Part shown: positions 1-64,000 of the stretch, one piece after another | Position numbering within the stretch: the stretch's first letter is position 1 | How the letters are laid out: each line of letters starts with the position of its first letter | IMG/VR virus record: IMGVR_UViG_3300042868_009434 | Length of the DNA: 64,000 nt | Reading direction: 5' to 3' (one strand) | Source: a virus | Lineage: Duplodnaviria; Heunggongvirae; Uroviricota; Caudoviricetes | Made by a program: the position numbers and the translations under genes | The notes under the pieces: generated by a model | Database searches by the model: none | The model's input: only the letters and a program-made list of their open reading frames with translations | Told to the model about the DNA's origin: nothing

Positions 1-911
1 TCATCATATTGACCACCACCTGTTTTACTACCAGGGAATGTTAATGAAGTGTTATTGTTTCCGTATTCAACAATACCTTTACCATATCTTTGAGTAACAA
101 CTCTAAATAAGTAAGGGTTATTTGTATTTGCTGAAGTTGTTGTGTTTGTATTAATACCTTTAATTGTCAAATCAGCTAAGAAAGATTCATTGTCCATTGG
201 TTGACCATCAGGACCGATTAATTTACCTGCTCCCGCAGATGCAAAACCTGACATAACAATTAATACTTTTCTATAATCAGATAATCCATATCCTGAAACA
301 ACTAATTGGTCTCCCTCCCACGCAACAGTCTGAACTTTAGTACCATTAGTACTTAAATGAGTAACCGCTGAGAATTGTCCTTTTGAATAGTCATATAAAC
401 CTGGTGGGTCTAAAGCTGGTTCATTACCTTCATAGAATCTATCGTAAAGGTCTTTAGTGTTGTTGTAGTCGTAACCACTTCCTGGTCCATCAGGTCCATC
501 AACTGCGTCGTCATATCCAGGTGCCCCATAAGGTTTACGGTGAATACCATTAGTAGTTGTTGAATTTTCAGTGTACGCTTGAATGTTAGGTACGAAGTAG
601 AATAATTTACCAATTGGTAAGTTCATTGCTTGTACAGAAACGATGTCGTTAGATAATAATTTAGAGAATACTCTTCTAACAATTGGGAAAACCACTGTTT
701 CAAATGCACCTGTATCAGATGTAGATGATGCTTCGTTAATTAAATACGATGCTTGGTTTTCATATAATTGTGCAACGTTTTCTCTCATGTGACCTTTAAG
801 ACCCTCTAAGAATCCTAATTTGTCCCATTTGTTGATTGTGTCTTCTTTGATAACTTTAAGGTGTTTCAACCCGATGTTACCAACTAATCCTGATTCTAAT
901 AATGCTCCCAT
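1..911 (-). CDS. Major capsid protein, T4 gp23-like; N-terminal ~303 aa, partial, C-terminus lies beyond window start
   Basis: Reverse translation from ATG at 911 gives MGALLESGL...NKWDKLGFLEGLKG...AQLYENQ...VRRVFSKLLSNDIVSVQAMNLPIGKLFY. This matches the T4 gp23 N-terminal region (LNKW..LLEGEGL...IFENQ...VRRAIPNLIAFDICGVQPMNSPTGQVFAL). The gene sits downstream of the scaffold gene in T4 order. Confidence 0.85.
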   Translation of the reverse strand, partial: MGALLESGLVGNIGLKHLKVIKEDTINKWDKLGFLEGLKGHMRENVAQLYENQASYLINEASSTSDTGAFETVVFPIVRRVFSKLLSNDIVSVQAMNLPIGKLFYFVPNIQAYTENSTTTNGIHRKPYGAPGYDDAVDGPDGPGSGYDYNNTKDLYDRFYEGNEPALDPPGLYDYSKGQFSAVTHLSTNGTKVQTVAWEGDQLVVSGYGLSDYRKVLIVMSGFASAGAGKLIGPDGQPMDNESFLADLTIKGINTNTTTSANTNNPYLFRVVTQRYGKGIVEYGNNNTSLTFPGSKTGGGQYD

Positions 912-935
912 TTTAAAATATTTTGTTTTTAATTT

Positions 936-951
936 TTTATTTATTTATTTT
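936..951 (-). promoter_or_regulatory. Late-promoter-like motif AATAAATAAATA about 25 nt upstream of the capsid gene start
   Basis: The minus strand reads aaaataaataaataaa, which resembles the T4 late promoter TATAAATA. Confidence 0.4.
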
Positions 952-953
952 GA

Positions 954-2534
954 TTACCCTAATTTACTCATTAAATCTTTCATTCTCATGAATTGCGGAT
1001 TTTCGTAAGTTTTTGATTCAATTAAAGTAGTCGATGAACCTGTAGATACTGTTTTTTGAATTCTGTTTTCTACTGATTCACTAAGTGATTTTTTAATTTC
1101 CGGTTTAGATAATTCACCTTTGATTGACTGATAAAGATTTTTAGATTCTTTTAAAGTTTCAACATCGTCAAATCTTCTTAAGATATTAATTTTCTCTTTT
1201 TTAGTAGTCGAATGTTCAGTAAACAATCTAGTTGCATATGCCAAGTTTGAATTGAAGATTGCAACTTCGTTAAGTTTTTCTCTGAAAACATTTAACGCTT
1301 TTCTGTATTCTTCATTTTTTTCTCTTAACATAGTCACCTCTTGAGTAGATTCTACTTTTACTCCATTTTTACCGTAAACATAATTTCTGTTATTAGTAAT
1401 CGCTTTTCTAAGTCCTCTACCTTCTTTGGAACCCATTCCGTATGTTCTAGCAGCTTCTTTTGTTTCTTCTTTTTCAAAAGCTTTTCTTTTTAAAGTATCA
1501 CCTTTTTTAGTAGTGTAATCTTCTTTACCTTTCATGGTTCTAGATTTTTCACCCTTATTCATTCCGTAATCACCTTCTTTTGTTTCTGCCTTTACAACTT
1601 TGGATTTTCCTTCCATATTTCCACCCTCTTTGTATTCGAATTTAGCTTTACCTGTACCTACAGATTTTGGACCTTCTTTTTTATTTTCATCGAATCCACC
1701 ACCGGCTTTACCTTTGTAAGTAAATTTAGGTCCTGAGCCAACTATACCTTTAGGTTTAACTGTTGATTTTCCTTCTCTCACAGCTCTTCTTGGGTTGTAA
1801 GACTCTCCTAAGTCCTCTCCGTCCTCTAAGTCCACCATGTCTTCACCGTCTTCTTCGTCGATAAATTTTTCTTCTTCATCGTCTTCAAATACAATTTCGA
1901 ACATAATTCCTTCAGAATCTTCAGAATCTTCGATATCGTCAACATCACCGTCAGCAAAAATTGCATCAATAACGTCATCAGTTGTTTGGTCATCCATTTC
2001 ACCTAATTCTTCAAAATTAAATTCCGTGTCATCCATTTCTTCATCCATATTATACTCATAGATATCGTCTTCAGATTCACCAAGTTTAACTAAATACTCT
2101 TCATCAGTATCATTATCAGTTAAGTGGATATCATCACCGTCTTTTTTTACAATGATTCCATCTTCTTCACCCATAGCTTTAAATACTTTCAAAATTTCTT
2201 CATCTGATGCACCTGTTAAGTCGATTGGACTTTCGTCTGAATCCATGTCCATATCAAAATCCATTTCAATGTCCATTTCATCTTCGTCTTCATTATCAGT
2301 ATCCATATCAAAATCCATTTCCTCTTCATCAGAGTCCATTTCATCATCCATGTCAACATCTAATTCAACCTCATCATCTTCTAAATCTTGTTCAGAAAGA
2401 GATTCTTTTACTAGCTGATTGATTTCTTCCTTCATAGTTGAAGCAAGTATTCCTTTTGCATTCTCGGCAATAGCTTCTTCAACTTGTCTCATTTGAATAA
2501 GCGCCTCTTGTACTAATTTGTTATTTTCTTGCAT
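954..2534 (-). CDS. Highly acidic low-complexity protein; putative prohead scaffold (gp22-like position)
   Basis: 526 aa with long D/E/M-rich repeats and a coiled-coil N-terminus. It lies between the prohead protease and the major capsid gene, as gp22 does in T4. Confidence 0.45.
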   Translation of the reverse strand: MQENNKLVQEALIQMRQVEEAIAENAKGILASTMKEEINQLVKESLSEQDLEDDEVELDVDMDDEMDSDEEEMDFDMDTDNEDEDEMDIEMDFDMDMDSDESPIDLTGASDEEILKVFKAMGEEDGIIVKKDGDDIHLTDNDTDEEYLVKLGESEDDIYEYNMDEEMDDTEFNFEELGEMDDQTTDDVIDAIFADGDVDDIEDSEDSEGIMFEIVFEDDEEEKFIDEEDGEDMVDLEDGEDLGESYNPRRAVREGKSTVKPKGIVGSGPKFTYKGKAGGGFDENKKEGPKSVGTGKAKFEYKEGGNMEGKSKVVKAETKEGDYGMNKGEKSRTMKGKEDYTTKKGDTLKRKAFEKEETKEAARTYGMGSKEGRGLRKAITNNRNYVYGKNGVKVESTQEVTMLREKNEEYRKALNVFREKLNEVAIFNSNLAYATRLFTEHSTTKKEKINILRRFDDVETLKESKNLYQSIKGELSKPEIKKSLSESVENRIQKTVSTGSSTTLIESKTYENPQFMRMKDLMSKLG

Positions 2535-2549
2535 GAAAAATTATTGTTA

Positions 2550-2567
2550 TTTTCATTATAAATATTA
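2550..2567 (-). promoter_or_regulatory. TATTTATAATGAAAA motif upstream of the scaffold gene
   Basis: The minus strand reads atatttataatgaaaa. The same motif recurs at 4099-4114. Confidence 0.35.
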
Positions 2568-2679
2568 CCAAAAGCAAAAAAAGTTTATTTTATCTAACTA
2601 TTAGACAAAATAAACCTTAATTAAGAGTAAAAAAAAAGTGGTCAAATATGACCACTTTTGTTAAATTGGATTAAAACAA

Positions 2680-2889
2680 TTATTGAATTACTTCATCAAT
2701 TTTACTTTCAGAGACTGAAGTGATTCTCCACTCATGTGAAAACCCCTCATATTTTTTTGTAACTTTGGCTTCAACATCTGTTACTGAATACCCTTCTACA
2801 AGTTTTTCTTCTCTAATTTTTTTAATTTTACCTGTTTTATCATCAGGTAAGTCATACTGAATTTTTGCTACGAAATACTTTTCTTCCAT
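2680..2889 (-). CDS. Hypothetical protein, 69 aa
   Basis: ORF in the morphogenesis operon with compact spacing. Confidence 0.4.
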   Translation of the reverse strand: MEEKYFVAKIQYDLPDDKTGKIKKIREEKLVEGYSVTDVEAKVTKKYEGFSHEWRITSVSESKIDEVIQ

Positions 2890-2897
2890 GTGTTTTT

Positions 2898-3614
2898 TTA
2901 TTTTCCTAAAAAGTCGTTTAATTTTTTCATTAAGTCAACTGACTTCTCTACATAATCGTCTTTTTGTTTATATTTTTTTTCTTCTTCAAGATTTTCTTCA
3001 TACTTGTCTCTATCATCAGCATTTGTAAACAAATACGCTCCCGGTGTTGATGGTGATGATACTAAGTCAAAACAAATTAATTCAAAATCATCTTGAACTT
3101 CATTCCTTTCACCAACTTTTTTAAGTGAACCAACCCCACGAGAAGAAATACCTAAAGTAACCCCTTGTCTCATTAAGTTTGCCGCTTGGTCTCCTTTGGT
3201 TGAAACAATTCCTCTTTCATGAAATCCCGGGGAAGTTAGCAATTTAAGTTTTCCCATTAATATGTTTCTGTCCCACCATACGTCAGTAATGATATGAGAT
3301 ACTCGGTCTAAATCAATTAAAGATGATTCAGGGTGATTTAACTCTGATGTTGATAACCCTTTTTCGATTGCAATTTTATAATTGTCGGCCTCTCTTTTTA
3401 ATATCCTTTCAGGATATGTTCTACCGTTTCTATTAGGTGTGTCATATTTTTGTAAAACAGCATAAAATTCAAATGGGTTTCTATAATCCATTTCTTTCGC
3501 CTCTTTTAAAACTTTTTCATTATGTTTGTCTTTTGGTGAAACCCAACCTGCGTCTGCCTCAACTAATATACCGTGTCCGGTTTCGGTTGCCTCTAATATT
3601 CTTAATTGTTTCAT
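2898..3614 (-). CDS. Prohead core protease, T4 gp21-like (S77 family), putative
   Basis: 238 aa positioned between the portal/core genes and the scaffold. The sequence HPESSLIDLDRVSH...GISSRGVGS resembles phage prohead serine protease segments. Confidence 0.55.
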   Translation of the reverse strand: MKQLRILEATETGHGILVEADAGWVSPKDKHNEKVLKEAKEMDYRNPFEFYAVLQKYDTPNRNGRTYPERILKREADNYKIAIEKGLSTSELNHPESSLIDLDRVSHIITDVWWDRNILMGKLKLLTSPGFHERGIVSTKGDQAANLMRQGVTLGISSRGVGSLKKVGERNEVQDDFELICFDLVSSPSTPGAYLFTNADDRDKYEENLEEEKKYKQKDDYVEKSVDLMKKLNDFLGK

Positions 3615-3651
3615 TAATTCTTTTTAAGATAAATATATCAATTATGATACT

Positions 3652-4092
3652 TTACAAGATAACCTCTTTTTTTGTGGTTGAAAATTCAAAATATTTGTTT
3701 GTTGTGATGTTATTATCATAGATAGATTGGACTATATTTTTTACGGAGTCTTTAATTTCTATGGATTTAAAATCTAATTCATTTGTCGTGTATAGATTTA
3801 TTTCTAAATTAAAGAATGATTTTTTACCGTGAGATATTCCACTGGTCCTTAAATCTAAATCCACAATACTTTTATTTTGGAATAAATTGGTGTTAATGGA
3901 TTTATAAACAGAATGTTTAATTTCTCGACTTAAATTGGAAACAACTCGATTCCAATTATCGTATTCTTCTTTTGGGGTCACCCATGATTGAATGTTTATG
4001 TAAACTGATTTTAAGTTTTTTGAATCTACGGTACCATAGACCGATTTAATTGGATTGTATAAATTTAATTTTACACTTTTTCCTTTTTTCAT
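3652..4092 (-). CDS. Hypothetical protein; possible prohead core protein (gp67/68 position)
   Basis: 146 aa ORF between the portal and the prohead protease. Confidence 0.4.
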   Translation of the reverse strand: MKKGKSVKLNLYNPIKSVYGTVDSKNLKSVYINIQSWVTPKEEYDNWNRVVSNLSREIKHSVYKSINTNLFQNKSIVDLDLRTSGISHGKKSFFNLEINLYTTNELDFKSIEIKDSVKNIVQSIYDNNITTNKYFEFSTTKKEVIL

Positions 4093-4097
4093 TAATG

Positions 4098-4115
4098 TTT
4101 TTCATTATAAATGTT
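4098..4115 (-). promoter_or_regulatory. TATTTATAATGAAAA motif immediately upstream of the 3652-4092 gene
   Basis: The minus strand reads acatttataatgaaaaacattaATG. Confidence 0.35.
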
Positions 4116-4228
4116 TATTGGTTATAATAAAAATATAATTGAAATTATTGTGTATGTCAAAAAAAAAAAAGTGTTTTTACCGTTTAAATTGCAAAAACAC
4201 TTATTGAATTATAATGTAATATGTTAAA

Positions 4229-4927
4229 TTAAATAGATTCTTCTAAATTTTTAAGTTTTAAAAAATTCATTTGGTCAAACTTTTCATCTTTCAATCTATC
4301 GATAGTTTCAGAAATTTTTGTTTTTATTTCAGACTCTTGTTCAGTATCTAACATCCCTTTAAGTTTTGTGATTGTATTCTCACGTAAAGTCTCAAATTTA
4401 GTTTCAAGAGTTTTAGTGTCTTCAGATATTAATTGAAAAAATTCTTTTTTAGAGTTTTCATCTAAGTTTTCAATATATCCTCTTAATGTTTGGTTAGCAA
4501 TACTAACCATCGATTTAATTGGAATATTAATAGATTCTTTAACCGTTTCTTTTTTAGTTGTTAAAACTTTAATTATGTTCTTCTTAGCATTTACTCTTTC
4601 AAGTAAATTTAATTTGTTTGAATACGCCAATACATCTAAATCAGAATAATTATTTTTAATTGTTTCTGATAAACTTTTTGGTGATTTTATTGTTGGTAAA
4701 ATCTTATGTAATAAACTAATCCCTTCTTCTAAAAATTCTTTAGCATCCTGTTCAGATAAACCTTGAGGCGTACTTAATTGGTCATATAAAGCATAAGCCT
4801 TTGACATAGATTTATTGTTCAGAACATTATGTTTGAACTCTCTTAAAGATTTTTTGAAATCTTTCTCGTCACTATATGACTCAAGTAGATTTTTTTCGAT
4901 TATGGATTTTAGGTTTCCGAAGGTCAT
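4229..4927 (-). CDS. Hypothetical coiled-coil protein; possible prohead core or scaffold-associated protein
   Basis: 232 aa, K/E-rich and helical, located between the portal and the protease. Confidence 0.4.
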   Translation of the reverse strand: MTFGNLKSIIEKNLLESYSDEKDFKKSLREFKHNVLNNKSMSKAYALYDQLSTPQGLSEQDAKEFLEEGISLLHKILPTIKSPKSLSETIKNNYSDLDVLAYSNKLNLLERVNAKKNIIKVLTTKKETVKESINIPIKSMVSIANQTLRGYIENLDENSKKEFFQLISEDTKTLETKFETLRENTITKLKGMLDTEQESEIKTKISETIDRLKDEKFDQMNFLKLKNLEESI

Positions 4928-4952
4928 TACGCTTAATTTTATTAAATAAATA

Positions 4953-6815
4953 TTAGGAATTTAGTAACTTATCCAATTCTTTTGAAATTTCTCCTAAAGA
5001 ATCTTGACCATGACCTAAATTAATCATTTGAGCACCATCAATTAGGTTATTTTCAACTAACATATTTAAGTTATTCATTCGTGATTCCGGAGTTATTTCA
5101 GCCTCACCTCCCGCCGGTGGTGGTGCAACAGTTTCCTCACCCGCTGGCGGTAATTCTTCTCCTCCACCTAAATCAGCGGTTTCAAATCCACCTCCTCCAA
5201 ATGATGTCTCCGGTTCTGATGTTTCAGTCGCAGTTGCAGACGCGGTTCCTCCTGAAGTATTACCATAAAGTTTATCAATATTATCAAATAAACCTGTTTT
5301 AGTTATAACAGTCGCAGTTGCTTTAAGTTCTTCACCAACAGCTCTTTCAATTCTTTGTTGTTGTAAATCTAAACGAACCTCTTCGTCAGACCATCCAAAT
5401 ATGTGTTTCTTAGCCCATGTTGATGATGTTGCTTGAATACCATTTCCTGGGTCGGAAACTAAATCTTTGTATAATAAAACTTTTTCTTTCCAAACATCAA
5501 TTTTTAATAAATCTGCCTGTGTTGAAGGGTTTGATAAACCTAATGTAAAATTATCTAATTCATCTTCGAATCCAAGTAAAAATAAATGTACAATTGCAAT
5601 TTTATTTAATTCCGCAACCATACTTTTTTGAATTCTATTGATAGTTCTTGCAAAACGAATATCTTGTAATGATAAATTTTTACCATCTCCAACTACTTCT
5701 TCAAATCCTAAGAACGCCTTAGGAACACGAAGAGCGGTTAATAATTTCTTTTGGATGTATTCAATATCCGCAATCTCTGAAAGGTTTGTTGCTCCCGGTA
5801 ATGTTGTGATAGGGTCCGGTGCTGATGGGTCTCTAACAGGAATGAAATAATCTTGGTCAACCGCCATTTGATTAAACCTCATATCTACGTTACCTGTTTT
5901 ATTATCAACTACTTGTTCTCTTTTGAATTTGTTCGCAACACGTTGTACATACGCCTCAACATCATCATCGTTCATATTACCTACGAATACTTTAAACATT
6001 CTTCTCTCAGGTGCTCTTGATGTACGATAAATCAACATCGCATCCTCAGATAATAATAATTGTTTCCAAATACGTCTTGCTTTTTCTAACATAGACGTAC
6101 CATAAGGAAGTTTTCGGTCGTCCCCTAATAATCTAAAGTGACCAATCTCCCATGATTGAAATTCCATGTTTTTATTCTTCCAAGTAAAATGAAGTGATTT
6201 TTTATCTTTATCCATTTCCTTAGTAATATCTGTTGAGATTTTTGCACTAACACCTACTTCATGACGTTCAATTTCAATGGTAGGTAATTGTTGTACACCA
6301 ACAATACCCTTTTCAGGGTCTAATTTTAAATAAATAAAGTTATCACCATACTTACAAGTGTTTCTTGTCCACATTGGTAAGTTAGTGTTAATATCAAGTG
6401 AGTTATTAAATAAATCTGCTAATACTCCTTTTATTCTTTTTGATTCAGAATAAATTTGTAAAATAAAACCATCTTCATTTGTTGTTGTTGATTCTTCTGC
6501 GTAGATATCTAACGCAGCTGAAATCTCAGGAGTATACTCCATTGACTCGTAATCATATTGTGCGGATAATCTGGATGGTTCGTAATAGATTGCTTGTGAA
6601 TATAAATTATTCTCAACTTTCGCCCATTGGTTTGTTAAGTAAAAGGTTTGTTGTGCCTGTAACTTCTCTTTTTCGTATTCTTCCTTACTTTTGGTACGTA
6701 ATAATTCCTTCTTATCAAACTTAAATGTTGGATAATCTTGGTTTAATAGAGAATTTGGTCCAAATGTTTGGGACAATCTCTGCCATACCGTCATATTATT
6801 TTGTTGTTCACTCAT
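4953..6815 (-). CDS. Portal vertex protein, gp20-like
   Basis: 620 aa, immediately downstream of the large terminase in the same orientation. Size and position fit T4 gp20. Confidence 0.6.
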   Translation of the reverse strand: MSEQQNNMTVWQRLSQTFGPNSLLNQDYPTFKFDKKELLRTKSKEEYEKEKLQAQQTFYLTNQWAKVENNLYSQAIYYEPSRLSAQYDYESMEYTPEISAALDIYAEESTTTNEDGFILQIYSESKRIKGVLADLFNNSLDINTNLPMWTRNTCKYGDNFIYLKLDPEKGIVGVQQLPTIEIERHEVGVSAKISTDITKEMDKDKKSLHFTWKNKNMEFQSWEIGHFRLLGDDRKLPYGTSMLEKARRIWKQLLLSEDAMLIYRTSRAPERRMFKVFVGNMNDDDVEAYVQRVANKFKREQVVDNKTGNVDMRFNQMAVDQDYFIPVRDPSAPDPITTLPGATNLSEIADIEYIQKKLLTALRVPKAFLGFEEVVGDGKNLSLQDIRFARTINRIQKSMVAELNKIAIVHLFLLGFEDELDNFTLGLSNPSTQADLLKIDVWKEKVLLYKDLVSDPGNGIQATSSTWAKKHIFGWSDEEVRLDLQQQRIERAVGEELKATATVITKTGLFDNIDKLYGNTSGGTASATATETSEPETSFGGGGFETADLGGGEELPPAGEETVAPPPAGGEAEITPESRMNNLNMLVENNLIDGAQMINLGHGQDSLGEISKELDKLLNS

Positions 6816-6854
6816 GATATAAATTTACTTGTTTCCTCAGTAATATAAATAGTA

Positions 6855-8615
6855 TTACCCACCAAATAACCACCCATACTTTTGGTAATCTTCTCTAGTC
6901 GCCCCTTGGTTTATTGGATTTTGTCTACCCATTTGAGGTACCATTGGATTAAAAAACTCAGACGCGTTTTTATTTTCATTTACCGCAGTAGACCAAGAAT
7001 TTAACATTGCTCTGGTATGGTTGGTAACTTTTTCTAATGATTGGAATGATTTTTCTGCAACATATATTGCCATTGCAATACTCATAATACAGTCGTCATG
7101 ATGCATCTTTTGATGGTCAGGTCGTCCATTAATGTAAACAAACGTATTCATTTCGTTATAAAGACGACTTGAATAAATTCTAAACTTATGTCTCATCGCT
7201 TCTTCAAACGCAGCAATAATCTGAACTCTTTTTGAATTAAAGTTAATTCCCGGAATTTTTTCATTTATTTTTGGGTCATACTTCCACTTATTGGTTGTAT
7301 CAACACCATCAACATATAATCCACCCTGATAATTCATTTCTTGTAATTTTCTTGCGGTTGAAACTCCCATACCACCAGTAATATCCACAACACAATAAGC
7401 ATTATACATAGTACCCCACTTATATGCAATCTCCGCTAAAATGTCCGGAGGGACTTTTCCAACATATTCTAACACCTGTTCTCTAGTATCAAAATCAATA
7501 ATCTCAACACTTGAAAAATCTTCGGAATCCCCACGAGATACATCACAACCCATAACATATTTGTGTTCATTTACAGGTTCTTTCCATATCCATAAACCAC
7601 CACCCATCATTTTAGCCATTGGTTCTTTAACTTGATTTTTGGCAATGTCTTGCATCAAATCAGAATCAAATACGTTATCTCCGGAACCTAAGAAGTTACA
7701 TTCTAACTCTTGAGCAACCTTACGTCTATCATATTTCAATTTTTTTACCATTCCTTCAAACCAGGCAGAACATGGTTTGTATCCATCTTCAATATATTTG
7801 GTTACAATTGAATGGTCTCTCTCAAATGGATTGGACATTGATAAGTCAATAATAACATCATCAAGGTTATATTCTTCTCTATTTAATAAAAAGTGAACTA
7901 AATCGTGTGTTTTAACCATATACAAATCTTTTGTATATCGAGGGTCACGGTACCAAAACATTTCAGAAATTTTGAAGTCATTCATATTTCTAAGTGACTG
8001 GTCATAAATTTCATAATAAATTGCGTCATAACCATTTGGTGTGGAAACTACAATTACTTTACCCCCCGTAGATAGGGATGCCATACACGCTGACCAAAAA
8101 TCTCCGTCAGCCTCGATAAACGCCGCCTCATCAAAGATAAGAATGGTTGGGGTATAACCCCTCAATGCATCTCGAGAAGTTGCAACTGCCTTAACCTCAC
8201 ACCCATTTGTTAGTTTGAAATGTCGTTGTGCATTTTTTTCATTAGAAAAACCGACACCAACCCAACTAGGCCATTGTTCGGTAAAACTTCTAATCTTATT
8301 TGCCATCTCCATGGACGTATCCAATTTATTGGCAATGATTAGAATTTTTTCAGGCTTAGTTTTTTTTGCAAATACAAGTTTTTTGGACGCCCAAGCTGCT
8401 GTCACAGTAGATACACCTGCCTGTCTGTACTTAAGGGCAATATTCTCATTATATTTGTCGTAATCCTCAATCAAGGATACTTGGTCGGGGAATAAATCTA
8501 ACGGTACGTATTTTGATACCGTATTATCGTATGTCTGTAAATAAGTACGAAGTGCGTAGGGTGTATTCCTCATGCACTTCGTTATCTCAATTATTAATTG
8601 TTCTTTATTATTCAA
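6855..8615 (-). CDS. Terminase large subunit, gp17-like
   Basis: A Walker A-like segment YRQAGVSTVTAAW and a Walker B segment TILIFDEAAF are present. The C-terminal RNase-H-like nuclease motif MGCDVSRGDSEDFS is present. The ORF-track start is TTG; the first ATG is at codon 15. Confidence 0.85.
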   Translation of the reverse strand: MNNKEQLIIEITKCMRNTPYALRTYLQTYDNTVSKYVPLDLFPDQVSLIEDYDKYNENIALKYRQAGVSTVTAAWASKKLVFAKKTKPEKILIIANKLDTSMEMANKIRSFTEQWPSWVGVGFSNEKNAQRHFKLTNGCEVKAVATSRDALRGYTPTILIFDEAAFIEADGDFWSACMASLSTGGKVIVVSTPNGYDAIYYEIYDQSLRNMNDFKISEMFWYRDPRYTKDLYMVKTHDLVHFLLNREEYNLDDVIIDLSMSNPFERDHSIVTKYIEDGYKPCSAWFEGMVKKLKYDRRKVAQELECNFLGSGDNVFDSDLMQDIAKNQVKEPMAKMMGGGLWIWKEPVNEHKYVMGCDVSRGDSEDFSSVEIIDFDTREQVLEYVGKVPPDILAEIAYKWGTMYNAYCVVDITGGMGVSTARKLQEMNYQGGLYVDGVDTTNKWKYDPKINEKIPGINFNSKRVQIIAAFEEAMRHKFRIYSSRLYNEMNTFVYINGRPDHQKMHHDDCIMSIAMAIYVAEKSFQSLEKVTNHTRAMLNSWSTAVNENKNASEFFNPMVPQMGRQNPINQGATREDYQKYGWLFGG

Positions 8616-8628
8616 AAGTCATTTTTGG

Positions 8629-9927
8629 TTATTTAGGTCTCGATATACCCAAACTACCCAAGAAATCATCTAATCCGTCGTCTTCGTCTTCATCAGAATC
8701 AATCCCTTCTTCTTCTTTGTAATCTTCAAACTCCTCTTTCATTTTGATAGCCTCTCTCATAATTTCATCAAATTTTGAGGTTGCTTTCGCCACTTTTGAA
8801 GAATCTTCAGAGATTGCGTTTCCGATAATTTCTAAAAACTCTTGGGCTTCAATTTGGTATAACAAAGTATGAAACCAGTTTATCAAACCTTTGTTCTCAG
8901 GTTCGTACATTTTATCAGGTAATGCAAACCTTATTCTTTCCACGATTTCCGGACCTATTCTCAACTGCATTGGTTCATTACTTAATGTATCAGTTTGTCC
9001 CATAACTCGTTGAGCCATCTCAGGGTCTTTAGGTAATCCGTGTCTACCTTTCGCCTCTTCTAATCCTTTGATTATTTCATGACATAAAATTGGGAAGATT
9101 AAACCAAACGCTTTTATCACTGTGTCCGGAGTTTCTTCTCCTTCTTCTCCTTCTTCACCCTCTTCGTCATTATCATCTAATTCAACTTTTCCCGCAATTC
9201 CTTGACCTGTTTGACTCATCATTTCAATCATTTGTTCCATACTAAAGTATAAGAAATCATTAATTGCCATAATACCTAAGTAATCACCATAAAGAGATGG
9301 GTCAATTTCGTCAAGTCTTGCTTTAATATCCGGTTTTTGAAAAATATAATGACCTTTTTTCGCAGCACCCTGAATAATTGCATTAATTATGTTTCTTTTA
9401 TGTTTTTCTAATTCAAAAATTTCGTCCTCAGTTAAATCCTCAATATCAAAAGACGGAATTTCCATTTCTTCTTCCTCATCTTCTTCCTCTTCATCATCCT
9501 CTTCTTCAGGTTTCATTCTAAAGTTAGACGTATCAATCGGTTCTCTATTTAAATAAGCTTCAATTTTATACCAATCAACAGGTACTTCAGATTCCTCTAA
9601 CGCCGCCTCAATTGCTAATTCTTCAAGTTCATCCCTATGTGCCGCCTCAATTCTCATGATGTTAGGTAATTTTCTCATCATCTCTTGGTATATCATACCT
9701 TGAGTTTGTTGAGAACTTAAATTTTGAATACCTGTAACATCACTTAATTTTTCAGCAACTTTTTGAAATCGATTACTAACTAATCTTTGAACGTCACCCT
9801 CTTTCTTTTTCATTGCGGGATTCTGAGCATATAAACTTTCAGGACTTGCAAGTTTTCTTTCCAAATTTGGGTCCATTCTTTCAGGTCTATCCCCGTAATC
9901 TAATTGTTCTTTAATTTTCTTTGCCAT
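8629..9927 (-). CDS. Hypothetical acidic protein, 432 aa; small-terminase position but atypical size
   Basis: ORF directly upstream of the large terminase gene with poly-E/D tracts. Confidence 0.45.
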   Translation of the reverse strand: MAKKIKEQLDYGDRPERMDPNLERKLASPESLYAQNPAMKKKEGDVQRLVSNRFQKVAEKLSDVTGIQNLSSQQTQGMIYQEMMRKLPNIMRIEAAHRDELEELAIEAALEESEVPVDWYKIEAYLNREPIDTSNFRMKPEEEDDEEEEDEEEEMEIPSFDIEDLTEDEIFELEKHKRNIINAIIQGAAKKGHYIFQKPDIKARLDEIDPSLYGDYLGIMAINDFLYFSMEQMIEMMSQTGQGIAGKVELDDNDEEGEEGEEGEETPDTVIKAFGLIFPILCHEIIKGLEEAKGRHGLPKDPEMAQRVMGQTDTLSNEPMQLRIGPEIVERIRFALPDKMYEPENKGLINWFHTLLYQIEAQEFLEIIGNAISEDSSKVAKATSKFDEIMREAIKMKEEFEDYKEEEGIDSDEDEDDGLDDFLGSLGISRPK

Positions 9928-9929
9928 TA

Positions 9930-10784
9930 TTATTTTTCTAAGATTTGCATGATTACATCCATAATTTTGTCTTTAGCCTCTTCCGGTGAAGGTTTTTTAG
10001 CCTTTGGTGCCGGATTAGTTCCCGGATTTGGGTTCTTACCAGGATGACTTGGTCTTGTACCAGGTTTTGTTGTCGGTTTTGTTCTCGTCGGTGCGGTCTC
10101 AGTACCTGCCTCGTTTAAATAATTCATAAGCTCCTTTTTAGTTATTTTTGGTGGCAAATTTCTTTCCACAATTTTAATAATTTCATTCTCAAGGAACAAA
10201 GATACGGGATTTTTTTGTTCTTTCAAAGATTTTTTTACATCCTTAACGCATCTCTCATATTTATTATTTTCTTTAGCACTCCATAAGTGTCTTTCTCTAG
10301 TACCAAACTCTTTACCTAACTGAGATGTACAAATTGCCCATGGATTATTTTCATCTTTTTTTGATTTCTTTTTTTCTTCAGACATACCAATCATTTTACT
10401 ATCGTGATTTTCCGGTGATGTATCATCATCCATACCATCATCTGATGCTTGGTACTCATCGTGAGAACCTTGTTGACCAGTATATGCTTGGTCCGCGTCT
10501 AAATTAAAATCATCATCTTCAGACATTTCACCTTCCGTAGCAGTTACCATAACTTCTTTAGTGCTCGGGTCTTGTGTAATATTTAAATTACCAACCTTAC
10601 CACCTGCTGGTCCTACTTTATATGTTTTTTTACCGGGTACCTCAGTAACTTGTTCACTAGCAAGTTTACTATGTAATACATTGATTTGAGATTCTGTTAA
10701 TTTCCCAACAGTTTTAGAGGATAACCCCTTTTCGATAAGTTCTAATGCTTTAATATTAATTTTCATAAATAACTTTCTTTTCAA
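9930..10784 (-). CDS. Hypothetical protein with a Pro/Thr/Lys-rich N-terminal segment
   Basis: 284 aa ORF with 3-nt spacing to the next gene. Confidence 0.45.
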   Translation of the reverse strand: MKRKLFMKINIKALELIEKGLSSKTVGKLTESQINVLHSKLASEQVTEVPGKKTYKVGPAGGKVGNLNITQDPSTKEVMVTATEGEMSEDDDFNLDADQAYTGQQGSHDEYQASDDGMDDDTSPENHDSKMIGMSEEKKKSKKDENNPWAICTSQLGKEFGTRERHLWSAKENNKYERCVKDVKKSLKEQKNPVSLFLENEIIKIVERNLPPKITKKELMNYLNEAGTETAPTRTKPTTKPGTRPSHPGKNPNPGTNPAPKAKKPSPEEAKDKIMDVIMQILEK

Positions 10785-11151
10785 ATTCTAATACCAAATC
10801 TCTTTCGTAGAGTTTGTCTTTTATTTTTTGTTCCGGAACACCAAATCTGAAAACCATTCTTTTTTGATTAGTCTCATCTTCTGTTTCCCATGCTAATGCA
10901 ATTATGTCGTCCATTGCATCCATCACTGAAAAAAAATCGGAGTTTTGAATCAATTCTAATTTTACATCAGTATCTCTCAAAACTCCTACTTTTTTAATAT
11001 ATTTTAAATCGGGTGGTTGAGGATATCCATTAGATGGTCGATTATCCCACGATTCACCCCACACGTCTAAAGTGTCCGAGAATATGAATTCGTAAAGATT
11101 ATCCCCTTTATAGTTAGGACCTAAACCATTTACGTAAATCAAATAACTCAT
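10756..11151 (-). CDS. Hypothetical protein, 131 aa
   Basis: ORF with overlapping gene junctions. Confidence 0.4.
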   Translation of the reverse strand: MSYLIYVNGLGPNYKGDNLYEFIFSDTLDVWGESWDNRPSNGYPQPPDLKYIKKVGVLRDTDVKLELIQNSDFFSVMDAMDDIIALAWETEDETNQKRMVFRFGVPEQKIKDKLYERDLVLEFEKKVIYEN

Positions 11152-12461
11152 GACAATAATCCTTCAGGTGTGATTTTAATTTCTTTTCCTTTATTTTCAA
11201 AAACTAAATTATTTTTATTAGTTTTCCCTATAATTTTTGCTCCTAAGTTTTCTTCTAAAAATTTTTGAGAAGCTAATTCTTGTTCAATAGTTTCAGTTAA
11301 TTTAACAACTGATTTCATTTGTCTTCTAACCTCAGTAATTGTTTTGGTTTTTCTTTCCGCAGTTTTTTGTCTATTCTCAACAATTTCTTTTTTAGAAACT
11401 TCAAAATATTTTGATAATACTTTATCTACTTTAGACTCTCCAAAAATACTATCAAAGATAGCTCCGTTTCCGTAATCTGAATCTTTTTTCTTGAATTTAG
11501 AATATTTGTACGAATCCTCATCATTATAAAAATCATCAGGATTAACATCATTAACATCGTCGTACTCATAACCTTCTCCCATATCACCTTCAACAGCAAC
11601 ATCCATATCAGCTTGGATATCTTCAACTTCACTATCGTCAGTTAAGTCTTCACCATCCATATCGTCACCACCTAAATCTTCAGTATCATCTTCAAATTTA
11701 GATAAAATATCTTCTCTATCTTCTTCAGTTAATTCATTTAAATCAAATGAAGATAACACCATATTAATAACGTATTTCATATTCTCAGAAGTCATTCCTT
11801 CTTCAGAATCTAATGTTCTAATTTTTTGAGTTAATTTACCCGTTAACTTTTGAATTGTTTTGAAAGTCACTTGTTCGTTAGAACCTCCTTCATCTTCCAC
11901 GTCAACTTCAGTATCAACATCAACTTCAGTATCTTCTAACCCTAAGTCATCATCAGACATATCTTCCATACCTGCGTCTTCCATACCCATATCACCCATT
12001 GGTGATGGTGGTAATTCCGGTGATGGAACTGCTGGTGGTGCCGACGGAACCGCTGCCGGTGCCGGAGCATCTATCTGCGGTTTTGGTGTTTTTAATGTGA
12101 ATTTTTTTTGTTCACCATATAAAGACAAACCTTCTTCATTTTCGTTAAGTCTATTTAACTCACCAGCAACTAAGTTTAATCTTTTGAATGCTTGCGAATA
12201 TGAAGAATAGTATTTTCTATTTTTCATTGGCTCCATATAATCTGTTTCAGATTCTGAAATAGTTTTCTTAATGATATAACCTTGTCTCTCTTTAACAATT
12301 TCATATTTATTACCATCAGCAAGACTAATAGAATATTCTGATGTCGCATTTTCGTTTATACGATTAGGAATTACTTCATTGAAACGAGCAATTTCCATAA
12401 TTCTTTTTAATTTTTGGTCCCCTGTTAGTTTTTCACTACCAATTGGTTTTAAATTTCCCAT
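11148..12461 (-). CDS. Hypothetical acidic protein with a Pro/Ala-rich linker
   Basis: 437 aa containing a PAPAAVPSAPPAVPSPELPP segment and D/E-rich tracts. Confidence 0.45.
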   Translation of the reverse strand: MGNLKPIGSEKLTGDQKLKRIMEIARFNEVIPNRINENATSEYSISLADGNKYEIVKERQGYIIKKTISESETDYMEPMKNRKYYSSYSQAFKRLNLVAGELNRLNENEEGLSLYGEQKKFTLKTPKPQIDAPAPAAVPSAPPAVPSPELPPSPMGDMGMEDAGMEDMSDDDLGLEDTEVDVDTEVDVEDEGGSNEQVTFKTIQKLTGKLTQKIRTLDSEEGMTSENMKYVINMVLSSFDLNELTEEDREDILSKFEDDTEDLGGDDMDGEDLTDDSEVEDIQADMDVAVEGDMGEGYEYDDVNDVNPDDFYNDEDSYKYSKFKKKDSDYGNGAIFDSIFGESKVDKVLSKYFEVSKKEIVENRQKTAERKTKTITEVRRQMKSVVKLTETIEQELASQKFLEENLGAKIIGKTNKNNLVFENKGKEIKITPEGLLS

Positions 12462-12483
12462 TGTATATTAATTTGTTTTGTTT

Positions 12484-13329
12484 TTAATTATTTAATCCGT
12501 TAAATCCACCTAACGTAATTGCGTTTAACTGAGCGTATGGTACTCCATATGCGTCGGTATAGATAGGGTGTGGTGCAATTCCATTTGCCGGTCCTCCCTC
12601 AGTAATTGACCCACCACTAAAGTTACCTAATATTTCAACAGTATACGCATATTGATTATCAACACTAATTCCTGACAACGGCCATGGACTTGGTGATGGT
12701 GTTTGAGTTTGTGTTGGTGTTGGCGTGTTTGTCGGCGTATTTGTTGGTGTACCCGTATTTGTTGGTGTATTTGTAGGTGTAGGTGTTTGAGTACCTGTAT
12801 TAGTCGGTGTGTTTGTAGGTGTAGGTGTTTGAGTACTTGTGTTAGTCGGAGTATTGGTTGGCGTACTTGTATTAGTTGGTGTATTTGTTGGAGTAGGAGT
12901 TTGAGTATTTGTTGCCGTTACAGATGGAGTTGGTGTATTTGTTGGAGTATTTGTTGGTGTACCTGTCTGAGTCTGAGTTTGAGTTTGAGTTGGCGTTTGA
13001 GTTGGTGTTGGAGTTGAGGTATTTGTTGCAGTTACCGATGGAGTTGGGGTATTTGTTGGAGTTGAAGTTTGAGTCGGTGTCGGTGTTGGAGTTGGATTAG
13101 CATCTAAACACGGTATACATTCACTATAATTTGTTGACATGGTTGCAACATAATCTGAACCCGTTCCTGGTTCCGCAGTATCAACTACTTCATAACATCC
13201 CTGAGTTGTTACACCTGTGAATGTTAAATAATAATTTCCTCCCACTGCTGGAAGTGATGAACCGTTAAATTCTACGGTTAGTGATGAACCACCCGCGCAA
13301 GGTGCTATAAGATATGTAACGAATGCCAT
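12484..13329 (-). CDS. Putative virion structural protein with a long (T-P-T-N/Q) repeat linker
   Basis: 281 aa. A Cys-containing N-domain is followed by about 35 TPTN-type repeats and a Gly-rich C-domain. A TATAAATA motif lies 12 nt upstream. Confidence 0.5.
12690..13100. repeat. Tandem 12-nt coding repeats (ACNCCNACAAAT-like) encoding the TPTN linker
   Basis: Direct periodic repeats are visible in the sequence: ggtgt..gt.tt.gt.gg in many copies. Confidence 0.7.
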
Positions 13330-13337
13330 TTAATTTT

Positions 13338-13352
13338 TTATTTATAAATATA
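13338..13352 (-). promoter_or_regulatory. T4-late-promoter-like TATAAATA
   Basis: The minus strand reads atatttataaataaaaaattaaATG, which includes an exact TATAAATA. Confidence 0.45.
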
Positions 13353-13383
13353 CGATTATTAACAATTATTGAAATTTTACCAA

Positions 13384-14115
13384 CTAATCCTCCATTTTTC
13401 TTTCAACGGATAGTTCTTTGTCGGTACCTTTATTTATTGAATTAAATAATTTTTCAATATGTTCGGACCTTCTCAAATATTTAAACACCAAATTTTCATA
13501 GGATAATTCCCCATCACCATCCAATCCGGATTGTCGATATTTCTTTAATTTCTCTTTAAGTGATTCAAGAACTTTGACATTACCATTCTCTACGGCAGTA
13601 TCAATTTTTTCAACCCAATTTTGTATTTTATCCTCAAGAACTTTTTTATCTATTTCTAAATTCATTTTCTTTGGGACATTAATCCATTTGTTATTCATCA
13701 CAGAATAAACACCTGAACTAGTATGAGGTTCTTCGGCATCTTGGGCGTATAATTCAACATCATATCCAAATATTTTAATATTGTGTTTGTCGTTAAAAAG
13801 TTGTTTTTTTAAATTGAATAGTTCTTTGTATAATTCATCCTCATCTCCGTATTCGTCCATGTCAACAATAATGTGTAAATCAAAATCAGAAAATTCCGAC
13901 CAATTAAAATTTGAAAGAGAACCGGTTAGGACAACATCTTCAACAAATACATCATCACCCAAATAGTTGACAAATTCCTCAGCAATACGCTCAAGAGCTT
14001 TTCTAACTTTAGGAATCATAGTTGACTTTTTAGGGTCAGTAGGATTTTCCCATACTTTTGGGTTAAGTGTATCTTTAATAGTGAAACTATTAAGTATTTG
14101 TTGTAATTTACTCAT
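13384..14115 (-). CDS. Pol-beta superfamily nucleotidyltransferase (minimal NTase fold) protein
   Basis: The motif LTGSLSNFNWSEFSDFDLHIIVD fits the G[SG]-x10-DhDh pattern. It is followed by a helical C-terminal domain. Confidence 0.5.
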   Translation of the reverse strand: MSKLQQILNSFTIKDTLNPKVWENPTDPKKSTMIPKVRKALERIAEEFVNYLGDDVFVEDVVLTGSLSNFNWSEFSDFDLHIIVDMDEYGDEDELYKELFNLKKQLFNDKHNIKIFGYDVELYAQDAEEPHTSSGVYSVMNNKWINVPKKMNLEIDKKVLEDKIQNWVEKIDTAVENGNVKVLESLKEKLKKYRQSGLDGDGELSYENLVFKYLRRSEHIEKLFNSINKGTDKELSVERKMED

Positions 14116-14126
14116 TATTATAAATA

Positions 14127-14369
14127 CTACAGTTTCTTATACTTGTAGGCTTTTGATATATCAGTTACAAAATATTTTCCTTGAGACTCTGCTGCTCTGA
14201 ATTTTGTGTAGGTTTGGTGTGGAACTTCATCATACTCATACTTGAATCCATTGTTAAATTCAACAATCATTTTTTTTGTTTCAGTATCGTATTCTGTTCG
14301 TTTAATGTTTGACGATTTTATTTCATTAATAATCTTCGTCCCCTTGATTTCCTCTCTCGTAATCCCCAT
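14127..14369 (-). CDS. KTSC-domain-like small protein
   Basis: The segment IVEFNNGFKYEYDEVPHQTYTKFRAAESQGKYF fits the KTSC domain pattern (Y.Y..V....F..A.S.G.Y). Confidence 0.4.
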   Translation of the reverse strand: MGITREEIKGTKIINEIKSSNIKRTEYDTETKKMIVEFNNGFKYEYDEVPHQTYTKFRAAESQGKYFVTDISKAYKYKKL

Positions 14370-14658
14370 CGCTTAGTGGTGTTAGTTCGTTTATGTTTTT
14401 TAAAATAGGTTTCAAATATTCATTAAAATCCTCTTTTTCTACCTCAAAACCTAAGTCCTTCATCTGTTGAAGTAAATCTCTTATTTCACCACCAAATTTT
14501 TCATGAAGTGTCATTAATTGTGCCGAGTAATATGGTGGCCTTTCTAAATCCTTTTCACTCCACCCTTCTGATTGGAAATATTGTCTTATCTTAAGATATA
14601 TTTCAATTATGCGTTGTAACCCAACACTACTAACTAAAAAATTTTCAAATGGTCTCAT
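14326..14658 (-). CDS. Hypothetical protein, 110 aa
   Basis: ORF only. Confidence 0.35.
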   Translation of the reverse strand: MRPFENFLVSSVGLQRIIEIYLKIRQYFQSEGWSEKDLERPPYYSAQLMTLHEKFGGEIRDLLQQMKDLGFEVEKEDFNEYLKPILKNINELTPLSDGDYERGNQGDEDY

Positions 14659-14674
14659 ACTTATAAATATAACT

Positions 14675-15244
14675 ATGGACGTAACTGAAACATTTATTAA
14701 GCACGGAGATTACAATGTCGAGAATATTTTAAAAATAATTAAAGACAATAATTTGGATTGGGATGAATTCACCGATAGACAAAAAAGGTATAATTCTGAA
14801 CACGTCCACACAAAAACAATTCCAATAATTTTTGATAAGTCATTTAATTTTAACCATTTAAAAATAATCCCAACTACTCATTACCCTTTATTTAAAGAAG
14901 AGATTACCAAAATTGAGGATATTATTAAACTCAATACCGGAGAAAATGGCAGAATTATGAGGGCTTTATTAGTTAAGTTAACTGCCGGAGAATCCATCAG
15001 ACCTCATGTTGATATTGTAGGATTTAGTTTGGTTATTTGCCGAAGAATCCACATACCAATTCAAACAAATGAAGATTGTTTTTTTACGGTAGGTGATGAT
15101 AAAAGAAATCTAAAATTAGGTGAGCTATGGGAAATTAACAACGACAAACAAAAACACTCTGTTGATAATTTTGGGGAAACCGATAGAATACATTTAATTG
15201 TTGATTGGATTGAAGAATCTTTATTTGAATCATATGGTATCTAA
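14675..15244 (+). CDS. Aspartyl/asparaginyl beta-hydroxylase-like 2OG-Fe(II) oxygenase (cupin)
   Basis: Candidate iron-binding motifs are RPHVD and RIHIPIQ/RIHLIVD. The start is taken at the internal Met MDVTETF. Confidence 0.5.
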   Translation: MDVTETFIKHGDYNVENILKIIKDNNLDWDEFTDRQKRYNSEHVHTKTIPIIFDKSFNFNHLKIIPTTHYPLFKEEITKIEDIIKLNTGENGRIMRALLVKLTAGESIRPHVDIVGFSLVICRRIHIPIQTNEDCFFTVGDDKRNLKLGELWEINNDKQKHSVDNFGETDRIHLIVDWIEESLFESYGI

Positions 15245-15911
15245 AACACAAAAAATAATATTTTTATATCCTCCAAAAACAGCATCTAATTCTTTACGTG
15301 TTAGTTTAAATAATAATGGGTTTATTGAAGACACACAAAATGACACATATCTTACACCAAAACTTCACTTAAAATTAGATGAAATTATGGTTGCCTATGA
15401 TATCGAGTCTCTTGACGGATATAAAGTTATACAAGTAACTAGAAATCCTTATGATAGAATGATATCCGGATATTACCATCAAATTAGGATTTTTAATCGA
15501 CCTGACTTTGAATCAAGTGCTTCGATTAGTGGATACACATTTGACCAATTTTTACTTCATTTAAACTCAACAAAAAATTCTGAAAATTTTATTGATGATT
15601 TTTATTGTGATTCATCTCATCACATCAACTATGTTATTGAAAATAAAAAATCATGGGGAGGAATTCGATTTTACTACACTCAAAGTAGTTGGAAAAACGT
15701 AGATTGTGATTTTTATCATTTTAAGTTAGAGGATTTAAGTAAAGACATCAAACCGTTAAGTGATTTAATCAACTTACCTTTGTCCCCCTTATATCAAATT
15801 AACCCTAACCCTATAAAGGTTAATTATGAAACCCACAAAACACCTCAAAATAAATTAATCATTCAAAATTTATTTTCAGAAGATTTCGATACTTTTGGAT
15901 ATGAAAAATAA
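15234..15911 (+). CDS. PAPS-dependent sulfotransferase-like protein
   Basis: A 5-prime PSB motif YPPKTASNSL and a 3-prime PB motif VTRNPYDRMISGY (RxPxxRxxS) are present. The start overlaps the previous stop (ATGGTATCTAA). Confidence 0.55.
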   Translation: MVSKTQKIIFLYPPKTASNSLRVSLNNNGFIEDTQNDTYLTPKLHLKLDEIMVAYDIESLDGYKVIQVTRNPYDRMISGYYHQIRIFNRPDFESSASISGYTFDQFLLHLNSTKNSENFIDDFYCDSSHHINYVIENKKSWGGIRFYYTQSSWKNVDCDFYHFKLEDLSKDIKPLSDLINLPLSPLYQINPNPIKVNYETHKTPQNKLIIQNLFSEDFDTFGYEK

Positions 15912-15942
15912 AACCCCACCTAATGGGCGGGGTTTCTTTTTA
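15911..15942. terminator. Bidirectional rho-independent terminator hairpin
   Basis: The hairpin aaccccacctaatgggcggggtt is followed by a T-run. It lies between convergent genes. Confidence 0.55.
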
Positions 15943-16317
15943 CTTCTTTAATTTCTTTAATTCATCACGAATTTCAATTGACCTTTCAAAATTATGGTCC
16001 TTAATTGTTTGTTTCAACTCTTCTTCAAGTTTCGTAATGGTTTCTTGATTAAGTTCCATTTTTTTAATTTGGTCTCTAATTTCAACCGCTTTTTCAAAGT
16101 CTTCATTTTCGATTGCCAACTCAAGTTGTCGTTTTAAACCATTTGCACCTTTATGTGTCTTTGGTTCATTACTTCTATAATAAGTAGTAACTTTCATAGT
16201 ACCATCTTCAGATACTTTAGTTTGTGATTTCCATTCCCCTAAACGAGAATCGAACTGAGCGAACATATCATCAAACGCTCTTAAAATGTCATTAAAGTTT
16301 TTTTCGTTTCCAAACAT
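15940..16317 (-). CDS. UVR (UvrB/UvrC-motif) domain protein with two UVR motifs
   Basis: The motifs EDFEKAVEIRDQIKKME and ERSIEIRDELKKLKK are present. The gene is divergent from the ClpC-like gene. Confidence 0.55.
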   Translation of the reverse strand: MFGNEKNFNDILRAFDDMFAQFDSRLGEWKSQTKVSEDGTMKVTTYYRSNEPKTHKGANGLKRQLELAIENEDFEKAVEIRDQIKKMELNQETITKLEEELKQTIKDHNFERSIEIRDELKKLKK

Positions 16318-16489
16318 AATTTTATTTTTTTATTCAGATTTATTTTTATACCTTTGTACTATTCAAATAATATACCATTCGAATAAATATGTCAATATGT
16401 CAGGTTAAAAAAAATTTACTGACAATTTGTCGAAAAATTAGGATAAGAATAAAATTTGATGGACCTTTGTAAAATAAAATTAGAAAACT

Positions 16490-18505
16490 ATGAACGACTT
16501 AATGGACGAAAACGACAAATCAGGTAACAGAGCTCAAAAACAAGCTATGGACACAAATACTCCTGTATTAGACAATTTCAGTAGAGATTTAAACAAACTA
16601 GCGGAGGCAGGTAAATTAGACCCTGTAATTGGTAGAGATGCCGAGATTTTGAGAATCGCACAAATCCTTTCTCGTAGAAAAAAGAATAACCCTATTATCA
16701 TAGGTGAGCCCGGGTGTGGTAAAACTGCACTTGTTGAGGGTCTTGCCATGAAAATCGTAAGTGGAGAATGCCCAAGAAACTTAGTGGACAAAAGAATCGT
16801 GAACCTTGATTTAACTTCAGTTGTTGCAGGTACCAAGTATCGTGGACAATTCGAAGAAAGAATGAAAGTGATTATTGAAGAACTAAGTGCAAATCCAAAC
16901 ATCATCGTGTTTATTGATGAGATTCATACATTAGTTGGTTCAGGTAATTCATCAGGTTCAATGGATGGTTCAAACATCTTCAAACCAGCACTTGCTCGTG
17001 GTGAGGTTCAATGTATTGGAGCAACAACTCTTGATGAGTTCCGTAAGAACATTGAAAAAGACGGAGCATTGGAAAGAAGATTCCAAAAAGTAGTTGTGGA
17101 ACCATCAACAGTTGAGGAAACAATCGAAATCCTTAAAAATGTTCGTGATAAATACGAATCATACCACAAGGTATTGTACAGTGACGAAGTTGTTGAAACT
17201 TGTGTTAAATTGGCGGACCGTTATATTACCGACCGTGAGTTTCCGGATAAAGCGTTTGATATCTTAGATGAGGTTGGGGCTCGTATGCAAACCGAGATTA
17301 AAGTTCCTGAAGTTATTGAGGAATTGAAAAAGAAAGCTGCGGAGATTAAAATTGAGAAAATGGAAGTAGTTAAAAAACAAAACTACGAACAAGCGGCCCA
17401 ACTTAGAGATAAGGAGAAAAAATTGTTAATCAAACTTGAGGCGGAAAAAGAGAAGTTTTCAAAACAAATGGATTTGGAAAAACAAACTATTGTTCTTGAA
17501 ACTGTTTATCAAGTTGTATCAAGTATGACTAAGATTCCTGTGAATAAAATGGACGCAGATGACTCTAAAGCATTGATGAATTTAGATAAATCAATCATGG
17601 GTAAAGTAATTGGTCAAGACGCGGCTGTTGTTAAGATTGCTAAATCAATCAAGAGAAACCGTTTAGGTATCAAAGACCCTAACAGACCTATTGGTTCATT
17701 TATCTTCTTAGGTTCAACCGGAGTGGGTAAAACTCACTTGGCAAAACAATTGGCTAAAGAGATGTTTGGAACTGAAGATTCACTTATCCGTGTGGATATG
17801 TCAGAATACCAAGAGAAACACTCAATCTCTAAATTGGTTGGAGCACCTCCGGGATATGTTGGGTATGAAGAAGGTGGATTATTAACTGAGAAAGTTAAAA
17901 ACAAACCATATTCTGTTATCTTATTTGATGAGGTGGAGAAAGCTCACAAAGATGTCTTCACGGTTTTACTTCAAATCTTGGATGATGGATTTGTAACCGA
18001 TAGTTTAGGTAGAAAGATTAACTTCAAGAATACCTTGATTATCTTAACCTCTAACTTGGGTGTTAAGAAATTACAAGACTTCGGTACTGGTATTGGTTTC
18101 TCAAATAACTCATACGCAGATGAGGAGGCGAAAAAACAAATCTTGATGAAAGAAATGAAAAACTTCTTCTCTCCGGAGTTTATTAACCGTATTGACGACA
18201 CTATTGTCTTCAATTCATTATCTCCTGAAGATATTGAAAAAATTACAGAGATTGAGTTAAAGAAATTAATGACTCGTCTTGGTGATATGAAATACACAGT
18301 AACCTACAATGATGAAGTAGTAAAATACTTGGCTAAGATTGGGTTCGATGAAGTGTACGGAGCAAGACCATTGAAGAGAGCAATCCAAGATAAGATTGAG
18401 GATTTGTTATCTGAAGAAGTGTTAACCGGTAAAATGATTGAAGGTAAATCTTACCAAATTAAAATGGATGGAGAGGATATCAAAATCACTAAAAAAGGTA
18501 GATAA
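16490..18505 (+). CDS. clpC: ClpC/ClpA-type AAA+ unfoldase with two nucleotide-binding domains and no N-domain
   Basis: D1 Walker A is GEPGCGKTA and D2 Walker A is GSTGVGKTH. The UVR-like middle domain reads YEQAAQLRDKEKKL. Candidate ClpP-docking loops are GTGIGFS and the GARPLKR sensor. Confidence 0.85.
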   Translation: MNDLMDENDKSGNRAQKQAMDTNTPVLDNFSRDLNKLAEAGKLDPVIGRDAEILRIAQILSRRKKNNPIIIGEPGCGKTALVEGLAMKIVSGECPRNLVDKRIVNLDLTSVVAGTKYRGQFEERMKVIIEELSANPNIIVFIDEIHTLVGSGNSSGSMDGSNIFKPALARGEVQCIGATTLDEFRKNIEKDGALERRFQKVVVEPSTVEETIEILKNVRDKYESYHKVLYSDEVVETCVKLADRYITDREFPDKAFDILDEVGARMQTEIKVPEVIEELKKKAAEIKIEKMEVVKKQNYEQAAQLRDKEKKLLIKLEAEKEKFSKQMDLEKQTIVLETVYQVVSSMTKIPVNKMDADDSKALMNLDKSIMGKVIGQDAAVVKIAKSIKRNRLGIKDPNRPIGSFIFLGSTGVGKTHLAKQLAKEMFGTEDSLIRVDMSEYQEKHSISKLVGAPPGYVGYEEGGLLTEKVKNKPYSVILFDEVEKAHKDVFTVLLQILDDGFVTDSLGRKINFKNTLIILTSNLGVKKLQDFGTGIGFSNNSYADEEAKKQILMKEMKNFFSPEFINRIDDTIVFNSLSPEDIEKITEIELKKLMTRLGDMKYTVTYNDEVVKYLAKIGFDEVYGARPLKRAIQDKIEDLLSEEVLTGKMIEGKSYQIKMDGEDIKITKKGR

Positions 18506-18510
18506 TAAGG

Positions 18511-18538
18511 AAGGGGATGAAAATCCCCTTTTTTTTTG
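18511..18538 (+). terminator. Rho-independent terminator after the ClpC-like gene
   Basis: The hairpin aggggatgaaaatcccct is followed by T9. Confidence 0.6.
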
Positions 18539-18558
18539 TTTTATAAATAGAGCATAAA

Positions 18559-18584
18559 AAAAGAGACCAAATGGTCTCTTTTAT
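18559..18584 (-). terminator. Terminator hairpin for the minus-strand peptidase gene
   Basis: The hairpin aagagaccaaatggtctctt is flanked by an A-run and a T-run. Confidence 0.5.
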
Positions 18585-18587
18585 ATT

Positions 18588-19430
18588 TTAGAAGAATCTG
18601 TGATTATATCTTGGAATCTCAACCACTTCTTTGTAGTGTAATTTATTTCCAAGTTTTTCAATCATTTGTCTTCCCATCTCAATTCCTTTAAAAACATCCT
18701 CAATCACCACATATTCGTTTGGTGTGTGATAATCGTAGTACCCAATTGAAAAGTTAATACAAGAAAAACTGAATTTACTTCTCAACGCGTAAACGTCAGT
18801 GTATGGGTGAACCATATATTGCATATCTTCGTTATGCATCCCTTCGGTTAATACTTGGTCACAAACCTCAAAGAACTCAGACTCCCTATCAAACAAATCT
18901 TGACTGAAACATTTCTCAGTAATCATCCAGTTCTCAGGGGCATCAAATTGAATACCATAACCAACATTGGTGAAAAATTCAGGGTCAGCCTTTTTGGAAC
19001 CGTGACATCCTGTTTCTTCAGATACGAAAAATGCAGCTTTTAAGTTTGGAACTTCTTTAAGTAATTTTAAACAAGCAAAAACACCACACTTATCATCACC
19101 ACCGATTCCGGTTGGTAATCCGTTTAAGTTGTAAGCCTTTAATGCGTCTTTAATCTCACCTTGAGCGTTTGGTAATTGTTCTTCATGAACAATAATTGTA
19201 TCTAATCGGTGAACCGTATCGGTATGAGCAATAACACATGGGAAATAAAAATCTTCAGGAAGTGTTTCAAATTCTTTTTTTGTTGCATAAACATTTTTGT
19301 GTTCATCAACGTAATGTTCTATGTTGTTTTCGGTCAACCAATTCTGTAAAAACTCGACCATAAGGTCTTCTTGATAAGTTACGGTTGGAACACTAAGAAC
19401 TTCTTTTAATAATAATATATCGTTTGTCAT
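18588..19430 (-). CDS. M20/M28/M42-family metallopeptidase-like protein
   Basis: Motifs HTDTVH, GGDDKCG and SEETGCHG resemble the metal-ligand motifs of aminopeptidases. Confidence 0.5.
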   Translation of the reverse strand: MTNDILLLKEVLSVPTVTYQEDLMVEFLQNWLTENNIEHYVDEHKNVYATKKEFETLPEDFYFPCVIAHTDTVHRLDTIIVHEEQLPNAQGEIKDALKAYNLNGLPTGIGGDDKCGVFACLKLLKEVPNLKAAFFVSEETGCHGSKKADPEFFTNVGYGIQFDAPENWMITEKCFSQDLFDRESEFFEVCDQVLTEGMHNEDMQYMVHPYTDVYALRSKFSFSCINFSIGYYDYHTPNEYVVIEDVFKGIEMGRQMIEKLGNKLHYKEVVEIPRYNHRFF

Positions 19431-19447
19431 GGGACAAAGATAATAAA

Positions 19448-20584
19448 TTAATTCATATTTTCATAATCATCTAAAGAATATTGATATAAAAAATTGTTAA
19501 ATTGTTCTTCATCTAATCTAAGTTGTTTAAATAACCCATTATCTTTAGTTTTAACATTTAACCTAACAGACATACTACCAACATCAAATGAGTCAATTAG
19601 AAAAATAATATTATCATCTTTAGGATTAGTATACCAAGTTTTTAATTTATATTTTGATGTAACTCGGTCTCTAAATTCGACAAAATCTTGAACAGTATAT
19701 CCTTCATCACTTCTCTCATCCAATTTTTCTAATATTTTTTCAAATTGATGAGATACGTAATTATTAAATGACTTTGAATCAAATTTACTCTCATCTTGGA
19801 ACTCGTAACTATTTTCATACCAACCCCCAACATTACTACCTAACGCCTTTTGCATCATTGCCACAATAATTTCTTTGGCGTCTGAGTTAAACATATTCAA
19901 TTGTAATGCCCCAAGATATAAATCTGCCAAGGTAATCTCAACTTCATCCATATCATAGTTAAGGTTAATACCGTTTTCTTCCAATGGTTTTTCAAATTCG
20001 TCTTTTACCGCCTCTTTTGCAACCGCATTCATTTCACTGTCTTTTTCAGCCGCAAAATCCCCAAAAATGTAATCCATTTCATCATAGAATAAATTAAGTA
20101 ACATTTCAGATAACTCTGTTTTATATTCTTCATCCTCAATATTAAATTCCTTATTCGGCAAAATTGTGGTTGCAATACCTTTAAGTGTTTTTACATTTTC
20201 ATCATTTAAATCATAATATATTCCATACCCATCTTTAAAATCCTGTTCCACCTGATACGAATCCATAAATTCATAACCATTATACGAATTAAGGGCTCCC
20301 ATAAACCAAATGTCCTGCTCATCAATATCCAATTCTTTAAACAATTCTTTATCATCCTCAAATTGAATTGTAATAATTGATTGTCCCAAAGGTTCGTTTA
20401 CATCAATATCATATATGCTATCGTCAAGACGATATAACTCATCTTTACTGATTCTACCTTTAGAAAAGTTTCTAAGACCCACAACTAAATTTTTATCCGG
20501 TTCTTCCTCAGATTCTTGTTCGGTCTGTAATACCCTCTTAACAATACGATTAAGTTCAGATTCGGTTAATTTTATTACCTTCAT
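19448..20584 (-). CDS. Hypothetical acidic protein (ORF extends to 20671; preferred start MKVIKL at 20584)
   Basis: Long ORF. Choosing the internal Met avoids overlap with the tmRNA 5-prime end. Confidence 0.45.
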   Translation of the reverse strand: MKVIKLTESELNRIVKRVLQTEQESEEEPDKNLVVGLRNFSKGRISKDELYRLDDSIYDIDVNEPLGQSIITIQFEDDKELFKELDIDEQDIWFMGALNSYNGYEFMDSYQVEQDFKDGYGIYYDLNDENVKTLKGIATTILPNKEFNIEDEEYKTELSEMLLNLFYDEMDYIFGDFAAEKDSEMNAVAKEAVKDEFEKPLEENGINLNYDMDEVEITLADLYLGALQLNMFNSDAKEIIVAMMQKALGSNVGGWYENSYEFQDESKFDSKSFNNYVSHQFEKILEKLDERSDEGYTVQDFVEFRDRVTSKYKLKTWYTNPKDDNIIFLIDSFDVGSMSVRLNVKTKDNGLFKQLRLDEEQFNNFLYQYSLDDYENMN

Positions 20585-20660
20585 TAAAATGATTTTACAA
20601 TAAATACTTTTTTTGTTTGGAATTTCAATATTTATGTTTACCTTTGTGGTGTTAAAATAT

Positions 20661-21057
20661 GGGAGTGACATGGAATTGACTATTCGTAATAGTTATTCGG
20701 GGCACGTAGTGAGAAGTTTCCTATCACTTAAATCTATGGATGACAAACTTTTAGACGGAAACGTTTTAGACAAACTTTCAGCTGTTGGATTTATCCGCAC
20801 TGAAGAAGTTGCTGTAGCCTAATCGGAAACACAACACGGGGTCGGTGGTCAGATAACCTTGCAACAGAAGACTTTACAAAGGTGTGGTTTCTACCCGAAA
20901 AGAAACAAGTGGAGGATTAGTTCTCAGTAAACCGAACCACTTTAAAAATAAGGGAATTGTGAAATTTCGGATTGTTAGCTTAAACAATGACCTAAACGTG
21001 TAGTCCTTAATAGGTAATACAAGTAACACCGGAGTTCGAGTCTCCGCACTTCCACCA
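20661..21057 (+). ncRNA. ssrA: tmRNA (SsrA), phage-encoded
   Basis: The 5-prime end GGGAGUG-ACAUGGAAUUGAC parallels E. coli GGGGCUG-AUUCUGGAUUCGAC. The 3-prime T-arm cggagttcgagtctccg is followed by acceptor strand cacttcc, which pairs with gggagtg, and then ACCA. An internal tag frame ends ...TEEVAVA-TAA (gct gta gcc taa). Confidence 0.75.
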
Positions 21058-21061
21058 AAAT

Positions 21062-21090
21062 AAAACCCATCGTAATGATGGGTTTTTTTA
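21062..21090 (+). terminator. Terminator hairpin after the tmRNA (repeated element)
   Basis: aaacccatcgtaatgatgggttt followed by T7. A near-identical copy occurs at 28035. Confidence 0.6.
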
Positions 21091-21117
21091 TTTAATAATT
21101 TTTATTATAATTAAATC

Positions 21118-21534
21118 ATGGGAACAGATTGTAACGTATGTAGTAATAAATGTTGGGGTATTGAAGGGTATGACGGAAGTTGTTGTACCGTTGAGGACCG
21201 AGATTGGATTATGGGGGCAAACGATGACGCCAACGAATTTATTGAAAAATTATCAGAAAAATTAGGAGAAAAAGTTAATTATAATGATATTTTTATAGAG
21301 TACGAAGAAGGTAAAGACCTATTTCCCGACAAGCCTTCTTGGCAATTACAATCATCGTATCCCGCATTTAGAGTTAAATTAGACCATAAGAAATTACCTT
21401 GTATTTTTTATGATACCGACGAAAAACAATGTACTGTATATGATATTAGACCTGAAACTTGTAGTTCATATGAATGTAACTATTATTCAGTTATTAAATC
21501 AATTAATCAGATAAAAGAAACACTACTAAAATAA
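21118..21534 (+). CDS. Cys-rich UPF0153/YkgJ-like putative zinc/iron-chelating protein
   Basis: A CNVCSNKCW...CC motif is followed by CIFYD...CTVYDIRPETCSSYEC. Confidence 0.45.
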   Translation: MGTDCNVCSNKCWGIEGYDGSCCTVEDRDWIMGANDDANEFIEKLSEKLGEKVNYNDIFIEYEEGKDLFPDKPSWQLQSSYPAFRVKLDHKKLPCIFYDTDEKQCTVYDIRPETCSSYECNYYSVIKSINQIKETLLK

Positions 21535-21558
21535 GGGAAATTCAGAGTATTTATTAAT

Positions 21559-23037
21559 ATGAAATTAGTTAATATTTTACTTATCGAGGGTAGAAAAGAA
21601 GATTTAGAAAAGAAATATTCAAAAACATATAGTCAAGAACAGTTAGATTATATTTTGAACGACCCTTTTATTAAGAAAACCAATTACAAATACGGTGATT
21701 TTCTTTTAAAAAACTTGAGTTGGCCAGCCAAAAGTGAAATTGAGGATGTGATATCTCTATTAAAAAAGTTTGATAAATTCTCAAAGAATCTTGAGAAAAA
21801 AGATATTAATCAATATGAAGATTTATCTGATTTATCAATTGAACTTTCCGACTACAAATCCAAGAATCAATCAAAGAAAATTGATGAGACCGAAACTGAA
21901 AAAGTTTATGAGGACCCAAACATTTTAATTGTTCGTCCTTTAACTCATAAATCTTCTTGTAAGTATGGTGCGGGAACAAGATGGTGTACCACAGATTCCG
22001 ATAAAACTCATTACGATAGATACACCAGTGGAATTCAAGGTTTATATTATATAATTCTTAAAAAATTCGACCAATCAAATAAATTTTATAAGATTGCTAT
22101 TCATAAATCCCCATCAGGTGAGGATGAATGGTATGATGCAAAAGACGAACCTTTCTCAAAAAGAGAAAAAGAGGTTTTTAATTTAGGGACTCCTAAAATT
22201 ATTCAAACTATTAATAACCATTACGAAAACTTAAAAAATAAAAAGGGTAGTGATTTATTAAATAATGTTTTTGATGATAATAATACTTCGGCATCTTTCG
22301 ATGTATCAAAAGATTTAAAGGTAGATGTACCGGTTTTTGTCGTATTTCGTTGGCCAGGAACTCTTGATGAGAATCATTATAATGTGATAATGGACTTAGT
22401 CGTTAATGGTGAAATAGTTGATAGATATCTTTTATTTATTTTAGTATCATTTGATGATGATTTTATTACAATGAACATTGAATTAGATGGTGAGGAAGAT
22501 TTTGGGACAAAGATAGATACTGATATGTCAAGTGAATCAATTTCAGTAAAGTTTGGGTCAGAATTTTTTAAAAGTAAAACACAAGAGGATGGATTTAGAG
22601 CTATAATGAATTCCGTTTATTTTTACTATTTAAAAAGATTAAAAAATGATAACAAATTCCGTGCATTAACACTTAAAGACCCAAGAAAAGTTTGGACACC
22701 AAATAGACCTAGTTATGGTTATACATTTAAACAAAATAAAGGTTTAATCAAACAATTGGTTGATTCATTAAACTCGGGTAAAAAAATGACAAAATTAGAT
22801 TTTTTAGTCGATACAGGTAAATTGGAGAAAAAAGAAGAAAACGGAAAAATTCTATATTCAACTCCCGATACTAAGATGTTTAGACCATCTTCAGATTTTA
22901 GAGGTCATTTTTCCGCATTATTCAATTCGGCAGTTTTGGCAGGAATTATCGCTTATGATAAAGAAGGTTCAAAATATTACATCAAAAAAGGTCCAAACTT
23001 CGAGGACTTTGTTAGGGGAGAACTAACAGCACTTTAA
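21559..23037 (+). CDS. Hypothetical protein, paralog family A (core RPLT..S.KYGA.T.WCTT)
   Basis: 492 aa. It shares the RPLTHKSSCKYGAGTRWCTT...YY motif with the 62172-63359 ORF. Confidence 0.5.
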   Translation: MKLVNILLIEGRKEDLEKKYSKTYSQEQLDYILNDPFIKKTNYKYGDFLLKNLSWPAKSEIEDVISLLKKFDKFSKNLEKKDINQYEDLSDLSIELSDYKSKNQSKKIDETETEKVYEDPNILIVRPLTHKSSCKYGAGTRWCTTDSDKTHYDRYTSGIQGLYYIILKKFDQSNKFYKIAIHKSPSGEDEWYDAKDEPFSKREKEVFNLGTPKIIQTINNHYENLKNKKGSDLLNNVFDDNNTSASFDVSKDLKVDVPVFVVFRWPGTLDENHYNVIMDLVVNGEIVDRYLLFILVSFDDDFITMNIELDGEEDFGTKIDTDMSSESISVKFGSEFFKSKTQEDGFRAIMNSVYFYYLKRLKNDNKFRALTLKDPRKVWTPNRPSYGYTFKQNKGLIKQLVDSLNSGKKMTKLDFLVDTGKLEKKEENGKILYSTPDTKMFRPSSDFRGHFSALFNSAVLAGIIAYDKEGSKYYIKKGPNFEDFVRGELTAL

Positions 23038-23112
23038 CACACAAATATTTTATAATTTTGTAAATATATTCAAAATTTTTGTTTATATTTGCAAGATAAA
23101 ATACGCGTTAAA

Positions 23113-23871
23113 ATGAAAAACATATTTTTAATACCCACTCCAAATGAGAGTAGATTGTGGAGGGACTTGGATTCCAATAAATTGAGGTTTGATAATATAT
23201 CAACACCCAATAGTAACGAATGTACCAAGTGTTCCAATGAGTATATGTATATTACTACTGATAGTAAATTTGTTAGAGACGAATATATTACCGATGGAAT
23301 TGAGGTGATTAAAGCAACCCCAAAGTTGGTTAATGCTCAAGGTTTGGTTGATAGAAGAGATTGGAAGAAAATCCTTATGACGACTGACCCGGAATTGATT
23401 AAAGATGGTGTTCATCCGATTGGTGAGGATTTCCTTCAATGGTTTGTGGAGAATCCAACTTGTATTAAAGTTGAAGTTGTTTATGGACTCTTTAACCCTA
23501 TGGGAAGACAAGTTGACCCAAATGATTTAGGTCAGAATCATTCTAAATGTGTTTGGAAATACAAAATAATCACAACAAAAGAAGAACAAAAACAACATCT
23601 AATTGATATGATGAAATCTGATGAAGAATTGGGGTTATATGATGAATCCCGTGAAATCAAAGTTGAGGACATCTTCAACGATGAGAAAAGAGAAAAAGTT
23701 AAAAGAGTAATCCTTCAACATAAAGTTCTACAAGGTTTAAGTTTAATTAACCCCCTCCATTTACGAATGACGGATAATGGTCACGGAGAATTTCCTGATG
23801 GTTATAAATTAACTGAAAAAGGTATTCAATATATTATTGAACAATTAAATAAAGAACAAGATGGAAAATAG
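23113..23871 (+). CDS. Hypothetical protein
   Basis: ORF 23089-23871 with an internal Met start. Confidence 0.4.
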   Translation: MKNIFLIPTPNESRLWRDLDSNKLRFDNISTPNSNECTKCSNEYMYITTDSKFVRDEYITDGIEVIKATPKLVNAQGLVDRRDWKKILMTTDPELIKDGVHPIGEDFLQWFVENPTCIKVEVVYGLFNPMGRQVDPNDLGQNHSKCVWKYKIITTKEEQKQHLIDMMKSDEELGLYDESREIKVEDIFNDEKREKVKRVILQHKVLQGLSLINPLHLRMTDNGHGEFPDGYKLTEKGIQYIIEQLNKEQDGK

Positions 23872-24058
23872 ATTTTCAGTTCAAATAGAAAACAATGGTG
23901 ATAAGTTCAAAACCTTATATGGGTTTGAAATGAATAAAGATAAGGTTAATTTAGTTGAATTAACAAAGGAAGATTTTAACACCAAATATATTATTGATGA
24001 ACCTAACGATACTCACAAATGTATTGTTCCGGTTATAAAAAGAATATTAAATGGATAA
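23861..24058 (+). CDS. Hypothetical small protein
   Basis: ORF with overlapping junctions. Confidence 0.3.
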   Translation: MENRFSVQIENNGDKFKTLYGFEMNKDKVNLVELTKEDFNTKYIIDEPNDTHKCIVPVIKRILNG

Positions 24059-24189
24059 TGGGTGGAATCCGGGGTATTATGATAAATGGGAGAATTTTCA
24101 CCCCTACGAAAAGAAATGGTATTGTACTATCAACAAGATAATTCACCAATCAGAAAAAGAAAAAAATAATTGTAAACATTGTATAGAAT

Positions 24190-24372
24190 ATGAAAACAAA
24201 ATTAAGAGTAATAAGTCGTGAGGGTACTGAATATTTTGATATTCCAAACCCATATAATATGACCCCGAGAAAAGATGATAATTTCGTGTGGAAAGAAGTT
24301 AGTTATATTGTTTCTTGGGTTGAGTTTGACTTTGATAGTAATACTCTTTACATTATAACCGTAACAGATTAA
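24190..24372 (+). CDS. Hypothetical small protein
   Basis: ORF only. Confidence 0.3.
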   Translation: MKTKLRVISREGTEYFDIPNPYNMTPRKDDNFVWKEVSYIVSWVEFDFDSNTLYIITVTD

Positions 24373-24375
24373 GAG

Positions 24376-24567
24376 ATGAAAACAATAATTAAAAATTTAA
24401 AATTAAGAATTAAATTATTTTTCGTATTTTTGCGATGGTGTTGTCTATACCCAAACGATATAAAAGAGAATTGGGATGATATGAATGTTAGATATTATAA
24501 TGAGACAGACCCAGAAATGTTAAAAATATTTAAAGAATTAGAAGATGAAAGTGATATTTCTAGATAA
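24376..24567 (+). CDS. Hypothetical small protein
   Basis: ORF only. Confidence 0.3.
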   Translation: MKTIIKNLKLRIKLFFVFLRWCCLYPNDIKENWDDMNVRYYNETDPEMLKIFKELEDESDISR

Positions 24568-25114
24568 CGATGGTGTTATCTGTTTAGCAAATAATTGGGG
24601 GAGTCGTGTTAAAAAACGAAAGAAAGACAAAGTTTCTTTGATAATGAATGACCCTGATGTTGAGGCAAAATATCGTTTTGATTACTTTGATAAAAAGGCA
24701 ATCAAGGTATTGAATCAGGTATTGGAAGAAACCGGAGCGGAAATCGTTGTGTCTTCCGATTGGAGATTATATGCCAATTTAGAAGAACTTGGTGAATATT
24801 ACTTATCAGAAGGAATTATTAAAAAACCAATCGCAGTCACCAAACGATACATCGGTTGTGATAAACCAGATGAGTTTGAATGGGTACGAGCAACAATGTA
24901 CGAACAACAAAGATGTATTGAAGTTAGACAATATCTAACTGACCATCCTGAAATCACACATTGGGCATGTATTGACGATTTAGAGTTAGGTCAAACAAAC
25001 TCTTATGGAACTGCTAGAAAGTGGGGATTATCAAACTTTGTTCACACACCAAGAGAAAATGAGGGGATTAAACAATCAGGTATTAAAGAAAAATTGTTAG
25101 AATACCTTAAATAA
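24545..25114 (+). CDS. HAD-superfamily phosphatase-like protein
   Basis: Motif I is FLDNDGVI, motif II is VVSSDWR, and a C-terminal ACIDDLE segment serves as the Asp motif. Confidence 0.55.
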   Translation: MKVIFLDNDGVICLANNWGSRVKKRKKDKVSLIMNDPDVEAKYRFDYFDKKAIKVLNQVLEETGAEIVVSSDWRLYANLEELGEYYLSEGIIKKPIAVTKRYIGCDKPDEFEWVRATMYEQQRCIEVRQYLTDHPEITHWACIDDLELGQTNSYGTARKWGLSNFVHTPRENEGIKQSGIKEKLLEYLK

Positions 25115-25115
25115 T

Positions 25116-25577
25116 ATGGAAAAAATAGAACATAAAACATTTGTAGATAATAGGGGTTCCTATACCCCTATTTCAACAACAGAATTAGGACAAGTATGGA
25201 CTCAGTGTTCAATTAGTGTCAACGATAAAGAATTTACGTTTAGAGGTCTACATTATCAAACAAATCCACCACAGACAAAATATGTGAAAGTAATACAAGG
25301 TTCAATTGTTGATTTTTCAGTTGATTTGGAAACCGGTAAAACGGACTATGAAATATTATCTAATTCAGACGCGGTATTAATTCCAAATAATAAGGCACAC
25401 GGGTTTTTAACTTTAGAACCAAACACTATTGTCGTATATTTGGTTGAGGGTAATTATAATCCGGATTCCGAACATAGTATTGTTTGGACAAACAATGAGG
25501 AAGTAAAAAAACTTGTACATTATTTCGTAAATGAAAACCCAATTACAATATCAGAAAAAGATTCAATAGGAAAATGA
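25116..25577 (+). CDS. dTDP-sugar 3,5-epimerase (RmlC)-like cupin
   Basis: RmlC signature segments are present: FRGLHYQ, GSIVDFSVDL, AHGFLTLEP and YNPDSEHSIVW. Confidence 0.65.
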   Translation: MEKIEHKTFVDNRGSYTPISTTELGQVWTQCSISVNDKEFTFRGLHYQTNPPQTKYVKVIQGSIVDFSVDLETGKTDYEILSNSDAVLIPNNKAHGFLTLEPNTIVVYLVEGNYNPDSEHSIVWTNNEEVKKLVHYFVNENPITISEKDSIGK

Positions 25578-25765
25578 TAGATATCAAAAAAATTTTGGAA
25601 AAAGAAGGTCAAGTTAGGAAACTTGAAGGAAATGCTCCTGAGGGGTTTGTTTTGGTCCATGAGAAGACATTAGAAGATTTGTTAGATTTTGAAACTTGGA
25701 AAGAGTGGAAAAATAAAAACATAACAATCAAAGAACTAAATAAAAAGAATTTCGAAAATGAGTAA
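25574..25765 (+). CDS. Hypothetical small protein
   Basis: ORF with an overlapping start. Confidence 0.3.
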   Translation: MIDIKKILEKEGQVRKLEGNAPEGFVLVHEKTLEDLLDFETWKEWKNKNITIKELNKKNFENE

Positions 25766-25952
25766 CAAAAAAAGATTAGAAAGAAAAACCCCTTCCGATA
25801 TTGGAGGTGTTTGTAGTGGTTTAGGTGATTATTTTGATATTGACGAAACTTTTGTTAAAGTAATATTCTTCGCATTAATTTTTACACCATTCCCAATTAT
25901 TTGGACATATCTCCTTTTATGGATTTTTACCCCAAAAGAATCAAAATATTAA
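25758..25952 (+). CDS. PspC-domain membrane protein
   Basis: R..SDIGGVCSGLGDYFDID..FVKVIF is followed by a transmembrane helix. Confidence 0.6.
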   Translation: MSNKKRLERKTPSDIGGVCSGLGDYFDIDETFVKVIFFALIFTPFPIIWTYLLLWIFTPKESKY

Positions 25953-25953
25953 A

Positions 25954-26349
25954 ATGAAGAAAGTAATTAAAAACCCAACGTATTTTGTCGATATTGATGG
26001 AACTATAGTTAAATACCGAAAATTTAGCGAGCTTAGCCAAACCAAACCTGAACCAATTCAAGATGTAATTGATTATTTAAACGAACAATTTAACAAAGGT
26101 GCGGTAATTATTGTAACAACCGCTCGTCCGGATGATTATCGATTAATTACTGAACACGAATTAAACGCAATTGGATTGAAACATCACAAAATTATAATGA
26201 ATTGTGGCCGAGGCAGTCGAATAATTTTAAACGATTTGGACCCGGATAATTTGGAAATACCAAGAGCTGTTGGAATAAACCTGAAAAGGGATGAGGGATT
26301 AAAAAATGTTGTAATCCCTGAAAATATTAATTCATATGAGTCAAATTAA
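25954..26349 (+). CDS. Small HAD-like phosphatase
   Basis: An FVDIDGTI motif I is followed by a TTARP segment. Confidence 0.45.
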   Translation: MKKVIKNPTYFVDIDGTIVKYRKFSELSQTKPEPIQDVIDYLNEQFNKGAVIIVTTARPDDYRLITEHELNAIGLKHHKIIMNCGRGSRIILNDLDPDNLEIPRAVGINLKRDEGLKNVVIPENINSYESN

Positions 26350-26797
26350 AGTATCGGCTAAACGACATTTAGCAAAAACAATAAGTTATCGAATAATCAG
26401 TACTCTAATCGGATTTTTGATTATGTGGGGTGTAACAGGTAAAATTGAGTTTGGAGCCGCGTTTGGTGTAATTGAATTACTTTACAAACCAATACAATAC
26501 TACATTCACGAAAGAATATGGTATAAATGGATAAGTTATGGTTTAATTAAAGTTAATCCAGTTAGAAGGGTTAAAACGAAAACCACAAGATATGGGAAGA
26601 AAGTACCTTCTCCATCTGTGTCAAAACCAAGAATTATCCCAACTGTTCCCCCTGAATATAGAGTACAATTAAACGAAGGTGTTGAACCTAAAAAAGTTAT
26701 CAAAACTGAACCTGTAATGGTTAAAGAATCTATATTGGGTATTTCCGAACTACCTGAAATTAAAAGATTAACATATACAAAGAAGTCCGACAATTAG
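26336..26797 (+). CDS. DUF2061-like membrane protein with a basic C-terminal tail
   Basis: KTISYRIISTLIGFLIMWGVTG...YYIHERIWYKW. Confidence 0.4.
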   Translation: MSQIKVSAKRHLAKTISYRIISTLIGFLIMWGVTGKIEFGAAFGVIELLYKPIQYYIHERIWYKWISYGLIKVNPVRRVKTKTTRYGKKVPSPSVSKPRIIPTVPPEYRVQLNEGVEPKKVIKTEPVMVKESILGISELPEIKRLTYTKKSDN

Positions 26798-26834
26798 TCG
26801 GATTTTTTTATTCAATATTGCACTATTTATAGAT

Positions 26835-28025
26835 ATGGACAAAAAAATTGAAAATATATTATCATTATATGAAAATATCTTATCCACAAAATCTTTAGTA
26901 ATATCAGAGGCAGATATTCAAGGTGTTGATGAATTAGTTTATAACCCAGCGACAAAAGAAGGTGGAACAGTTGGTTATGGGTATAATGATGGAAAAAAAC
27001 AAAAAGGTATCACTTGGCCAAATCATGACAATCATTTACATATTGGGTTTACTAATAGAGCAACCGCAATAGCAATTATTGACAAGGCGGACTCTATGGG
27101 GTTAAAAACAACTGAAAACCCATACGCTAAAAAAGACCCTAATAAAAAAGTGGATAATGTTCACACTAATAGTAGTTTACATTATAAAAATTTTCCCGGA
27201 ACACCTGTAGTTGGTATGGCTGTCGATATTAGTGGTGACCCTAAAAAAGTAACCGAATTAATAAAATGGATTGAGAAAAACTATGCGGGACAATACTCTC
27301 AAGATGATACTTCGTCAAATAAGACTTCGTCAACTGAATTAACATTACCTACAGATTTCGACGCCCAATCAGAAGACCCTATTATGTTTGATATTGTTAA
27401 AAATTTTAGTCAAGCATTATTTGGTGGAAAAAAAGTTAATGAGTCAATTTCATTTGGAAGAGATGTACAAAATAATTTTGGAACTGTTTTGATTCCAAAA
27501 GATTCGAACACTAAAATCAAAAGTCCTGTTTCAGGAATAGTAGATAATTCAAGATACGCACCTTCTTGTAACAACCAAATAACAATTAAAACAAGTGGTA
27601 AATCTCCAAAATATTTACAATTTTGTGGTATTAGTAACCCAAGTGTGAAAGATGGTGAAACAATATCATCCGGACAACTTTTAGGGAAAACTAACTCCGA
27701 TGTTGAAGTAGTTTTATTTGATTCATCATTTCATCGAGAAAATTTAAATATTGGAAAAACTACAATAGATAATAGTAATAATAATGAGGAAGAACCAAAT
27801 TCAAACAAAGATGACTCAACTCAAAGATATGACGACCCAATTCTTGCTGCATTAGTTAAAGCCCCATTTAAACCATTTCAAGACAAATATGACAAATCGG
27901 GTAAAAGGATTGAAAAAAGAATTGGATATGGTACTGACAAAAAAGATGTTGACCCATGGATTTTAAATAAATTTAAAAAGAAAAAAATTGACGAAAATAT
28001 CCTGAGAATTAAAAAGTTATTATAA
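26835..28025 (+). CDS. Putative peptidoglycan peptidase (LAS/M15-like metallopeptidase motifs)
   Basis: HDNHLHIGF and SSLHYKNFPGTPVVGMAVDISGD resemble the S-x-H...G-x-A-x-D motif of D-Ala-D-Ala or L-Ala-D-Glu peptidases. Confidence 0.45.
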   Translation: MDKKIENILSLYENILSTKSLVISEADIQGVDELVYNPATKEGGTVGYGYNDGKKQKGITWPNHDNHLHIGFTNRATAIAIIDKADSMGLKTTENPYAKKDPNKKVDNVHTNSSLHYKNFPGTPVVGMAVDISGDPKKVTELIKWIEKNYAGQYSQDDTSSNKTSSTELTLPTDFDAQSEDPIMFDIVKNFSQALFGGKKVNESISFGRDVQNNFGTVLIPKDSNTKIKSPVSGIVDNSRYAPSCNNQITIKTSGKSPKYLQFCGISNPSVKDGETISSGQLLGKTNSDVEVVLFDSSFHRENLNIGKTTIDNSNNNEEEPNSNKDDSTQRYDDPILAALVKAPFKPFQDKYDKSGKRIEKRIGYGTDKKDVDPWILNKFKKKKIDENILRIKKLL

Positions 28026-28030
28026 TAAAC

Positions 28031-28066
28031 AAAAAACCCATCATAATGATGGGTTTTTTGTTTTTC
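28031..28066. terminator. Bidirectional terminator hairpin (repeat of the 21062 element)
   Basis: aaacccatcataatgatgggttt is flanked by an A-run and a T-run, between convergent genes. Confidence 0.6.
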
Positions 28067-28080
28067 AGTAACTGTTATTA

Positions 28081-28260
28081 TTATTTTTTTTCCTCAACAA
28101 CTTCTTCTGTTGTTTCAACTTCAACAGAATCAATAGCAACTGAATCAGTAGCTACGGCAGTTGAATCAACAACTTCACTAGTTGGTTCAGTTTTAGTTTC
28201 ATTTTTACAAGACATTATTGTTAATGTCAAGACAGTTAATAATACGAAAATTTTTTTCAT
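28081..28260 (-). CDS. Small lipoprotein (59 aa), o-spanin-like candidate
   Basis: The signal peptide with lipobox reads MKKIFVLLTVLTLTIMSC, followed by a T/E/V-rich tail. It is antisense to the listed 28046-28282 ORF. Confidence 0.5.
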   Translation of the reverse strand: MKKIFVLLTVLTLTIMSCKNETKTEPTSEVVDSTAVATDSVAIDSVEVETTEEVVEEKK

Positions 28261-28343
28261 GTTTTTGTTTTTTTTTAATTAGTTATTAATGTTTCAGATT
28301 ATAAATATACAACAATCATTCCAATATGTCAAATGTTTTTTTT

Positions 28344-28685
28344 TTATTGTATCATTTGTAGTATAAGGTAGGATATTTTATACCCGGTAAACGCTCCAAG
28401 AGCCGATGGTATTGGAAAAACAATCAATTTACCTAAGTCAGTTACATACTTTGGACGGTTCACAATTTTACCCATAAAGAAGTAATATGTAAGATATCCC
28501 AAGAAAACTGCAATATCCGCTCTTGTTGCAATAAATACGACCATCATAGCCCCAAGGAATCCAAAGATAAAATTATCTCTAACTCCTTCAAAGATTTCAA
28601 TACGACTTGCCGTCTTATATTCTTTAACTATTTTTTTAATTTTTGTTTTCCTCTGTTTGAAGAAATCAGGTTCTTTAATTTCCAT
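28344..28685 (-). CDS. Small membrane protein with two transmembrane helices (holin-like candidate)
   Basis: 113 aa with hydrophobic segments FIFGFLGAMMVVFIAT and LIVFPIPSALGAFTGY. Confidence 0.4.
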   Translation of the reverse strand: MEIKEPDFFKQRKTKIKKIVKEYKTASRIEIFEGVRDNFIFGFLGAMMVVFIATRADIAVFLGYLTYYFFMGKIVNRPKYVTDLGKLIVFPIPSALGAFTGYKISYLILQMIQ

Positions 28686-29283
28686 TATCTAATATGTTAG
28701 GGTAATACAATAAGGTTGGGTTCTTTTTTTGGATGTCAACATCCGGGTATTTGTCTTTAAATTCCATAACATTGAATTTACTTGTGATTAAATGATACCC
28801 ATTTTTAGTTGGAACTACTTTTTCAACTTTATCTCCTAAAGGTAAAATATACATCAAATCCATAGTAATATCTCTAAGGAATTTTTTGTCCTTAGTATCA
28901 ATATCCACAATCCATCTTTTTTCTTGAGTCTTAATTTGACCAACAACAGAATCAAATAATCCTTTTTGGTTTTGAGCTCCGTTTTTAATTCTTTCGGCCA
29001 AAGTTGACAACATATCCAACGACACATCACGATGATTTTGTTTTTGAACATGGATGTATGCACGAGCTTTAAACATCTCACAAAGTTGTTTAATCTCATC
29101 ATATCTTCTATCAAGATGTTCAAGACTATCAACGCAGTAAGTCTTAATGGTTCTTACTGATTGGTGATTATCTCTTTCACCTTCAGGTTGGTCCTTTTTT
29201 CTCTTGAACACGTACAACATATAGAAGTCACCCGGTTCGGTGAAGTTCAATAAAGATTTTACTACGTCAATATTATCTATCAT
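28675..29283 (-). CDS. Hypothetical protein, 202 aa
   Basis: ORF only. Confidence 0.45.
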   Translation of the reverse strand: MIDNIDVVKSLLNFTEPGDFYMLYVFKRKKDQPEGERDNHQSVRTIKTYCVDSLEHLDRRYDEIKQLCEMFKARAYIHVQKQNHRDVSLDMLSTLAERIKNGAQNQKGLFDSVVGQIKTQEKRWIVDIDTKDKKFLRDITMDLMYILPLGDKVEKVVPTKNGYHLITSKFNVMEFKDKYPDVDIQKKNPTLLYYPNILDNGN

Positions 29284-29329
29284 ATCTTCTAATTTTTGAC
29301 AAAGATAATCATTATTTCTAATCTAACCA

Positions 29330-29358
29330 ATAAAAAACCCCCAATTTTCATTGAGGGT
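29330..29358 (-). terminator. Strong rho-independent terminator closing the minus-strand tRNA island
   Basis: On the minus strand, ccctcaat-gaaa-attggggg is followed by T7. Confidence 0.6.
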
Positions 29359-29399
29359 TAACAAATTCAAAAAATATCAATTAAATACAAAAAAAATTG

Positions 29400-29474
29400 T
29401 GTCCTCGGCAGGCATCGAACCTGCATATCTCTCGGTTATGAGCCGAGCGCCTTCACCAATTTAGCTACAAGGAC
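29400..29474 (-). tRNA. tRNA-Met/Ile2 (anticodon CAT)
   Basis: Hand-folded: acceptor gtccttg/cgaggac, anticodon loop ctCATaa, T-arm gcaggttcgatgcctgc. Confidence 0.55.
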
Positions 29475-29564
29475 AAAAATTAGGTTTTGGTGTAAACACC
29501 CTACATGACTTTAACCTAAAAAGTACACTGAGTAATTTAAAACCCCCAGCGGTTTAATTGTGAC

Positions 29565-29792
29565 CTATTGGTGGTTCTTAATGTACCTACCAAATTTATC
29601 CACCCTCACAGAGAGTTTCTCCAATCTAAAGTTCCATTGTTTGAACTTTCCTAAGCCGGTTCTTAACCTTGCTTGTTTAATTGCAGATTCCTCTGCCTTT
29701 TCACGTCCTTCTTCTGTGGTTTCCACAAAAAAAGTGGGAGCCTGAACACCGTTTCTAACGGGAACTACTCTCCAAATTCTCAATTTCTGAGT
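29565..29792 (-). CDS. Hypothetical small basic protein
   Basis: ORF MTQKLRIWRVVPVRNG...; a weak S21-like pattern was not accepted. Confidence 0.25.
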   Translation of the reverse strand, partial: TQKLRIWRVVPVRNGVQAPTFFVETTEEGREKAEESAIKQARLRTGLGKFKQWNFRLEKLSVRVDKFGRYIKNHQ

Positions 29793-29985
29793 CATAATAC
29801 TTGAACTAATCAAGTACTACGAGGAGTTGGGTTTTTGGTTTTTCATATTGATAATTTACACATTTTCTAATTAAAAGAAATATCAAACATTTGGTGGTCT
29901 ATCACCTCACATTTTCAACGGGTCCAATTTTATGTGTGCCTCACGGGTTTACTTCTGCAATGTCGCTTTAATGTTTGGTATTTTG

Positions 29986-30065
29986 TATCCCCGGTGAGAG
30001 TCGAACTCACATGCCTGAGCAACAAGTCTTAAGCCTGTCGTGTATACCAGTTTCACCACGGGGAT
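29986..30065 (-). tRNA. tRNA-Leu (anticodon TAA), type II
   Basis: Acceptor atccccg/cggggat, anticodon arm acagg-cttaaga-cttgt, long variable arm, T-arm gtgagttcgactctcac. Confidence 0.6.
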
Positions 30066-30071
30066 ATTTTG

Positions 30072-30154
30072 AGCTTCCGATTGGATTCGAACCAACGTGA
30101 CCTTTCGGTTCCTGATTACAAATCAGGTGCAATCAACCTCTATGCGACGGAAGC
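30072..30154 (-). tRNA. Atypical type-II tRNA; anticodon loop uuUGUaa (nominal UGU/Thr) with a 14-nt variable arm
   Basis: Acceptor gcttccg/cggaagc, 3-bp D-stem, anticodon stem cctga/tcagg, T-arm gttggttcgaatccaat. Confidence 0.4.
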
Positions 30155-30421
30155 CTGTTTACATTATCACTTCGGCCACATTGGGAGAACCGCAGTTCCC
30201 ACGTTGTTTAAGGAGGTAGTTGGCGGTGTATCACACCGAGTTATGATAATGTATATTTTTACACATCCCTCAAGATGGGGATAACATTGCCCAGAGTACG
30301 ACCTCACAGACTATTATCATACTCAACAAACATAACACTTCTTGTAGTGTTGTAATGAATTTTTTTTCCCCTGTGTTCAATACACCGAATTACTTGTTTG
30401 CCTTTCTATGTGTAAATTTTG

Positions 30422-30496
30422 TACCCACGGTGAGAGTCGAACTCACAAAATCTTCTGAGCCTAAATCAGACGGCTTTCCCGTTTGCCCACGAGGGT
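30422..30496 (-). tRNA. Atypical tRNA-like gene, anticodon UAG with G37 and a short variable arm; shares its T-arm with tRNA-Leu(TAA)
   Basis: Acceptor accctcg/cgtgggt with one U-U mismatch, anticodon arm tctga-tttaggc-tcaga, T-arm gtgagttcgactctcac. Confidence 0.35.
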
Positions 30497-30498
30497 AA

Positions 30499-31167
30499 TT
30501 ATTTTTTTTCGTATGACTTAATCCATTTACGAATTGAATTGTCTGACACACCATATTTTCTACCTGTACCAACATAACCTAATTCACTAATCTCTTTGAT
30601 TAAAACATTATAATCAGGTCGACTAATTTTTTTAGATTTTTCAAATTTACAATCTAAACAAGTTATTGCCTTATCAGAAATTAAATTACCACAATCACAT
30701 TTTTTTGTTTTTTTTATTATAATTTCTTTAACATTTTTTCTACCTGAATAATTATCGGTAATTGAATGACAATTTGGACATAATATTTGTAAATTATTTA
30801 ATTGATTATTAAATCTATTTCCGTCTATATGATGTAATTCTAATGATATTTTATTTTCTAACCATTTATCTAACCCACAATTTTCACATCTATGTTCTTT
30901 AATCCCATCCTCAATTAATTTAACCCTTAATTTGTGTGAATTTATACTATCACAACTTTCAATGTAATCTAAAGCGGTTCTTCGTTTAGAATCTGTTTTT
31001 TTACCTCTTAATCCTTGATTTCCCGAATAATCTATTTCTAACTTTTTCAAATAACTCTCTAAAGTAGATGGTCGACAATTTAATACCTTACATATTGACG
31101 ATTTTGATTCGTTATTTTGAATCATAGTGATAATGTGTTCTTTTTTTTCTAATATGTCTATTCTCAT
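30499..31167 (-). CDS. HNH homing endonuclease
   Basis: The HNH segment CENCGLDKW...LHHIDGN...NLQILCPNCHS is present, along with additional Cys pairs, a zinc ribbon and an HTH-like C-terminus. It lies within the tRNA island. Confidence 0.8.
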   Translation of the reverse strand: MRIDILEKKEHIITMIQNNESKSSICKVLNCRPSTLESYLKKLEIDYSGNQGLRGKKTDSKRRTALDYIESCDSINSHKLRVKLIEDGIKEHRCENCGLDKWLENKISLELHHIDGNRFNNQLNNLQILCPNCHSITDNYSGRKNVKEIIIKKTKKCDCGNLISDKAITCLDCKFEKSKKISRPDYNVLIKEISELGYVGTGRKYGVSDNSIRKWIKSYEKK

Positions 31168-31239
31168 AATACTTTCTTTATATTATAAATATAACATACT
31201 TGTTAAAAAACTAAACAACAAGTATAACATTTTTATTTG

Positions 31240-31311
31240 TACCCTCAATAGGACTCGAACCTATATCAAAACATTAGAAGTGTCTTATTCTATCCCTTGA
31301 ACTATGAAGGC
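31240..31311 (-). tRNA. tRNA-Arg (anticodon TCT)
   Basis: Anticodon arm agaca-cttctaa-tgttt, T-arm ataggttcgagtcctat, acceptor gccttca/tgagggt with G-U pairs. Confidence 0.55.
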
Positions 31312-31318
31312 GGTTTGG

Positions 31319-31390
31319 AGCAGATAGAGAGAATCGAACTCTCGTTTCAAGATTGGAAGTCTGGAGTAATAACCATTATACGATATCTGC
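31319..31390 (-). tRNA. tRNA-Gly (anticodon TCC)
   Basis: Acceptor gcagata/tatctgc, anticodon loop cttccaa, T-arm gagagttcgattctctc. Confidence 0.55.
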
Positions 31391-31470
31391 AGATTTGGGT
31401 AGAATCAGACGCGTTCTGTCTACCGGGACCTCGTCGTTGACTTTCATCAGAGCGGACCAAGACACATTTG
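31391..31470. other. Unresolved 80-nt structured spacer between tRNA-Gly and tRNA-Met
   Basis: Contains the hairpin ggtaga..tctacc and CUGAUGA-like and gcggacc segments. No tRNA fold was found by eye. Confidence 0.2.
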
Positions 31471-31542
31471 TAGCGGGAGAAGGATTCGAACCTCCGACCT
31501 AGAGGTTATGAGCCTCCCGAGCTACCTCTGCTCTATCCCGCA
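31471..31542 (-). tRNA. tRNA-Met (anticodon CAT), second copy; U1-U72 mismatch suggests a possible initiator
   Basis: D-arm gagc-agaggta-gctc, anticodon arm ggagg-ctcataa-cctct, T-arm ggaggttcgaatccttc. Confidence 0.55.
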
Positions 31543-31548
31543 ATTTGT

Positions 31549-31618
31549 TGCAAATCTCAGGAATTGAACCTGATTAAGTCGGCTTATGAGACCGATGAGA
31601 TACCTTACCTCCCGACTG
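31549..31618 (-). pseudogene. tRNA-like element with a CAT anticodon arm and an intact T-arm but a non-pairing acceptor stem
   Basis: D-arm gag..ctc, anticodon arm tcggt-ctcataa-gccga and T-arm tcaggttcaattcctga are present. The acceptor 5-prime strand cagtcgg does not pair with the 3-prime strand gatttgc. Confidence 0.3.
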
Positions 31619-31632
31619 CTGTGTATTATTTA

Positions 31633-31707
31633 TGGCGGTCTATGAGAGAATCGAACTCTCATCTCTACCGTGACAGGGTAGCATCCTAGCCGTTGAACGA
31701 ATAGACC
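31633..31707 (-). tRNA. tRNA-Asp (anticodon GTC) with encoded CCA
   Basis: Acceptor ggtctat/atagacc-g-CCA, anticodon arm ctacc-ctgtcac-ggtag, T-arm gagagttcgattctctc. Confidence 0.7.
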
Positions 31708-31806
31708 AAAATTTCAATTCAAAGGTGACAATCCTATAACAATTGAAGGAGAAAGAACCGTGTTTCCCGGGTAGTGACTTCCCGTATTCTGTCTTTCTGT
31801 TTTTTG

Positions 31807-31878
31807 TGGAGCTATGGAGAATCGAACTCCAATTTATGATTTGCAAAACCATAGTAATTGCCGTTATACTATAACCCC
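31807..31878 (-). tRNA. tRNA-Ala (anticodon TGC) with G3-U70
   Basis: Acceptor ggggtta/tagctcc includes the G3·U70 identity pair. Anticodon arm atggt-tttgcaa-atcat. Confidence 0.7.
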
Positions 31879-31884
31879 TTCTTG

Positions 31885-31956
31885 TACTGCCACGGAGAAT
31901 CGAACTCCGATTTTATGGATGAAAACCATATGTCCTGACCGTTAGACGATGGCAGC
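31885..31956 (-). tRNA. tRNA-Glu (anticodon TTC)
   Basis: Acceptor gctgcca/tggcagt, anticodon arm tatgg-ttttcat-ccata, T-arm cggagttcgattctccg. Confidence 0.65.
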
Positions 31957-32012
31957 GTGTGTATTACCAATATTTCAAATAACTTGTTTCTGTTTGATGG
32001 TACAAAGATAAT
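31957..32012 (-). promoter_or_regulatory. Promoter-like repeat copy A immediately upstream of the tRNA-Glu 5-prime end
   Basis: The minus strand reads ..cTTTGTaCcaTCAAAcAgAAacaaGTTATTTGAAATATTGGTAAtacacac before the tRNA. A 20-nt segment is identical to copy B at 36207-36266. A Bacteroidota-like -33 TTTG and a -7 TAtTTG element are present. Confidence 0.45.
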
Positions 32013-32434
32013 ACTTTATTTTAATCTACCAAACTTTATCCTTTTTCTTCTTCAGTTTCTTCTACATCAACTAAAATGTATTCTGACCCTAAGATTGGTG
32101 AATAAACCAATTCTAATTTTTGATACGTTGTATCGTTTGTTTCTTGTCCTTCCATCTTTAAATTTGTTTCGACAAAGGTAATCATTTTTTTCAAACTACC
32201 AAACATAATGTAAAAAAAAAATCCACCTCTTTTGGAGATGGATTTTATTATATTATTAATTACTTAACTATACATCATACCATCTCCGTCCAAGTTGTAT
32301 CTCTACCCTCGGCTCCTATCGTAAGTAATAATGTATTTAAAGTTTGCATTTGTTGTGTTATTGTAATTTTCTAATAAATATAGTCCTTTTTATAAAAGTG
32401 TCAAGTATTGGTAAGATTTATTTTTAATTTTGGG

Positions 32435-32520
32435 ATAATGATAGGATTCGAACCTATAACCTATACCGACCACATTGTCGGCTGCACGTCCAATTGTGCT
32501 TCAAAATCCATATTTCTTCA
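32435..32520 (-). other. Unresolved tRNA-like element; a canonical T-arm is present but the body is not foldable by eye
   Basis: T-arm ataggttcgaatcctat, with a hairpin ccgac-aatgtg-gtcgg that resembles a variable arm. A possible 5-prime acceptor lies about 60 nt further upstream. Confidence 0.2.
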
Positions 32521-32581
32521 GGAGAGACCCTCAAGGGATAACCATAACGGAATTACCCTTGACTCACTCTCCGTCTTCTTG

Positions 32582-32652
32582 CACACCGCCAAGGACTCGA
32601 ACCCTGAACTTTGAGGTTGGAACTCAAAATGATACCATTTCACCAACGATGT
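32582..32652 (-). tRNA. tRNA-Trp (anticodon CCA)
   Basis: Anticodon arm ttgag-ttccaac-ctcaa, T-arm cagggttcgagtccttg, acceptor acatcgt/gcggtgt with G-U pairs. Confidence 0.55.
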
Positions 32653-32744
32653 ATGTATAAAAACACCCGACCTGACCTGCCAGATAGTACGTGTCGTAGC
32701 GCTTTCGTTACGTAGCGGATGTTTTAATTTTTAAGATTATTACT

Positions 32745-32838
32745 ACGGGACTCGAACCCGTATCCACTTAACTAATATAAGCCTGTTATCCCAAGGTGGT
32801 ATTCATTCCCACTTACACCAAGCAATAATCTTTAAATT
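32745..32838 (-). other. Unresolved elongated tRNA-like element next to an HNH gene
   Basis: T-arm acgggttcgagtcccgt. An acceptor pairing tattgct/agtaata is possible, but the anticodon arm is not evident. Confidence 0.2.
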
Positions 32839-32875
32839 CCGTACAAAAGTACAAAATGATTTTTAATCCACCAAA

Positions 32876-33382
32876 TTAAAAAAACAAATAATCATTCCAT
32901 TCTTCCGGAATATAATGAACTTGTTTAATCATCATCAAATAGTGTGGTCGTCTTGGTTGTGGAATTTCTTTACCATATTCTTCCAATGTCAAATTGGACT
33001 TCTCACTATTACATTTCTTACAAGCGGTTACCAAATTATCCCAAGCGTCTTTACCTCCTTTAGACTGCGGTATTACGTGGTCTAATGTCAATGTCTTACG
33101 ATTTTCACATCCACAATAAACACAGGAGTAATTATCTCTACGATAAACATTCTCTCTACTTAAAGGAACTTTATGAATCGGTTGATTCACATATTTGAAA
33201 ACCCTTATGATTGAAGGTTTCTTAATATCTAATTCAGGATTGATTAGATTAAATGATTCCGGATGTTCGGCAACGACACTCGCATTACCCTTATAAGTTA
33301 TTACAAAAGCCCTTTCAGTGTTTATGATAGACCTTGGCATATAACTTGAATCCAAAACCAACGTTTTTCCGTACTTACTCAC
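32876..33382 (-). CDS. HNH homing endonuclease
   Basis: CVYCGCENRKTLTLDHVIPQSKGGKDAWDNLVTACKKCNSEKSN. Confidence 0.8.
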   Translation of the reverse strand: MSKYGKTLVLDSSYMPRSIINTERAFVITYKGNASVVAEHPESFNLINPELDIKKPSIIRVFKYVNQPIHKVPLSRENVYRRDNYSCVYCGCENRKTLTLDHVIPQSKGGKDAWDNLVTACKKCNSEKSNLTLEEYGKEIPQPRRPHYLMMIKQVHYIPEEWNDYLFF

Positions 33383-33416
33383 GACTTTTGATTTATTAGT
33401 TAAACATTTTTTTTTG

Positions 33417-33491
33417 TGACTCCGGTGGGACTCGAACCCACGATTTTCTCATTAAAAGTGAGAAGCCTTAATCCATCTTGGCCACGAAGTC
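33417..33491 (-). tRNA. tRNA-Lys (anticodon TTT)
   Basis: Acceptor gacttcg/cggagtc, anticodon arm tctca-cttttaa-tgaga, T-arm gtgggttcgagtcccac. Confidence 0.6.
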
Positions 33492-33574
33492 AATTTGAGC
33501 TCATTCTACCTTAACATTGGGCTCAAAATCTCACATATTTGAGCTTAATAATTATGGTTTGTGAGCCACATTTG

Positions 33575-33648
33575 TCGGTACTATAGGAATCGAACCTATA
33601 ACCTCTCACGTATCAGGCGAGTGCTCTAACCAATTGAGCTAAGTACCG
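33575..33648 (-). tRNA. tRNA-Ile (anticodon GAT)
   Basis: D-arm gctc-aattggtta-gagc, anticodon arm ctcgc-ctgatac-gtgag, T-arm ataggttcgattcctat. Confidence 0.6.
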
Positions 33649-33653
33649 GGTCG

Positions 33654-33726
33654 TCGGGTAGACTGGACTCGAACCAGCGTTCTCTACATCCCAAATGTAG
33701 CGGATTACCAACTTTCCTACTACCCG
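33654..33726 (-). tRNA. tRNA-Pro (anticodon TGG)
   Basis: Acceptor cgggtag/ctacccg, anticodon arm ctaca-tttggga-tgtag with G37. Confidence 0.65.
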
Positions 33727-33730
33727 TATT

Positions 33731-33931
33731 TTATTTCACTTCTCGATAAACATTAATTTTATTACCATTTTTAGTGATAAAAGAACCTGTTTCATACCAA
33801 AGTTTTTCTTGTTCCTCTCTTTTTTCAATAATAACCTTAACTCGGTTTATTGTTTCTTGATTAGGACTTGTGTCTATTGTATAAGGAATATTGTTAATTT
33901 CCATATACTTAATGTATTCATTTGTTTCCAT
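33731..33931 (-). CDS. Hypothetical small protein inside the tRNA island
   Basis: 66-aa ORF. Confidence 0.3.
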   Translation of the reverse strand: METNEYIKYMEINNIPYTIDTSPNQETINRVKVIIEKREEQEKLWYETGSFITKNGNKINVYREVK

Positions 33932-33944
33932 ATTCCTTTTTTTG

Positions 33945-34031
33945 CGGAGAACAAGGGAATCGAACCCTCACCGGTTTTACCCGGAACATCTTAGCAGGAT
34001 GCCACTACAAACCAATATTAGACTATTCTCC
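33945..34031 (-). tRNA. tRNA-Ser (anticodon GCT), type II
   Basis: Anticodon arm gcatc-ctgctaa-gatgt, variable arm ccgg-gtaaaa-ccgg, acceptor ggagaat/gttctcc. Confidence 0.55.
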
Positions 34032-34107
34032 ATTTTGTAGGATATCGCTTAACCTACGATGTTGATATCATTACACACCTTTGATATTACTATCAGCGAT
34101 TTTTTTG

Positions 34108-34179
34108 TAGTCTCTGAGGGAATCAAACCCCCACTCTAATATCCGTAGTATTATGTGCTATTCGTTACACCAAGAGACC
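34108..34179 (-). tRNA. tRNA-Arg (anticodon ACG)
   Basis: Acceptor ggtctct/agagact, anticodon arm taata-ctacgga-tatta, T-arm gggggtttgattccctc. Confidence 0.6.
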
Positions 34180-34626
34180 AATTTGAGGTTGAGAACTCCT
34201 CGTGTTGTGCAAATATAGACATAAACCCTTTCAAAATTTATAATCTCACCCGACTATTCCATTCCCCTCTCACGGGAACAACACATTAATTACTAATAAT
34301 ATCTTTATGTAAATCGGGATATTGCATAACCGTATCTAACATTTTTATTTACAAAGATATTATAATTTTACTTCCATTGAGTCTTTCGGTTGTATTTCCA
34401 AGTTTTATAACTTCTATACTTTACTGAAGAATGACCTTTTTTGAAGTTTAAACCTTCATCCCAATATGGTGGAAATTCCTCACGTAACCAAATTCTTCTG
34501 TAATCTTTGGAACAAGTTGCCTTGTTCAATTTCATTCTGTTTGTGTTTACACTCATAATCTCTGAGTCTGTTGTTTAGCAGACCTCAAAGATTATCCAAT
34601 ACTTTTTTCATAATATTTTTTTAATC

Positions 34627-34845
34627 TTATTTATGTTTTTCAACAAGATAGTTAATGTAATCGTCATATCCATCATCGTCTTCTTTTGGTTGGAAATCTT
34701 TATTTAATCGTTCCTCAAGTAACTCATAGGCGATTTTCATAACTTCTTGTTCTTTACCTTTTAATTGGGGGTTAGGAAGTAAAACGAATAATCCGACCAA
34801 ACCTTCTACCAACATTTTTTCACTTTCACTATACTGTCTTTTCAT
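34627..34845 (-). CDS. Hypothetical small protein inside the tRNA island
   Basis: 72-aa ORF. Confidence 0.3.
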   Translation of the reverse strand: MKRQYSESEKMLVEGLVGLFVLLPNPQLKGKEQEVMKIAYELLEERLNKDFQPKEDDDGYDDYINYLVEKHK

Positions 34846-34860
34846 AATATTTTAAATTTG

Positions 34861-34933
34861 GGTGACTAAGGAGAATCGAACTCCCATTTACAGAACCACA
34901 ATCTATCGTGTTAACCGTTACACTATAGCCACC
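34861..34933 (-). tRNA. tRNA-His (anticodon GTG) with G-1:C73
   Basis: An extra 5-prime G pairs with discriminator C. Acceptor gtggcta/tagtcac, D-stem gtgt/acac, anticodon arm ataga-ttgtggt-tctgt. Confidence 0.65.
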
Positions 34934-35040
34934 ATGTATAAACCTAATAATGTGGGTTTGAGATGTACCCTTTTCAACCCGCTTTCACACCCATCACTCC
35001 TAAAGAGCTGTCAGTATCGGATACCACATTTAAGGTTTTG

Positions 35041-35112
35041 TACTCTTGGAAGGAATTGAACCTTCTTTTCATTCTTATCAGGAATGTGTGCTAACCATTC
35101 TACTACAAGAGC
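35041..35112 (-). tRNA. tRNA with anticodon GAT (second Ile-like copy)
   Basis: Acceptor gctcttg/caagagt, anticodon arm cattc-ctgataa-gaatg, T-arm gaaggttcaattccttc. Confidence 0.45.
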
Positions 35113-35189
35113 AATTTTACCCCACTTCACCGGGTTAATGGACCGGCTGCCATATGGGAGTGGGGGTTTCCCGTTATATCGGGACTCCG

Positions 35190-35262
35190 TGGTACCGGTT
35201 GGAATCGAACCAACGACACACAGATTTTCAGTCTGTTGCTCTACCAACTGAGCTACGATACC
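35190..35262 (-). tRNA. tRNA-Phe (anticodon GAA)
   Basis: D-arm gctcagttggtagagc, anticodon arm acaga-ctgaaaa-tctgt, and variable plus T-arm gtgtcgttggttcgattccaac as in bacterial tRNA-Phe. Confidence 0.7.
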
Positions 35263-35322
35263 GGCTCCTGTATACCTTTGCAAAGGTGGTGGTAGTACAG
35301 ACACTATGATTCCACTATTCTG

Positions 35323-35394
35323 CTCTCCCGGGTGGACTCGAACCACCATAAATTGATTAACAGTCAACCGTAATAACCTTTATACGACAGAAGA
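35323..35394 (-). tRNA. tRNA-Asn (anticodon GTT)
   Basis: Anticodon arm gttga-ctgttaa-tcaat, T-arm ggtggttcgagtccacc. Confidence 0.6.
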
Positions 35395-35401
35395 ATTTTT
35401 G

Positions 35402-35474
35402 TGGGTCCTGTAGGAATCGAACCTACTCCTCTAGTTCTTCAGACTAGCGTACGCACCAGCTATACAAAAGACCC
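35402..35474 (-). tRNA. tRNA with anticodon GAA and G37 (second Phe-like copy, atypical)
   Basis: Acceptor gggtctt/aggaccc, anticodon arm ctagt-ctgaaga-actag, T-arm gtaggttcgattcctac. Confidence 0.4.
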
Positions 35475-35618
35475 AATAATGATAATGTTGGAGTACCCAT
35501 CTCGCTCCAATCTTAACTGCTTAATCGTAGTTTTACGAGGCCTCGGCAGGGGGTGCAGAATTCTTGAACCTATCTTGGATTGTCGACATCCGAGAGATAG
35601 AGAAAACCATTATCATAG

Positions 35619-35699
35619 TGGGCAGTAGTGGACTCGAACCACTCCCAAAAGGACCAGATTTACAGTCTGGCTGCCGTATCCGAACGACTTTTACTACCC
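35619..35699 (-). tRNA. tRNA-Tyr (anticodon GTA), type II
   Basis: Anticodon arm ccaga-ctgtaaa-tctgg matches the bacterial Tyr loop. Extended variable region; acceptor gggtagt/actgccc. Confidence 0.6.
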
Positions 35700-35705
35700 A
35701 ATTTG

Positions 35706-35776
35706 TACCTCGTAGTGGAATCGAACCACTTCCCTTTGCATGTAAAACAAATACGCTTCCGTTACGCCAACAAGGT
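35706..35776 (-). tRNA. tRNA-Val (anticodon TAC)
   Basis: Acceptor accttgt/acgaggt, anticodon arm tttgt-tttacat-gcaaa, T-arm agtggttcgattccact. Confidence 0.6.
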
Positions 35777-35837
35777 AATTTTGATTTTTTTAACTTTATA
35801 CTCAAACTTAAAGTTTAAAAACCTAACAACATAAAAC

Positions 35838-35965
35838 ATCAGTACCGAGAAATGGTATCGAGCCATTCTATAGTCGGATATGAGCCGTCTATGGTCACCT
35901 GACCCCTCGGCATTTTGGTGGACATAGATTCATCATCTATTCTTGGGTTTCCACCGAACCCGTTG
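35838..35965. other. Structured non-coding region with nested hairpins inside the tRNA island
   Basis: Hairpins ggtgg...ccacc, aatgg-tatcgag-ccatt and cacc..ggtg are present with no clean tRNA fold. Confidence 0.2.
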
Positions 35966-36037
35966 AGGTGATAGTAGGAATCGAACCCACCTAGCTGAGT
36001 TTGCAATCCAGCGCCTAAACCACTCGACCATATCACC
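35966..36037 (-). tRNA. tRNA-Cys (anticodon GCA)
   Basis: Acceptor ggtgata/tatcacc, anticodon loop ttgcaaa as in the bacterial Cys loop, T-arm gtgggttcgattcctac. Confidence 0.55.
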
Positions 36038-36044
36038 ATTTTTG

Positions 36045-36116
36045 TTACCCCTGAGAGAATCGAACTCCCCCCGCATGGACCAAAACCATGTGTACTAACC
36101 GATATACGAAGGGGCA
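36045..36116 (-). tRNA. tRNA-Gln (anticodon TTG)
   Basis: Anticodon arm catgg-ttttggt-ccatg, acceptor tgcccct/aggggta. Confidence 0.6.
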
Positions 36117-36122
36117 AAATTG

Positions 36123-36206
36123 AGGAAGACATGGGAATCGAACCCACAACGGTGTTACCCGCTACTTGTTTTCAAGACAAGCTCCTCGTCCATTCGGCCG
36201 CCTTCC
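36123..36206 (-). tRNA. tRNA-Ser (anticodon TGA), type II
   Basis: Anticodon arm cttgt-cttgaaa-acaag, long variable arm, acceptor ggaaggc/gtcttcc. Confidence 0.55.
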
Positions 36207-36266
36207 ATTTTGTTTACCAATATTTCAAATAACATATCCTTTATTTTGACGGGACAAAGGTAATCC
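36207..36266 (-). promoter_or_regulatory. Promoter-like repeat copy B immediately upstream of the first tRNA (Ser-TGA) of the island
   Basis: The minus strand reads ..cTTTGTcCcgTCAAAatAAAggataTGTTATTTGAAATATTGGTAAacaaaatgg before the tRNA. It shares GTTATTTGAAATATTGGTAA with copy A. Confidence 0.45.
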
Positions 36267-36286
36267 TTTTTTTCTTACTTCCTAAT

Positions 36287-36328
36287 TTTTAACCAAAAAA
36301 AAATCCTGAACTTTTTGAGTTCAGGATT
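36287..36328 (-). terminator. Perfect inverted-repeat terminator upstream of the tRNA promoter
   Basis: aatcctgaactttttgagttcaggatt with A8 on the plus strand, giving a T-run on the minus strand. Confidence 0.55.
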
Positions 36329-36561
36329 CTTATTATATGTTATGATTATTTTTTATTCAAAAATAATATCACTTAATAAATCAACTGAACTTGTATGCGA
36401 GATACGCGGATACGAACAATTACTAAATTGTTGTTTCCAAATTGAGACGTTCATATGTTTATTAGTGTTTTTCATTTTTCTTTTTTTTGTGGTATTTTTA
36501 CCTGTGTTCTTAATAACTATTACAAACTTACGAAAAGTTTATCAAAAGTCAAATATTTTTT

Positions 36562-37272
36562 TTAAAAATCTATTTCAAATAAAGTATCCTTTTCATTTTC
36601 CTCTATATTCTCAGTGTGATATAAAGTGATAGTACCATCAGTAAAGTTAAATATAAAATATCCTTCACCACCTTCATTATTTTCCCAACCACTATAATTA
36701 CTTGATAGTTGATTATAACAGAAATCTTCCATAGAACCTGGTAATTGTTGATTAATCTCATCAAAACCTCCATCCAAAGAACCATCATCACCACCACCAC
36801 TATAACGAGCGGTTAAAATCCCATCACTTGGAATTTCAGCTCCGTTAGATTCTAATTGGTCCATCCATTCAACCATCAATTCTTTTTCATCTTCAAATTC
36901 AAGTTCACCTTCACCACCCGCAGCGTAATAACCATAAATGTTACTTACCGTTATTGATTTACCTGCAGCGTCAATATCAATTAAAAAATCATGATAATTT
37001 AAACCATCAATATCAGGAAATGAATAACGACCTGACTCATCGATATAGTTAAAAATCTTTTGTAAAATTTCTATAAAACCTGATGGTATTTCCAAACTAC
37101 TATTCCAATCAAAATGGGTCACATCTTCCCACTCAATATCAGATATTTCAGTTTTACCATCCCATTCATTAGCTTCGATTCTAATCTCTACTTGTTTTTC
37201 TCCCATGGATTGGATATATCGGGCAACCCTCTCCAAATATTTTTTCTCTTCCGGTGTTAATATTTCATTCAT
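36562..37272 (-). CDS. Hypothetical protein, 236 aa
   Basis: ORF only. Confidence 0.45.
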   Translation of the reverse strand: MNEILTPEEKKYLERVARYIQSMGEKQVEIRIEANEWDGKTEISDIEWEDVTHFDWNSSLEIPSGFIEILQKIFNYIDESGRYSFPDIDGLNYHDFLIDIDAAGKSITVSNIYGYYAAGGEGELEFEDEKELMVEWMDQLESNGAEIPSDGILTARYSGGGDDGSLDGGFDEINQQLPGSMEDFCYNQLSSNYSGWENNEGGEGYFIFNFTDGTITLYHTENIEENEKDTLFEIDF

Positions 37273-37283
37273 ACTAATAAATA

Positions 37284-37631
37284 TCAGTCTTCTATTTTAA
37301 GTGTCTTTAACATCCATAATGGACGATTTTTTTCCCTAATATTATCAACCCATTCTTTTGCGGTTGGAATGTAATTATTACAATCCTCCCTAACGTGTTG
37401 TTCTCCAATATATCGGGTATAAACTATTTTACCATCACTATTTACGAATTCCGTACCGAATCTTTTTTCCATTTCAAAGATTCCTTCTGAGTGATGTCTC
37501 CACATTCTATGTAATGAATCCCCATACCATGATTTGGTTTCATCTAACCATTCATGTAAGTGGATATAATCTTCTGGCTTACCTCCGTATTTTTTTACGG
37601 AGGATTTTGCATGTAAATTAGGGTGTGCCAT
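37284..37631 (-). CDS. Conserved hypothetical protein (MAHPNLH...HRMWRHH family-like)
   Basis: 115-aa ORF adjacent to the glucosaminidase gene. Confidence 0.45.
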   Translation of the reverse strand: MAHPNLHAKSSVKKYGGKPEDYIHLHEWLDETKSWYGDSLHRMWRHHSEGIFEMEKRFGTEFVNSDGKIVYTRYIGEQHVREDCNNYIPTAKEWVDNIREKNRPLWMLKTLKIED

Positions 37632-38092
37632 TAATTTAAAATTTCTTGATGTTCACTAATCACTCTCTTCAATGAGGTGATATATCTTTTGTCTGAGGCA
37701 TAAACTCTACCTAATAGAGCGAAGTACTGACTTCTTGTTAAATTACCTTTGTTTTTTAAGGTAAATTCTTGCCATAATAGGTAATCCTCAATACTACTGT
37801 CCCAATCGTTGTACAGTGCGTATTCCTTTTTCCCCTTATTGATAGCTGTTGTTTCCCGTTTCTTTGGAGCTCTCATACCAAACAAATTATTTTGATTGAT
37901 AAAAAGAGGGGATTTAAAGTGTCCTGACTCTAACACCGCTTGGGCGAAAACTATGTCAGGAAATTTGATGTTCTTTTGGTTTATCTGTTCGTATAATAAC
38001 ACATGGGTTAATGATACGGACTCTGTCTCTTTTCTTGTTGTAAATGACATTAGCACCAACAACAAAGCGAATAAAATTGTTTTTAATTTCAT
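37631..38092 (-). CDS. GH73-family N-acetylglucosaminidase (FlgJ-like peptidoglycan hydrolase) with an N-terminal signal peptide
   Basis: FAQAVLESGHFKSPLFINQNNLFGMR matches the GH73 motif (AQAALESGWG....NNLFGIK). A hydrophobic N-terminus is present. Confidence 0.65.
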   Translation of the reverse strand: MKLKTILFALLLVLMSFTTRKETESVSLTHVLLYEQINQKNIKFPDIVFAQAVLESGHFKSPLFINQNNLFGMRAPKKRETTAINKGKKEYALYNDWDSSIEDYLLWQEFTLKNKGNLTRSQYFALLGRVYASDKRYITSLKRVISEHQEILN

Positions 38093-38272
38093 ACTCTCTT
38101 TTTTACAGTTTATGAGTCCGGAATACTCCTCGCTCGTGACTTTAACAAGTGGATTTTGAAAAAGCCAATACGATAATTTAATACCATCGTATTGTTTGGT
38201 TACACTTAAATTTACGATAAAATTACCATAAATTCAAGACACCTCTATTCTATAAGTACCTCAAAAAACGTC

Positions 38273-38527
38273 TTAAAACCTATTTGCAATGTTTTTGATA
38301 ATCATTTCCTCCTCGTTAGATAAGAATAATCGGGACTTCATTAACTTACCAATTGTCTTCGCCCACTCCTCATCTAATAGGTTGTGGTGAATAGGAGATG
38401 TGACTGGTTCTCCGTCTAAATGTCCCTCCTCAAGAAGGATATCAACTAATTCTTTAATTTCTCGACTCGAGCAATTTTCAATAAATTCTCCCGGTCCGAT
38501 GTCAACATATGTACTAAAATCTGGCAT
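38273..38527 (-). CDS. Hypothetical small protein
   Basis: 84-aa ORF. Confidence 0.35.
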   Translation of the reverse strand: MPDFSTYVDIGPGEFIENCSSREIKELVDILLEEGHLDGEPVTSPIHHNLLDEEWAKTIGKLMKSRLFLSNEEEMIIKNIANRF

Positions 38528-38719
38528 AATAATTTAATTTAATTTTGACAAAAATATAAAATAAAATTGACACTCCAAACTTTTTTGAAGATATTTATTA
38601 GTATGATTATGACCAATTAATAATTGGGGCTTTTGGAAATCATACAGATGTGAGAATGATGGTGTTGTAAGGCTCGGAAAAACCTTAAACCATAAACAAT
38701 CAAATAACAAATTAATATT

Positions 38720-38745
38720 AAAGGGGTTCTTACCCCTTTTTTTAT
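38720..38745 (+). terminator. Hairpin followed by a T-run
   Basis: aaggggttcttacccctt followed by T7. Confidence 0.35.
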
Positions 38746-38781
38746 TGAAAAAATTTACTAAATTTATAAAAAACTTATTAT

Positions 38782-39117
38782 ATGGAAAATTATACAAACC
38801 CTGAACCAGGGGACATGAAACAAGACGTTCAAGATTTATTGAACGCATCTTTAATCTTTGCAAGAGCATTAGGTTTAATCTTTCAACAAGGAGAAGGAAT
38901 TGTTGTTGATATAAAAGGAGATGTTATTTTAAAAGAGGACACAAAAAAAGTTATTGTATTTCAACATAACAATCAAATTCATATCTATAAATGTGAAGAA
39001 GATTTGGAAGAAGGAACTGCGGTTAACATGAATAATGAAGAAAATCAAGAAAATGTTGACTCTTCAGATATTGAAGTAAGCGGAGCTGAAGTTGTAACAC
39101 CAACTGACGAACAATAA
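38782..39117 (+). CDS. Hypothetical acidic protein
   Basis: 111-aa ORF preceding the carbamoyltransferase genes. Confidence 0.4.
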   Translation: MENYTNPEPGDMKQDVQDLLNASLIFARALGLIFQQGEGIVVDIKGDVILKEDTKKVIVFQHNNQIHIYKCEEDLEEGTAVNMNNEENQENVDSSDIEVSGAEVVTPTDEQ

Positions 39118-39136
39118 AAAACAAACAAAAACTTAA

Positions 39137-40801
39137 ATGAGAGTATTAGGATTTTCGGTAGGACACGATAAAGGTGCGGTTATCATAGAAAATGGAAAAG
39201 TTGTGGTGGGTATCACCCAAGAAAGATTATCTAGGATAAAACACGATGGTGCATATCAAGGGGGATTAATTCCTTTTGAATCCATAAACTATTGTTTAAA
39301 TTATTTGAGTATTACTCATAGGGATATAGACTTATTTGTTTATAGTACCACTGAAATAACCGATGATGTTGATTTTCAGTTTTTTAACAAATATCATGAT
39401 TTAAAGAGGGAAAAACTTAAATTTTTACCTCACCATTTGGCACACGCATACTCAACATTTTTTAGTTCAGGTTTTGAAGAATCTGCAATAATCGTTGCGG
39501 ACGCATCCGGAAGTATTTTAAGTTATAAAAACAAATTACACGAATGGTATGATGTTGATAGAACTGATTTAGACCCCGAAGAAGATTGGACCGAAGGAAT
39601 TTCATTATTTCATTTTACAAAAAACGGATATAATGAAGTTTATAAAAAATGGATAAAATATCCTGTACCTATTGACACCAATGAAGGTGTTTCCGTTGGA
39701 ACTGTTTATTCAACAGGTTCTTTACAATTAATTTATGAACCAAATGAACACACTTGGCCCGCAGGTAAATTAATGGGATTGGCGTCATACGCTGATAAAT
39801 CAATTGTGGATGAGGCACCTGAATACGCTCAAGAATTAGAGAATGATATATTCATACCAAATAATACAATTTACCCAAAAGTAACTTGGCAATCCGATTT
39901 TTTCTCAAGAGCGTGTGTTGCCGGAATTTACCAAAAAGAACAAGAAAGGTCTTCTTTAATTTTAGCTAAAATTGCAAAAAACTTAACAAAATCTTCAAAT
40001 GTTTGTGTTGCCGGTGGGTCATTCTTAAATTGTAATTCAAATGAGGTTATATTAAAATCAGGATTATACGAAAATTCTTATTTCTTGGCGCCAAGTGATG
40101 ATAGTGGAATACCGTTAGGATGTGCTTGGTATGCGTATCAACAATTGATAGATATTACATCAGTTGAACCTATGTCACCTTATTTTGGTAAAACATATTC
40201 AAAACAAGAAATCATAACGGCAATTAATAACTACCCTGGATTAAATGTAGTTGAACACACTAAAGAAAGTGATTTAATTAAAGAAGTTACACATTGGTTA
40301 ACCCAAAATAGAGTTATTGGATGGTTCCAAGGTGGTTCAGAAATTGGACCGAGAGCATTAGGTAATCGTTCAATATTGGCATCCCCAATTCAAAAATGGA
40401 TGTCAGGTCATATTAATGGAGATATCAAACATAGAGAATGGTATCGTCCGTTTGCCCCGGCAGTTTTATTTGAACATCAATCTGAAGTCTTTGAATCAGA
40501 TGTTTATTCACCTCATATGTTGGTGACCACATCAGTTAAAGAAGAATGGAGAGAGAAAATACCTGCAGTTACTCACATTGATTATTCTGCTAGACATCAA
40601 TCCGTAACCAAAGAAAATAACCCAAAATTTTATTCACTAATCAATTCGTTTTATGATGAAACCGGTGTTCCTGTTTTACTTAACACAAGTTTTAATGGTC
40701 CACACGAACCAATTGTTGAAACTCCTGAAGAAGCAATTAAAACATTTATTTCAAACAAACTTGACATATTAGTAATCGATAATTTTATTATAAGTAGATA
40801 A
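39137..40801 (+). CDS. NodU/CmcH/TobZ-family O-carbamoyltransferase
   Basis: N-terminal Kae1-like domain MRVLGFSVGHDKGAVIIENGKVVVGITQERLSRIKHDG. An LPHHLAHAYS metal motif and a C-terminal YrdC-like region are present. Confidence 0.75.
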   Translation: MRVLGFSVGHDKGAVIIENGKVVVGITQERLSRIKHDGAYQGGLIPFESINYCLNYLSITHRDIDLFVYSTTEITDDVDFQFFNKYHDLKREKLKFLPHHLAHAYSTFFSSGFEESAIIVADASGSILSYKNKLHEWYDVDRTDLDPEEDWTEGISLFHFTKNGYNEVYKKWIKYPVPIDTNEGVSVGTVYSTGSLQLIYEPNEHTWPAGKLMGLASYADKSIVDEAPEYAQELENDIFIPNNTIYPKVTWQSDFFSRACVAGIYQKEQERSSLILAKIAKNLTKSSNVCVAGGSFLNCNSNEVILKSGLYENSYFLAPSDDSGIPLGCAWYAYQQLIDITSVEPMSPYFGKTYSKQEIITAINNYPGLNVVEHTKESDLIKEVTHWLTQNRVIGWFQGGSEIGPRALGNRSILASPIQKWMSGHINGDIKHREWYRPFAPAVLFEHQSEVFESDVYSPHMLVTTSVKEEWREKIPAVTHIDYSARHQSVTKENNPKFYSLINSFYDETGVPVLLNTSFNGPHEPIVETPEEAIKTFISNKLDILVIDNFIISR

Positions 40802-40804
40802 TTT

Positions 40805-42394
40805 ATGAGTTCAATTTATGGATTCTTTACCGGGTCGCATAGTCCATCTATTGCATTAATTAGAGACGGTAAAATAACATTTTGTATCGAGGAAGAGAGA
40901 TTAACCCGAATAAAATCCGGTGATAATTACGATATTAATTGTGAATTATCATGTATTGAGGCGGAAAAATATACAGGTCTAAAAATAACAGATGCCGATT
41001 ACCGAATCTTTGCAAATCCAACACCGGACGAATTTGCCCGTAAAATTACCAACAATAATTATGAAAAAGTTAGTCACCATACCGCACACGCATATGGGGC
41101 TTACTACACCAGTGGAATGAAAGGTAAATCAATTACCATCACATACGATGGTGGAGGTGAAAGTACCGTAATGAAAGTTTATCTATGTAATAATGGAAAA
41201 ATGACTTTAATCCAAAGTCATCCATTGGCTTCATTTGGTAGTCTTTCTCACGTTTGGGGATTCAGTACATCCTCGATGAGAGGATATGACGAACATGGTG
41301 AGGGAATATGGAAAATGTGTAAAGATGAAGGTAAATTAATGGGTATGGGTCCAAATGGTCATTACGATGAGACAATTTATAATATGTTGTCCACTGTAAT
41401 TAATTATAAGGATTTTAGATTTTACCCATCCGGGTCATCAAGTAAAACCATGTTTTTAGGTGACATGATGAAATCCAATGGATATTTCGATACTCAAGAA
41501 AAAATGGAAATCTATTCATTTAATTTACAAAAACGAACAGAAGACCTATTCCTAAAATTTATTGACGACTTACATAATTTATATCCTGAATATAAGCAAT
41601 TATGCTTATCCGGAGGACTATTTGCCAATGTAAAATTAAATCAAAAACTCAACGAATTAGAATGGATTGACGAAATTTATATTTACCCACCAATGGGTGA
41701 TGAAGGTTTGTCATTAGGAGCCTGTATCTATAAAGCTGTCGAATTGGGTGAGATTACTGAACCAATTGAACTAACTAATGTTTATTTTGGGAAGTCATAC
41801 AATAATGATGAAATACAGGAAATCTCAAAAGATTATAGTTTTAAGAGAGAACCATATAATCCGAAAGATATCGCAAATTATATCAATCAAGGAGGAATCG
41901 TTGGATGGTTTCAAAATGGTTCCGAATTCGGTCCAAGGTCTTTAGGAGCTCGAAGTATTTTAGTTAGACCAACCGAAATCTCAACACACAAATTATTAAA
42001 TAAAAGATTAAATCGATATGATACAATGCCATTTGCACCAATTATATTAGAAGAATCATTTGACAATATTTTTATACCATCAAAATCAAAATACACATCT
42101 GAGTTTATGACATTATGTTACAACACAAAAGATGAGTGGATTGATAAGATACCTGCAGTTATACAAAAGTCAGATAAAACTGCTCGACCCCAAATAGTTA
42201 AAAGGTCTAAAACACCTAAATTTTGGGAAATATTAAATGAATATTATATGTTATCAGGAATACCATTATTATTGAATACATCATTTAATTCACACAATCA
42301 ACCAATCATTGAAAACCCGGAACAAGCATTTGAGTCATTAAAACTTGGGGTCATTGATAAATTAATAATAGAAGATTATGTTTATTTCCCTTAA
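40805..42394 (+). CDS. NodU/CmcH-family carbamoyltransferase, tandem paralog
   Basis: IYGFFTGSHSPSIALIRDGKITFCIEEERLTRIKSGD, SHHTAHAYGAYY; same architecture as the preceding gene. Confidence 0.7.
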   Translation: MSSIYGFFTGSHSPSIALIRDGKITFCIEEERLTRIKSGDNYDINCELSCIEAEKYTGLKITDADYRIFANPTPDEFARKITNNNYEKVSHHTAHAYGAYYTSGMKGKSITITYDGGGESTVMKVYLCNNGKMTLIQSHPLASFGSLSHVWGFSTSSMRGYDEHGEGIWKMCKDEGKLMGMGPNGHYDETIYNMLSTVINYKDFRFYPSGSSSKTMFLGDMMKSNGYFDTQEKMEIYSFNLQKRTEDLFLKFIDDLHNLYPEYKQLCLSGGLFANVKLNQKLNELEWIDEIYIYPPMGDEGLSLGACIYKAVELGEITEPIELTNVYFGKSYNNDEIQEISKDYSFKREPYNPKDIANYINQGGIVGWFQNGSEFGPRSLGARSILVRPTEISTHKLLNKRLNRYDTMPFAPIILEESFDNIFIPSKSKYTSEFMTLCYNTKDEWIDKIPAVIQKSDKTARPQIVKRSKTPKFWEILNEYYMLSGIPLLLNTSFNSHNQPIIENPEQAFESLKLGVIDKLIIEDYVYFP

Positions 42395-42410
42395 TGAAGA
42401 AAAAATAGTG

Positions 42411-43007
42411 ATGAATTTTACACCATCACCTTATCTACGAATATCAGGTCCTGACGAACTCTATTATGTTGAATTGAGAGAGTATCCAAAAAATGATGAC
42501 CAATCTCTTTATGTTGAAGGTCGTAGGATATCCGGTAATGGTGGTGAGTTTCATGTCCCAATTGAATTTTATTTTGATTTTGAAATTTCAGTTTCAAAAT
42601 ACATTCCTGAATATGGATTAAAAAAAATATTCACACATCGTTTTAATGATTATGGTAAACAAGTATTATTTAATTTAGATACTAACGACCATAATGAATG
42701 TTTATTATGGGTATCTCGAATTGAGGAATATCAAAAAGTACACGGGTGTAAGATTTTTTTAAATACTAAATTTGACGACATTAATACAAAGTATGCTTCA
42801 TATTATCAGGTGGATGGGATTGATTATTATAAAACATATAATATCGGTAGATTCCCTAAAAATAGTCATGATTGGAGAACAATTGACCCAAGACAAGAAG
42901 GGGTTATTTGGTACGGGAATTGGAAAACATTTTGGTCATATCAACATCCAAGATTATACTCCAACTTATCAAGCAAAGAAATTATTGATGATATTTTGGC
43001 ACTTTAA
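42411..43007 (+). CDS. Hypothetical protein
   Basis: ORF 42378-43007 with an internal Met start. Confidence 0.4.
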   Translation: MNFTPSPYLRISGPDELYYVELREYPKNDDQSLYVEGRRISGNGGEFHVPIEFYFDFEISVSKYIPEYGLKKIFTHRFNDYGKQVLFNLDTNDHNECLLWVSRIEEYQKVHGCKIFLNTKFDDINTKYASYYQVDGIDYYKTYNIGRFPKNSHDWRTIDPRQEGVIWYGNWKTFWSYQHPRLYSNLSSKEIIDDILAL

Positions 43008-43042
43008 TTATTTTTGTATATCTTTGTTGAAAATTAAAACAT

Positions 43043-43789
43043 ATGATGAACGTAGGACAAGAATTTCAAAGTTATTACACAAAACATTTAGGTAAACCAT
43101 CTTTGGATTTACACAACTTCAACAACCACATTCAAAATTCAATGACTCCTTACATTTTGGAGGAAAGAGAAATGAGAGTAACCCAAATGGATATTTTCTC
43201 TCGTTTAATGATGGATAGAATATTATGGGCTTCAGGTCCGGTTGACGACAGAATGGGTGATATCATCCAATCACAACTTATTTTCTTAGACAACTTAGAT
43301 AAGAAAAAAGATATTAATTTATATCTACAAACTCCGGGTGGAAGTGTTTTAAGTGGATTAGGTATTAGAGACACGATGAACTTTATTAACGCGGATGTTG
43401 CGACCACTAATATTGGTATGTGTGCATCTATGGGTTCAGTATTATTATCTTCAGGGACAAAAGGTAAGAGGTCATCTTTAATTTTCTCAAAAGTAATGAC
43501 TCACATGGTTTCTCACGGAACACAAGGTAATGTTCAAGACACAAGAATTAATCAACTTGAGGCCGAAAAATACAATTATTTGTTATTTAAAATATTGGCG
43601 GAGAATTGTGGTAAGACATTTGAAGAAATGTTAGAATCATCAAGAAATGATAAATGGTTCAATTCTGATGAAGCGTTACAATTTGGTCTAATTGATAAAA
43701 TTGTTGGTGTGGAGAAAAATCAATCAATGTCAGATATGATGGTTGGATTTGACGATTATTATGAAAAAGAAATTCTTAAAAGAAAATAA
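43043..43789 (+). CDS. clpP: ClpP-family serine protease
   Basis: Aligns to E. coli ClpP: the Ser motif GMCASMGS, the His segment VMTHMVSHGTQGN and the Asp segment SSRNDKWF are conserved. Confidence 0.85.
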   Translation: MMNVGQEFQSYYTKHLGKPSLDLHNFNNHIQNSMTPYILEEREMRVTQMDIFSRLMMDRILWASGPVDDRMGDIIQSQLIFLDNLDKKKDINLYLQTPGGSVLSGLGIRDTMNFINADVATTNIGMCASMGSVLLSSGTKGKRSSLIFSKVMTHMVSHGTQGNVQDTRINQLEAEKYNYLLFKILAENCGKTFEEMLESSRNDKWFNSDEALQFGLIDKIVGVEKNQSMSDMMVGFDDYYEKEILKRK

Positions 43790-43804
43790 GAATTGTTATT
43801 AAAT

Positions 43805-43840
43805 GAAAAAAGAAGGTATTACTACCTTCTTTTTTTTTTA
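43805..43840 (+). terminator. Rho-independent terminator after clpP
   Basis: agaaggtattactaccttct followed by T10. Confidence 0.6.
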
Positions 43841-43902
43841 GATAAGATAAACACCCCCCTTGTTTTAAAAATCTAATTTATATAATAGAGTTTTTAATTC
43901 TA

Positions 43903-44556
43903 TTATGTTGCAACTTCAGGTTTTAATTTATCATAAACACTTGAAGCTTTTTTATTAAAATTGTTGTACACTCCACAGACAGTACTTTCTAATTTGTCTT
44001 GTAATTCAATCACAACTTTAGTATCTTGAATTGCACCTAATAATGTATTTCTTAATATTGTATATCCGGTACCTTGCATCCCTTGTTGTTCTTGTACCAT
44101 CATCACTAATGCCTCAACTAACGCCTCAGAAACTAACGCAGTTAGTTCGTTACAACTTTTTAAGGCTTTTGCAAGTCTCCTTGGGTCTTTAAGTATAAAA
44201 GACATTAAAGCATTTTTAAAAAATCCTGACAATCCAAGTCCTCCTAAAATTGAATTAACAATTGGTTCAACCGCAGTTTGAACAATACCACTTAAACTAT
44301 TCCCGAACATCTTACCCAAGAAATCCATTAATTGCTCATTCAAAATATTGTTTTCGTCTAAAAATCTAATTTCCTCAATTAAATTTTTAGCAATTTTCAT
44401 TTTCTTACCCTCAGGTAGAAATTCAAAATTATCTATAACTTCTTTAGATTCAACTATTGCAAAAATTCTACTTTTAACTAAATTTTCTTCAATTAAAATT
44501 TTTTCTTTTTGTTCTTTAGTCTCTTTAATTACCTTTTTTATTTTTTTCTCAATCAT
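43903..44556 (-). CDS. Hypothetical protein
   Basis: 217-aa ORF. Confidence 0.45.
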   Translation of the reverse strand: MIEKKIKKVIKETKEQKEKILIEENLVKSRIFAIVESKEVIDNFEFLPEGKKMKIAKNLIEEIRFLDENNILNEQLMDFLGKMFGNSLSGIVQTAVEPIVNSILGGLGLSGFFKNALMSFILKDPRRLAKALKSCNELTALVSEALVEALVMMVQEQQGMQGTGYTILRNTLLGAIQDTKVVIELQDKLESTVCGVYNNFNKKASSVYDKLKPEVAT

Positions 44557-44563
44557 TACTTAA

Positions 44564-45607
44564 TTAATTTAATAACCATTTAGAATTATCACCATATGGT
44601 AATGGACCACCTGAACCTCCACGTAGAGTTTCAACATAATTATCAATTTTACTTAGTGCACCACCCCATTTACCATCAAATTCATTCACACATGCTTGAA
44701 CTTTTTCTTTCATTGGTGCAAATGTGTTTGGTTCAACTCGTTTTTTAGTTCTCCAAGCCTCATAGTAAGCTCTAATTGTATCTCTACAGTCACTTTTACT
44801 TGTTGGAGTTTGACTCGTAACCGCTTTACTAAATTGGTCGGCGATTTTATCTCCTGATGACCCTACGACTAAATTAGGTGAAAAATACATGATTAAATCT
44901 TGAGAGAATATACCTTCACTAGCAGGACTGACAACTTTTGAAGTCCAAGTTTTAACTTGTTCAGAATCTAATTGATTTCTTAATTTATACCCTAAATCAG
45001 TATATTTTTTAATAAGTTTTGTTTGTTCATCGTTTAGTCCACCAGCGATTCCACTACTTGCAACACTTCTATATAGTGTAACTCCGTTAACAACTTTTTT
45101 CTCAAACATTTTTGGGTTTTCTAAGTTTTCACGAGTTGTTTGAATTTCACTCGCCTCTTTCCATCCACCTTCTGTTTTAACTAAATTAGTATCTTTAGTG
45201 TTTGCATCTTGTTGAGCCTTTAATGCCGCTTGTTGTGTTTTTATTTGTTCGGCTTTTGAACATTTCCATTTTCCTTTTTCACCTGTTGCAGGTAATAGAT
45301 AAGTCATATCTGGATAAAAAATAAGAACTTGGTTAGATTTTAGAGTAGTTGTTTGATAAGCGGGTTTTTTAGTCCCTTTTATGTATTTAATTACCCCATT
45401 TTTAAAACATCCTGCCGCCTCAGAATCCTTAAGAAATTTTCTATCAATTTCATCTTGATTCACAACAACTTCCTCTTTTTTAGGTTCCTCTTTTTTAGGT
45501 TCCTCTATTTTAGGTTCTTCTGTTTGTTCTAATAACCCTTTTTTTCTCAACTTAGAATGCATTTCTAAGATTTGTTTTACTTCGTTTGAGTCTACATTAA
45601 ATTTCAT
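44564..45607 (-). CDS. Hypothetical protein (ORF extends to 45733; start uncertain)
   Basis: Long ORF. The internal Met was chosen to avoid overlap with the downstream gene. Confidence 0.4.
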   Translation of the reverse strand: MKFNVDSNEVKQILEMHSKLRKKGLLEQTEEPKIEEPKKEEPKKEEVVVNQDEIDRKFLKDSEAAGCFKNGVIKYIKGTKKPAYQTTTLKSNQVLIFYPDMTYLLPATGEKGKWKCSKAEQIKTQQAALKAQQDANTKDTNLVKTEGGWKEASEIQTTRENLENPKMFEKKVVNGVTLYRSVASSGIAGGLNDEQTKLIKKYTDLGYKLRNQLDSEQVKTWTSKVVSPASEGIFSQDLIMYFSPNLVVGSSGDKIADQFSKAVTSQTPTSKSDCRDTIRAYYEAWRTKKRVEPNTFAPMKEKVQACVNEFDGKWGGALSKIDNYVETLRGGSGGPLPYGDNSKWLLN

Positions 45608-45614
45608 CTTGTAA

Positions 45615-46784
45615 TTATTTATCTTGAATATTATTTGATTCTTCTGAGTCACTCTCACCATCTTCAAGTCCATAATCATCCGTCTTAGCTGGTGGTAATT
45701 TTTCTTCAGTCGGTTTATTTGCCGTTCTAACACCAGGGTGTCTTGTATCTAAAATACCGGTTGCGGTTGGATTATTCTCTAATGAAACCCAATCTTTAAT
45801 TATTTTACCTTTATTTTTCCAACTTTTAGTAAACCATTGTCCATTAACTACTTTATACTGATATGGGTCTCCAGGAAACGTATAAGCTCCATCTTCTTTT
45901 GGTTGATATTCTCCACCTCCAGTATTTCCACCTCCGGTATTTCCACCTCCGGTATTTCCATCTTCTATAGGGGCTTCTTTAGGGGTACCTTCAGGGTTTT
46001 CGGTAAGTGTACCTTCCGCTTTCATAGTTTGAACGATAGCATATACACCAGCACCACCAATCAACAATCCTACCCCCCATTTTAACCAACGAGTAAATGG
46101 CCATTTTGATGCCCCTTGAGTTAAAACTTGTTTGTTCGCATCTGCCAAGATTGCTTTAATTTGAGTTGATGTTGCCGGTTTACCTCCAACAGTTACTTGT
46201 TGAATCAATTTTTCTCTAGTAAATTGACCTAAATTTTTAGTACCTAATCTAGCTTTTTCAGCTTGAGCTAATTTTTGATATTGGGCCTTTTCAGCGGCTG
46301 TGAGTCCTTGAGTACTACCAGCAGAACGATTTGCAATTTTATTAGCAATTTCATCAGCGACATCATCAGGGTATCCTCCTTTTTTAAACGCTTTTGCAAT
46401 ATCTGATTGACTTTTACCTCGATATAAATTGATAACATCATCACTATTTGTAATTGATTTAATCAATGACGATTTATCTGAGAAACTAATTGAAGGGTTT
46501 TTCAAAAATGTGTTTGTTAATAAAGTACCACTAGCATCATCCAAAGCTGTTGTTGAACCTTTCTTTAAGATGTTTTTTAAGTCATCCGCACTTGTTACTG
46601 CAATACCTGTTTTTGTTTTTAAAGTACCTTTCTTAAAAATATCATCTAAAGCCTTACCCCCTTTACTTATCAAATTCTTCCAAACTTGTGGTTGTTCTAA
46701 TAGTGGTTCTAAGTTTTCGGTTAATGTTTTCTTAACATCATAACCCATTAGTAGTTTAATTCTACTTGTTTCGTTTATATTCAT
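45615..46784 (-). CDS. Putative virion/internal protein with conserved N-terminal motif RIKLLMGYDVKKTLTEN and a Gly-rich repeat
   Basis: The N-terminal 17 aa are near-identical to the N-terminus of the 48042-48557 ORF. GGGNTGGGNTGGG and transmembrane-like segments are present. Confidence 0.5.
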   Translation of the reverse strand: MNINETSRIKLLMGYDVKKTLTENLEPLLEQPQVWKNLISKGGKALDDIFKKGTLKTKTGIAVTSADDLKNILKKGSTTALDDASGTLLTNTFLKNPSISFSDKSSLIKSITNSDDVINLYRGKSQSDIAKAFKKGGYPDDVADEIANKIANRSAGSTQGLTAAEKAQYQKLAQAEKARLGTKNLGQFTREKLIQQVTVGGKPATSTQIKAILADANKQVLTQGASKWPFTRWLKWGVGLLIGGAGVYAIVQTMKAEGTLTENPEGTPKEAPIEDGNTGGGNTGGGNTGGGEYQPKEDGAYTFPGDPYQYKVVNGQWFTKSWKNKGKIIKDWVSLENNPTATGILDTRHPGVRTANKPTEEKLPPAKTDDYGLEDGESDSEESNNIQDK

Positions 46785-46804
46785 GATTTTTATTTATAAT
46801 GTTT

Positions 46805-48052
46805 TTATTGAGGAAATTGACTTGTATCATATTTTATATTCATTGAAGCCAACTGACTTCCCATATCTAAATCGTCATTTCCGAATGAACCCGCAAATGC
46901 CCTATTATCCGCACCAAATGCGGTATTTAACCCGGCAGTTAATCCGGCAGCAGTTGCAACTTTCCCCGTTCTACTCGACAATACCTTTCCAACCGGAGCT
47001 AATTTAGTTTTTAAAGATGTACCAGTATTGGTCACCTTTTGTTTTAGATTTTTCGCAGATTTACCTACAGTTTGTTTTAAATTTCCAGACGCTTTTGCAA
47101 CATCATCAATAACACCGGTTAATTTAGTTTTTAATTGACTTGAAACTTTTTCTAAAGATTTAATTCCAAGTTTTTTCCCTAACCAACTAACCCCTTGGAG
47201 CATATACGCCCCAATTTGTGAAAGACCTGATACTATTTTTGATAGTATAGATGAAAACCATTTTACTGTTGAAGACCCTGATGTTGCCATTTTTTTAATA
47301 ATCCCACTTAACGGTAATTTAGTCCCTAAAATACCTAATTGTTTAAATATTCCAGCAACAATCTTAGCGCCTGGACCTGTCGTTACAACCCCTATTAAAT
47401 CGATAATAATATTAACCCAATCCCAACTTCCATTAATCCCCTGTAATATATCCCAAGCTAACATCGCACCCCATACAACTACTAAAATAACATTTCCAAC
47501 ACCTGAGGTTGAAGTTGCTAAAAAAGCTTGTACCGCGGCACCGCCCCAACTAAATAAAGCCTTTCTTAGATTTTCAAAAAACCAACCAAGACCTTTATTC
47601 ACTAACCAATCAGTTCCGGCATTGACCTTATCTTTTAATTTACTAAAAAATCCTTTATCTTCTGATTGTTCGTTTATTGTTAAAAAATTAGACAATGATT
47701 CTATAATATAATCCCAAGATGATGAAATAATGTCATTATCTTTACCTTCAGTTATTAAATTATTAGAATATTTTTGTTCAAATTCTAATATAAATAAATC
47801 TTTAGTTTTTCCATCAAATATTTCAGAAATACCATACACAGTTTCTCTGATAATTTTTTGAATACTTAAAAAATCAGTTATTTTATTATTATATGATTTT
47901 TGTGAATTTTCTTTTAAAAAGTTTAACCAAAAATTAATGTCGGTATTTTTAATATTAAACGATTTGTCACTAGCAATATCATATAATGTATTTTCATACA
48001 TAATGTATTGTCCGTTATGGGATAACGATAATAAATTTAAATTAAATACCAT
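46805..48052 (-). CDS. Hypothetical protein with Gly/Ala-rich hydrophobic segments
   Basis: 415 aa containing WGGAAVQAFLATSTSGVGNVILVVVWGAMLAWDIL. Confidence 0.45.
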   Translation of the reverse strand: MVFNLNLLSLSHNGQYIMYENTLYDIASDKSFNIKNTDINFWLNFLKENSQKSYNNKITDFLSIQKIIRETVYGISEIFDGKTKDLFILEFEQKYSNNLITEGKDNDIISSSWDYIIESLSNFLTINEQSEDKGFFSKLKDKVNAGTDWLVNKGLGWFFENLRKALFSWGGAAVQAFLATSTSGVGNVILVVVWGAMLAWDILQGINGSWDWVNIIIDLIGVVTTGPGAKIVAGIFKQLGILGTKLPLSGIIKKMATSGSSTVKWFSSILSKIVSGLSQIGAYMLQGVSWLGKKLGIKSLEKVSSQLKTKLTGVIDDVAKASGNLKQTVGKSAKNLKQKVTNTGTSLKTKLAPVGKVLSSRTGKVATAAGLTAGLNTAFGADNRAFAGSFGNDDLDMGSQLASMNIKYDTSQFPQ

Positions 48053-48557
48053 ATTTCATTTCTTCTTTTGATTTAACTTTACAAATTTCTTGTTTTGAAT
48101 TAACCGGTACTGTACACCAAGATTTAAGTTGTGATGATATTTTACCGACAATTGTTTTCATTAAATTCCCTGAAAACCACTCACCATCAATCGCATCATA
48201 TAAATTCTCACCATTAACTTCAGGATAAGTCTTAATTATTGCCATACTATTAGATATGTTATTAAATACTTTATTAATAACATAATCTATATCTCCTTGT
48301 CGTCCAATCCCCTCAATAGCCTTTAAGAATGCTGCTGCATTTTTTTTAGGGTCTCCCGTTGGATTTCCGTAATTTATTGTCATTTTCTCAGGATATTTCA
48401 TATATCCTTTTACAATACTCTTAAAATATTCGTCAGGACTTGCTGTCTGCTCAAAAATAACACTTTTATTTTCATTTAATGTTTTTGATGAATCATAACC
48501 CATCATTAACTTAACTCTATTTAACGCCTCTTCAGGACTATATTGTGGTTGTACCAT
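48042..48557 (-). CDS. Putative virion/internal protein with conserved N-terminal motif RVKLMMGYDSSKTLNEN
   Basis: Shares its N-terminal motif with the 45615-46784 ORF. The upstream motif is TATTTATAAAAT. Confidence 0.5.
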   Translation of the reverse strand: MVQPQYSPEEALNRVKLMMGYDSSKTLNENKSVIFEQTASPDEYFKSIVKGYMKYPEKMTINYGNPTGDPKKNAAAFLKAIEGIGRQGDIDYVINKVFNNISNSMAIIKTYPEVNGENLYDAIDGEWFSGNLMKTIVGKISSQLKSWCTVPVNSKQEICKVKSKEEMKYGI

Positions 48558-48569
48558 ATCTCAAGTATT

Positions 48570-48587
48570 TTATTTTATAAATATATC
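48570..48587 (-). promoter_or_regulatory. TATTTATAAAAT late-promoter-like motif
   Basis: The minus strand reads atatatttataaaataaaatacttgagatATG. Confidence 0.35.
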
Positions 48588-48591
48588 ATTA

Positions 48592-48843
48592 TTACCAAAT
48601 TTGATTAGCCGCTCCTCTATTTAATCCTGTTTGCCATTTTTCCCCCGCTTTTCCCAACATATTCGCTTTACCTCGTGTTAATGTATAAAAATCTGACCAT
48701 TTAGGGACTGACCCTCCACCACCTCCTGAAGATGGTGCAGATGAGGCAGGTGCAGCGTCTTGCTCACCAATTTCATCTTTCGATTCAGTTGATGGAGTGT
48801 ATTTTTTGAAGAAATCAATAAGTGCGTTAATATCTGTAACCAT
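48592..48843 (-). CDS. Hypothetical protein with a Gly/Ser/Pro-rich segment
   Basis: 83-aa ORF. Confidence 0.35.
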   Translation of the reverse strand: MVTDINALIDFFKKYTPSTESKDEIGEQDAAPASSAPSSGGGGGSVPKWSDFYTLTRGKANMLGKAGEKWQTGLNRGAANQIW

Positions 48844-48877
48844 TTTTAATATTTTTTTTTGTTATTTAAATAAATAG

Positions 48878-49429
48878 TTGTACTTTAGCCGTATGAAAAA
48901 AATAATCTTAATATTATCGGTATGTTTCTTACTTTTTTCCTGTGAAGCGTATGTAACAGAAAAAAGTGATGTAACACTTAGTGGGAAATATGTGGTTTCC
49001 AAATTAGACATTACTAACGTTGACCAAAATCAAACAAGAGATTCTTTATATCTTCTTGGGACAACGTATAACAACTCATCACTACCAAAACCATTTGATG
49101 TAATACCAATTAATCATTTTTACATTCATATGGATTATGCATCAATTAGAATGAAATTAGTAGGAGTTACTCAAGGTGGTCAAGACATTTGGGGTTATGG
49201 TAATGCACCCAATGAAATTTTTTACAGAATCTTAAATAATAACTCTTATGACCTTGGATACCTACAATTTGATTACATCACGGACAATGGTTCTTCTCGA
49301 AGAATTACATTTCACATTGAACATGACGGATATGAAAGTCTTCAGTTAAAGAGTGTTGGTGGTTGGTTTAATGGTAAGTACGGTGAAAAACAAGTTATGA
49401 CAATGTTTTTAACAAGAGTGGGTCCTTAA
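48878..49429 (+). CDS. Putative lipoprotein
   Basis: Signal peptide and lipobox MKKIILILSVCFLLFSC. Confidence 0.5.
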   Translation: MYFSRMKKIILILSVCFLLFSCEAYVTEKSDVTLSGKYVVSKLDITNVDQNQTRDSLYLLGTTYNNSSLPKPFDVIPINHFYIHMDYASIRMKLVGVTQGGQDIWGYGNAPNEIFYRILNNNSYDLGYLQFDYITDNGSSRRITFHIEHDGYESLQLKSVGGWFNGKYGEKQVMTMFLTRVGP

Positions 49430-49749
49430 TAAAACTCACTCTTTGGTAATTGAGATGGGTTAATCAAATAATATTCATTTAAGAATACGATTAACTCATC
49501 TTCATCCAATTCAATTGTTTCTTCTTCAAAAATACCTCCTTCATAATCCTCATCGTCCCCAAAAAAGTCAAATGACTCAGTAACAAGGTCAAATCCGTAT
49601 TCCTCAACAATAGTATAATCAATTGTGTCGTTTCTTAACACATCTTCTTCATCTTCAATAGTTCTAAATGAAACCTCAATAATATTTGTGTCGCCATTTA
49701 GATAATATGATATAATTTCTTTAATTTCCATAATTAGTTTTATAAACAA
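49426..49749 (-). CDS. Hypothetical acidic protein
   Basis: 107-aa ORF. Confidence 0.4.
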   Translation of the reverse strand: MFIKLIMEIKEIISYYLNGDTNIIEVSFRTIEDEEDVLRNDTIDYTIVEEYGFDLVTESFDFFGDDEDYEGGIFEEETIELDEDELIVFLNEYYLINPSQLPKSEFY

Positions 49750-49845
49750 ATATTCTAAAACATATCAAAAGACAAAATTTTATCAAGAAATACAATGTTT
49801 TTATCAATATTTATTCTTATATTTTTATCATAAAAACATAATAAA

Positions 49846-50427
49846 ATGAGATTCAATTCATTAACTATCGACGACTTTTATGCCGACCCAATGCAGGTTA
49901 GAGAATTTGCACTTAAACAAGAATTTAAAGTTAGAGGTAATTATCCGGGACAAAGAACCGTATCGTTTTTAAACGACCCAATTAAAAAGAAATTAAGAGA
50001 TATATTATACCCATTTGCTGGTGAAATCACAGATTGGGGAGGAGAATACACAGGTTCTTTCCAATATACCACAGCTGCGGACAGGTCATGGATTCATGCT
50101 GACTCAACAACTGATTGGGCAGCGGTTTGTTATTTAACACCTGACGCACCCGTAACTGCAGGGACAGGTATTTTTAGACATAAAGAAACCGGATGGATGA
50201 ATTTTGATTATAAAAGACAAAATGACCCTGAGTATATGAAACAATCTCCTCCGGGACATGATATGCAGGATTATACAAAATGGGAAATGGTGGACCGAGT
50301 TGGTAATGTGTTTAATCGACTAATAATGTATAGAGCCGACAACTATCACGTATCTTTAGATTATTTTGGGAAAGACCTTAACGACGGAAGATTATTTCAA
50401 GTATTCTTTTTCAATACAGAACGTTAA
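49846..50427 (+). CDS. Putative 2OG-Fe(II) oxygenase-superfamily protein
   Basis: A facial-triad-like arrangement: HxD in SWIHADSTTDW and a second His in YRADNYHVS. Confidence 0.35.
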   Translation: MRFNSLTIDDFYADPMQVREFALKQEFKVRGNYPGQRTVSFLNDPIKKKLRDILYPFAGEITDWGGEYTGSFQYTTAADRSWIHADSTTDWAAVCYLTPDAPVTAGTGIFRHKETGWMNFDYKRQNDPEYMKQSPPGHDMQDYTKWEMVDRVGNVFNRLIMYRADNYHVSLDYFGKDLNDGRLFQVFFFNTER

Positions 50428-50858
50428 CATTTATGGTTTAAGATTAAATCCGGATTAAGTTCTCCAATAATTTTTAAAACTCCATCAATACAATAACAAA
50501 GCTCCAAAGTTGTTATTGTTTTTTCAAACTTTTTAAATCCAATAACAACAGGGTGAAAACAAGTATTTTTACTTTTAGGGGTAAAGTTAAAATTTGGGTT
50601 CCATAAATTACTATATGGAATCCCTAATTCATGTAAAAAATCTATTGAGTCTTCGGTATACGACTCAAAATATGGTACACCTATTTCTTTTAACAGTATA
50701 TTCAGATGTAATTTACTGACTTTATTATTACCCTCTTCAATTGAACGAAGAGTTAAATCTCCATTGTTTTGATTTTTTTGTAAAAAATGCCAAAGAAAGA
50801 TATCGTTTTCTTTGGCAATCCTATAAAAATCTTTATAAGAAACTTTCACACTATCCAT
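50424..50858 (-). CDS. Hypothetical protein
   Basis: 144-aa ORF. Confidence 0.4.
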   Translation of the reverse strand: MDSVKVSYKDFYRIAKENDIFLWHFLQKNQNNGDLTLRSIEEGNNKVSKLHLNILLKEIGVPYFESYTEDSIDFLHELGIPYSNLWNPNFNFTPKSKNTCFHPVVIGFKKFEKTITTLELCYCIDGVLKIIGELNPDLILNHKC

Positions 50859-51457
50859 TATCTAAAATTTGCACCACATAACCAAGTCACTAATGACTTT
50901 CTTGTACCCGAAGTTAATGGGGTCACCCTATGTAATAAAAATGACGGGAAAAAACAAATTGTCCCTAACCCTTTAGGGACTTCAATAATATTACCACCAG
51001 GATTCATTTGTAGAATACCTCCTTCATATTCTTCAGGTGATGATAATTGTAAAACACAAGATAATTTTCTATTTGAAATGCCTGGTCCTAAATCAACATG
51101 CCAATCATAGTGACCACCATCACCGTAGTACTTAGTAAATTGTAACAGGTCTTGATAATCCCAAATATCAAAATTCCACATTTCTTTATTTGCAATTTTT
51201 GCATAATTAGCAATTTTCTCATATATCCATGAAGTTTCTTCTGTTTCATTAATCCAAGAAATATCACTTACTCGATATTCTGAAACACCTACTTCATTAT
51301 CATGACCAACAGTGGTTCCGGGTGTTATTGGTAAATTTTCACCAATTTCAATTATTTTAAGAATTTCTTCTTGTGTGAACGCGTTAGTAAAATAATAATA
51401 ATTCATGTGATTAATATTAGTCCTATGTTCCGGTAAAAAATGATTTGTTAATGACAT
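50858..51457 (-). CDS. Prolyl-4-hydroxylase-like 2OG-Fe(II) oxygenase (PKHD type)
   Basis: HVDLG (HxD), RKLSCVLQL, EGGILQ and FFPSFLLHRVTPLTSGTRKSLVTW. The start is taken at the internal Met. Confidence 0.7.
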   Translation of the reverse strand: MSLTNHFLPEHRTNINHMNYYYFTNAFTQEEILKIIEIGENLPITPGTTVGHDNEVGVSEYRVSDISWINETEETSWIYEKIANYAKIANKEMWNFDIWDYQDLLQFTKYYGDGGHYDWHVDLGPGISNRKLSCVLQLSSPEEYEGGILQMNPGGNIIEVPKGLGTICFFPSFLLHRVTPLTSGTRKSLVTWLCGANFR

Positions 51458-51514
51458 TTGTGTTTTTTTTATTAAATTAATTATAATTAATATTATTAAT
51501 AATTTCAACACAAT

Positions 51515-52768
51515 ATGAGAAAACATAAAATAATTGATACCATTTTTTTTTACGATGAAATAGAAATGTTGTATTTTAGGTTATCAGAGTTAGATGAGTA
51601 TGTCGATGAATTCGTTATTATGGAATGTGAAATGGATTTTAAAGGTAATCCTAAACCATTAAATTATCTTGAAAATATTGATTTATTTAAAAAATGGAAG
51701 GATAAAATCACCTATTTACCAACTCCAAGTATAACGTTTAATGAAATCAACACAATTTACGAATCAATATCATTCACAAAAAAATTCAATAAAACAAATG
51801 ATAAGATTGTTGGTAAAGACGACATTAGATTTTTTCAAATAATTACACTTATTGGAATTTTATTAGAAAAACCGATAGGTCTTGATGATTTAATTTTAAT
51901 TTCAGATGTTGATGAAATCCCGGACTTATCAAAAGTATCATCATTTAAATCCCAACTTAAATTTGGTGTGATTGTTTTAAGACAAACTAATTTTACGTGG
52001 ACAACAAAATATTTTGATATAATACCTAATATGGGAACAATTGGATTTCAATTTAACCGATTAGTAACTAACCCTGAAATTGTTTATAAAGCATATTTTA
52101 ACAAATCATTACCTTCCAATTTGGACTTTGAGATTATTGATAATGGTTATCATTTATCTCATTTTTATGATTTAGAAAAAACAATATCCAAATTAAAATT
52201 ACTTCACGATGAAAATTGTGAATATGATTTAAGTGAGTTAGATAGTAAGGTAAGATATTCATATGAGAATTTAACATCAATCAAAACCAATTCTAATGAA
52301 AAAATTTATAATTTAATTGATTATAATGGTGAATTACCTAAAAATATTGAACTATTAAAGAATCAAACTATTGGAAGGTTGTGGGACAAAAAAAGTTTAA
52401 TTGTACTTAATCATATTGGAGAATACAATGATTTTGAGATGGAGGAAATGTTTGACAATATTTGTGTAATTAATTTTACTGATAACACACAACTACCATA
52501 CGAAACCGAATTGTCCGAAAAAACAACTTATTATAACATATTAAAACCCTTTGAGGTTTATTATAAAACAGATGATGTTTTGGATTTAAAGACTTTTCAA
52601 AAAATATTTTGTATTAATGACGTAAAAAAAATTGTTCGAGAATTATTACCAATAGACCAAGATTTAATTGTTTTTTCTAATAGTGAAAATCCAACAAATA
52701 ACGTCGTACACCCGTGGAAAGAAGTTAAAAATAATTTTATTTACGATTTAGTTAAAGATATTCTATAA
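51515..52768 (+). CDS. GT17-like glycosyltransferase (putative)
   Basis: N-terminal IDTIFFYDEIEMLYFRLSELDEYVDEFVIMECEMDFKGNPKPL resembles the Glyco_transf_17 core. Confidence 0.5.
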   Translation: MRKHKIIDTIFFYDEIEMLYFRLSELDEYVDEFVIMECEMDFKGNPKPLNYLENIDLFKKWKDKITYLPTPSITFNEINTIYESISFTKKFNKTNDKIVGKDDIRFFQIITLIGILLEKPIGLDDLILISDVDEIPDLSKVSSFKSQLKFGVIVLRQTNFTWTTKYFDIIPNMGTIGFQFNRLVTNPEIVYKAYFNKSLPSNLDFEIIDNGYHLSHFYDLEKTISKLKLLHDENCEYDLSELDSKVRYSYENLTSIKTNSNEKIYNLIDYNGELPKNIELLKNQTIGRLWDKKSLIVLNHIGEYNDFEMEEMFDNICVINFTDNTQLPYETELSEKTTYYNILKPFEVYYKTDDVLDLKTFQKIFCINDVKKIVRELLPIDQDLIVFSNSENPTNNVVHPWKEVKNNFIYDLVKDIL

Positions 52769-52800
52769 AAAAACCCCTCATTATTGAGGGGTTAGTTTTA
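52766..52800. terminator. Bidirectional terminator hairpin
   Basis: aacccctcattattgaggggtt between convergent genes. Confidence 0.55.
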
Positions 52801-53832
52801 ATTATATCTGCTCATTCTGTTAAACATCTCTGAGATTTTATTTTTTTGAGTTTTGAAATCTTCTTGAAGGTCGGTGTCAATTTCTTCCCACTCATCCTCA
52901 GAATCATCTCCGTCAAAATCTCCATTGTGAGTTGCAAATCCAAAATCATTTTCTTCTTCATCCTCATCCTCATTATAACTGAATCTTTGGTATGGTCCGG
53001 CACTACCAGGTCCATCACTATCAAAATCGTAAGCTGGGTCCATATCTCCGTAAATTCCTTGAGAACCTGAAACATCAACTTCCCCTATTTCTCCTTCATT
53101 ACTCAATTTGTCAATTGCATAATCAATTACGATTGGAGCTGCGATTCTTGCAACAGTTCCCCATCCTTGTTCTTTTATTTCATCATCCGCCCACGCAGAT
53201 TCCATTCTCTCATATTCAACTTCTTCGTCATCATATTCATTAACCGGATAAACACCACCAGGCCCTTCTGATTCAAAATCATACGCTGGTTCAACAGAAT
53301 CAGTATCCATATCATCGACATTTCCACCTTGTTCGCCAAGTTCGTCAGTCGATAATTCAATATCTTCAAAACCATCATCATCAATTATATCATCTTCTTT
53401 ATAAAGATTTTTATGCATTCCTTCAAATGTTCCGTAATCGTTTCCTCCACCTTCAACATAATCAAAATCTCCATGTGATAGGTTTAAATCTCTTTCTTTA
53501 TAGATATCGTCTAGATGTCCTGTTTCTTCTTCCATTTGTCCGTAACCACATTCCATGCATTCACCTTCGGTCATTTGACCTCCACATTGTTCACACATAG
53601 ATTTTTCTTCAACTTGTTCGTTGATTCCAAAGTTTGTATATTTCTTAACTTCACCTTTATTATTAACAACAAGTCCTTCTTTATCACCTGCCGGGTCATA
53701 TACGTATAATGGTTGGGTATTTGATACTTGAGGTTGCATTGTTTGGTAACCGTTGTATAAACTTCTGTGTTGGTCTAATATATCCGACTTTTCCGCCGCT
53801 GACAATTGACCTATTCCATAATTTGTTCTCAT
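52798..53832 (-). CDS. Acidic protein with a zinc-ribbon motif (CEQCGG..CMECG)
   Basis: 344 aa and D/E-rich. Preceded by a TATTTATAAT motif. Confidence 0.45.
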   Translation of the reverse strand: MRTNYGIGQLSAAEKSDILDQHRSLYNGYQTMQPQVSNTQPLYVYDPAGDKEGLVVNNKGEVKKYTNFGINEQVEEKSMCEQCGGQMTEGECMECGYGQMEEETGHLDDIYKERDLNLSHGDFDYVEGGGNDYGTFEGMHKNLYKEDDIIDDDGFEDIELSTDELGEQGGNVDDMDTDSVEPAYDFESEGPGGVYPVNEYDDEEVEYERMESAWADDEIKEQGWGTVARIAAPIVIDYAIDKLSNEGEIGEVDVSGSQGIYGDMDPAYDFDSDGPGSAGPYQRFSYNEDEDEEENDFGFATHNGDFDGDDSEDEWEEIDTDLQEDFKTQKNKISEMFNRMSRYN

Positions 53833-53841
53833 AAATAAGTT

Positions 53842-53858
53842 TTATTATAAATACACAC
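53842..53858 (-). promoter_or_regulatory. TATTTATAATAAAAC late-promoter-like motif
   Basis: The minus strand reads gtgtatttataataaaacttatttATG. Confidence 0.35.
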
Positions 53859-54040
53859 GATTTACCCTTTTTATGTTTGACATATCGAAAATACCTGATT
53901 ATATTTAATTAAGACAAGTGAAAGGTTGATAATTCATTTGATAGTATCTTGGTAATTTACTCTTCGCCTAATATCAACCCCACTTGTTTTTTTTTTCTTC
54001 ACTATTTTTTTATTCCAATTTAATTTAATATCTTTGTCCT

Positions 54041-54703
54041 ATGATTAAGATAGAAAAAGACAGAAAAGTTTTTGTAACGTCTGATACACACTACGGACAT
54101 AAAAACATTTGCCGTGGGGTGACAAATTGGAGATTACCGGATGGTAGTATTCCAATAGACCAAACAAGAGATTTCAAAACAATAGAACAAATGAACGAAT
54201 CTATTGTTAGTGGAATCAATAGTGTTGTTGGTGAAGATGATGTATTAATTCACTTGGGTGACTGGTCTTTTGGTGGGTTTGAAAACATCCAAAAGTTTAG
54301 AGATAGAATTGTGTGTAAAGAGATTCACCTTATATTAGGTAATCACGACCACCACATTCAAAATAACCGAGGTGAGTGTCAGGAACTATTTGCAAGCGTT
54401 ACTCGTTCAACAACAATGACATACAAATTCAAAACATTTGAATTATTTCACTACCCTATTGCGTCTTGGGAAAACCTAAACAGAGGAGTTATTCACCTTC
54501 ACGGGCACGTTCACTTACCAACAAACTTAAGATTTGGTAAAGGTAAAAAAATGGATGTTGGTATAGATGGTCACCCAACTTTTGGAGTATATGATATGGA
54601 CGATATCATAAGAATTATGGATAAACGTGATATTGTGTCAGATATGTTATTTGACCACCACACGGATGAGGTTGAAACCGAAGATGGAAAAAAAAGAAAA
54701 TAA
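54041..54703 (+). CDS. Calcineurin-like metallophosphoesterase
   Basis: Metal-binding motifs TSDTHYGH, HLGDWS, GNHDHH and HGHVH. Confidence 0.7.
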   Translation: MIKIEKDRKVFVTSDTHYGHKNICRGVTNWRLPDGSIPIDQTRDFKTIEQMNESIVSGINSVVGEDDVLIHLGDWSFGGFENIQKFRDRIVCKEIHLILGNHDHHIQNNRGECQELFASVTRSTTMTYKFKTFELFHYPIASWENLNRGVIHLHGHVHLPTNLRFGKGKKMDVGIDGHPTFGVYDMDDIIRIMDKRDIVSDMLFDHHTDEVETEDGKKRK

Positions 54704-54757
54704 AATTAGGATAGTAAATTTTAATTACTTACCTTTGTCAAACAAAAATATAAAAAT

Positions 54758-54979
54758 ATGCAAACATTGATTTTTAACACAACAACAAAAAAAGTTCAGT
54801 TGTTGTCGGGTTCAAAAGGGGACTCAAAAGTATTAGAGGCATTTGATAATGTGTCTACCGTAAAATGTTCAGAACTTGGATATTACGAAATTATGCAGAA
54901 ATCAGATGCTAGAGAGGCAACTGCAATTCCTGTGATGAGATTACCAATTTCAAATACCAATATGTTAATTGAAAAATAG
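54758..54979 (+). CDS. Hypothetical small protein
   Basis: 73-aa ORF. Confidence 0.35.
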   Translation: MQTLIFNTTTKKVQLLSGSKGDSKVLEAFDNVSTVKCSELGYYEIMQKSDAREATAIPVMRLPISNTNMLIEK

Positions 54980-55262
54980 TATGAAGAAAATTGCGATTGT
55001 TATTGGGATTTTATTAGTAACGATTGGTTTAGTCGAAACAATTGATTTATCATTTTATCTGATGAATCGTCCGGACACATATCTATTCAATTTAGGTCTT
55101 GTATTGTTTGGATTACAATTATTAGGGTTTGCTGCTATAGGTGGTTTTATGTATGATTTAGTATCGAGATGGTCTAAAGATAAGGAACCGGAAATAACAA
55201 CCAAAGAACCTCAAAAACCAAAGAAGAAAAATAAAAATAACTTAAAACAAGAAAAAAAATGA
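54969..55262 (+). CDS. Small membrane protein with two transmembrane helices and a basic tail
   Basis: Hydrophobic segments IAIVIGILLVTIGLV and LGLVLFGLQLLGFAAIGGF. Its start overlaps the next gene. Confidence 0.45.
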   Translation: MKNSMKKIAIVIGILLVTIGLVETIDLSFYLMNRPDTYLFNLGLVLFGLQLLGFAAIGGFMYDLVSRWSKDKEPEITTKEPQKPKKKNKNNLKQEKK

Positions 55263-56086
55263 GAAGAATTTTAGTAGCAGTAGGAATTGTTGTATTACTT
55301 TTTACAATGGTAATGTCGTGTGAGAGAATCGATGCGGGTCACGTAGGTGTAAAAGTCGATATGTATGGAAGTGGTAAAGGGGTAAACGATGTCACAGAAT
55401 GTACGGGAGTAGTGTTTTATAACCCTATCACAACAAAAATTTATGAGTTCCCAACATTTATTCAACACAAAGAGTACAAAGATGAAAATTCATTTGTCGT
55501 GAATAGTAAGGATGGTTCAGAATTTAGTGTTTCTCCAATTATGAACTATTCAGTTCAAAGAGAAAAAGTCCCTACAATATTCGCTAAATACAGAAGAAGT
55601 TTGGAAGAAATTGAAGAAGGATTCTTAAAAACTGCTGTGTATGACGCATTCCGTTTAGCAACTAATAAGTATACCGCAGATGGATTAATCGGAAATAGAG
55701 AAATTTTTGAGATTGAAGTTAGACGTTTGTTAGAAGCTCAATTACTTAAAGAAGGATTCGTAATCAATCAGTTCACATCTAATTTAGTTTATCCGGATTC
55801 ATTCAAGAAAGCAATTAATGCTAAGAACAACGCGGTACAGTCGGCATTGATGGCGGAGAACAAAGTAAAACAGGCCGAGGCTGAGGCTAAAATTAAAGTG
55901 GCAACTGCTAATGGTAACGCAGAAGCATTATTGGCGAACGCAAGAGCCGAGGCGGAATCTAACAGATTAAGACAACAAACATTAACACCAATGTTATTAC
56001 AACAACAATGGATTGAGAAATGGAAAGGTAATGTTCCAACCACTCAGTTGGGAGCAAACACTCAAGTGTTGTACGGTCTAAAATAA
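55259..56086 (+). CDS. SPFH/band-7 (prohibitin/stomatin-like) protein
   Basis: An N-terminal transmembrane segment is followed by an SPFH-like body and an Ala/Glu-rich coiled-coil tail (KVKQAEAEAKIKVATANGNAEALLANARAEAES). Confidence 0.65.
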   Translation: MRRILVAVGIVVLLFTMVMSCERIDAGHVGVKVDMYGSGKGVNDVTECTGVVFYNPITTKIYEFPTFIQHKEYKDENSFVVNSKDGSEFSVSPIMNYSVQREKVPTIFAKYRRSLEEIEEGFLKTAVYDAFRLATNKYTADGLIGNREIFEIEVRRLLEAQLLKEGFVINQFTSNLVYPDSFKKAINAKNNAVQSALMAENKVKQAEAEAKIKVATANGNAEALLANARAEAESNRLRQQTLTPMLLQQQWIEKWKGNVPTTQLGANTQVLYGLK

Positions 56087-56104
56087 TAAAAAAATAAAAT
56101 ATTT

Positions 56105-56138
56105 AAAAAATCCTCATTTATTGAGGATTTTTTTTTAT
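56105..56138 (+). terminator. Rho-independent terminator
   Basis: aatcctcatttattgaggatt followed by T9. Confidence 0.6.
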
Positions 56139-56147
56139 CTTTGCATT

Positions 56148-57227
56148 ATGAAAATTGATATAGAAATAATAAACAGATACGTTAGTGAAGGATTGATTGA
56201 GAAAAACTCTCACCCAACTCTTCCGATTGCAATTTACAATTACTCAAGAAAAGTTCAATATGAAGGTCTTTGGGATACTATGACCAGAAATTGTCGAGGT
56301 CTTGTGTTAGACAATGATGGTAATGTTCTTGCAAAACCATTTGGTAAATTTTTCAACATGGAAGAACACGACCCAAGTGAAATCCCAAATGAAACTTTTG
56401 AAGTGTTTGAAAAAATGGATGGTTCTTTAGGTATATTGTTTTGGTATCAGGGTAAATGGATTTTTGCAAGTAAAGGTTCATTCACTTCAGACCAAGCGAT
56501 TAAAGGTCAAGAAATGTTATCAAAATATGATATACAACCAATCCCAAAAGGTTACACTACTTTGATGGAGATTATCTATCCTGAGAATCGTATTGTTTGT
56601 GATTATGGCGACGAAGAAAGTTTGGTTGTACTTACAATGATTAGTAATGTTTCAGGAAAAGAATTCGACTACCCTTCTTTACTTCAAGTTTGTGAAGTTG
56701 TGGGAATGCCGGTGGTTAAACGATATGATGGGGTGGAAGATTATAAGACCCTTAAATCAATTATTAAGAACAATCAAGAAGGATTTGTCATTAGATTTAG
56801 AAATGGGTTTAGAATGAAGATAAAAGGGGAAGAATACGTTCGTCTCCACAGAATCTTAACCGGATTTTCTAATATAAACATTTGGGAAGTATTAAAAAAT
56901 GGGGAAGACATAAACACATATTTGGATAAAGTCCCGGATGAATTTGACAAATGGGTTAAAAATGTGGTTAAAGATTTGAGATATGGGTATTTTCAAATTA
57001 GTGAAAGAGCTGGAAAAACGTTTGATTACTATATGTATGGTAAGTACAACGATAAAGAACCGGTTACAGACAGAAAAGTTTTTGCTGAATGGGTTATGAC
57101 TCAAGAACAATATCTTCAACCAATATTATTTAAAATGTTTGATAAAAGGGATTATTCTTCATACATTTGGGAGAAAATAAGACCAACATACAGTAAACCA
57201 TTTTGGCAAAAAGAAAGTGAGTCATGA
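56148..57227 (+). CDS. ATP-dependent RNA/DNA ligase-like nucleotidyltransferase
   Basis: Motif I FEKMDGSLG (KxDG), motif IV EGFVIRF, motif V KIKGEEY. Confidence 0.55.
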   Translation: MKIDIEIINRYVSEGLIEKNSHPTLPIAIYNYSRKVQYEGLWDTMTRNCRGLVLDNDGNVLAKPFGKFFNMEEHDPSEIPNETFEVFEKMDGSLGILFWYQGKWIFASKGSFTSDQAIKGQEMLSKYDIQPIPKGYTTLMEIIYPENRIVCDYGDEESLVVLTMISNVSGKEFDYPSLLQVCEVVGMPVVKRYDGVEDYKTLKSIIKNNQEGFVIRFRNGFRMKIKGEEYVRLHRILTGFSNINIWEVLKNGEDINTYLDKVPDEFDKWVKNVVKDLRYGYFQISERAGKTFDYYMYGKYNDKEPVTDRKVFAEWVMTQEQYLQPILFKMFDKRDYSSYIWEKIRPTYSKPFWQKESES

Positions 57228-57433
57228 AACAAAAATTAGAAACGATTTACGAGACAAATATTGTCCATAATTCATTTTTGGATAAAGATTCCATCATTCA
57301 AGCAATGGTGGAATCTTATAATTTAGGTAAACAGGAATTAATTAACTGGTTATCCGAAAAAGATTACTTATCGGATGATAAACAAACTTTATTAAAAGAG
57401 TACAATAACCTCATTAACAACATAAAAAAATGA
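57224..57433 (+). CDS. Hypothetical small protein
   Basis: 69-aa ORF with an ATGA overlap. Confidence 0.35.
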   Translation: MKQKLETIYETNIVHNSFLDKDSIIQAMVESYNLGKQELINWLSEKDYLSDDKQTLLKEYNNLINNIKK

Positions 57434-57612
57434 CAAACGAAGAATTCACTTTAGAAATACTAATGGAAGCCGAATCTTTAGGTATTCGTAAAGAAGTATT
57501 AGAATTATCTAATAAAATCAAACAGGAAAATGAATTTATGGATATTAACTCATCCATTGAAAAAGCATTTCAACACATGAAAGCCAAATTACAAGAATAT
57601 AATAATGTTTAA
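57430..57612 (+). CDS. Hypothetical small protein
   Basis: 60-aa ORF with an overlapping start. Confidence 0.35.
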   Translation: MTNEEFTLEILMEAESLGIRKEVLELSNKIKQENEFMDINSSIEKAFQHMKAKLQEYNNV

Positions 57613-57615
57613 ATT

Positions 57616-57831
57616 ATGACAGAAGATGAATTAGAATATTGGCAATCAGTTCAATACAGAATGGATGCAGAAGGTTTTGACTACTGCTTTGTAAGTTATA
57701 GTGATTGGGATGAAATCAAAGATGAAGAATTCCATCGATTAAGATTGGGATTCTTACAACATATGAAAGAACTTCGTCAATACATTGATAGTAAAGTTGA
57801 AGAAGGCGAAAACCTTGAATTAGAAAATTAA
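57616..57831 (+). CDS. Hypothetical small protein
   Basis: 71-aa ORF. Confidence 0.35.
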   Translation: MTEDELEYWQSVQYRMDAEGFDYCFVSYSDWDEIKDEEFHRLRLGFLQHMKELRQYIDSKVEEGENLELEN

Positions 57832-57833
57832 TT

Positions 57834-58028
57834 ATGGGCGGATTATACGATTTAATGGACCAAGTAGTTGCGGTAAGTTTAGGAGTTCCAATGGAAACTT
57901 ACATTAACATAATTGAAACCAAATGTACTGAAGAAGAGGCCACTTTCATCATCATGACCATTATAGATGAGGATGAAGATAATTTAGATAAGGCGAAAGA
58001 AACATTTAACAAATATTTGAATGAGTAA
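57834..58028 (+). CDS. Hypothetical small protein
   Basis: 64-aa ORF. Confidence 0.35.
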   Translation: MGGLYDLMDQVVAVSLGVPMETYINIIETKCTEEEATFIIMTIIDEDEDNLDKAKETFNKYLNE

Positions 58029-58164
58029 TACACAATCAACCGACGATGAATTGTGGGACTATTACAGCGGATTACCAAATCCAATGTGGTATCAACATAT
58101 TGAAGAAATAGGTGAAGAAGAAAATACAAGTGATGGTAATGATACTGAAGTTACTACTGAATAA
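58021..58164 (+). CDS. Hypothetical small acidic protein (47 aa, not in the ORF track)
   Basis: ATG overlaps the upstream stop (ATGAGTAA). Reads MSNTQSTDDELWDYYSGLPNPMWYQHIEEIG... Confidence 0.3.
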   Translation: MSNTQSTDDELWDYYSGLPNPMWYQHIEEIGEEENTSDGNDTEVTTE

Positions 58165-58197
58165 AATAAAACGAAAAAGAAAAAGTATTTGGGATTT

Positions 58198-59391
58198 ATG
58201 AATAACATAGACAAACAATATCAGGACTTACTACAAGACATTCTTGATAATGGTGTGGAGAAAAAAGACAGAACCGGGACGGGAACAATCTCAGTATTCG
58301 GAAGACAAATCAGACATAAAATGTCAGAAGGATTCCCATTACTTACGACCAAAAAGATGCCGTGGAAATCAATCGTCACAGAACTTCTTTGGTTCCTTCA
58401 AGGGGATACAAACATCAAATGGTTGGTCGATAATGGATGTAACATTTGGAATGGTGATGCTTATAAAAATTATCTACTATTAATGATTGGTAATGAACCT
58501 GAAAAGATTTTATCAATGGATGATTTTATTGATAAGATAAAGAACGATGATAAGTTTGCCAAGAAGTGGGGTGATTTAGGTCCAATTTACGGTAAGCAAT
58601 GGAGGAAATGGGCACCTGAATCGGGTGAGATTAATAAAGGTGGTGTAGACCAAATCGCAAACCTAATCAACGACCTTAAATCAAATCCAGACTCAAGACG
58701 ATTAATGGTTAATGCTTGGAATGTTGGAGAATTAGACCAAATGGTTCTTCCACCTTGTCATTATGGATTTCAAGTTTATACAAGAGAGTTGAGTTTGGAA
58801 AGAAGATATAACATATGGTTTAATAACAATTATGAAACTGGTATGGAAAGGTTTTTTGACCCTAATAATTTACCTGATTTTGATAATGATTATTATACAC
58901 CAACACCGACAAGAGCAATATCTCTAATGTGGAATCAACGAAGTGTAGATACATTCTTAGGATTACCATTTAATATCGCATCTTATGGATTGTTATTAGA
59001 AATCATTGCAAAAGAAGTTAATATGGTTCCGGATGAATTGATTGGAAATCTTGGTGATGTTCACCTTTATTTAAATCATATTGAACAAGCAAAAGAACAA
59101 CTTGGTAGAAAATTAACATTTGACGAAAGAACGGAAATGTTGAAAGACAAGATGGGTATTGATAAGTATAATAAAGAACTTTCAGAACTTGTTCCGTTTG
59201 GTGGGGGTATGAGTGAATTTTACAAATATTATAAAATTCCATATGAAACAAGAGAACCTTATGATTTACCTACATTGAAATTCTCACCTTGTCCAATAAC
59301 CGGAATTGATATGGAATATCAATCAATTGCCCAATTTCAAATTGAGAACTATGAATCACATCCGGTAATTAAAGCTCCTTTGAGTAATTAA
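58198..59391 (+). CDS. thyA: Thymidylate synthase family enzyme (ThyA-like) with two insertions and a C-terminal extension
   Basis: DRTGTGTISVFG, ELLWFLQGDTNI, GPIYGKQWR, PDSRRLMVNAWNVGELDQMVLPPCHYGFQVY, GLPFNIASY and GDVHLYLNH. The ORF-track start is TTG at 58189; an ATG at 58198 gives MNNIDKQYQ. Confidence 0.85.
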   Translation: MNNIDKQYQDLLQDILDNGVEKKDRTGTGTISVFGRQIRHKMSEGFPLLTTKKMPWKSIVTELLWFLQGDTNIKWLVDNGCNIWNGDAYKNYLLLMIGNEPEKILSMDDFIDKIKNDDKFAKKWGDLGPIYGKQWRKWAPESGEINKGGVDQIANLINDLKSNPDSRRLMVNAWNVGELDQMVLPPCHYGFQVYTRELSLERRYNIWFNNNYETGMERFFDPNNLPDFDNDYYTPTPTRAISLMWNQRSVDTFLGLPFNIASYGLLLEIIAKEVNMVPDELIGNLGDVHLYLNHIEQAKEQLGRKLTFDERTEMLKDKMGIDKYNKELSELVPFGGGMSEFYKYYKIPYETREPYDLPTLKFSPCPITGIDMEYQSIAQFQIENYESHPVIKAPLSN

Positions 59392-59993
59392 TAAAATTTC
59401 ATGTATAATTCAACAATTTTTTGGGATAGTCTTTTAATAGTTCGATTGACATCATCTAAATCAATTTCTTTACCTTGTGATTCCATCCATTTTAAAGTAC
59501 CTTGAATCATTATGTCTTTAGCCTCTTCAGAGCTGTCCAACATTTCTTGGAAATCTTCATTGTCTTCATTATTTTCACCATAATATCGGTCAATCCATTT
59601 TTTACCTGAGTACAATAACGGTCCTGCTTGAAACATATTCACAGGACCTGCTTTTTGAACTTTCTTAAGATATTCTTTTAGGAATCTATAATTAAAGTTT
59701 TCAAAAATGTCAGGATTTTTTTTGAAGAAGTCATACTCTTTACTACCGGTTTGTTCCTCGATTCTTTTTTCAGAAATTTTCTTCCAAGCGTCAGTGGCAC
59801 TAACTAAAGATAATTTACTACCATTTTCCCAATTAACACTAATAATGACATCATCCTCGTTTGGTTCAAATGGGTCTCTTTGAACTTTGGTTACAACACC
59901 TTTTGTCCCCGGTGGAACGGTTGTTTCGTGTTCCATATGGAAACACATTATATTATCACCAACTTTTAATGGCGGATTTAATTGTCCTTTCAT
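59388..59993 (-). CDS. Hypothetical protein (ORF extends to 60122; start taken at MKGQLNPP)
   Basis: The internal Met start gives a 31-nt divergent spacer with the next gene. Confidence 0.4.
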   Translation of the reverse strand: MKGQLNPPLKVGDNIMCFHMEHETTVPPGTKGVVTKVQRDPFEPNEDDVIISVNWENGSKLSLVSATDAWKKISEKRIEEQTGSKEYDFFKKNPDIFENFNYRFLKEYLKKVQKAGPVNMFQAGPLLYSGKKWIDRYYGENNEDNEDFQEMLDSSEEAKDIMIQGTLKWMESQGKEIDLDDVNRTIKRLSQKIVELYMKFY

Positions 59994-60024
59994 ACTTATA
60001 AATATAATCAATATATTTATTATT
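59994..60024. promoter_or_regulatory. Compact divergent promoter region carrying TATAAATA on plus and TATTTATAAG on minus
   Basis: acttataaatataatcaatatatttattatt lies between divergent start codons. Confidence 0.35.
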
Positions 60025-60645
60025 ATGGAATTTTTAATCACAGAGACACAACTAAAGTCAATTTTAACGGAACAGGACAAATCTAAGATGACCGAATACA
60101 TGAAAGAATTATATTCGTTCACTGAAAATATTGTTAATCGGGTTAAATCAATATATGGTTTAAACCTTAAAATGTTATTAACATGGGGTACTTCAGTTGG
60201 TGGATTAATGATGCCATTAGATAATTTTATTAAATCCGGAAACTTCGATTTAAACGAACAACAAGAATCTTTAATTCTTGTTGCCGTTGCCGCAACACTA
60301 TTTTTTGAGAATAAAAGAGGGATGACTAAATTAATGGAAAAAATTAAAGAGGAAGGAATTCTACCTCAATTTGAACAAATTTTATCTAAAGGGCAAGAAT
60401 TGAAATCAGCATTTATTGGATTTCTATCATCTGTCAACATTACAGTTGGGTCTTTAATTGAGATTGCCGCCTATAGTTTTTTAGTACCAATTATTTTTGA
60501 TATTTACTCACTTGGCGAATCATCAACAAATTTACGTCAAACAGCATTACAAATTACCGAAAGATTATTAGCGTCAGGTGTTATTGCGTTAAGTGGTCAA
60601 GCACTAACAGTAACAATTAGAAAAATACTTAAAAAATTTAGGTAA
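60025..60645 (+). CDS. Hypothetical membrane protein
   Basis: ORF from MEFLITETQLK with hydrophobic segments. Confidence 0.4.
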   Translation: MEFLITETQLKSILTEQDKSKMTEYMKELYSFTENIVNRVKSIYGLNLKMLLTWGTSVGGLMMPLDNFIKSGNFDLNEQQESLILVAVAATLFFENKRGMTKLMEKIKEEGILPQFEQILSKGQELKSAFIGFLSSVNITVGSLIEIAAYSFLVPIIFDIYSLGESSTNLRQTALQITERLLASGVIALSGQALTVTIRKILKKFR

Positions 60646-60646
60646 T

Positions 60647-61621
60647 TTATTTTTCAGAAAGAATTTTTTGGATAACTCTCTCTTGTTGTTCAGGATTTAA
60701 AGTGTGTTTGTGAGGATATTTTTTAAACCAATTTCTCACCAAAGTTTCCATATTATTTTTTTCCCTTCTTGCTCTTCTTTTGAATCCGGCTTTTTGCGCC
60801 CCCAATTCATATTTGTGGGTATAATATTTATATTTGTCTGATACTTCCTTTCTAGCTCTTCTACCTCCTTGATATTGTAATATATGTTCAATTTCATGTC
60901 TAACAACTTCATTCAATTCATTAACTAAATCATTTAATATTTCATTACCTGAATTAGGGTTCACTAAAATTTCAATATCAATTACATCATCTTTATAATA
61001 TAAATCACCCTCTACTTCAAAAGTTTCAACATCTTCATTTTCTTTAATTGACAAGTTTAAACTATATCCTTTACCTAATTCAGAATAATCATAATAAGAT
61101 TCCGTCTCTCTCAAATCATCAGGTAGCTGGTAATTTCCAACTTTTTTAGTTTTAAACACACTTAAGATATCATTAACAATTTGTCTAACAATTCTATCAT
61201 ATTTTCCTTCCATAATTAAACTTTCGTTTATGTTATTATTAGTTTCATTAATTACTTTTGTACAAATCACCGGGTTTTCAATACCCCAATATAATAAAAA
61301 CCTTTGTAATTGGTCACTTATTCGATTATTTAAAACATAAAAAGTTAAATCTTGATTATCAAGTTCAAGTTCTTTGTGACCTCTCATTAATAAATCTGTA
61401 AGAGTATTCATCATCGGGCTAGAAGGTTGTATAAATGTTGTGTAAGTGATAAATGTCATTTTATCACCAGCACGATACATCTCTTTAATACCTGTAAGTT
61501 CAACTTTAACAACCGCGTACATTTCTCGAGGGGCAACATCACCCAAAGGGTCGTCCACCTTAAACTCATGTTGAGATAAAAAGTTATTAAGTCTCTCTAT
61601 TGGTAAATTTAAATCTTCCAT
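60647..61621 (-). CDS. Hypothetical protein with an HExxH motif (VRHEIEHIL)
   Basis: 324-aa ORF. The metallopeptidase assignment is speculative. Confidence 0.35.
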   Translation of the reverse strand: MEDLNLPIERLNNFLSQHEFKVDDPLGDVAPREMYAVVKVELTGIKEMYRAGDKMTFITYTTFIQPSSPMMNTLTDLLMRGHKELELDNQDLTFYVLNNRISDQLQRFLLYWGIENPVICTKVINETNNNINESLIMEGKYDRIVRQIVNDILSVFKTKKVGNYQLPDDLRETESYYDYSELGKGYSLNLSIKENEDVETFEVEGDLYYKDDVIDIEILVNPNSGNEILNDLVNELNEVVRHEIEHILQYQGGRRARKEVSDKYKYYTHKYELGAQKAGFKRRARREKNNMETLVRNWFKKYPHKHTLNPEQQERVIQKILSEK

Positions 61622-61633
61622 TATCGATAAATA

Positions 61634-62059
61634 CTATCGAAATGGAATTACAACACCGACTCCGTATCTAAAACCTTCCATGTAATTTACACCAACAGTG
61701 AAATCAAACCCTTTTTCAGTATTTGTAATAATTCTCAATGGGTAAATTTTAACCCATACATCCGGTTTAGTTTTAATTTCATCAATATAAGTTTCAATAA
61801 ATACACCCCCCATAACACTAACTTTGTGATTGGTTAAACTAATCCCAACACGATTCAAAATCGACATCGGTGTTGTGTAGATGTAAGGTTGTGGACGGGT
61901 CGTTGTGACATACCCACCAACATAATACCCAATTGGAGAGTAATTGCTGTTATAAGTTGCTACAATCGTGTTTTGGTCCGGTACATACATTAAGTCCGCA
62001 TCCTGAGAGAATCCCATAAATGGAATCAATAAAAATAAAAGTGAGGTTATTGTTTTCAT
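61634..62059 (-). CDS. Secreted beta-rich protein with a signal peptide ending FSQ
   Basis: The N-terminus reads MKTITSLLFLLIPFMGFSQ. The body is Tyr/Val/Gly-rich. Confidence 0.45.
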   Translation of the reverse strand: MKTITSLLFLLIPFMGFSQDADLMYVPDQNTIVATYNSNYSPIGYYVGGYVTTTRPQPYIYTTPMSILNRVGISLTNHKVSVMGGVFIETYIDEIKTKPDVWVKIYPLRIITNTEKGFDFTVGVNYMEGFRYGVGVVIPFR

Positions 62060-62171
62060 AATGCAAATATACTACATTTAATCATACTATAAAAATTAAA
62101 ATGTTAAAATTTACATTTGTATTTGACCCATTTAATTAAAAAAATTATAATTTAATCAAACTAAATAACTT

Positions 62172-63359
62172 ATGTCAAAAATCTCAGAAATTAAAAACCA
62201 GTATCCTGAGTTAAACATATCGATAATCGATTTGTTTTCAAAAATGGATAGTACCAAAACAAACAAATACTTACCTTTAATGTGTAAATTACTTTCATCA
62301 AGATTCCAAGTGAATAAATTATGGCACAAACGTGACGAAGAAAGTGAAATGAATCATATTAAAGAAAGATTGGACCTTATGGGTTTAAATTATAATGGTA
62401 TGTCAAATAATGAAATTTACGCTCATTATTGTTTATCAGACCATTTTAGTAATGAAGATATGCAGCTTTTAGCCTCATTTCGAAAATATAATGAAAGAGG
62501 TTTAATACCAAATAATGATGTCACTTCTTACCAAAATTTTGAACAAATCATGTCGTCTGTTGGATTAGCCTCTCTAAAAGAAGATGAGAAAGAATTAAGG
62601 TCTCAAATCATTAGAGAACACGATGACGAAACTTGGTTAGCGTTAAGACCATTAACATTTGGAGCATCATCCAAATACGGAGCGGCAACTAAATGGTGTA
62701 CAACTTACCAAAATGATAAACAGTATTTTGAAAGATATTGGAAAAGAGGTATTTTAGTTTATTTTATTAATAAAATCACCGGATTAAAATTTGCCGTATT
62801 CAAAGCTCTTGATGGAGATAAAGAATTAAGTTTTTGGAATGCTGCGGACCAAAGAGTCGATTTCTTGGAATTAGATATAGATGATTATATGTTCCCAATT
62901 ATTAAACAAATTTTGAAATCGGAAGAAACCAATAGAGATTTGTCTTCAACTAAAATTAGAGCACAAGTTCGTAAAGAATGTGGTCGTCCAGTTGAGAAAC
63001 AATTAGTTAGGCAAGACACGTACTACGAAGAAGAGGTAGAAAGACCAATGTATGAGGTGGAAACACCAATGATGGAAGAGGCAATTCCACAAATTAATTT
63101 TAACATGGAAGAAAGACGTGTTGAACCTCGAGTTGTTCAATTAAGACCTTTAGGTAGAGAAATTAGAGAAGAAATGAACAATATCATGGAAGAAATTGGT
63201 GAAGATATTACTGAAGAAACTATATCACCTCTTAGAAGAAGAATTTCGAATCTTAGAGAATCAATGGGAATTAGATTACAAAACATTGAAATCGGAGGAG
63301 CTCATCAAGTTGGTGAAGAAATCGGTTATGAAGAAGATTGTACACAAAGTCCAGAATAA
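62172..63359 (+). CDS. Hypothetical protein, paralog family A (shares a core with the 21559-23037 ORF)
   Basis: RPLTFGASSKYGAATKWCTTYQNDKQYFERYWKRGILVYFI; a basic, acidic-repeat C-terminus. Confidence 0.5.
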   Translation: MSKISEIKNQYPELNISIIDLFSKMDSTKTNKYLPLMCKLLSSRFQVNKLWHKRDEESEMNHIKERLDLMGLNYNGMSNNEIYAHYCLSDHFSNEDMQLLASFRKYNERGLIPNNDVTSYQNFEQIMSSVGLASLKEDEKELRSQIIREHDDETWLALRPLTFGASSKYGAATKWCTTYQNDKQYFERYWKRGILVYFINKITGLKFAVFKALDGDKELSFWNAADQRVDFLELDIDDYMFPIIKQILKSEETNRDLSSTKIRAQVRKECGRPVEKQLVRQDTYYEEEVERPMYEVETPMMEEAIPQINFNMEERRVEPRVVQLRPLGREIREEMNNIMEEIGEDITEETISPLRRRISNLRESMGIRLQNIEIGGAHQVGEEIGYEEDCTQSPE

Positions 63360-63392
63360 AAAAAAATACCCCAATTACGGGGTATTTTTTTA
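63358..63392. terminator. Bidirectional terminator hairpin
   Basis: taccccaattacggggta flanked by an A-run and a T-run. Confidence 0.55.
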
Positions 63393-63393
63393 T

Positions 63394-63666
63394 TTAAAAT
63401 TCTTCTATTTCAACAACTAATTTACCATCACCTTTAATTACTCGGTGCCAAGAAAGTTTTGGAATAATAAGTTTATCGGCAATTGACAACTTATTCGGCA
63501 ATTCATCTTCCATTTGAAATTGCCACCCACCATCTTCAATTATGGTTACTCGTCTATCTTTCAAGTCCTGATGCCACTTTAATTCTTCATCTTCAACATC
63601 CGGATAAAAAGTTCTTACTAGTTTACCATTTTCAATTATTTGTTCAAATGGGAAATCCATTACCAA
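63394..63666 (-). CDS. Hypothetical protein
   Basis: 90-aa ORF. Confidence 0.35.
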   Translation of the reverse strand: MVMDFPFEQIIENGKLVRTFYPDVEDEELKWHQDLKDRRVTIIEDGGWQFQMEDELPNKLSIADKLIIPKLSWHRVIKGDGKLVVEIEEF

Positions 63667-63998
63667 GAGTTTGAAGAAGAAAGCCCTAATTGTTTTGCGT
63701 ATCGTCCAACATTACAAGACCAATATCCTGCAGTTGTTCTATCTTTCTTTTGGTCACATTTATGACGTGCTCTGAATGATTTGGCAGCCCCTTTATTTTT
63801 ATTTTTGATTTTTAAGTTAGGGTCTCCGAAAGTCACCTTTTTAACCCCACCTCCTGGTGTTTTAACATAAACGGCGAATTTCTTAGGACCTCCGGGAGTT
63901 CTTTTAGGTTTATTTAATTGAACCTTTTTTCCTCTGTGCATTGCCTCTTGTAAAATATCTTCTTCAGTTTCAGTTTCATAGATGTAAGGAGCGTCCAA
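63660..63998 (-). CDS. Hypothetical basic protein
   Basis: 112-aa ORF near the window edge. Confidence 0.35.
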   Translation of the reverse strand: MDAPYIYETETEEDILQEAMHRGKKVQLNKPKRTPGGPKKFAVYVKTPGGGVKKVTFGDPNLKIKNKNKGAAKSFRARHKCDQKKDRTTAGYWSCNVGRYAKQLGLSSSNSW

Positions 63999-64000
63999 AT

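Follow-up and report, generated by a model that had tools for sequence, protein, structure and literature searches.

A phage-encoded ClpC-type unfoldase without an N-domain, an unlinked ClpP and an exchangeable UVR accessory gene in a T4-like jumbo phage

The window analyzed here is a 64,000-nucleotide stretch of a tailed phage (IMG/VR record IMGVR_UViG_3300042868_009434). It carries a T4-type portal, a large terminase and an S77 prohead protease as phage identity markers, and a gp23-type capsid gene is also present on the same contig. The source is a T4-like jumbo phage of ~300 kb that infects freshwater Bacteroidota; in the accessible parts of published surveys, freshwater jumbo-phage groups likewise have predicted Bacteroidota hosts. 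The coordinates of the four ORFs named in a preliminary description of this DNA (an unfoldase, a UVR gene, a peptidase and ClpP) were reproduced exactly, and at the level of sequence the family matches of the four proteins represent strong homology, with chance excluded.

The clpC gene (16490-18505, plus strand) encodes a ClpC-type double-ring AAA+ unfoldase of 671 aa, as identified with Pfam and by alignment to solved ClpCs. Pfam found AAA, AAA_lid_9, AAA_2 and ClpB_D2-small domains in the 671-aa protein, plus a weak UVR match to its middle domain; a Clp_N domain was not detected. The best solved relatives are the ClpCs of S. aureus (740 bits) and B. subtilis (713 bits), and the protein scores under the NCBIfam equivalog cut-offs. 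Since phage residues 11-665 align with ClpC residues 147-802, only the N-domain is missing, and the earlier reading of the protein as an N-domain-less ClpC-like unfoldase with two Walker A sites and a single UVR-type middle domain is borne out. All catalytic, pore and sensor motifs of AAA+ proteins are present, including Walker A (aa 72-79 and 408-415), Walker B (aa 139-146 and 476-485) and the pore loops KYR (aa 116-118) and GYVG (aa 455-458). The UVR-type motif EQAAQLRD (aa 300-307) lies in the M-domain tip QNYEQAAQLRD (aa 297-307; 17378-17410, plus strand), which was delimited by alignment and conservation. In the alignment, Y299, R306 and D307 correspond to F436, R443 and D444 of S. aureus ClpC, which make head-to-head contacts in the resting state (PMC5699869). 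The candidate ClpP-docking loop GIGF in D2 (aa 534-537; 18089-18100, plus strand), already pointed out in the preliminary description, aligns on the 'VGF' stretch of B. subtilis ClpC. G[IVL]GF occurs in every full-length family member among the matches listed. Some 100 full-length loci, with identities of 66-99%, all share this loop motif, the N-less length and an aromatic M-domain tip.

The nearest cellular ClpCs (80 homologues, median length 849 aa) belong to Bacteroidota and are 55-60% identical to the phage protein. Approximately 160 extra N-terminal residues are present in 79 of these 80, and the remaining locus is cut at a contig end. The M-domain tip (QKYEEAAKLRD) and docking loop (GVGF) of Bacteroidota ClpC closely resemble those of the phage. 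Most likely, the phage ClpC descends from a Bacteroidota ClpC and then lost the N-domain. It shares with the ClpCs of S. aureus and B. subtilis the double AAA+ ring, the D2 loop for ClpP docking and a short M-domain of UVR type whose tip combines an aromatic residue with Arg and Asp, and it is ~50% identical to solved ClpCs across the full alignment; it differs in being phage-encoded and in the absence of the N-domain and of MecA- or McsB-type partners. Because the N-domain is lost, adaptors and substrates that depend on it would be unusable. The same domain architecture was engineered in S. aureus as deltaN-ClpC and deltaN-ClpC-F436A (Carroni 2017; Jenne 2025). S. aureus deltaN-ClpC is proteolytically silent, and combining deltaN with an M-domain tip mutation gives adaptor-free GFP-SsrA degradation and greater toxicity (PMC12583610; PMC5699869). 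Control in these constructs is therefore by M-domain contacts only and, once they are released, SsrA-tagged substrates are degraded without an adaptor. By analogy, the phage ClpC would be gated only via head-to-head contacts of its UVR-type M-domains. The S. aureus constructs are laboratory truncations, whereas the phage ClpC occurs naturally, retains an aromatic tip residue (Tyr) and is accompanied by a candidate trans-acting UVR protein.

This protein of 125 aa is encoded divergently from clpC (15940-16317, minus strand) by a gene with a promoter-like site and a terminator-like hairpin (15936-15910, minus strand) of its own. Pfam detected two UVR domains at 50.1 bits, well above the cut-off of 21.5, in agreement with the two UVR motifs described before. 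These motifs read EDFEKAVEIRD (aa 72-82) and HNFERSIEIRD (aa 108-118). The family comprises 870 proteins, with lengths of 123-171 aa for all of the 120 listed, and both F/Y...RD motifs are invariant or near-invariant down to 31% identity. The predicted structure consists of an N-terminal helix, a beta-hairpin and two UVR helical hairpins; the model is of moderate quality (pLDDT 70), and fold searches with it gave no specific match. The JGI pipeline names the protein McsA, and the preliminary description compared it with McsA-type ClpC regulators, by which reading it would activate a protein-arginine kinase that marks ClpC substrates. McsA shares one UVR-like helical stretch with the phage protein, which has two UVR motifs instead of one and scores 42 bits against a McsA family cut-off of 210. 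It contains no cysteines and thus no zinc fingers, the genes called in 1-53.8 kb include none resembling McsB, and the donor lineage is Bacteroidota rather than Firmicutes. In addition, phospho-arginine binds the ClpC N-domain (PMC12583610), which the phage ClpC has lost. An McsA-type function is thus effectively refuted, with next to no probability left to it.

The F-x6-R-D signature present twice in the UVR protein also forms the M-domain tip of ClpC. The UVR protein most likely docks on the ClpC M-domains via hairpin-to-hairpin pairing, which would either open the resting state (as an activator) or deliver clients (as an adaptor). Conservation of the signature is not specific for M-domain binding, because it is structurally conserved in all UVR domains.

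The UVR and clpC genes are separated by a divergent control region (16318-16489). It contains two near-palindromes, TGACA-N3-TGTCA, 30 bp apart (16390-16402 and 16420-16432), a sigma-70-like TTGACA-17-TATTAT sequence on the minus strand (16395-16367) and a TAnnTTTG-like box, ACCTTTGT (16463-16470), 20 nt upstream of the clpC ATG. Across ~60 related loci, the exact palindrome occurs once or twice per locus and only in this intergenic region. The gene slot upstream of clpC is occupied by a UVR gene in 39 of 76 loci and by an HSP20 gene (Pfam 6.8e-13) in 18, with neither in the other 19. The palindrome is common to UVR and HSP20 loci and, by inspection by eye, is absent from most of the empty-slot loci. 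The two slot types interleave on the ClpC tree; the contents of the slot have been swapped repeatedly. Since in sister phages its place is taken by a small heat-shock protein or left empty, the UVR protein is an exchangeable accessory and not a core subunit, nor is it the dedicated partner proposed earlier. In about one relative in four the slot holds neither gene, so ClpC can do without both of them.

UVR domains are the modules through which UvrB and UvrC interact. The UVR protein could thus be unrelated to ClpC and target other UVR proteins, for example by sequestering host UvrB/UvrC and blocking excision repair, as its weak NCBIfam matches to the C-terminal regions of UvrB and UvrC and its separate promoter-like site and terminator would allow. 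However, in each of the 39 loci the UVR gene is the divergent neighbor of clpC and was not found elsewhere in the 10-kb flanks, and it shares this slot and the unique palindrome with heat-shock protein genes. We consider a role apart from ClpC improbable.

ClpP (S14 peptidase; 43043-43789, plus strand; PF00574, 172 bits) is a protein of 248 aa with N- and C-terminal extensions, encoded ~26 kb from clpC. The preliminary description of a distant but catalytically intact ClpP was accurate: the Ser129, His154 and Asp203 segments align with solved ClpPs, and this triad does not vary among 60 distinct relatives. Conservation is also high in the N-terminal loop region. Secondary matches to ClpP-like head maturation proteases (PHROG 4.2e-33; NCBIfam 1.5e-16) raise the possibility that the protein matures the capsid instead of serving ClpC. 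However, true ClpP models score 227 bits against 61 for head-protease models, the clpP neighbors are carbamoyltransferase genes and ORFs of no assigned function with no head genes among them, and the head module already has a gp21-type S77 prohead protease (2898-3614). ClpP was therefore rejected as the head protease, a reading that is extremely unlikely, and the role in morphogenesis suggested earlier is unlikely as well.

A survey of relatives for the ClpC, ClpP and UVR trio supported part of it: ClpP is on the clpC contig in 10 related contigs, 19-32 kb away and with both slot types covered, but UVR is not obligatory and alternates with HSP20. The distant 634-kb (LR745206) and 642-kb (LR756502) phages also have both an N-less ClpC and ClpP. 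Because clpP lies 26 kb off and diverges faster (~60% identity where ClpC has ~85%), they may not work exclusively with each other. This separation would fit a ClpC that is mainly a ClpP-free unfoldase or disaggregase, aiding folding and assembly of a very large virion or solubility of the infected cell's proteome with UVR or HSP20 proteins as co-chaperones. The 18 HSP20 slots, a DnaK gene in the slot of locus L077 and, at the downstream end of locus L055, part of a DnaK-like gene are consistent with this, as is the chaperone set (ClpA-like ATPase, DnaK, DnaJ, HSP20) in the accessible parts of related-phage surveys (PMC12619734; PMC9723584). Against it, the candidate docking loop is universal among the listed full-length members, the best matches are to ClpC and not ClpB, the M-domain is short as in ClpC rather than long as in ClpB, and intact ClpP accompanies clpC in the 10 contigs. 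A role mainly without ClpP is therefore unlikely, though it keeps appreciable weight. The different rates and lack of linkage would also fit pairing with host proteins, in which phage ClpC docks on host ClpP and redirects host proteolysis, and phage ClpP mixes into host ClpP rings or serves host ClpX or ClpC; the Bacteroidota-like M-domain tip and docking loop agree with this, as does the fact that 80 clpP loci yielded no ClpX up to 6 kb away. However, the family as a whole and the distant 630-kb phages keep ClpC and ClpP together, and phage ClpP is 39% identical to the one Bacteroidota ClpP compared and has terminal extensions of its own, which makes host pairing quite unlikely.

Convergent to clpC lies a lid-less, PepT-like M20 (MH-clan) metallopeptidase gene (18588-19430, minus strand; 280 aa), separated from it by terminator-like hairpins (18507-18534, plus strand; 18559-18582, scoring on both strands). 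The match to Pfam M20 is just short of its cut-off (24.4 vs 24.6 bits) and that to M42 is weak. PHROG gives a 'peptidase' match (1.6e-32), and the predicted fold resembles PepT, the catalytic domain of DapE and the TET aminopeptidases of family M42, in line with the earlier M20/M42-like assignment. The putative metal and catalytic residues (H69, D71, D112, E138, E139, D163 and H235) are invariant in 85 sequences, and overall conservation equals that of ClpC. The peptidase adjoins clpC in 75 of 80 ClpC-seeded loci, with four of the five exceptions cut off shortly after clpC; the family is also found in small phages (42-73 kb) for which no ClpC is known. The peptidase gene apparently shares a transcript with a conserved ORF of no assigned function (19448-20584, minus strand), which starts MKVIKLTESELNRIVKRVL and matched nothing in Pfam, PHROG or PADLOC. 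Its length of 378 aa follows the start used by the JGI gene callers (M codon at ~20584-20582), and the mechanical ORF extends to 20671.

Next to this ORF is a tmRNA gene (20661-21057, plus strand) that was identified by Rfam RF00023 at 69 bits, above its cut-off of 47, and was not detected by ARAGORN. It has a G3:U70 acceptor pair, a tag frame that resumes at GGA (20757), encodes GNVLDKLSAVGFIRTEEVAVA and stops at TAA (20820-20822), and a terminator-like hairpin behind it (21062-21086). A tmRNA lies 2.2-4.3 kb past clpC in 12 of 12 relatives tested (13 of 13 with the window), one of them intron-split, and the tag peptide is conserved. Relatives whose ClpC is as little as 66% identical still keep the order ClpC, M20 peptidase, 378-aa ORF and tmRNA. 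Synteny inside a single phage family is weak evidence of a functional link, and because the tmRNA abuts tRNA genes in several relatives, it may belong to a translation island and not to the Clp cluster. The preliminary description had mentioned neither this conserved tmRNA nor the palindromic control element nor the Bacteroidota origin of ClpC.

Taken together, these results suggest that the phage most likely runs its own ClpCP protease, with an M-domain gate modulated by an exchangeable accessory protein. Once active, the N-less ClpC would take substrates via its pore, probably unfolded proteins and polypeptides to which the phage tmRNA, encoded 2 kb downstream, has attached its C-terminal ...VAVA tag; cutting these clients to peptides would fall to ClpP, and the lid-less M20 enzyme may trim the peptides to amino acids. 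For this explanation as a whole, comprising a ClpC-ClpP protease, UVR accessory, tmRNA-tagged clients and M20 trimming, we see the chances as evenly balanced. The small phage protein Gp53, proposed to modulate ClpC activity in infection, resembles the candidate UVR modulator, but its target is the host ClpC; in the present phage, both the ClpC and a candidate modulator built of UVR hairpins are phage-encoded. To our knowledge, Gp53 has no UVR motifs.

Clp components have been reported from other phages. As far as the accessible parts of these accounts go, jumbo phages encode ClpP, ClpA, ClpX and ClpS (Iyer 2021), phage G has ClpXP and a tmRNA, Atu_ph07 has seven Clp-like genes, 'Clp protease and chaperones' are noted in bS21 phages, and 'ClpA' and 'putative peptidase' are moraphage core genes. 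These sets also combine an unfoldase with ClpP, to which a tmRNA and HSP20, DnaK or DnaJ are frequent additions; the same parts of the accounts hold no mention of N-domain loss, a double-UVR partner, UVR/HSP20 alternation, the palindromic element or clpC-M20-tmRNA synteny. Host-independent regulated proteolysis by the phage, as proposed in the preliminary description, remains a reasonable inference, and while phage Clp genes were known before, the architecture of this locus is new and testable.

The clpC gene of the window (16490-18505, + strand) encodes a protein of 671 aa in which Pfam recognizes AAA, AAA_lid_9, AAA_2 and ClpB_D2-small domains, and its closest solved relatives are ClpC of S. 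aureus (740 bits) and ClpC of B. subtilis (713 bits). As in the ClpC subfamily, both AAA+ modules are complete, with Walker A at residues 72-79 and 408-415, Walker B at 139-146 and 476-485, the pore loops KYR and GYVG, the sensor motifs (sensor-2 as GAR) and the arginine-finger motifs. The middle domain (M-domain) is a short single coiled coil with the UVR signature of the subfamily and scores 19.5 bits against Pfam UVR, marginally below the cut-off; its tip, QNYEQAAQLRD (297-307), aligns with the S. aureus ClpC segment that holds F436, R443 and D444. In the second AAA+ module (D2), GIGF (534-537) aligns with the 'VGF' stretch of B. subtilis ClpC, known as the ClpP-docking loop ([LIV]-G-[FL]). 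The motif, proposed as a candidate docking loop in the preliminary description, is present in every full-length family member listed. PADLOC returned nothing more than an unspecific AAA+ resemblance to DolB and PDC-M37B.

The phage protein lacks one defining ClpC feature, the N-terminal Clp_N repeat domain, which is the binding site of adaptors and of phospho-arginine. Pfam found no Clp_N match in the 671 aa, and the protein begins at the linker between the N-domain and the first AAA+ module (D1). Since residues 11-665 align with residues 147-802 of cellular ClpC, the N-domain is the sole missing part. The gap upstream of clpC is only 172 bp, and cellular relatives carry about 160 residues more. 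Among the called genes of window positions 1-53.8 kb there was no separate Clp_N gene, and no ClpX, ClpS or SmpB. The N-domain-less ClpC-like unfoldase that the preliminary description had proposed was thus borne out by the full AAA+ motif set, the UVR-type M-domain and the missing Clp_N, and its coordinates for the four ORFs were all correct.

More than 590 relatives turned up in the database scan, and about 100 related jumbo-phage loci were examined. In these roughly 100 full-length phage loci, at 66-99% identity, the protein is 664-719 aa long and keeps the aromatic tip residue and G[IVL]GF. The 80 nearest cellular ClpCs (55-60% identity) are all from Bacteroidota, chiefly Flavobacteriaceae, and share the phage-type tip (Q-K-Y-E-E-A-A-K-L-R-D) and a docking loop GVGF. 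About 160 extra N-terminal residues are seen in 79 of these 80 cellular homologues, whose median length is 849 aa, and the 80th locus ends at a contig edge. Judged from these alignments, the N-less state of the phage ClpC is derived and stable. An architecture starting at D1 was found in about a dozen of the best 150 representative clusters, which makes it uncommon but not unique. Two uncultured phages of 634 kb (LR745206; locus L280, 3884-5989) and 642 kb (LR756502; locus L281, 3923-6046) also encode N-less ClpCs, of 701 and 707 aa, with ClpP elsewhere in the genome; neither LR745206.1 nor LR756502.1 has a UVR or HSP20 gene beside clpC.

Divergent from clpC lies a gene (15940-16317, - strand) for a protein of 125 aa with two Pfam UVR motifs, as the preliminary description had claimed. 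Its two stretches score 50.1 bits in total against PF02151 (cut-off 21.5), and structure prediction places helices at 58-70, 74-106 and 110-124, forming two hairpins with the [FY]-E-x-A-x-x-[LI]-R-D signature of UVR domains. The analogy to McsA-type ClpC regulators holds for the UVR motifs and fails for McsA membership. The McsA zinc-finger region (paired CxxC) is absent, with no cysteine in the 125 aa, and the match to the McsA model NF053706 (NCBIfam) spans only the UVR-like part and reaches 42.3 bits against a cut-off of 210, which all but rules out McsA itself. A McsB guanidino-kinase gene was also absent from the genes called in window positions 1-53.8 kb, as judged by their precomputed Pfam assignments. 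The family of the UVR protein has 870 members; the 120 listed are 123-171 aa long, each on a metagenomic or phage contig, and pipelines label these proteins 'McsA' or 'UvrB'. Just upstream of the UVR gene are Asp/Asn beta-hydroxylase-like and sulfotransferase-like genes (14609-15911), a variable insertion that many relatives lack.

The gene position directly upstream of clpC (the slot) is not always filled by a UVR gene. In profile searches of 76 related loci with upstream sequence, the slot holds a double-UVR gene in 39, an HSP20 gene (Pfam 6.8e-13) in 18 and neither in 19. In sister phages (loci L002, L003, L006, L011, L015, L021 and others; about 9350-9830, - strand), the small heat-shock gene HSP20 sits exactly where the UVR gene would be, with equal spacing, and the two genes never occur together in the flanks of any locus. 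L077, one of the 19 loci with neither gene, has a DnaK gene immediately upstream of clpC (8402-9829), and a DnaK-like fragment is found at the downstream end of L055. One explanation, that the UVR and HSP20 slot proteins are diverged homologues, was ruled out by profile-profile comparison, in which a 10-residue N-terminal match was the only similarity (probability 4%); the two are therefore not detectably homologous, which argues for replacement rather than divergence. In an approximate neighbour-joining tree of ClpC, the two slot types are interleaved, which indicates repeated replacement: the UVR clade of the window sits within a clade of HSP20 loci, and the HSP20 locus L061 has the UVR locus L074 as its sister. 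No correlation was seen between slot type and M-domain tip sequence across the ClpC loci.

UVR and HSP20 loci have in common an exact palindrome, TGACA-N3-TGTCA, which is found in about 60 loci in one or two copies, 30-43 bp apart, and is confined to the intergenic region between the slot gene and clpC. Copies lie at 9856-9868 and 9886-9898 in L013, and at 16390-16402 and 16420-16432 in the window, where each has one mismatch. Empty-slot loci mostly lack the palindrome, as seen by eye in their upstream sequences. The palindrome may serve as an operator, or it may consist of two -35-like hexamers facing opposite ways. The alternative of a shared host clpC operator was ruled out with the upstream regions of 79 Bacteroidota clpC genes, which hold only 7 one-mismatch sites at scattered positions. 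Nor is it a genome-wide motif, since the window contains 5 sites with at most one mismatch against 3.2 expected. The same palindrome also occurs inside the clpP coding sequence, at a fixed position about 200 nt in, in loci L161, L162, L171, L174 and L179, where it may be a coincidence kept by homology.

Downstream of clpC, the gene at 18588-19430 (- strand) encodes a protein of 280 aa that falls marginally short of the Pfam M20 cut-off (24.4 vs 24.6 bits), is marginal for M42 as well, and has a PHROG hit to the family 'peptidase' (1.6e-32). Its GDDK, EE and H-T-x-x-E segments align with PepT (3gb0), and H69, D71, D112, E138, E139, D163 and H235 show no variation across 85 sequences; by likeness to PepT, we presume that these are the putative metal ligands and the catalytic Glu. 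An AlphaFold2 model of high predicted quality (a pTM well toward the top of its scale) matched PepT (1vix, 4e-10), TET aminopeptidases of family M42 and the catalytic domain alone of DapE (TM 0.64) in Foldseek. PepT carries an inserted lid/dimerisation domain of about 166 residues, whereas the phage protein has about 59 residues in its place and is therefore lid-less. The adjacent M20/M42-like peptidase that had been suggested is thus confirmed by family match, alignment and predicted fold, in a lid-less form.

The order of slot gene (- strand, where present), clpC (+), M20 gene (-) and an ORF of no assigned function (-) was constant when the proteins of the window were compared by tblastn with 113 related loci, and was kept down to 66% ClpC identity. 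The M20 protein is conserved nearly as well as ClpC (47-99% identity), and terminator-like hairpins flank each transcription unit of the neighbourhood. The last ORF, of 378 aa, has the N-terminal motif (K/R)-(L/I)-T-E-x-(D/E)-L-x-(K/R)-(I/L)-V-K-R-V (20584-20528, - strand), which also heads otherwise unrelated upstream ORFs in loci L032, L042, L060 and L072 and may be a leader or targeting peptide.

A tmRNA gene was detected at 20661-21057 (+ strand) by the full-length Rfam model RF00023 (69 bits against a cut-off of 47), while ARAGORN missed it in the window. It has a tRNA-like end with G3:U70 and a 21-codon tag frame that ends in TAA. The encoded tag, GNVLDKLSAVGFIRTEEVAVA, is unusually long at 21 residues and ends in ...VAVA. 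In all 12 relatives tested, the tmRNA lies 2.2-4.3 kb past clpC, and the tag peptide keeps the pattern GN(V/T)..K..A.GL..E...V.VA. A group I intron (RF00028, 75 bits, 15130-15346) interrupts the tmRNA of one of these relatives, locus L040 (14751-15353), close to the 3' tRNA-like end. About 2 kb past the tmRNA, three loci carry a GOLLD RNA (RF02032, 298-325 bits; L047 17079-17490, L053 16365-16758, L075 16126-16531 on the - strand), which is absent from the window.

ClpP is encoded at 43043-43789 (+ strand) as a protein of 248 aa (PF00574) that scores 172.3 bits against Pfam CLP_protease (cut-off 20.2) and 227.5 bits against the NCBIfam equivalog (cut-off 361), and is therefore a divergent member. 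Its triad residues Ser129, His154 and Asp203 lie in canonical segments aligned with solved ClpPs and are invariant in 60 sequences, which upholds the claim of a catalytically intact enzyme. No clpP was found within 10 kb of clpC; in 10 cases, with both slot types included, the two genes are 19-32 kb apart on the same contig. A motif search of 80 loci found no ClpX-like ATPase within 6 kb of clpP, and ClpP diverges faster than ClpC (about 60% identity where ClpC has about 85%). The head module contains a gp21-type prohead protease (2898-3614, - strand; Peptidase_S77, 1.7e-21), and thus the capsid protease is separate from ClpP. Just upstream of clpP are two tandem carbamoyltransferase genes (39137-42394), a variable insertion missing in many relatives.

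The S77 protease gene lies beside those for a T4-type portal (4953-6815) and the large terminase (6855-8615), and a gp23-type capsid gene follows further along the same contig. The region near the head module has no gene for ribosomal protein bS21, by which the phage could have been assigned to the bS21 phages of the literature. Megablast of the first 25 kb of the window gave no match to deposited phages, and IMG/VR holds several hundred relatives on contigs of up to 309-326 kb. An array of 26-28 tRNA genes (29399-36206, - strand) covers most amino acids and includes an HNH endonuclease ORF (32876-33382). The GC content of the window is about 32%. A TAnnTTTG-type box, TACCTTTG, is over-represented, with copies immediately before clpC, the tmRNA, the tRNA array and further genes; a box of this type is the Bacteroidota -7 promoter element. 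In the form ACCTTTGT it occurs at 13 sites against 3.6 expected in the window (16463, 20640, 36254 (-), 32172 (-), 54731 and others), and it probably represents the kind of promoter that works in the Bacteroidota host. An ATTAGGA element was seen upstream of some ACCTTTGT sites.

Two published surveys describe jumbo phages of comparable size from fresh water, for which Bacteroidota are the predicted hosts, and mention Clp genes in passing, naming between them 'Clp protease' or 'ClpA', 'putative peptidase' and chaperones (PMC9723584; PMC12619734). Jumbo phages have been reported to encode ClpP, ClpA, ClpX, ClpS, HSP20 and tmRNA; the sections consulted of published accounts make no mention of systematic N-domain loss, of a UVR-only neighbour, of a UVR/HSP20 swap under a shared palindrome or of clpC-M20-tmRNA synteny. 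A phage adaptor that acts on host ClpC, Gp53 of SPO1, is already known. In S. aureus ClpC, the tip residues F436, R443 and D444 keep the inactive head-to-head resting state (PMC5699869). Removal of the S. aureus N-domain (deltaN-ClpC) raises the ATPase and gives no proteolysis, while deltaN-ClpC with a tip mutation degrades GFP-SsrA at the rate of wild type activated by an adaptor, with greater toxicity; the pore, not the N-domain, reads the SsrA tag (PMC12583610). The phage ClpC is the natural counterpart of the deltaN construct, with the tip kept (Y299, R306, D307).

The UVR protein presents two copies of the F...RD signature, as at the ClpC M-domain tip, on predicted helical hairpins. Our best reading has four steps: the UVR protein would pair with the M-domains and modulate the gate, by activation or by repression; the ClpC unfoldase, once released, would feed ClpP; clients recognized at the pore would include products tagged by the phage tmRNA; and the M20 peptidase may complete their breakdown. 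A bolder combined reading, in which the UVR protein mimics the tip and unlocks N-less ClpC by capping its M-domains, ClpC and ClpP then selectively destroy phage-tmRNA-tagged chains and the lid-less peptidase recycles the products into amino acids, is an improbable one in our judgement. For the four-step reading, synteny inside one phage family is weak evidence, and since all UVR domains keep the signature residues, their conservation does not point to M-domain binding in particular. Against this reading also stand the quarter of relatives without either slot gene, the tmRNA beside tRNA genes in several relatives, the presence of the M20 family in phages of Cellulophaga, Klebsiella and Brevibacillus (42-73 kb) for which no ClpC is known, and a clpP that is unlinked to clpC and evolves faster.

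If the combined reading were true, these phages would have a self-contained viral pathway of tagging, unfolding, degradation and recycling with a dedicated palindromic operator, and HSP20 of the sister phages would be an alternative feed into the same machine. If the link is synteny alone, this is merely another phage with Clp genes. There is current interest in how the N- and M-domains control ClpC activity, as a target for drugs and because deregulation is toxic, and here a laboratory-type deltaN construct has been made by nature and kept in all of the approximately 100 jumbo-phage loci examined, with a candidate trans-acting M-domain ligand. Should the UVR protein prove to be an M-domain ligand, it would represent a new class of ClpC adaptors or activators that act by UVR-UVR pairing, and would offer a simple tool for switching ClpC on. 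Taken together, the tmRNA, the peptidase, the HSP20/UVR swap and the private candidate operator suggest that large Bacteroidota phages run their own protein quality control and amino-acid recycling.

Follow-up and report, generated by a model that had tools for sequence, protein, structure and literature searches.

The locus described here raises two questions: whether a large phage carries a working tmRNA (ssrA) gene of its own, and what the unusual tag encoded by such a gene would do to the proteins that receive it. The locus lies in a 64,000-nucleotide stretch of viral DNA (the window), where the original prediction had placed a tmRNA gene with tRNA-like ends and a T-arm at positions 20661-21092. 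The Rfam model RF00023 matches positions 20661-21057 with 69.0 bits against a GA of 47 (E = 8.8e-25) and is covered end to end by the window RNA (model positions 1-374 of 374), and 10 relatives likewise score above its threshold over the full model. The locus is thus confirmed as a genuine tmRNA gene, and 20661-21057 very probably encodes a functional, one-piece tmRNA of the Bacteroidota type in a large T4-related phage. The gene stands where it had been placed, but its mature end is at 21057, and the remainder up to 21092 is terminator. The gene and its ends comprise the following features:

20661-21057, plus strand: tmRNA (ssrA) gene, one-piece and full-length, with 394 nt to the discriminator A plus the encoded CCA
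20661-20667, plus strand: 5′ strand of the acceptor stem, GGGAGUG, pairing with CACUUCC at 21047-21053 and including a G3.U pair
21030-21046, plus strand: T-arm, CGGAG-UUCGAGU-CUCCG
21054, plus strand: discriminator A, with CCA encoded at 21055-21057
21062-21093, plus strand: intrinsic terminator, AAAACCCATC-GTA-GATGGGTTTT and a T run, with the stem at 21062-21086
20639-20646, plus strand: promoter-like TACCTTTG of the Bacteroidota -7 type, 14 nt upstream of the mature 5′ end (putative)

Both halves of the tRNA-like domain vary between relatives in ways that keep their pairing. In a 15-sequence alignment, four of the seven acceptor-stem pairs covary and four of the five T-arm pairs are changed on both sides, with 100% of T-arm cells paired; acceptor stems across the clade include GGGGAUA/UAUCUCC, GGGCCCG/CGGGUCC, and GGGGAAG/CUUCUCC. 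The G3.U pair and the discriminator A are constant among 67 of 72 hits, namely those retained by an end-finding filter that itself demanded both. The terminator hairpin is retained in relatives despite differing sequences. We infer that TACCTTTG is the tmRNA promoter: TAnnTTTG occurs within 60 nt upstream of 10 of 67 genes, compared with a background of 4.4%, and TTTG motifs also lie directly 5′ of the tmRNA in relatives. Across the whole window, TAnnTTTG is not enriched (109 observed, 100 expected).

Internal structure was assessed with 62 distinct homologues of the window tmRNA recovered from IMG/VR. Covariation was seen in the acceptor stem, T-arm, P2, PK1, PK2, and PK3. In the 15-sequence alignment, 93.2% of cells were paired, compared with 84.1% in shuffles and 41-44% when partners were slid, and 32 pairs were changed on both sides compared with 19.4 in shuffles, with none of 500 shuffles attaining the observed count. 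The internal elements are as follows:

20709-20744, plus strand: PK1, upstream of the coding part
20709-20712 with 20724-20727, plus strand: PK1 stem 1, GUGA/UCAC, with pairs changed on both sides
20716-20721 with 20738-20744, plus strand: PK1 stem 2, GUUUCC/GGAUGAC, with pairs changed on both sides
20808-20835, plus strand: helix 5, GUUG.UGU / ACA.CAAC, whose loop contains the stop codon
20839-20873, plus strand: PK2, GGGU/ACCU and GGUC/GACU, with stem 2 covarying
20881-20906, plus strand: PK3, GGU/ACC and GUUUCU/AGAAAC, with stem 2 covarying
20908-20988 region, plus strand: candidate PK4, AGUGG/CCACU and CCGAA/UUCGG, with stems invariant in the alignable set
20971-20988, plus strand: terminal hairpin, AUUGUU/AACAAU, with four pairs changed on both sides

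The second stem of PK2 occurs as GGUC/GACU, GAAC/GUUC, and GGAC/GUCU, and that of PK3 exchanges UU/AA for AC/GU in five sequences. The tRNA-like domain, the P2 helix, and pseudoknots 1-3 are therefore kept by compensatory changes. Helix 5 is weakly supported and in part, its outer portion being paired in 87.8% of cells and its inner portion in only 60%. Helix 2 has an atypical base, where Rfam flags non-canonical pairs and a local 5′ hairpin competes with the long-range helix, either of which could form.

The original prediction had named calls by Rfam and ARAGORN, the folding of pseudoknots, and an identifiable resume codon as checks. Rfam calls a tmRNA, PK1-PK3 are backed by covariation, and a resume codon can be identified (see below), but ARAGORN calls no tmRNA in the window, nor in the first 10 relatives examined. 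ARAGORN detects only 12 of 73 members of the phage family, compared with 101 of 120 Bacteroidota tmRNAs, and because the other 61 homologues are missed as well, its silence reflects a limit of the tool for this family and is not evidence against the RNA. More than a hundred contigs in IMG/VR, belonging to phages of up to about 320 kb, carry the family, and blastn searches of deposited phages with the window copy plus two members central to the family returned no match.

The coding part of the RNA is defined by the following features:

20752-20759, plus strand: frame-setting element UAGAC and resume codon GGA, with U at -5 and A at -4 (20753)
20757-20759, plus strand: resume codon GGA (Gly)
20757-20822, plus strand: tag frame GNVLDKLSAVGFIRTEEVAVA, 21 codons and a UAA stop (20820-20822)

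The window tag thus reads (A)GNVLDKLSAVGFIRTEEVAVA, its frame ending in ...GFIRTEEVAVA-UAA. An A at -4 and a pyrimidine at -5 are present in all 62 homologues, the former fitting the A86 ruler, by which a conserved A four nucleotides upstream fixes the resume codon (PMC2481249). The resume codon is GGC in 48, GGA in 10, and GAC in 4, and the tag start that ARAGORN calls in eight relatives agrees independently. An in-frame alternative 15 nt further downstream, UAGAC|AAA, was rejected as the resume site: GGA is favored by the Rfam alignment, by the invariant A at -4, by the position used in Bacteroidota, and by the ARAGORN calls in relatives, and the repeat of UAGAC is missing from most family members.

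Selection acts on the peptide that the internal frame encodes. Entropy at the three codon positions is 0.83/0.62/1.23 within the tag and 1.44/1.27/1.24 upstream of it, and G1, K6, G11, L12, and the C-terminal Ala are nearly invariant. Tags are 21 or 22 residues long, the two forms differing by an indel of exactly one codon, and they terminate at TAA in 55 homologues, TAG in 5, and TGA in 2. Of the 62 tags, 58 close with Ala, which follows V, T, or A; the endings include TVA, AVA, VVA, VAA, and VTA, among others. No LAA ending occurs among the 62 tags, and the window tag ends in V-A-V-A. The tag had been described as unlike the GENNYALAA type, and comparison with tmRNA tags from Bacteroidota, the probable host phylum, upholds this: the host-type YALAA ending is absent from all 62.

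These comparative data also refute the reading in which the gene does not work, either as a remnant of a host ssrA gene at an integration site or as a misread protein gene, an open reading frame of 69 amino acids (20613-20822) being the real one, and we give that reading virtually no probability. Prophages do often integrate in ssrA and carry off fragments of it, and an open frame of 69 codons is indeed present. A remnant is contradicted by a full-length RNA with compensatory changes across 62 variants, and recent capture by the match of the phage profile to bacterial tmRNAs, which reaches at most 24 bits and spans only the 3′ tRNA-like end. The 69-amino acid open reading frame was rejected as a protein gene, as originally argued: it is not conserved, its frame upstream of GGA contains stops in relatives or is displaced there by a 1-nt indel, codon periodicity begins only at GGA, and public gene callers place no gene at the locus.

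The phage itself has the look of a jumbo "far-T4" phage, and its hosts are probably Bacteroidota. The window encodes a T4-type portal (gp20; Pfam Portal_T4, 254 bits), a large terminase of gp17 type (Terminase_6N, 56 bits), and a prohead protease of gp21 type (Peptidase_S77, 77 bits), so that the earlier label of T4-like holds, but in a broad sense only, as the closest deposited portals are just 35-40% identical. That divergence, together with relatives on contigs of 309-322 kb, underlies the far-T4 jumbo reading. The window has a GC content of 32.5%.

The genomic context of the tmRNA includes the following genes:

16490-18505, plus strand: ClpC-type double-AAA+ unfoldase without an N-domain, with a GIGF ClpP-docking loop (putative functional partner)
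18588-19430, minus strand: M20-family (PepT-like) peptidase, part of a conserved block
19448-20584, minus strand: conserved 378-amino acid protein, divergent from the tmRNA
29399-36206, minus strand: island of 26 tRNA genes, 8 kb from the tmRNA and on the opposite strand
43043-43789, plus strand: ClpP protease subunit with an intact Ser-His-Asp triad (putative functional partner)

The ClpC protein aligns with residues 147-802 of Staphylococcus aureus ClpC in a single alignment of 740 bits, its GIGF standing opposite AGF. It has the features for docking: an IGF-type loop of the kind that docks on ClpP (PMC8138137), together with a pair of AAA+ modules and a short M-domain. The N-domain, which binds adaptors, is missing. 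ClpP matches Pfam CLP_protease (1.2e-50) and the NCBIfam ClpP model, and its triad was located by alignment to PDB 1y7o. The tmRNA lies 2.0-5.7 kb downstream of ClpC on the same strand in all 47 ClpC-anchored loci with enough flank, and the two are also linked in 34 of 37 SmpB-anchored loci. Within the latter set, the M20 peptidase is present in 37 of 37 and the 378-amino acid protein adjoins the tmRNA in 33; this protein does not overlap the tmRNA when the start used in public gene calls is taken, and family, sequence, and fold searches gave no match for it.

SmpB was not found in the 64-kb window by profile and probe searches; the validity of the E. coli SmpB probe rests on strong matches in four phage loci, subsequently confirmed with Pfam, as it gave no hit in Bacteroidota loci, which consequently supplied no positive control. 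In relatives, SmpB adjoins the tmRNA in 37 of 79 phage SmpB loci, and these genes are genuine (164-177 bits with Pfam). On a 309-kb contig whose ClpC is 97% identical to that of the window, SmpB lies about 185 kb from the tmRNA. With 26 tRNA genes 8 kb away and SmpB in relatives, the earlier proposal that the tmRNA and the tRNA island form a translational toolkit is reasonable.

A working model can be outlined from these components. The tmRNA would be transcribed from its own promoter, ended at its own terminator, and charged with alanine by the host AlaRS through the G3.U pair. SmpB, which many relatives encode themselves and which the window phage would either take from its host or encode beyond the window, would bring it to stalled ribosomes. 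Translation would then resume at GGA and append A-GNVLDKLSAVGFIRTEEVAVA, and the ribosome would be freed at UAA. With its non-polar -V-A-V-A end, the product is probably targeted to a Clp-type protease. Stalling might arise from host mRNA decay or host defenses, and the likely benefit would be that ribosomes are kept available during a long, translation-heavy infection. As originally suggested, a phage tag could redirect trans-translation products, yet its non-polar -V-x-A end is degron-like rather than clearly divergent in kind.

What reads the tag is the point on which the remaining explanations differ. One possibility, tentative and on balance unlikely, is that the phage's N-domain-less ClpC, acting with ClpP and perhaps through an adaptor, specifically recognizes the long tag as a degron, and that the products are further trimmed by the M20 peptidase, all without host ClpXP. 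The close linkage of ClpC and tmRNA described above speaks for it, as do the docking loop of ClpC, the intact triad of ClpP, the absence of any host-type ending, and the conservation of the central tag residues K6, G11, and L12, which a C-terminal degron would not require; Mesoplasma florum, with a long tag matched to its own protease, offers a precedent. However, within the one clade that supplies all the linked loci, gene order is conserved, and the adjacency may be no more than synteny by descent. In LR745206, a huge phage that is more distant, ClpC is present with no tmRNA within 12 kb, ClpP lies 22 kb away in the window, and host ClpXP could read a -V-x-A end equally well. The wider proposal built on this reading, that a clade of Bacteroidota jumbo phages has a self-contained tag-and-recycle system of tmRNA, often SmpB, N-domain-less ClpC, ClpP, M20 peptidase, and a private 21-residue degron, is correspondingly speculative.

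Ribosome release is the essential activity of trans-translation in several bacteria, and the phage RNA might do nothing else, its tag directing no proteolysis. Near-invariant residues and a fixed length of 21-22 codons would be unexpected if the tag sequence were irrelevant, which makes rescue alone improbable. It is highly improbable that the phage tmRNA serves instead to compete with or replace that of the host, blunting a response that depends on host-type tagging or evading a defense that senses stalled ribosomes; the tag does differ from the host type, but the carriage of SmpB alongside the tmRNA in relatives suggests added capacity rather than a block of the pathway.

If the self-contained system were real, stalled translation products would be cleared and recycled by the phage independently of its host, and a tag read by the phage protease would provide an orthogonal degron-protease pair for Bacteroidota. 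Otherwise, the locus is a further example of large phages with their own translation-maintenance genes. In either case, phages that carry tmRNA, SmpB, a Clp unfoldase, and ClpP together present a natural case for the purpose of the tmRNA tag, which here is doubled in length relative to the host type and yet under tight selection at the peptide level. There is also a consequence for surveys: published counts of phage tmRNAs are based on ARAGORN, about five in six copies of this family are missed by it, and rescans with covariance models would probably raise those counts.

Compared with chromosomal tmRNAs of Bacteroidota, the phage RNA shares a one-piece architecture, the PK1 signature GCAYGYAGTG-N13-CACTTAAATCT, and resumption at the same position (nt 95-97) on a Gly codon, and some phage tags still start with G-E-T or G-N, as Bacteroidota tags do. 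The tags otherwise differ, with 21-22 residues in the phages and 9 in Bacteroidota (GENNYALAA, GETNYALAA, and GNENYALAA), a -V-x-A end in place of YALAA or YAYAA, and a conserved core, K-[ML]-x-x-[LIV]-G-L, in the phage tags. The canonical ClpXP degron ends in ...ALAA; the phage tag is without L-A-A but retains a short, non-polar C-terminus ending in Ala, and an -LVA ending was the fastest-degraded ssrA variant tested in Salmonella (PMC11003136). In M. florum, the pairing of a long, uncommon ssrA tag with mf-Lon has been experimentally shown (PMC8138137); the phage tag is similarly long and atypical, whereas its pairing with ClpC-ClpP is suggested by gene neighborhood only.

The window also resembles the freshwater bS21 jumbo phages of Chen et al. 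2022 (PMC9723584), which have genomes of 293-331 kb, 31.0-33.7% GC, 5-25 tRNAs, myovirus-type structural genes, Clp protease and chaperone genes, and a Flavobacteriia/Bacteroidetes host; 32.5% GC, 26 tRNAs, and relatives' contigs of 309-322 kb are comparable. A tmRNA is not mentioned in that study. Phages of that group carry bS21 inside the structural block, on the opposite strand; no such gene was seen among open reading frame translations of window positions 1-16000, but the block begins outside the window and bS21 might be located just past its edge, so that the window phage is at most a candidate member of the group. Phage tmRNAs have been reported in 402 of 18,146 phage genomes (Buchholz et al. 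2022, PMC9004378), and tmRNA together with SmpB in huge phages (Al-Shayeb et al. 2020, PMC7162821), likewise as a rescue RNA of the phage's own, sometimes with SmpB, among tRNAs and translation genes. Both surveys used ARAGORN, which misses the window copy, and the T4-like marine phages of Buchholz et al. carry a two-piece tmRNA of alphaproteobacterial type, in contrast to the one-piece Bacteroidota type described here. Phage tmRNAs are therefore already known, and the family to which the window copy belongs adds to them an unusually long, conserved tag.

The gene at 20661-21057 (+) begins with GGGAGUG and ends with CACUUCC-A-CCA, as read from the sequence, and its 7 bp acceptor stem includes a G3.U pair. 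Two further elements were located on the same strand:

21030-21046 (+), T-arm, regular, read from the sequence
21062-21086 (+), stem of an intrinsic terminator downstream of the tmRNA, followed by a U run

The Rfam tmRNA model RF00023 aligns at full length to 20661-21057 with 69.0 bits, above the gathering score of 47 (E = 8.8e-25), and this end-to-end match bears out the original prediction of a tmRNA gene with tRNA-like ends and a T-arm. The predicted span of 20661-21092 was correct at its start and too long at its end, as 21092 includes the terminator and the RNA gene stops at 21057. ARAGORN, proposed with Rfam as a check, called no tmRNA in the window, where it reported 26 tRNAs (29399-36206, minus strand).

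Relatives were gathered from IMG/VR. A blastn search of deposited phages gave no match to the window locus, and at blastn sensitivity the tmRNA family is not in deposited phage records. An exact 27-nt probe from the tmRNA 3′ end retrieved ten IMG/VR contigs, all with full Rfam tmRNA matches (65.6-70.5 bits) and none called by ARAGORN, which detected 12 of 73 family members overall; in public assemblies, the tmRNA locus is an empty gap separating called genes. Further loci were collected via the neighboring ClpC gene, since more than 594 IMG/VR stretches, on contigs of up to 321 kb, encode a window-type ClpC at 67-97% identity. A profile search found a same-strand tmRNA homolog in 62 of the 80 ClpC loci kept, and 62 distinct full-length family sequences were obtained. 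The end-finding filter, which demanded a G3.U pair and an A discriminator, was passed by 67 of 72 matches; the five failures comprised three intron-split genes (L050, L065, and L037) and at least two incomplete ones (L064 and L079).

The window gene belongs to a tmRNA family whose structure has been maintained. Family acceptor stems are diverse, including GGGAGUG/CACUUCC, GGGGAUA/UAUCUCC, GGGCCCG/CGGGUCC, and GGGGAAG/CUUCUCC. A hand-built model comprising the acceptor stem (P1), helix 2 (P2), four pseudoknots (PK1-PK4), helix 5, a terminal hairpin, and the T-arm was tested on 15 sequences alignable across the entire RNA. Standard pairs occupied 93.2% of cells, compared with 84.1% for shuffled columns and 41-44% when partners were slid by 1-3 columns, and 32 pairs were changed on both sides, compared with 19.4 and 7-12, respectively; neither observed value was reached in 500 shuffles. 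Covariation was found in P1, P2, the T-arm, and the terminal hairpin; of the pseudoknots to be defined, PK1 covaries in both stems and PK2 and PK3 in stem 2, with PK4 invariant among the 15 sequences. Helix 5 is weak in its inner half, where 60% of cells are paired, and for the base of P2 there are two possible drawings, a local hairpin or a long-range helix.

Several relatives depart from the common form. T-loops are unusual in L068, L028, L025, L018, and L054 (GGCGG or GGCAG replacing UUCGA), with the tmRNAs otherwise intact. Three others have a group I intron (Rfam RF00028, 72-98 bits) inside the T-loop, so splicing would be needed for a functional tmRNA:

L065, 15113-15340, group I intron
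L050, 15130-15346, group I intron
L037, 12871-13087, group I intron

The tmRNA of relative L011 (14524-14933) is only 59% identical to window 20661-21054, although its ClpC is 97% identical; PK1 is the same, and the tag type and PK3/PK4 modules differ, which suggests module exchange within the tmRNA gene.

The tag reading frame was delimited by alignment. On the 5′ side of UAGAC|GGA the frame is broken in relatives by stops or a 1-nt indel, and on the 3′ side changes are synonymous or conservative, the sole indel being one codon. In the tag, codon positions 1/2/3 show a mean variability of 0.83/0.62/1.23 bits, versus 1.44/1.27/1.24 bits in the 30 nt upstream. Base -4 is A and base -5 a pyrimidine in all 62 sequences. 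In E. coli tmRNA, the almost universally conserved A86 sets the frame four nt downstream (Miller et al. 2008, PMC2481249), and the invariant A therefore places the window resume codon, which the original prediction had left to be defined, at GGA, 20757-20759. The window tag thus reads GNVLDKLSAVGFIRTEEVAVA, with its stop at 20820-20822, and would be appended behind the alanine that the tmRNA carries. Of the 62 sequences, 49 encode a tag of 21 residues and 13 one of 22; they resume at GGC (48), GGA (10), or GAC (4) and stop at TAA (55), TAG (5), or TGA (2), and 58 have Ala as the final tag residue. The consensus is G-N-[VT]-[LFI]-x-K-[ML]-x-x-[LIV]-G-L-[IVT]-[RK]-x-[ED]-x-x-V-x-A; G1 (47), K6 (48), G11 (49), and L12 (46) scarcely vary in the 49 tags with 21 residues. 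ARAGORN gave the same start and tag in eight of the 12 relatives it calls. Judged from these sequence patterns, the tag of the window tmRNA is translated and its start is defined.

The tmRNA lies in a conserved neighborhood of proteolysis genes, joined in relatives by SmpB:

15940-16317, UVR-motif protein of 125 aa with two UVR motifs, like the McsA C-terminus, divergent, ~170 bp upstream of the ClpC start
16490-18505, ClpC-type unfoldase, aligned in one stretch to S. aureus ClpC residues 147-802 (740 bits)
18588-19430, M20-type peptidase in the ClpC neighborhood
19448-20584, conserved 378-aa protein, divergent from the tmRNA
43043-43789, ClpP with intact catalytic triad

The 378-aa protein had no match in family, sequence, and fold searches, though its predicted model is confident. 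Wherever the sequence downstream of ClpC reaches at least 6.1 kb (47 loci), the tmRNA is on the same strand as ClpC and 2.0-5.7 kb away; this sample, like all the linkage samples, comes from one clade with a common gene order. ClpC loci without a tmRNA match all have at most 5.6 kb of downstream sequence. An E. coli SmpB probe found SmpB beside the tmRNA in four relatives, in agreement with Pfam (164-177 bits). With phage SmpB as query, 79 loci were found, in 37 of which a family tmRNA lies at a distance of 0.1-2.2 kb, in convergent orientation in 36; these 37 also contained ClpC (34), the M20 peptidase (37), and the 378-aa protein (33). No SmpB occurs within the 64-kb window, which carries little information, as a 309-kb contig encoding a ClpC 97% identical to that of the window has its SmpB ~185 kb from the tmRNA. 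In LR745206, a more distant phage of 635 kb, ClpC is present and no tmRNA lies within 12 kb. GOLLD RNAs (RF02032) were found near two of these loci, and none reached the gathering score in the window:

L007, a close relative, 1-298, 250 bits, adjoining SmpB and the tmRNA
L211 (LR745206.1), the 635-kb huge phage, 9535-9940, 287 bits, 2 kb upstream of ClpC

On the "viral" contig L012, a gene at 16713-20009 encodes a SusC/TonB-like protein of 1098 aa in which a CarboxypepD_reg domain and an outer-membrane beta-barrel domain are combined; SmpB lies ~0.7 kb upstream of this gene, across an intervening glucosaminidase gene. Either the protein is a phage-borne host-type outer-membrane protein or the contig is chimeric.

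The tRNA island is accompanied by RNA-repair-type genes (24545-25114, 32876-33340, and an ORF somewhere between 36 and 64 kb); the set includes a HAD_SAK_2 domain protein, an RNA_lig_T4_1 match with its ORF not pinned down, and an HNH endonuclease within the island. Sugar-modifying genes elsewhere in the window encode a dTDP-sugar epimerase, a sulfotransferase, and a family 17 glycosyltransferase. Other features are:

12484-13329 (-), 281-aa protein, mostly PT/TN repeats, downstream of the structural gene block
31549-31619 and 32433-32508 (-), weak Rfam tRNA matches (31.2 and 31.7 bits) not called by ARAGORN, possibly tRNAs that have diverged or degenerated
39137-42394, two adjacent carbamoyltransferase genes (Carbam_trans_N/C), ORFs assigned by size only

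In the proposed mechanism, the tmRNA would be transcribed from its own promoter, charged with alanine via G3.U, and delivered by SmpB; translation would resume at GGA, the 21-residue tag would be added, and release would follow at UAA. The window tag ends in non-polar -V-A-V-A with a terminal Ala, and among E. coli-type tag variants in Salmonella the one with an -LVA end is degraded fastest (PMC11003136), making proteolysis directed by the tag plausible, via host ClpXP or phage ClpC-ClpP. In E. coli, the front part of the tag is recognized by SspB (PMC8138137), and by analogy one may speculate that the conserved tag middle is a second recognition surface. The phage ClpC has GIGF as its ClpP-docking loop and, as its alignment is limited to S. 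aureus ClpC 147-802, lacks the entire adaptor-binding N-domain. That the lengthened tag is a private degron read by the phage's own ClpC-ClpP is unlikely. The phage carries 26 tRNAs and RNA-repair-type genes and must express a long genome; its main gain is most likely that ribosomes are kept free.

Recent capture of a bacterial tmRNA is ruled out, as the phage profile matches bacterial genes at no more than 24 bits and only in the 3′ tRNA-like end, indicating an old, diverged lineage. A Shine-Dalgarno-like motif precedes two of 67 window genes (background 7.6%), and TAnnTTTG occurs within 60 nt upstream of ten of 67 (background 4.4%), with one copy 14 nt upstream of the tmRNA. Low Shine-Dalgarno use and a TAnnTTTG -7 element are typical of Bacteroidota. 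TATCTTTG or TATATTTG stands just 4 nt ahead of several start codons (19435-19442(-), 54029-54036, 56136-56143, and 62064-62071(-)), a spacing that suggests leaderless transcription from putative promoters of the Bacteroidota -7 type. The portal's nearest deposited relatives, at 35-40% identity, include Flavobacterium phages and Rhodothermus phage RM378, the closest being Microcystis phage Mel-JY01 (cyanobacterial host). Shine-Dalgarno scarcity, TAnnTTTG, and portal kinship lend added support to a probable Bacteroidota host.

A probe from the phage PK1 segment, GCAYGYAGTG-N13-CACTTAAATCT, its design partly steered by a Bacteroides tmRNA sequence, was run on a genome collection and matched at least 120 loci, with ~1 chance match expected by our own estimate. 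Among the matches listed, almost all records are Bacteroidota; ARAGORN called a tmRNA in 101 of the 120 loci listed, with tags GENNYALAA (44), GETNYALAA (20), GNENYALAA (8), and similar. The original prediction of a tag unlike the host type agrees with this comparison. In eleven individually inspected Bacteroidota loci the coding part begins at nt 95-97; the matching start position and Gly give the phage tmRNA a Bacteroidota resume geometry, with a different and longer tag.

The phage genome is similar to freshwater bS21 phages of 293-331 kb, with 31.0-33.7% GC, 5-25 tRNAs, and Flavobacteriia hosts, a study in which RNAs were annotated via tRNAscan-SE and tmRNA is nowhere mentioned (Chen et al. 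2022, PMC9723584); a bS21 gene was not found in the window. Phage tmRNAs as such are already established, with tmRNAs in 402 of 18,146 phage genomes (Buchholz et al., PMC9004378) and tmRNA and SmpB listed among huge-phage translation genes (Al-Shayeb et al., PMC7162821), both surveys using ARAGORN. Distinctive here are the doubled, conserved tag and the fixed place of the tmRNA in a block of ClpC, M20 peptidase, unknown protein, tmRNA, and, in some relatives, SmpB.

Follow-up and report, generated by a model that had tools for sequence, protein, structure and literature searches.

The window, the whole 64-kb stretch of DNA that was analysed, holds a tRNA island from an uncultured phage whose head and packaging genes are T4-like and whose host probably belongs to the Bacteroidota. 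ARAGORN placed 26 minus-strand tRNA genes between positions 29399 and 36206, and neither ARAGORN nor Rfam found a tRNA gene outside these limits in the 64-kb window. A preliminary description had recognised a phage tRNA island of about 26 minus-strand genes over about 7 kb; far from rejecting most of those calls, two independent automated finders, ARAGORN and Rfam cmscan, recovered the same 26. RF00005 matches 23 of them (46.9-74.5 bits), and the three long-arm Ser, Ser and Tyr genes are reported by Rfam under the clan partner tRNA-Sec. The genes, each called by ARAGORN, are listed with their Rfam scores.

36122-36206 (-): tRNA-Ser(UGA), long variable arm (clan match)
36044-36116 (-): tRNA-Gln(UUG) (48.3 bits)
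35965-36037 (-): tRNA-Cys(GCA) (49.5 bits)
35705-35776 (-): tRNA-Val(UAC) (54.8 bits)
35618-35699 (-): tRNA-Tyr(GUA), long variable arm, normal for bacteria (Rfam match)
35401-35474 (-): tRNA-Phe(GAA) copy 1, G37 (58.7 bits)
35322-35394 (-): tRNA-Asn(GUU), short-arm form (56.7 bits)
35189-35262 (-): tRNA-Phe(GAA) copy 2 (74.5 bits)
35040-35112 (-): tRNA-Ile(GAU) copy 2 (57.9 bits)
34860-34932 (-): tRNA-His(GUG) (59.5 bits)
34107-34179 (-): tRNA-Arg(ACG) (49.9 bits)
33944-34031 (-): tRNA-Ser(GCU), long variable arm (Rfam match)
33653-33726 (-): tRNA-Pro(UGG) (65.6 bits)
33574-33648 (-): tRNA-Ile(GAU) copy 1 (71.5 bits)
33416-33491 (-): tRNA-Lys(UUU) (63.8 bits)
32581-32652 (-): tRNA-Trp(CCA) (46.9 bits)
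31884-31956 (-): tRNA-Glu(UUC) (62.6 bits)
31806-31878 (-): tRNA-Ala(UGC) (56.5 bits)
31633-31707 (-): tRNA-Asp(GUC) (58.4 bits)
31470-31542 (-): tRNA-Met(CAU), U1-U72 mismatch, an initiator-like top pair (62.4 bits)
31316-31390 (-): tRNA-Gly(UCC) (61.7 bits)
31239-31311 (-): tRNA-Arg(UCU) (60.8 bits)
30421-30496 (-): tRNA-Leu(UAG), 76 nt, short variable arm (51.1 bits)
30071-30154 (-): tRNA-Thr(UGU), 84 nt, long variable arm (56.7 bits)
29985-30065 (-): tRNA-Leu(UAA), canonical long-arm form (51.2 bits)
29399-29474 (-): CAU-anticodon tRNA, elongator Met or lysidine-type Ile2 (59.8 bits)

Several details of the preliminary description can be read directly in these genes, namely G3-U70 in tRNA-Ala, G-1 (encoded at 34933) facing C73 in tRNA-His, the CCA encoded on tRNA-Asp, and second copies with GAA and GAT anticodons, Phe(GAA) and Ile(GAU) each being present twice. 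The second tRNA-Phe lies within a segment of ~133 bp that is missing from the closest relative, L003, and tRNA-Glu(UUC) is 87% identical to the tRNA-Glu of Cellulophaga phage phi4:1. The island covers all 20 amino acids, which holds only when the UGU gene is counted as Thr. Most of its tRNAs carry U at the wobble position, which fits the A/U-ending codons of the phage; TTA makes up 61% of its Leu codons and ACA 41% of its Thr codons.

Judged by terminators and a leader repeat, the island appears to be transcribed as two units from the same strand (36.2-32.2 kb and 32.0-29.3 kb), with two HNH genes and small ORFs interspersed.

36299-36331 (-): intrinsic-terminator-like hairpin closing the upstream gene ahead of the island (14 pairs and T run)
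36214-36232 (-): leader repeat copy 1, 19 nt, TTATTTGAAATATTGGTAA, lying 7 nt upstream of the tRNA that opens unit 1
34627-34845 (-): small ORF, 72 aa, found in 2 loci
34368-34556 (-): small ORF, 62 aa, conserved in 10 related loci
33731-33931 (-): small ORF, 66 aa
32876-33382 (-): 168-aa stand-alone HNH endonuclease (HNH_5; Pfam 60.3 bits)
32218-32246 (-): intrinsic-terminator-like hairpin at the end of unit 1 (12 pairs and T run)
32036-32206 (-): small ORF, 56 aa, at the head of unit 2, 8 loci
31964-31982 (-): leader repeat copy 2, 19 nt, 7 nt upstream of tRNA-Glu
30499-31167 (-): 222-aa HNH homing endonuclease of the F-TflIV (T5/BF23 hegA) family, HTH domains at both ends
29565-29813 (-): small ORF, 82 aa, conserved in 11 loci
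29336-29359 (-): intrinsic-terminator-like hairpin at the end of the island

Both units start after the same 19-nt repeat, which occurs exactly twice in the window, each time before the first tRNA of a sub-cluster, and both end in a hairpin with a T run. A TAnnTTTG-type box, TACCTTTG, lies ~30 nt further upstream of the first repeat copy; boxes of this type are putative promoters by motif resemblance. The 72-aa ORF matched no family in Pfam or PHROG.

The HNH domains previously noticed in two island ORFs were confirmed with Pfam and PHROG, and the description of both genes as homing endonucleases is supported for the 222-aa gene; the 168-aa gene does not behave as one. The former is 38% identical to F-TflIV over 100% of its length (E = 1e-37), with a weak Pfam HNH match and 117 bits against an HNH PHROG. 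Its cassette is inserted in the 8-nt spacer between Arg(UCU) and Leu(UAG); it occupies the same site in L089, L091 and L094, and the empty site CAACAATT is found in L003, L086, L087 and L090, with precise filled/empty junctions. This clean presence/absence pattern, together with homology, predicts a mobile, homing-type endonuclease; an F-TflIV-type gene has entered the tRNA-Arg(UCU)/tRNA-Leu(UAG) spacer. There is precedent for endonucleases in tRNA clusters in T4 SegB and T5 F-TflI/II/IV (PMC2330249). The 168-aa gene occurs in 76 of the 98 related loci and is therefore a conserved resident of the phage group, not a sporadic homing gene; its HNH domain is closest to that of IscB/Cas9, and large cyanophages carry full-length homologues.

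Between the canonical genes lie weak or non-canonical tRNA-like elements and conserved spacers, termed E1-E6.

35842-35919 (-): non-canonical tRNA-like element with a CAU anticodon loop, relaxed ARAGORN only
35475-35617 (-): E1, conserved structured RNA, ~140 nt
35113-35188 (-): E2, conserved RNA, ~72 nt, adjoining tRNA genes on both sides
34182-34323 (-): E3, conserved segment upstream of tRNA-Arg(ACG)
32735-32828 (-): E6, tRNA-like RNA
32433-32508 (-): weak tRNA-like element (Rfam 31.7 bits)
31549-31619 (-): tRNA-like element, D arm and CAU anticodon arm intact, acceptor stem defective (Rfam 31.2 bits)
31391-31469 (-): E5, conserved Met-Gly spacer, 79 nt, GC 0.49, 13 loci, 85-97% identity
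30155-30262 (-): E4, conserved RNA, ~92 nt

The two extra Rfam matches, at 32433-32508 and 31549-31619, barely exceed the gathering score. The former has two U-U acceptor-stem mismatches and an anticodon loop that is not the normal 7 nt, and ARAGORN calls it only at relaxed thresholds with a 4-base 'anticodon'. The latter is the CAT element previously said to have a broken acceptor stem, and the stem is indeed poor; L003 carries a second allele with a different T arm and 3' end. In the element at 35842-35919 the D arm is reduced, the 6-bp anticodon stem contains an A-A mismatch and the T loop reads CUCGAUA; the orthologue in L003 forms a perfect 7-bp acceptor stem, and a normal tRNA-Met occupies the position in L004-L007.

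Several of the elements that had earlier resisted folding are conserved structured RNAs other than tRNAs, as covariation indicates. E1, E2 and E4 are predicted to be conserved, covarying, pseudoknotted RNAs and E6 a tRNA-like RNA; none of the four has an Rfam family, and neither E1 nor E2 has a GenBank phage match. A 9-bp helix (AUGAUAAUG/CAUUAUCAU) closes E1, which also has a long hairpin whose invariant loop contains AUGUCGACAAU and a 3' hairpin whose GGGU loop could pair with an invariant CACCC. Its 18 distinct variants show compensatory changes in 22 of 31 predicted pairs, and in 32 of 55 instances tRNA-Phe follows it directly. In E2, two hairpins and the helices GGAGU/ACUCC and CCCC/GGGG would jointly form a pseudoknot (34 variants among 92 instances; 98.2% of cells paired; compensatory change in 7/18 pairs). 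E2 directly follows a tRNA in 82 of the 92 instances, and its 22-nt core was found in 61 viral contigs as against 0 of 185,579 genomes. E4 is closed by a 10-bp helix (CAUUAUCAU/GUGAUAAUG) and contains inner helices as well as a pseudoknot that covaries, ACCGC/GCGGU; E4 is 99.7% paired, 8 of 27 pairs including the pseudoknot show compensatory changes, and in 32 of 52 instances E4 takes up the spacer between Arg and Leu. E6 is made up of an 11-12-bp terminal helix, two hairpins, one D-like and one variable, and a canonical T arm, the anticodon arm being absent. The terminal helix and variable hairpin covary across five variants; the Rfam tRNA score of 27.5 bits is below the gathering score, and no tmRNA was called. 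Enzymes trimming the flanking tRNAs may free E1, E2, E4 and E6 from the polycistronic transcript. E3 (21 loci, 9 variants, compensatory changes in 6/28 pairs) has a 7-bp helix, GUGUUGU/GCACAAC, two hairpins and a TAnnTTTG-type box, TATATTTG, and is therefore probably a promoter or leader in part.

The most unusual genes are those for Thr(UGU) and Leu(UAG). The former, a long-arm body whose loop reads UGU, had been suggested as possibly the missing Thr isoacceptor, and the evidence favours this assignment. Its variable arm reads ACC-GAAA-GGU and its D stem has 3 bp; it also has G1-C72, C2-G71 and U73, which are invariant in the long-arm form and the same in the short-arm Thr(UGU) of relatives, and L078 carries the identical 5' acceptor strand, GCUUCCG. 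Only four distinct variants are represented, from 20 viral loci (related phage contigs); they are 100% paired, with compensatory changes in 7 of 23 pairs, variable arm included. This conservation and covariation argue for a working Thr isoacceptor rather than a degenerate gene. Thr identity resides in acceptor pairs and the anticodon (PMC9976931); the gene would have acquired a hairpin in the variable arm and a D stem of 3 bp while keeping the features read by ThrRS, which would charge it. There is some chance of partial mischarging by SerRS-like recognition, as the variable-region hairpin resembles a feature read by SerRS, and a canonical tRNA-Thr could lie elsewhere in the phage genome, beyond the visible 64 kb.

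The UAG gene has, as described earlier, a short variable arm and a T-arm, GTGAGTTCGACTCTCAC, identical to that of Leu(TAA). Its variable loop is 7 nt long and its D stem 3 bp; it has A73, and U5 and U68 are mismatched. The strong covariation of the short-arm form (98.2% paired; compensatory changes in 17/20 pairs among 13 UAG variants and one UAA variant) points to a working Leu tRNA, not a degenerate one. E. coli LeuRS depends on A73 and on tertiary elements of the D and T loops and does not need the long arm (PMC9976931); the gene would have lost the variable arm while keeping A73 and the Leu-type D arm read by bacterial LeuRS, and would be charged by that enzyme.

The preliminary description had the HNH genes adjoin degenerate elements and took this to suggest that they drive the remodelling of the atypical tRNAs. 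The 222-aa gene is, however, flanked by two intact tRNA genes, and the same Leu(UAG) allele occurs in L087, which lacks it. No island with an atypical tRNA has a second gene for that anticodon: Thr(UGU) is long only in 17 loci, short only in 72 and both in none, and Leu(UAG) is short only in 26, long only in 55 and both in none. The atypical forms thus substitute for the canonical ones by allelic replacement, never standing side by side in one island. This sole-gene status and the compensatory changes speak against degenerate products of endonuclease activity, as does the presence of both architectures in T5-like phages. Host tRNA-cutting defences may select for the architecture switch. Collectively, a two-unit phage tRNA island with working, switched Thr and Leu tRNAs, an F-TflIV-type insertion, spacer RNAs and T5-like anatomy is regarded as a highly probable reading.

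A parallel is T5-like phage 5 (AJ604531). Its long-arm tRNA-Thr(UGU) matches the island gene in architecture, with 60 of 83 nt identical and an identical anticodon arm, and its tRNA-Leu shares the architecture of the island tRNA-Leu(UAG). Phage 5 further has a long-arm tRNA-Asn and short-arm forms of both Leu(UAG) and Leu(UAA). According to the depositors of AJ604531, the Thr and Leu(UUA) tRNAs of phage 5 turn into effective amber suppressors. Phage 5 also carries an HNH endonuclease in its tRNA region and eight annotated stable or tRNA-like RNAs, and the island spacer RNAs are analogous to the T5/T4 "stable RNAs of unknown function". In its whole layout, built-in endonuclease and small structured RNAs included, the island matches what has long been known from the T5 tRNA region, and it is therefore a further example of a T5-style tRNA region, not a new kind.

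All tRNA genes that ARAGORN detects in the 64-kb window lie on the minus strand between 29399 and 36206. They number 26, with none elsewhere, and the same 26 are recovered by the Rfam covariance models, which bears out the tRNA island of the preliminary description. Rfam adds two weak tRNA-like matches just over the gathering score (32433-32508 and 31549-31619), and the intron and tmRNA modes of ARAGORN gave no further genes in the island. Details that had been read by hand are likewise correct in the sequence, namely G3-U70 in tRNA-Ala, G-1 opposite C73 in tRNA-His, the CCA encoded on tRNA-Asp, the second Phe(GAA) and Ile(GAT) copies, and the T arm common to both Leu genes. If the gene with a UGU anticodon counts as Thr, the island tRNAs serve all 20 amino acids. 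The G+C content of the whole window is 32.5% and its ORFs prefer codons ending in A or U (ACA 41% of Thr, TTA 61% of Leu, AGA 67% of Arg and AAA 84% of Lys codons), a preference that fits the U34-dominated set of tRNA anticodons. AUA makes up 23% of Ile codons and the island has no tRNA with a UAU anticodon; therefore, one or other of its CAU genes should be a lysidine-type tRNA-Ile2.

The island reads as two transcription units, at 36.2-32.2 kb and 32.0-29.3 kb, on the evidence of repeats and putative terminators. Two tRNA genes, Ser(UGA) and Glu, are each preceded at a distance of 7 nt by a copy of a 19-nt repeat, TTATTTGAAATATTGGTAA, and TAnnTTTG-type boxes upstream suggest, by resemblance to the motif, Bacteroidota-style promoters. 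The hairpins and the two tRNA genes of unusual architecture are as follows.

32218-32246, strong hairpin with a T run
29336-29359, strong hairpin with a T run
30071-30154, minus strand, tRNA-Thr(UGU) with a 7-bp acceptor stem, anticodon arm CCUGA-UUUGUAA-UCAGG, a normal T arm and discriminator U73
30421-30496, minus strand, tRNA-Leu(UAG) with a variable loop of 7 nt, G37, A73 and a D arm made up of a 3-bp stem and a Leu-type loop

The segment 32211-32430 on the minus strand, conserved in ~10 relatives, holds the terminator of the first unit together with a possible 24-codon ORF and a near-consensus sigma-70-like promoter (TTGACA-16-TATATT, 32404-32377). It may constitute a small independent transcript inside the island.

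Related loci were gathered through the DUF6915 gene just upstream of the island, which has more than 597 relatives in IMG/VR; 80 loci around these were taken and later extended to 158 in all. tRNA islands lie beside the DUF6915 gene in nearly all loci examined.

The UGU gene has a variable region of 14 nt, folded as a stem (ACC/GGU) around a GAAA loop, and this paired hairpin of more than 10 nt places it structurally in class II. Its D stem has 3 bp (GCA/UGC) and carries an 11-nt loop with GG; a 3-bp D stem with an enlarged D loop is a trait of the bacterial tRNAs for Leu, Ser and Tyr. When viral contigs were scanned for the pattern, 17 stretches with this long-arm Thr were returned and, with other related loci included, four distinct variants occur in 20 loci. 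The D stem is invariant among the four, and in their alignment 23 of 23 pairs are kept in every sequence, seven of them through compensatory changes, including one in the variable-arm stem, which covaries from A-U to U-A. The pattern had no exact match in 185,579 bacterial and archaeal species genomes.

G1-C72, C2-G71, U73, G35 and U36 are invariant in all four variants. G1-C72, C2-G71, G35 and U36 form the Thr identity set of E. coli and Thermus thermophilus. Thr identity has been ascribed to acceptor-stem pairs and anticodon nucleotides (PMC9976931). The features conserved in the long-arm variants also mark the ordinary 72-76-nt tRNA-Thr(UGU) of related islands, and the 5' acceptor strand GCUUCCG is identical in the window's long-arm gene and the short-arm gene of the related locus L078. 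The long-arm gene is thus a tRNA-Thr that has been remodelled, and does not stem from a Ser or Leu gene with a mutated anticodon. Among loci with at least eight tRNAs, 17 have the long form of Thr only and 72 the short form only, with none having both. Its Thr identity features and its status as the sole Thr tRNA of the island support the earlier suggestion that the UGU gene is the missing, putative Thr isoacceptor.

The second gene departs from its class in the opposite direction. A long variable arm on tRNA-Leu has been described as universal outside animal mitochondria (PMC9976931), whereas Leu(UAG) at 30421-30496 has a variable loop of 7 nt (5 nt in most relatives), with U at its end. The short-arm Leu genes of these phages are an exception to the universal long-arm rule. 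E. coli LeuRS requires A73 and D/T-loop tertiary elements and can dispense with the long arm (PMC9976931); hence, the short arm lowers membership of the canonical structural class and not Leu function. The gene has A73, a Leu-type D loop (AAACGGGAAA, containing GG) and the tertiary elements (G18G19 and an A15:U48-type pair). When 13 distinct UAG sequences and one short-arm UAA sequence were aligned, 98.2% of cells were paired and 17 of 20 pairs showed compensatory change, as against 35-59% pairing in slid-partner controls, and A73 was present in all 14. At positions 5 and 68, the window allele is mismatched (U5-U68) and the related locus L093 has a U-G pair. As with Thr, the two forms exclude each other, Leu(UAG) being short only in 26 loci, long only in 55 and both in none. 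The preliminary description spoke of atypical or degenerate genes; degeneracy does not hold for the atypical Thr and Leu tRNAs, given their compensatory changes and their being the sole genes for their anticodons. Both are, as far as their sequences can tell, functional-looking replacements and not debris.

Long arms are found on further tRNAs of related loci. A long-arm Asn(GUU) with discriminator G73 is present in seven (L001, which is Cellulophaga phage phi4:1, at 4944-5032, and L010, L034, L061, L065, L075 and L079), a long-arm Cys(GCA) with U73 in L011, L034 and L044, and a long-arm Trp(CCA) with G73 in L043 and L079. Their discriminators agree with the amino acid of the anticodon and none occurs beside a short-arm copy. 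In GenBank, the long-arm Asn of phi4:1 is annotated as a pseudogene.

The spacers between the tRNAs are conserved as well, several being kept in 13-33 of the first 97 loci at 80-99% identity. Three of them, E1 (35475-35617), E2 (35113-35188) and E4 (30155-30262), covary and are better conserved than the tRNAs. In E1, 22 of 31 predicted pairs show compensatory change. The 34 variants of E2, from 92 instances, differ almost solely at two covarying stem positions, and a four-helix pseudoknot model of E2 is 98.2% paired; E4 is 99.7% paired, with a covarying pseudoknot. A 22-nt core of E2 occurs in 61 viral contigs and had no exact-pattern match in the 185,579 species genomes. Positions relative to the tRNAs are also preserved, with E2 directly after a tRNA, usually Phe, in 82 of 92 instances, E1 directly before Phe in 32 of 55, and E4 filling the Arg-Leu spacer in 32 of 52. 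No match to the three was found in Rfam 15 (E <= 1 over the island, E <= 10 over sub-regions), among GenBank phages, or to T5 RNA I, III, IV, 2H, 1, 2 and 3 and T4 rnaC and rnaD, and at permissive Rfam E-values the E1/E2, E6 and E4 regions returned known tRNAs and noise only. We conclude that the island spacers hold three strongly constrained, uncharacterised RNA families, as predicted from covariation and conservation. Because E1, E2 and E4 abut tRNAs, RNase P and the 3'-end trimming enzymes would release them, and we infer such release by analogy with T4 rnaC/rnaD and T5 RNA I/III.

Several assignments of the spacers were tried and set aside. A YrlA match at 35207-35374 scored 23 bits against a threshold of 69 and spanned two tRNA genes. 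For E2, the helix order is wrong by eye for an HDV-like ribozyme, the CUGAUGA box of a hammerhead appears in one variant only and is misplaced, and none of several riboswitch consensus sequences compared with it fits, with no Rfam support. The motif ATGATAATG, considered as a dispersed repeat, gave 76 one-mismatch matches in the window against 40 expected, all scattered, AT-rich and uninformative. E1 and E4 share a closing helix of 9-10 bp with the strand order swapped (E1 AUGAUAAUG...CAUUAUCAU, E4 CAUUAUCAU...GUGAUAAUG), and a third half-site, AUGAUAAUA, lies at 30312-30320.

A fourth spacer element, E6 (32735-32828), lacks an anticodon arm and combines a canonical T arm with a terminal helix of 11-12 bp and two hairpins, one D-like and one variable. 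The variable hairpin and the terminal helix covary among five variants. In outline it resembles T5 "RNA2" and T4 rnaC, both of which end in a T arm. Its likeness to YrlA and bacterial Y RNAs is one of outline only, as RF02553 had no match even at E <= 10 in a 481-nt search, and no TROVE (Rsr/Ro60) domain was found in the 40 ORFs scanned of the 48 window ORFs of at least 150 aa. E6 was also rejected as a tmRNA, there being none in the island by ARAGORN's tmRNA mode and the permuted-tmRNA model reaching 12.7 bits against a threshold of 47 bits.

Further tRNA-like genes occur in the relatives. One family (L010:11947-12027, L078:11911-11995, L055:13028-13119, L083/L090/L095 and L093:5454-5544) is bounded by the conserved ends AGUCAGGUGGC...ACAGGUUCGAAUCCUGUCCUGACUAC, has a Leu-type D arm and is similar in outline to T5 'RNA1'. 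Its 'anticodon' region is variable and abnormal, so that ARAGORN labels its members Gln, Gly, Pro, Arg or Ser. Two other genes, L087:6136-6212 and L093:5155-5231, lie between Thr and Leu and are given a 4-base anticodon (gaaa) by ARAGORN, which implies an enlarged anticodon loop.

The two HNH genes of the island differ in their distribution. The 222-aa ORF (30499-31167) has a helix-turn-helix domain at each end and an HNH motif in the centre; it scores 116.8 bits on the PHROG HNH profile and 18.9 bits on Pfam HNH, under the 21.4 cut-off. A tblastn search aligns its residues 1-222 with hegA/F-TflIV of T5 and BF23 at 37.6-38.9% identity (E ~1e-37), and F-TflIV is a characterised site-specific endonuclease of the T5 tRNA region (PMC2330249). 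The empty site, Arg(UCU)-CAACAATT-Leu(UAG) with an 8-nt spacer, is found in L003 (the closest relative), L086, L087 and L090. The filled site is found in the window (Arg-CAA[cassette]AATT-Leu), L089, L091 and L094, with the cassette at one fixed place. This presence or absence at one site among otherwise collinear genomes is a sporadic distribution, and the gene is, to judge from its homology and distribution, a mobile F-TflIV homologue. The 168-aa ORF (32876-33382) has an HNH catalytic domain (HNH_5 60.3 bits, HNH 58.4 bits). Of 98 related loci, 76 carry it, with identities of 36-98%, which is not a sporadic distribution; full-length homologues are found in unrelated large phages. The gene is resident, unlike a homing gene of sporadic occurrence. 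The earlier reading of both as homing endonucleases is thus retained for the 222-aa ORF and withdrawn for the 168-aa ORF. The closest structural relatives of the latter's HNH domain are the HNH domains of IscB and Cas9/Cas9d, a likeness at the domain level only, and roles as a packaging enzyme or an RNA-guided nuclease were set aside. It scores 64 bits on the NCBIfam IscB model, under its cut-off, and the gene, on the minus strand, lies 47 nt upstream of E6.

In L003, the flanks are ~95% identical to those of the window, while the island is broken by many indels at tRNA boundaries. Relative to L003, only the window has the second Phe copy, Trp with E6, the cassette of the HNH gene, the Met gene at 31470, and a block of 1 kb that holds Arg/Ser and two small ORFs. 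Only L003 has a 220-nt insert between Thr and Leu(UAA), and there Pro and Ile are apparently fused via their T arms. Deletion ends fall inside tRNA or tRNA-like genes at L003:12980-13002 and 14700-14790 (window 33596-33652 and 31476-31568). This pattern suggests that island deletions arise by recombination between conserved T-arm sequences. The indels at tRNA boundaries support the earlier suspicion that the island recombines frequently. The short-arm architecture of Leu did not originate with the endonuclease, as L087 carries the window's Leu(UAG) allele without an HNH gene. Three elements look like damaged or non-decoding tRNAs. At 31549-31619, the D arm and a CAU anticodon arm are good and the acceptor stem is broken, and L003 holds another allele; 35842-35919 combines a CAU loop with a D arm that is reduced, and its acceptor stem is perfect in the L003 orthologue; 32433-32508 has an abnormal anticodon loop.

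Three other explanations have to be weighed. SerRS and LeuRS are blind to the anticodon and read long arms, and could charge the UGU tRNA with the wrong amino acid, with deliberate or tolerable mistranslation of ACA. The class II architecture itself would favour this, and the variable-arm hairpin, CCGAAAGG, looks like that of E. coli tRNA-Ser. Nematodes do have long-arm tRNAs (nev-tRNAs) with non-Leu, non-Ser anticodons that are charged with Leu (PMC3333845). We consider such charging of the UGU tRNA highly improbable. The discriminator is U73 in every variant, whereas Ser has G73 and Leu A73, and the variable-arm stem is just 3 bp. The Thr identity nucleotides G1-C72, C2-G71 and G35-U36 never vary, and the acceptor and anticodon arms come from the lineage's own short-arm tRNA-Thr. 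Further, ACA is the commonest Thr codon, at ~2.4% of all codons, and the window has no second Thr tRNA, so that mischarging would be proteome-wide. The counterpart in T5-like phages is annotated as an ACA reader. The atypical and unfoldable elements could also be decaying tRNA genes, mixed with debris of cutting and repair around the two HNH genes. An island far more mosaic than its flanks in the comparison with L003, the T-arm-to-T-arm-like character of some deletions, the three damaged-looking elements and the non-canonical T loop (UGCAACU) of the Leu(UAG) that adjoins the HNH gene in L089, L091 and L094 would all suit this account. It is nonetheless unlikely, as every helix of the long-arm Thr and the short-arm Leu is kept by compensatory change, each is the sole gene for its anticodon where present, and both architectures are functional in T5-like phages. 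In addition, the same Leu(UAG) allele occurs in the HNH-free L087, the 168-aa HNH gene is not sporadic, and E1, E2 and E4 covary and outdo the tRNAs in conservation.

For E1, E2 and E4, the alternative is that they serve the precursor in cis, be it as promoters, leaders, processing platforms or target sites of homing endonucleases, and owe their conservation to this. Their direct abutment on tRNA genes is in keeping with such a role, the common closing helix of E1 and E4 could be a processing stem, and another spacer, E3 (34182-34323, upstream of tRNA-Arg(ACG)), is partly promoter-like in carrying a TAnnTTTG-type box. Against this, near-invariant unpaired nucleotides and covarying pseudoknots typify folded ligand- or protein-binding RNAs and not simple processing stems, and the analogous segments of T5 and T4 accumulate as stable RNAs according to their annotations. 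A cis-acting function is thus conceivable and, in our assessment, the less probable course; separate RNA families remain our preferred reading of these spacers.

Why phages would switch tRNA architecture may be sought in tRNA-cutting defences. In E. coli, AriB of PARIS has three tRNAs as targets, Lys(UUU), Asn(GUU) and Thr(UGU), which it cuts between nucleotides 40 and 41, and the T5 versions of the same three tRNAs neutralise PARIS (PMC12409363). P2 OLD cuts tRNA-Thr(UGU) at paired CNG motifs, with rescue by phage Thr tRNAs (PMC12445682). For T5, the published account invokes substitutions close to the cut site. Of the T5 tRNAs that neutralise PARIS, those for Thr and Asn have long arms. The anticodon arm of the window Thr differs from the published target arm at pair 27-43 and nucleotide 32 only; it therefore retains the AriB motif U36-A-A-U-C-A41 and the paired CNG motifs, so that resistance would be determined by the architecture and not by the sequence at the cut site. 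Phages would, on this proposal, equip Thr(UGU) and Asn(GUU), in relatives also Cys and Trp, with a variable arm and a D stem of 3 bp, and delete the variable arm from Leu. A switched tRNA would stay chargeable and become unreadable to host nucleases that recognise tRNA shape; AriB- or OLD-like enzymes could be blocked by a bulky arm that projects beside the anticodon stem's 3' strand, in combination with a remodelled D loop. E1, E2 and E4 might act in the same conflict, for example as decoys or inhibitors. That architecture switching is a general phage counter-defence, and that the spacers are new phage RNA families engaged in it, is a tentative proposal, less likely than not to hold. The link to PARIS and OLD is suggested by the shared isoacceptors and can be tested.

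Two separate observations touch on the same defences. The tRNA-Lys(UUU) of the island (33416-33491, minus strand) has a 3-bp D stem and a large Ser-like D loop (GGCCAAGAUGGAUUAAGGC); the nucleotide that lies 5' of the PARIS cut is G40 in this gene and C40 in E. coli tRNA-Lys (PMC12409363). The window also encodes an RnlA-type RNA ligase (56121-57227, plus strand), a HAD domain of the RNA-repair 'Swiss army knife' type (24545-25114, plus strand) and a metallophosphoesterase (54041-54703, plus strand). The three genes might constitute a module for tRNA repair, which would fit with pressure from defences that cut tRNAs.

The window has a T4-type portal, large terminase and prohead protease. Auxiliary genes unusual for a phage are two tandem carbamoyltransferase genes, a ClpB-like double AAA+ ATPase and a ClpP protease (39137-42394, 16490-18505 and 43043-43789, all on the plus strand). 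At the DNA level, tRNA-Glu alone matches cultured phages, at 87%, namely Cellulophaga phages phi4:1 and phi17:2 (Lightbulbvirus). These nearest cultured relatives by DNA have a same-strand island of 23 tRNAs. They share with the window a short-arm Leu(UAG) and a long-arm Leu(UAA), which adjoin in them, and they have a long-arm tRNA with an unexpected anticodon, Asn GUU. However, their Thr is the canonical short-arm form, there is no HNH gene inside the island, and E1 and E2 are absent.

Other comparisons are instructive in part. T4 likewise has a tRNA array broken by a free-standing homing endonuclease gene directly beside tRNA-Arg (PMC2330249), stable small RNAs head-to-tail with its tRNAs (rnaC and rnaD, with a T arm in rnaC as in E6) and an RnlA-type RNA ligase. 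Its eight tRNAs, in contrast, are all canonical (Thr 76 nt, Leu 87 nt) and SegB is a GIY-YIG and not an HNH enzyme. Nematode nev-tRNAs and bacterial allo-tRNAs also combine a long arm with the anticodon of another amino acid. They keep Leu or Ser identity and mistranslate or suppress, whereas in the window Thr identity follows the anticodon (U73, G1-C72, C2-G71) and the canonical isoacceptor is replaced.

The closest parallel is with the T5-like phages (T5, BF23 and Salmonella phage 5; AJ604531, AJ604530; Demerecviridae). A distant-mode search with the window Thr gene led to their tRNA-Thr. In phage 5 (AJ604531), tRNA-Thr(UGU) is 84 nt (plus CCA) and its variable arm reads GGA-GUAA-UCC. It matches the window gene in the whole of the anticodon arm, in the type of D arm and in 60 of 83 nt overall. 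The tRNA-Asn(GUU) of phage 5 has a variable arm GUC-GAAA-GAC and a T arm identical to that of the long-arm Asn of phi4:1 and several related loci, and its Leu(UAG) and Leu(UAA) tRNAs are 74 nt with a GUUUU variable loop. The record also holds the HNH endonuclease F-TflIII and eight features labelled "stable RNA" or "tRNA-like RNA with unknown functions". Its depositors note that the Thr and Leu(UUA) tRNAs, given a CUA anticodon, are effective amber suppressors, so these architectures work in translation in E. coli. In the literature searched, no paper takes up Thr tRNAs with a long arm or Leu tRNAs with a short one in phages, and the precedent lies in GenBank annotation. The slot after tRNA-Ile2 holds the F-TflIV gene (hegA) in BF23 and T5, and a small ORF with the short-arm tRNA-Leu(UAA) in phage 5, so that hegA and this tRNA look like alternative occupants of one slot. 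The shared slot hints that the F-TflIV family targets sequences in or near short-arm Leu genes.

Taken together, the T5-like phages and the window both have more than 20 same-strand tRNA genes in several transcription units, a short-arm Leu(UAG) with A73 and a GUUUU-type variable loop (the T5-like phages also a short-arm Leu(UAA)), and an F-TflIV-family HNH gene (38%, full length) and small ORFs amid the tRNAs. Stable non-tRNA or tRNA-like RNAs lie between the tRNAs of the former, and E1, E2, E4 and E6, which covary, hold such positions in the window as candidate counterparts known from sequence. The window phage belongs to a different virus lineage, with its T4-like portal, terminase and prohead protease and its Bacteroidota-type promoter-like motifs, retains Leu(UAA) and Asn in their canonical forms, with a long and a short arm respectively, and has its HNH gene at the Arg|Leu junction where the T5-like phages have theirs at Ile2|ORF. 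The island is thus a phage tRNA region of T5 type, in an environmental phage group that is a different one and very widespread. E1, E2 and E4 come in dozens of natural variants, which could help to address what the "stable RNAs of unknown function" do in the tRNA clusters of phages. The long arms of Thr and Asn and the short arm of Leu are no peculiarity of T5; across a large environmental phage group, such tRNAs are conserved and replace the canonical forms in a mutually exclusive manner, accompanied there by an F-TflIV-type endonuclease, and they contradict the textbook rule that a long arm is found solely in Leu, Ser, bacterial Tyr and Sec tRNAs and that Leu is always long outside animal mitochondria.
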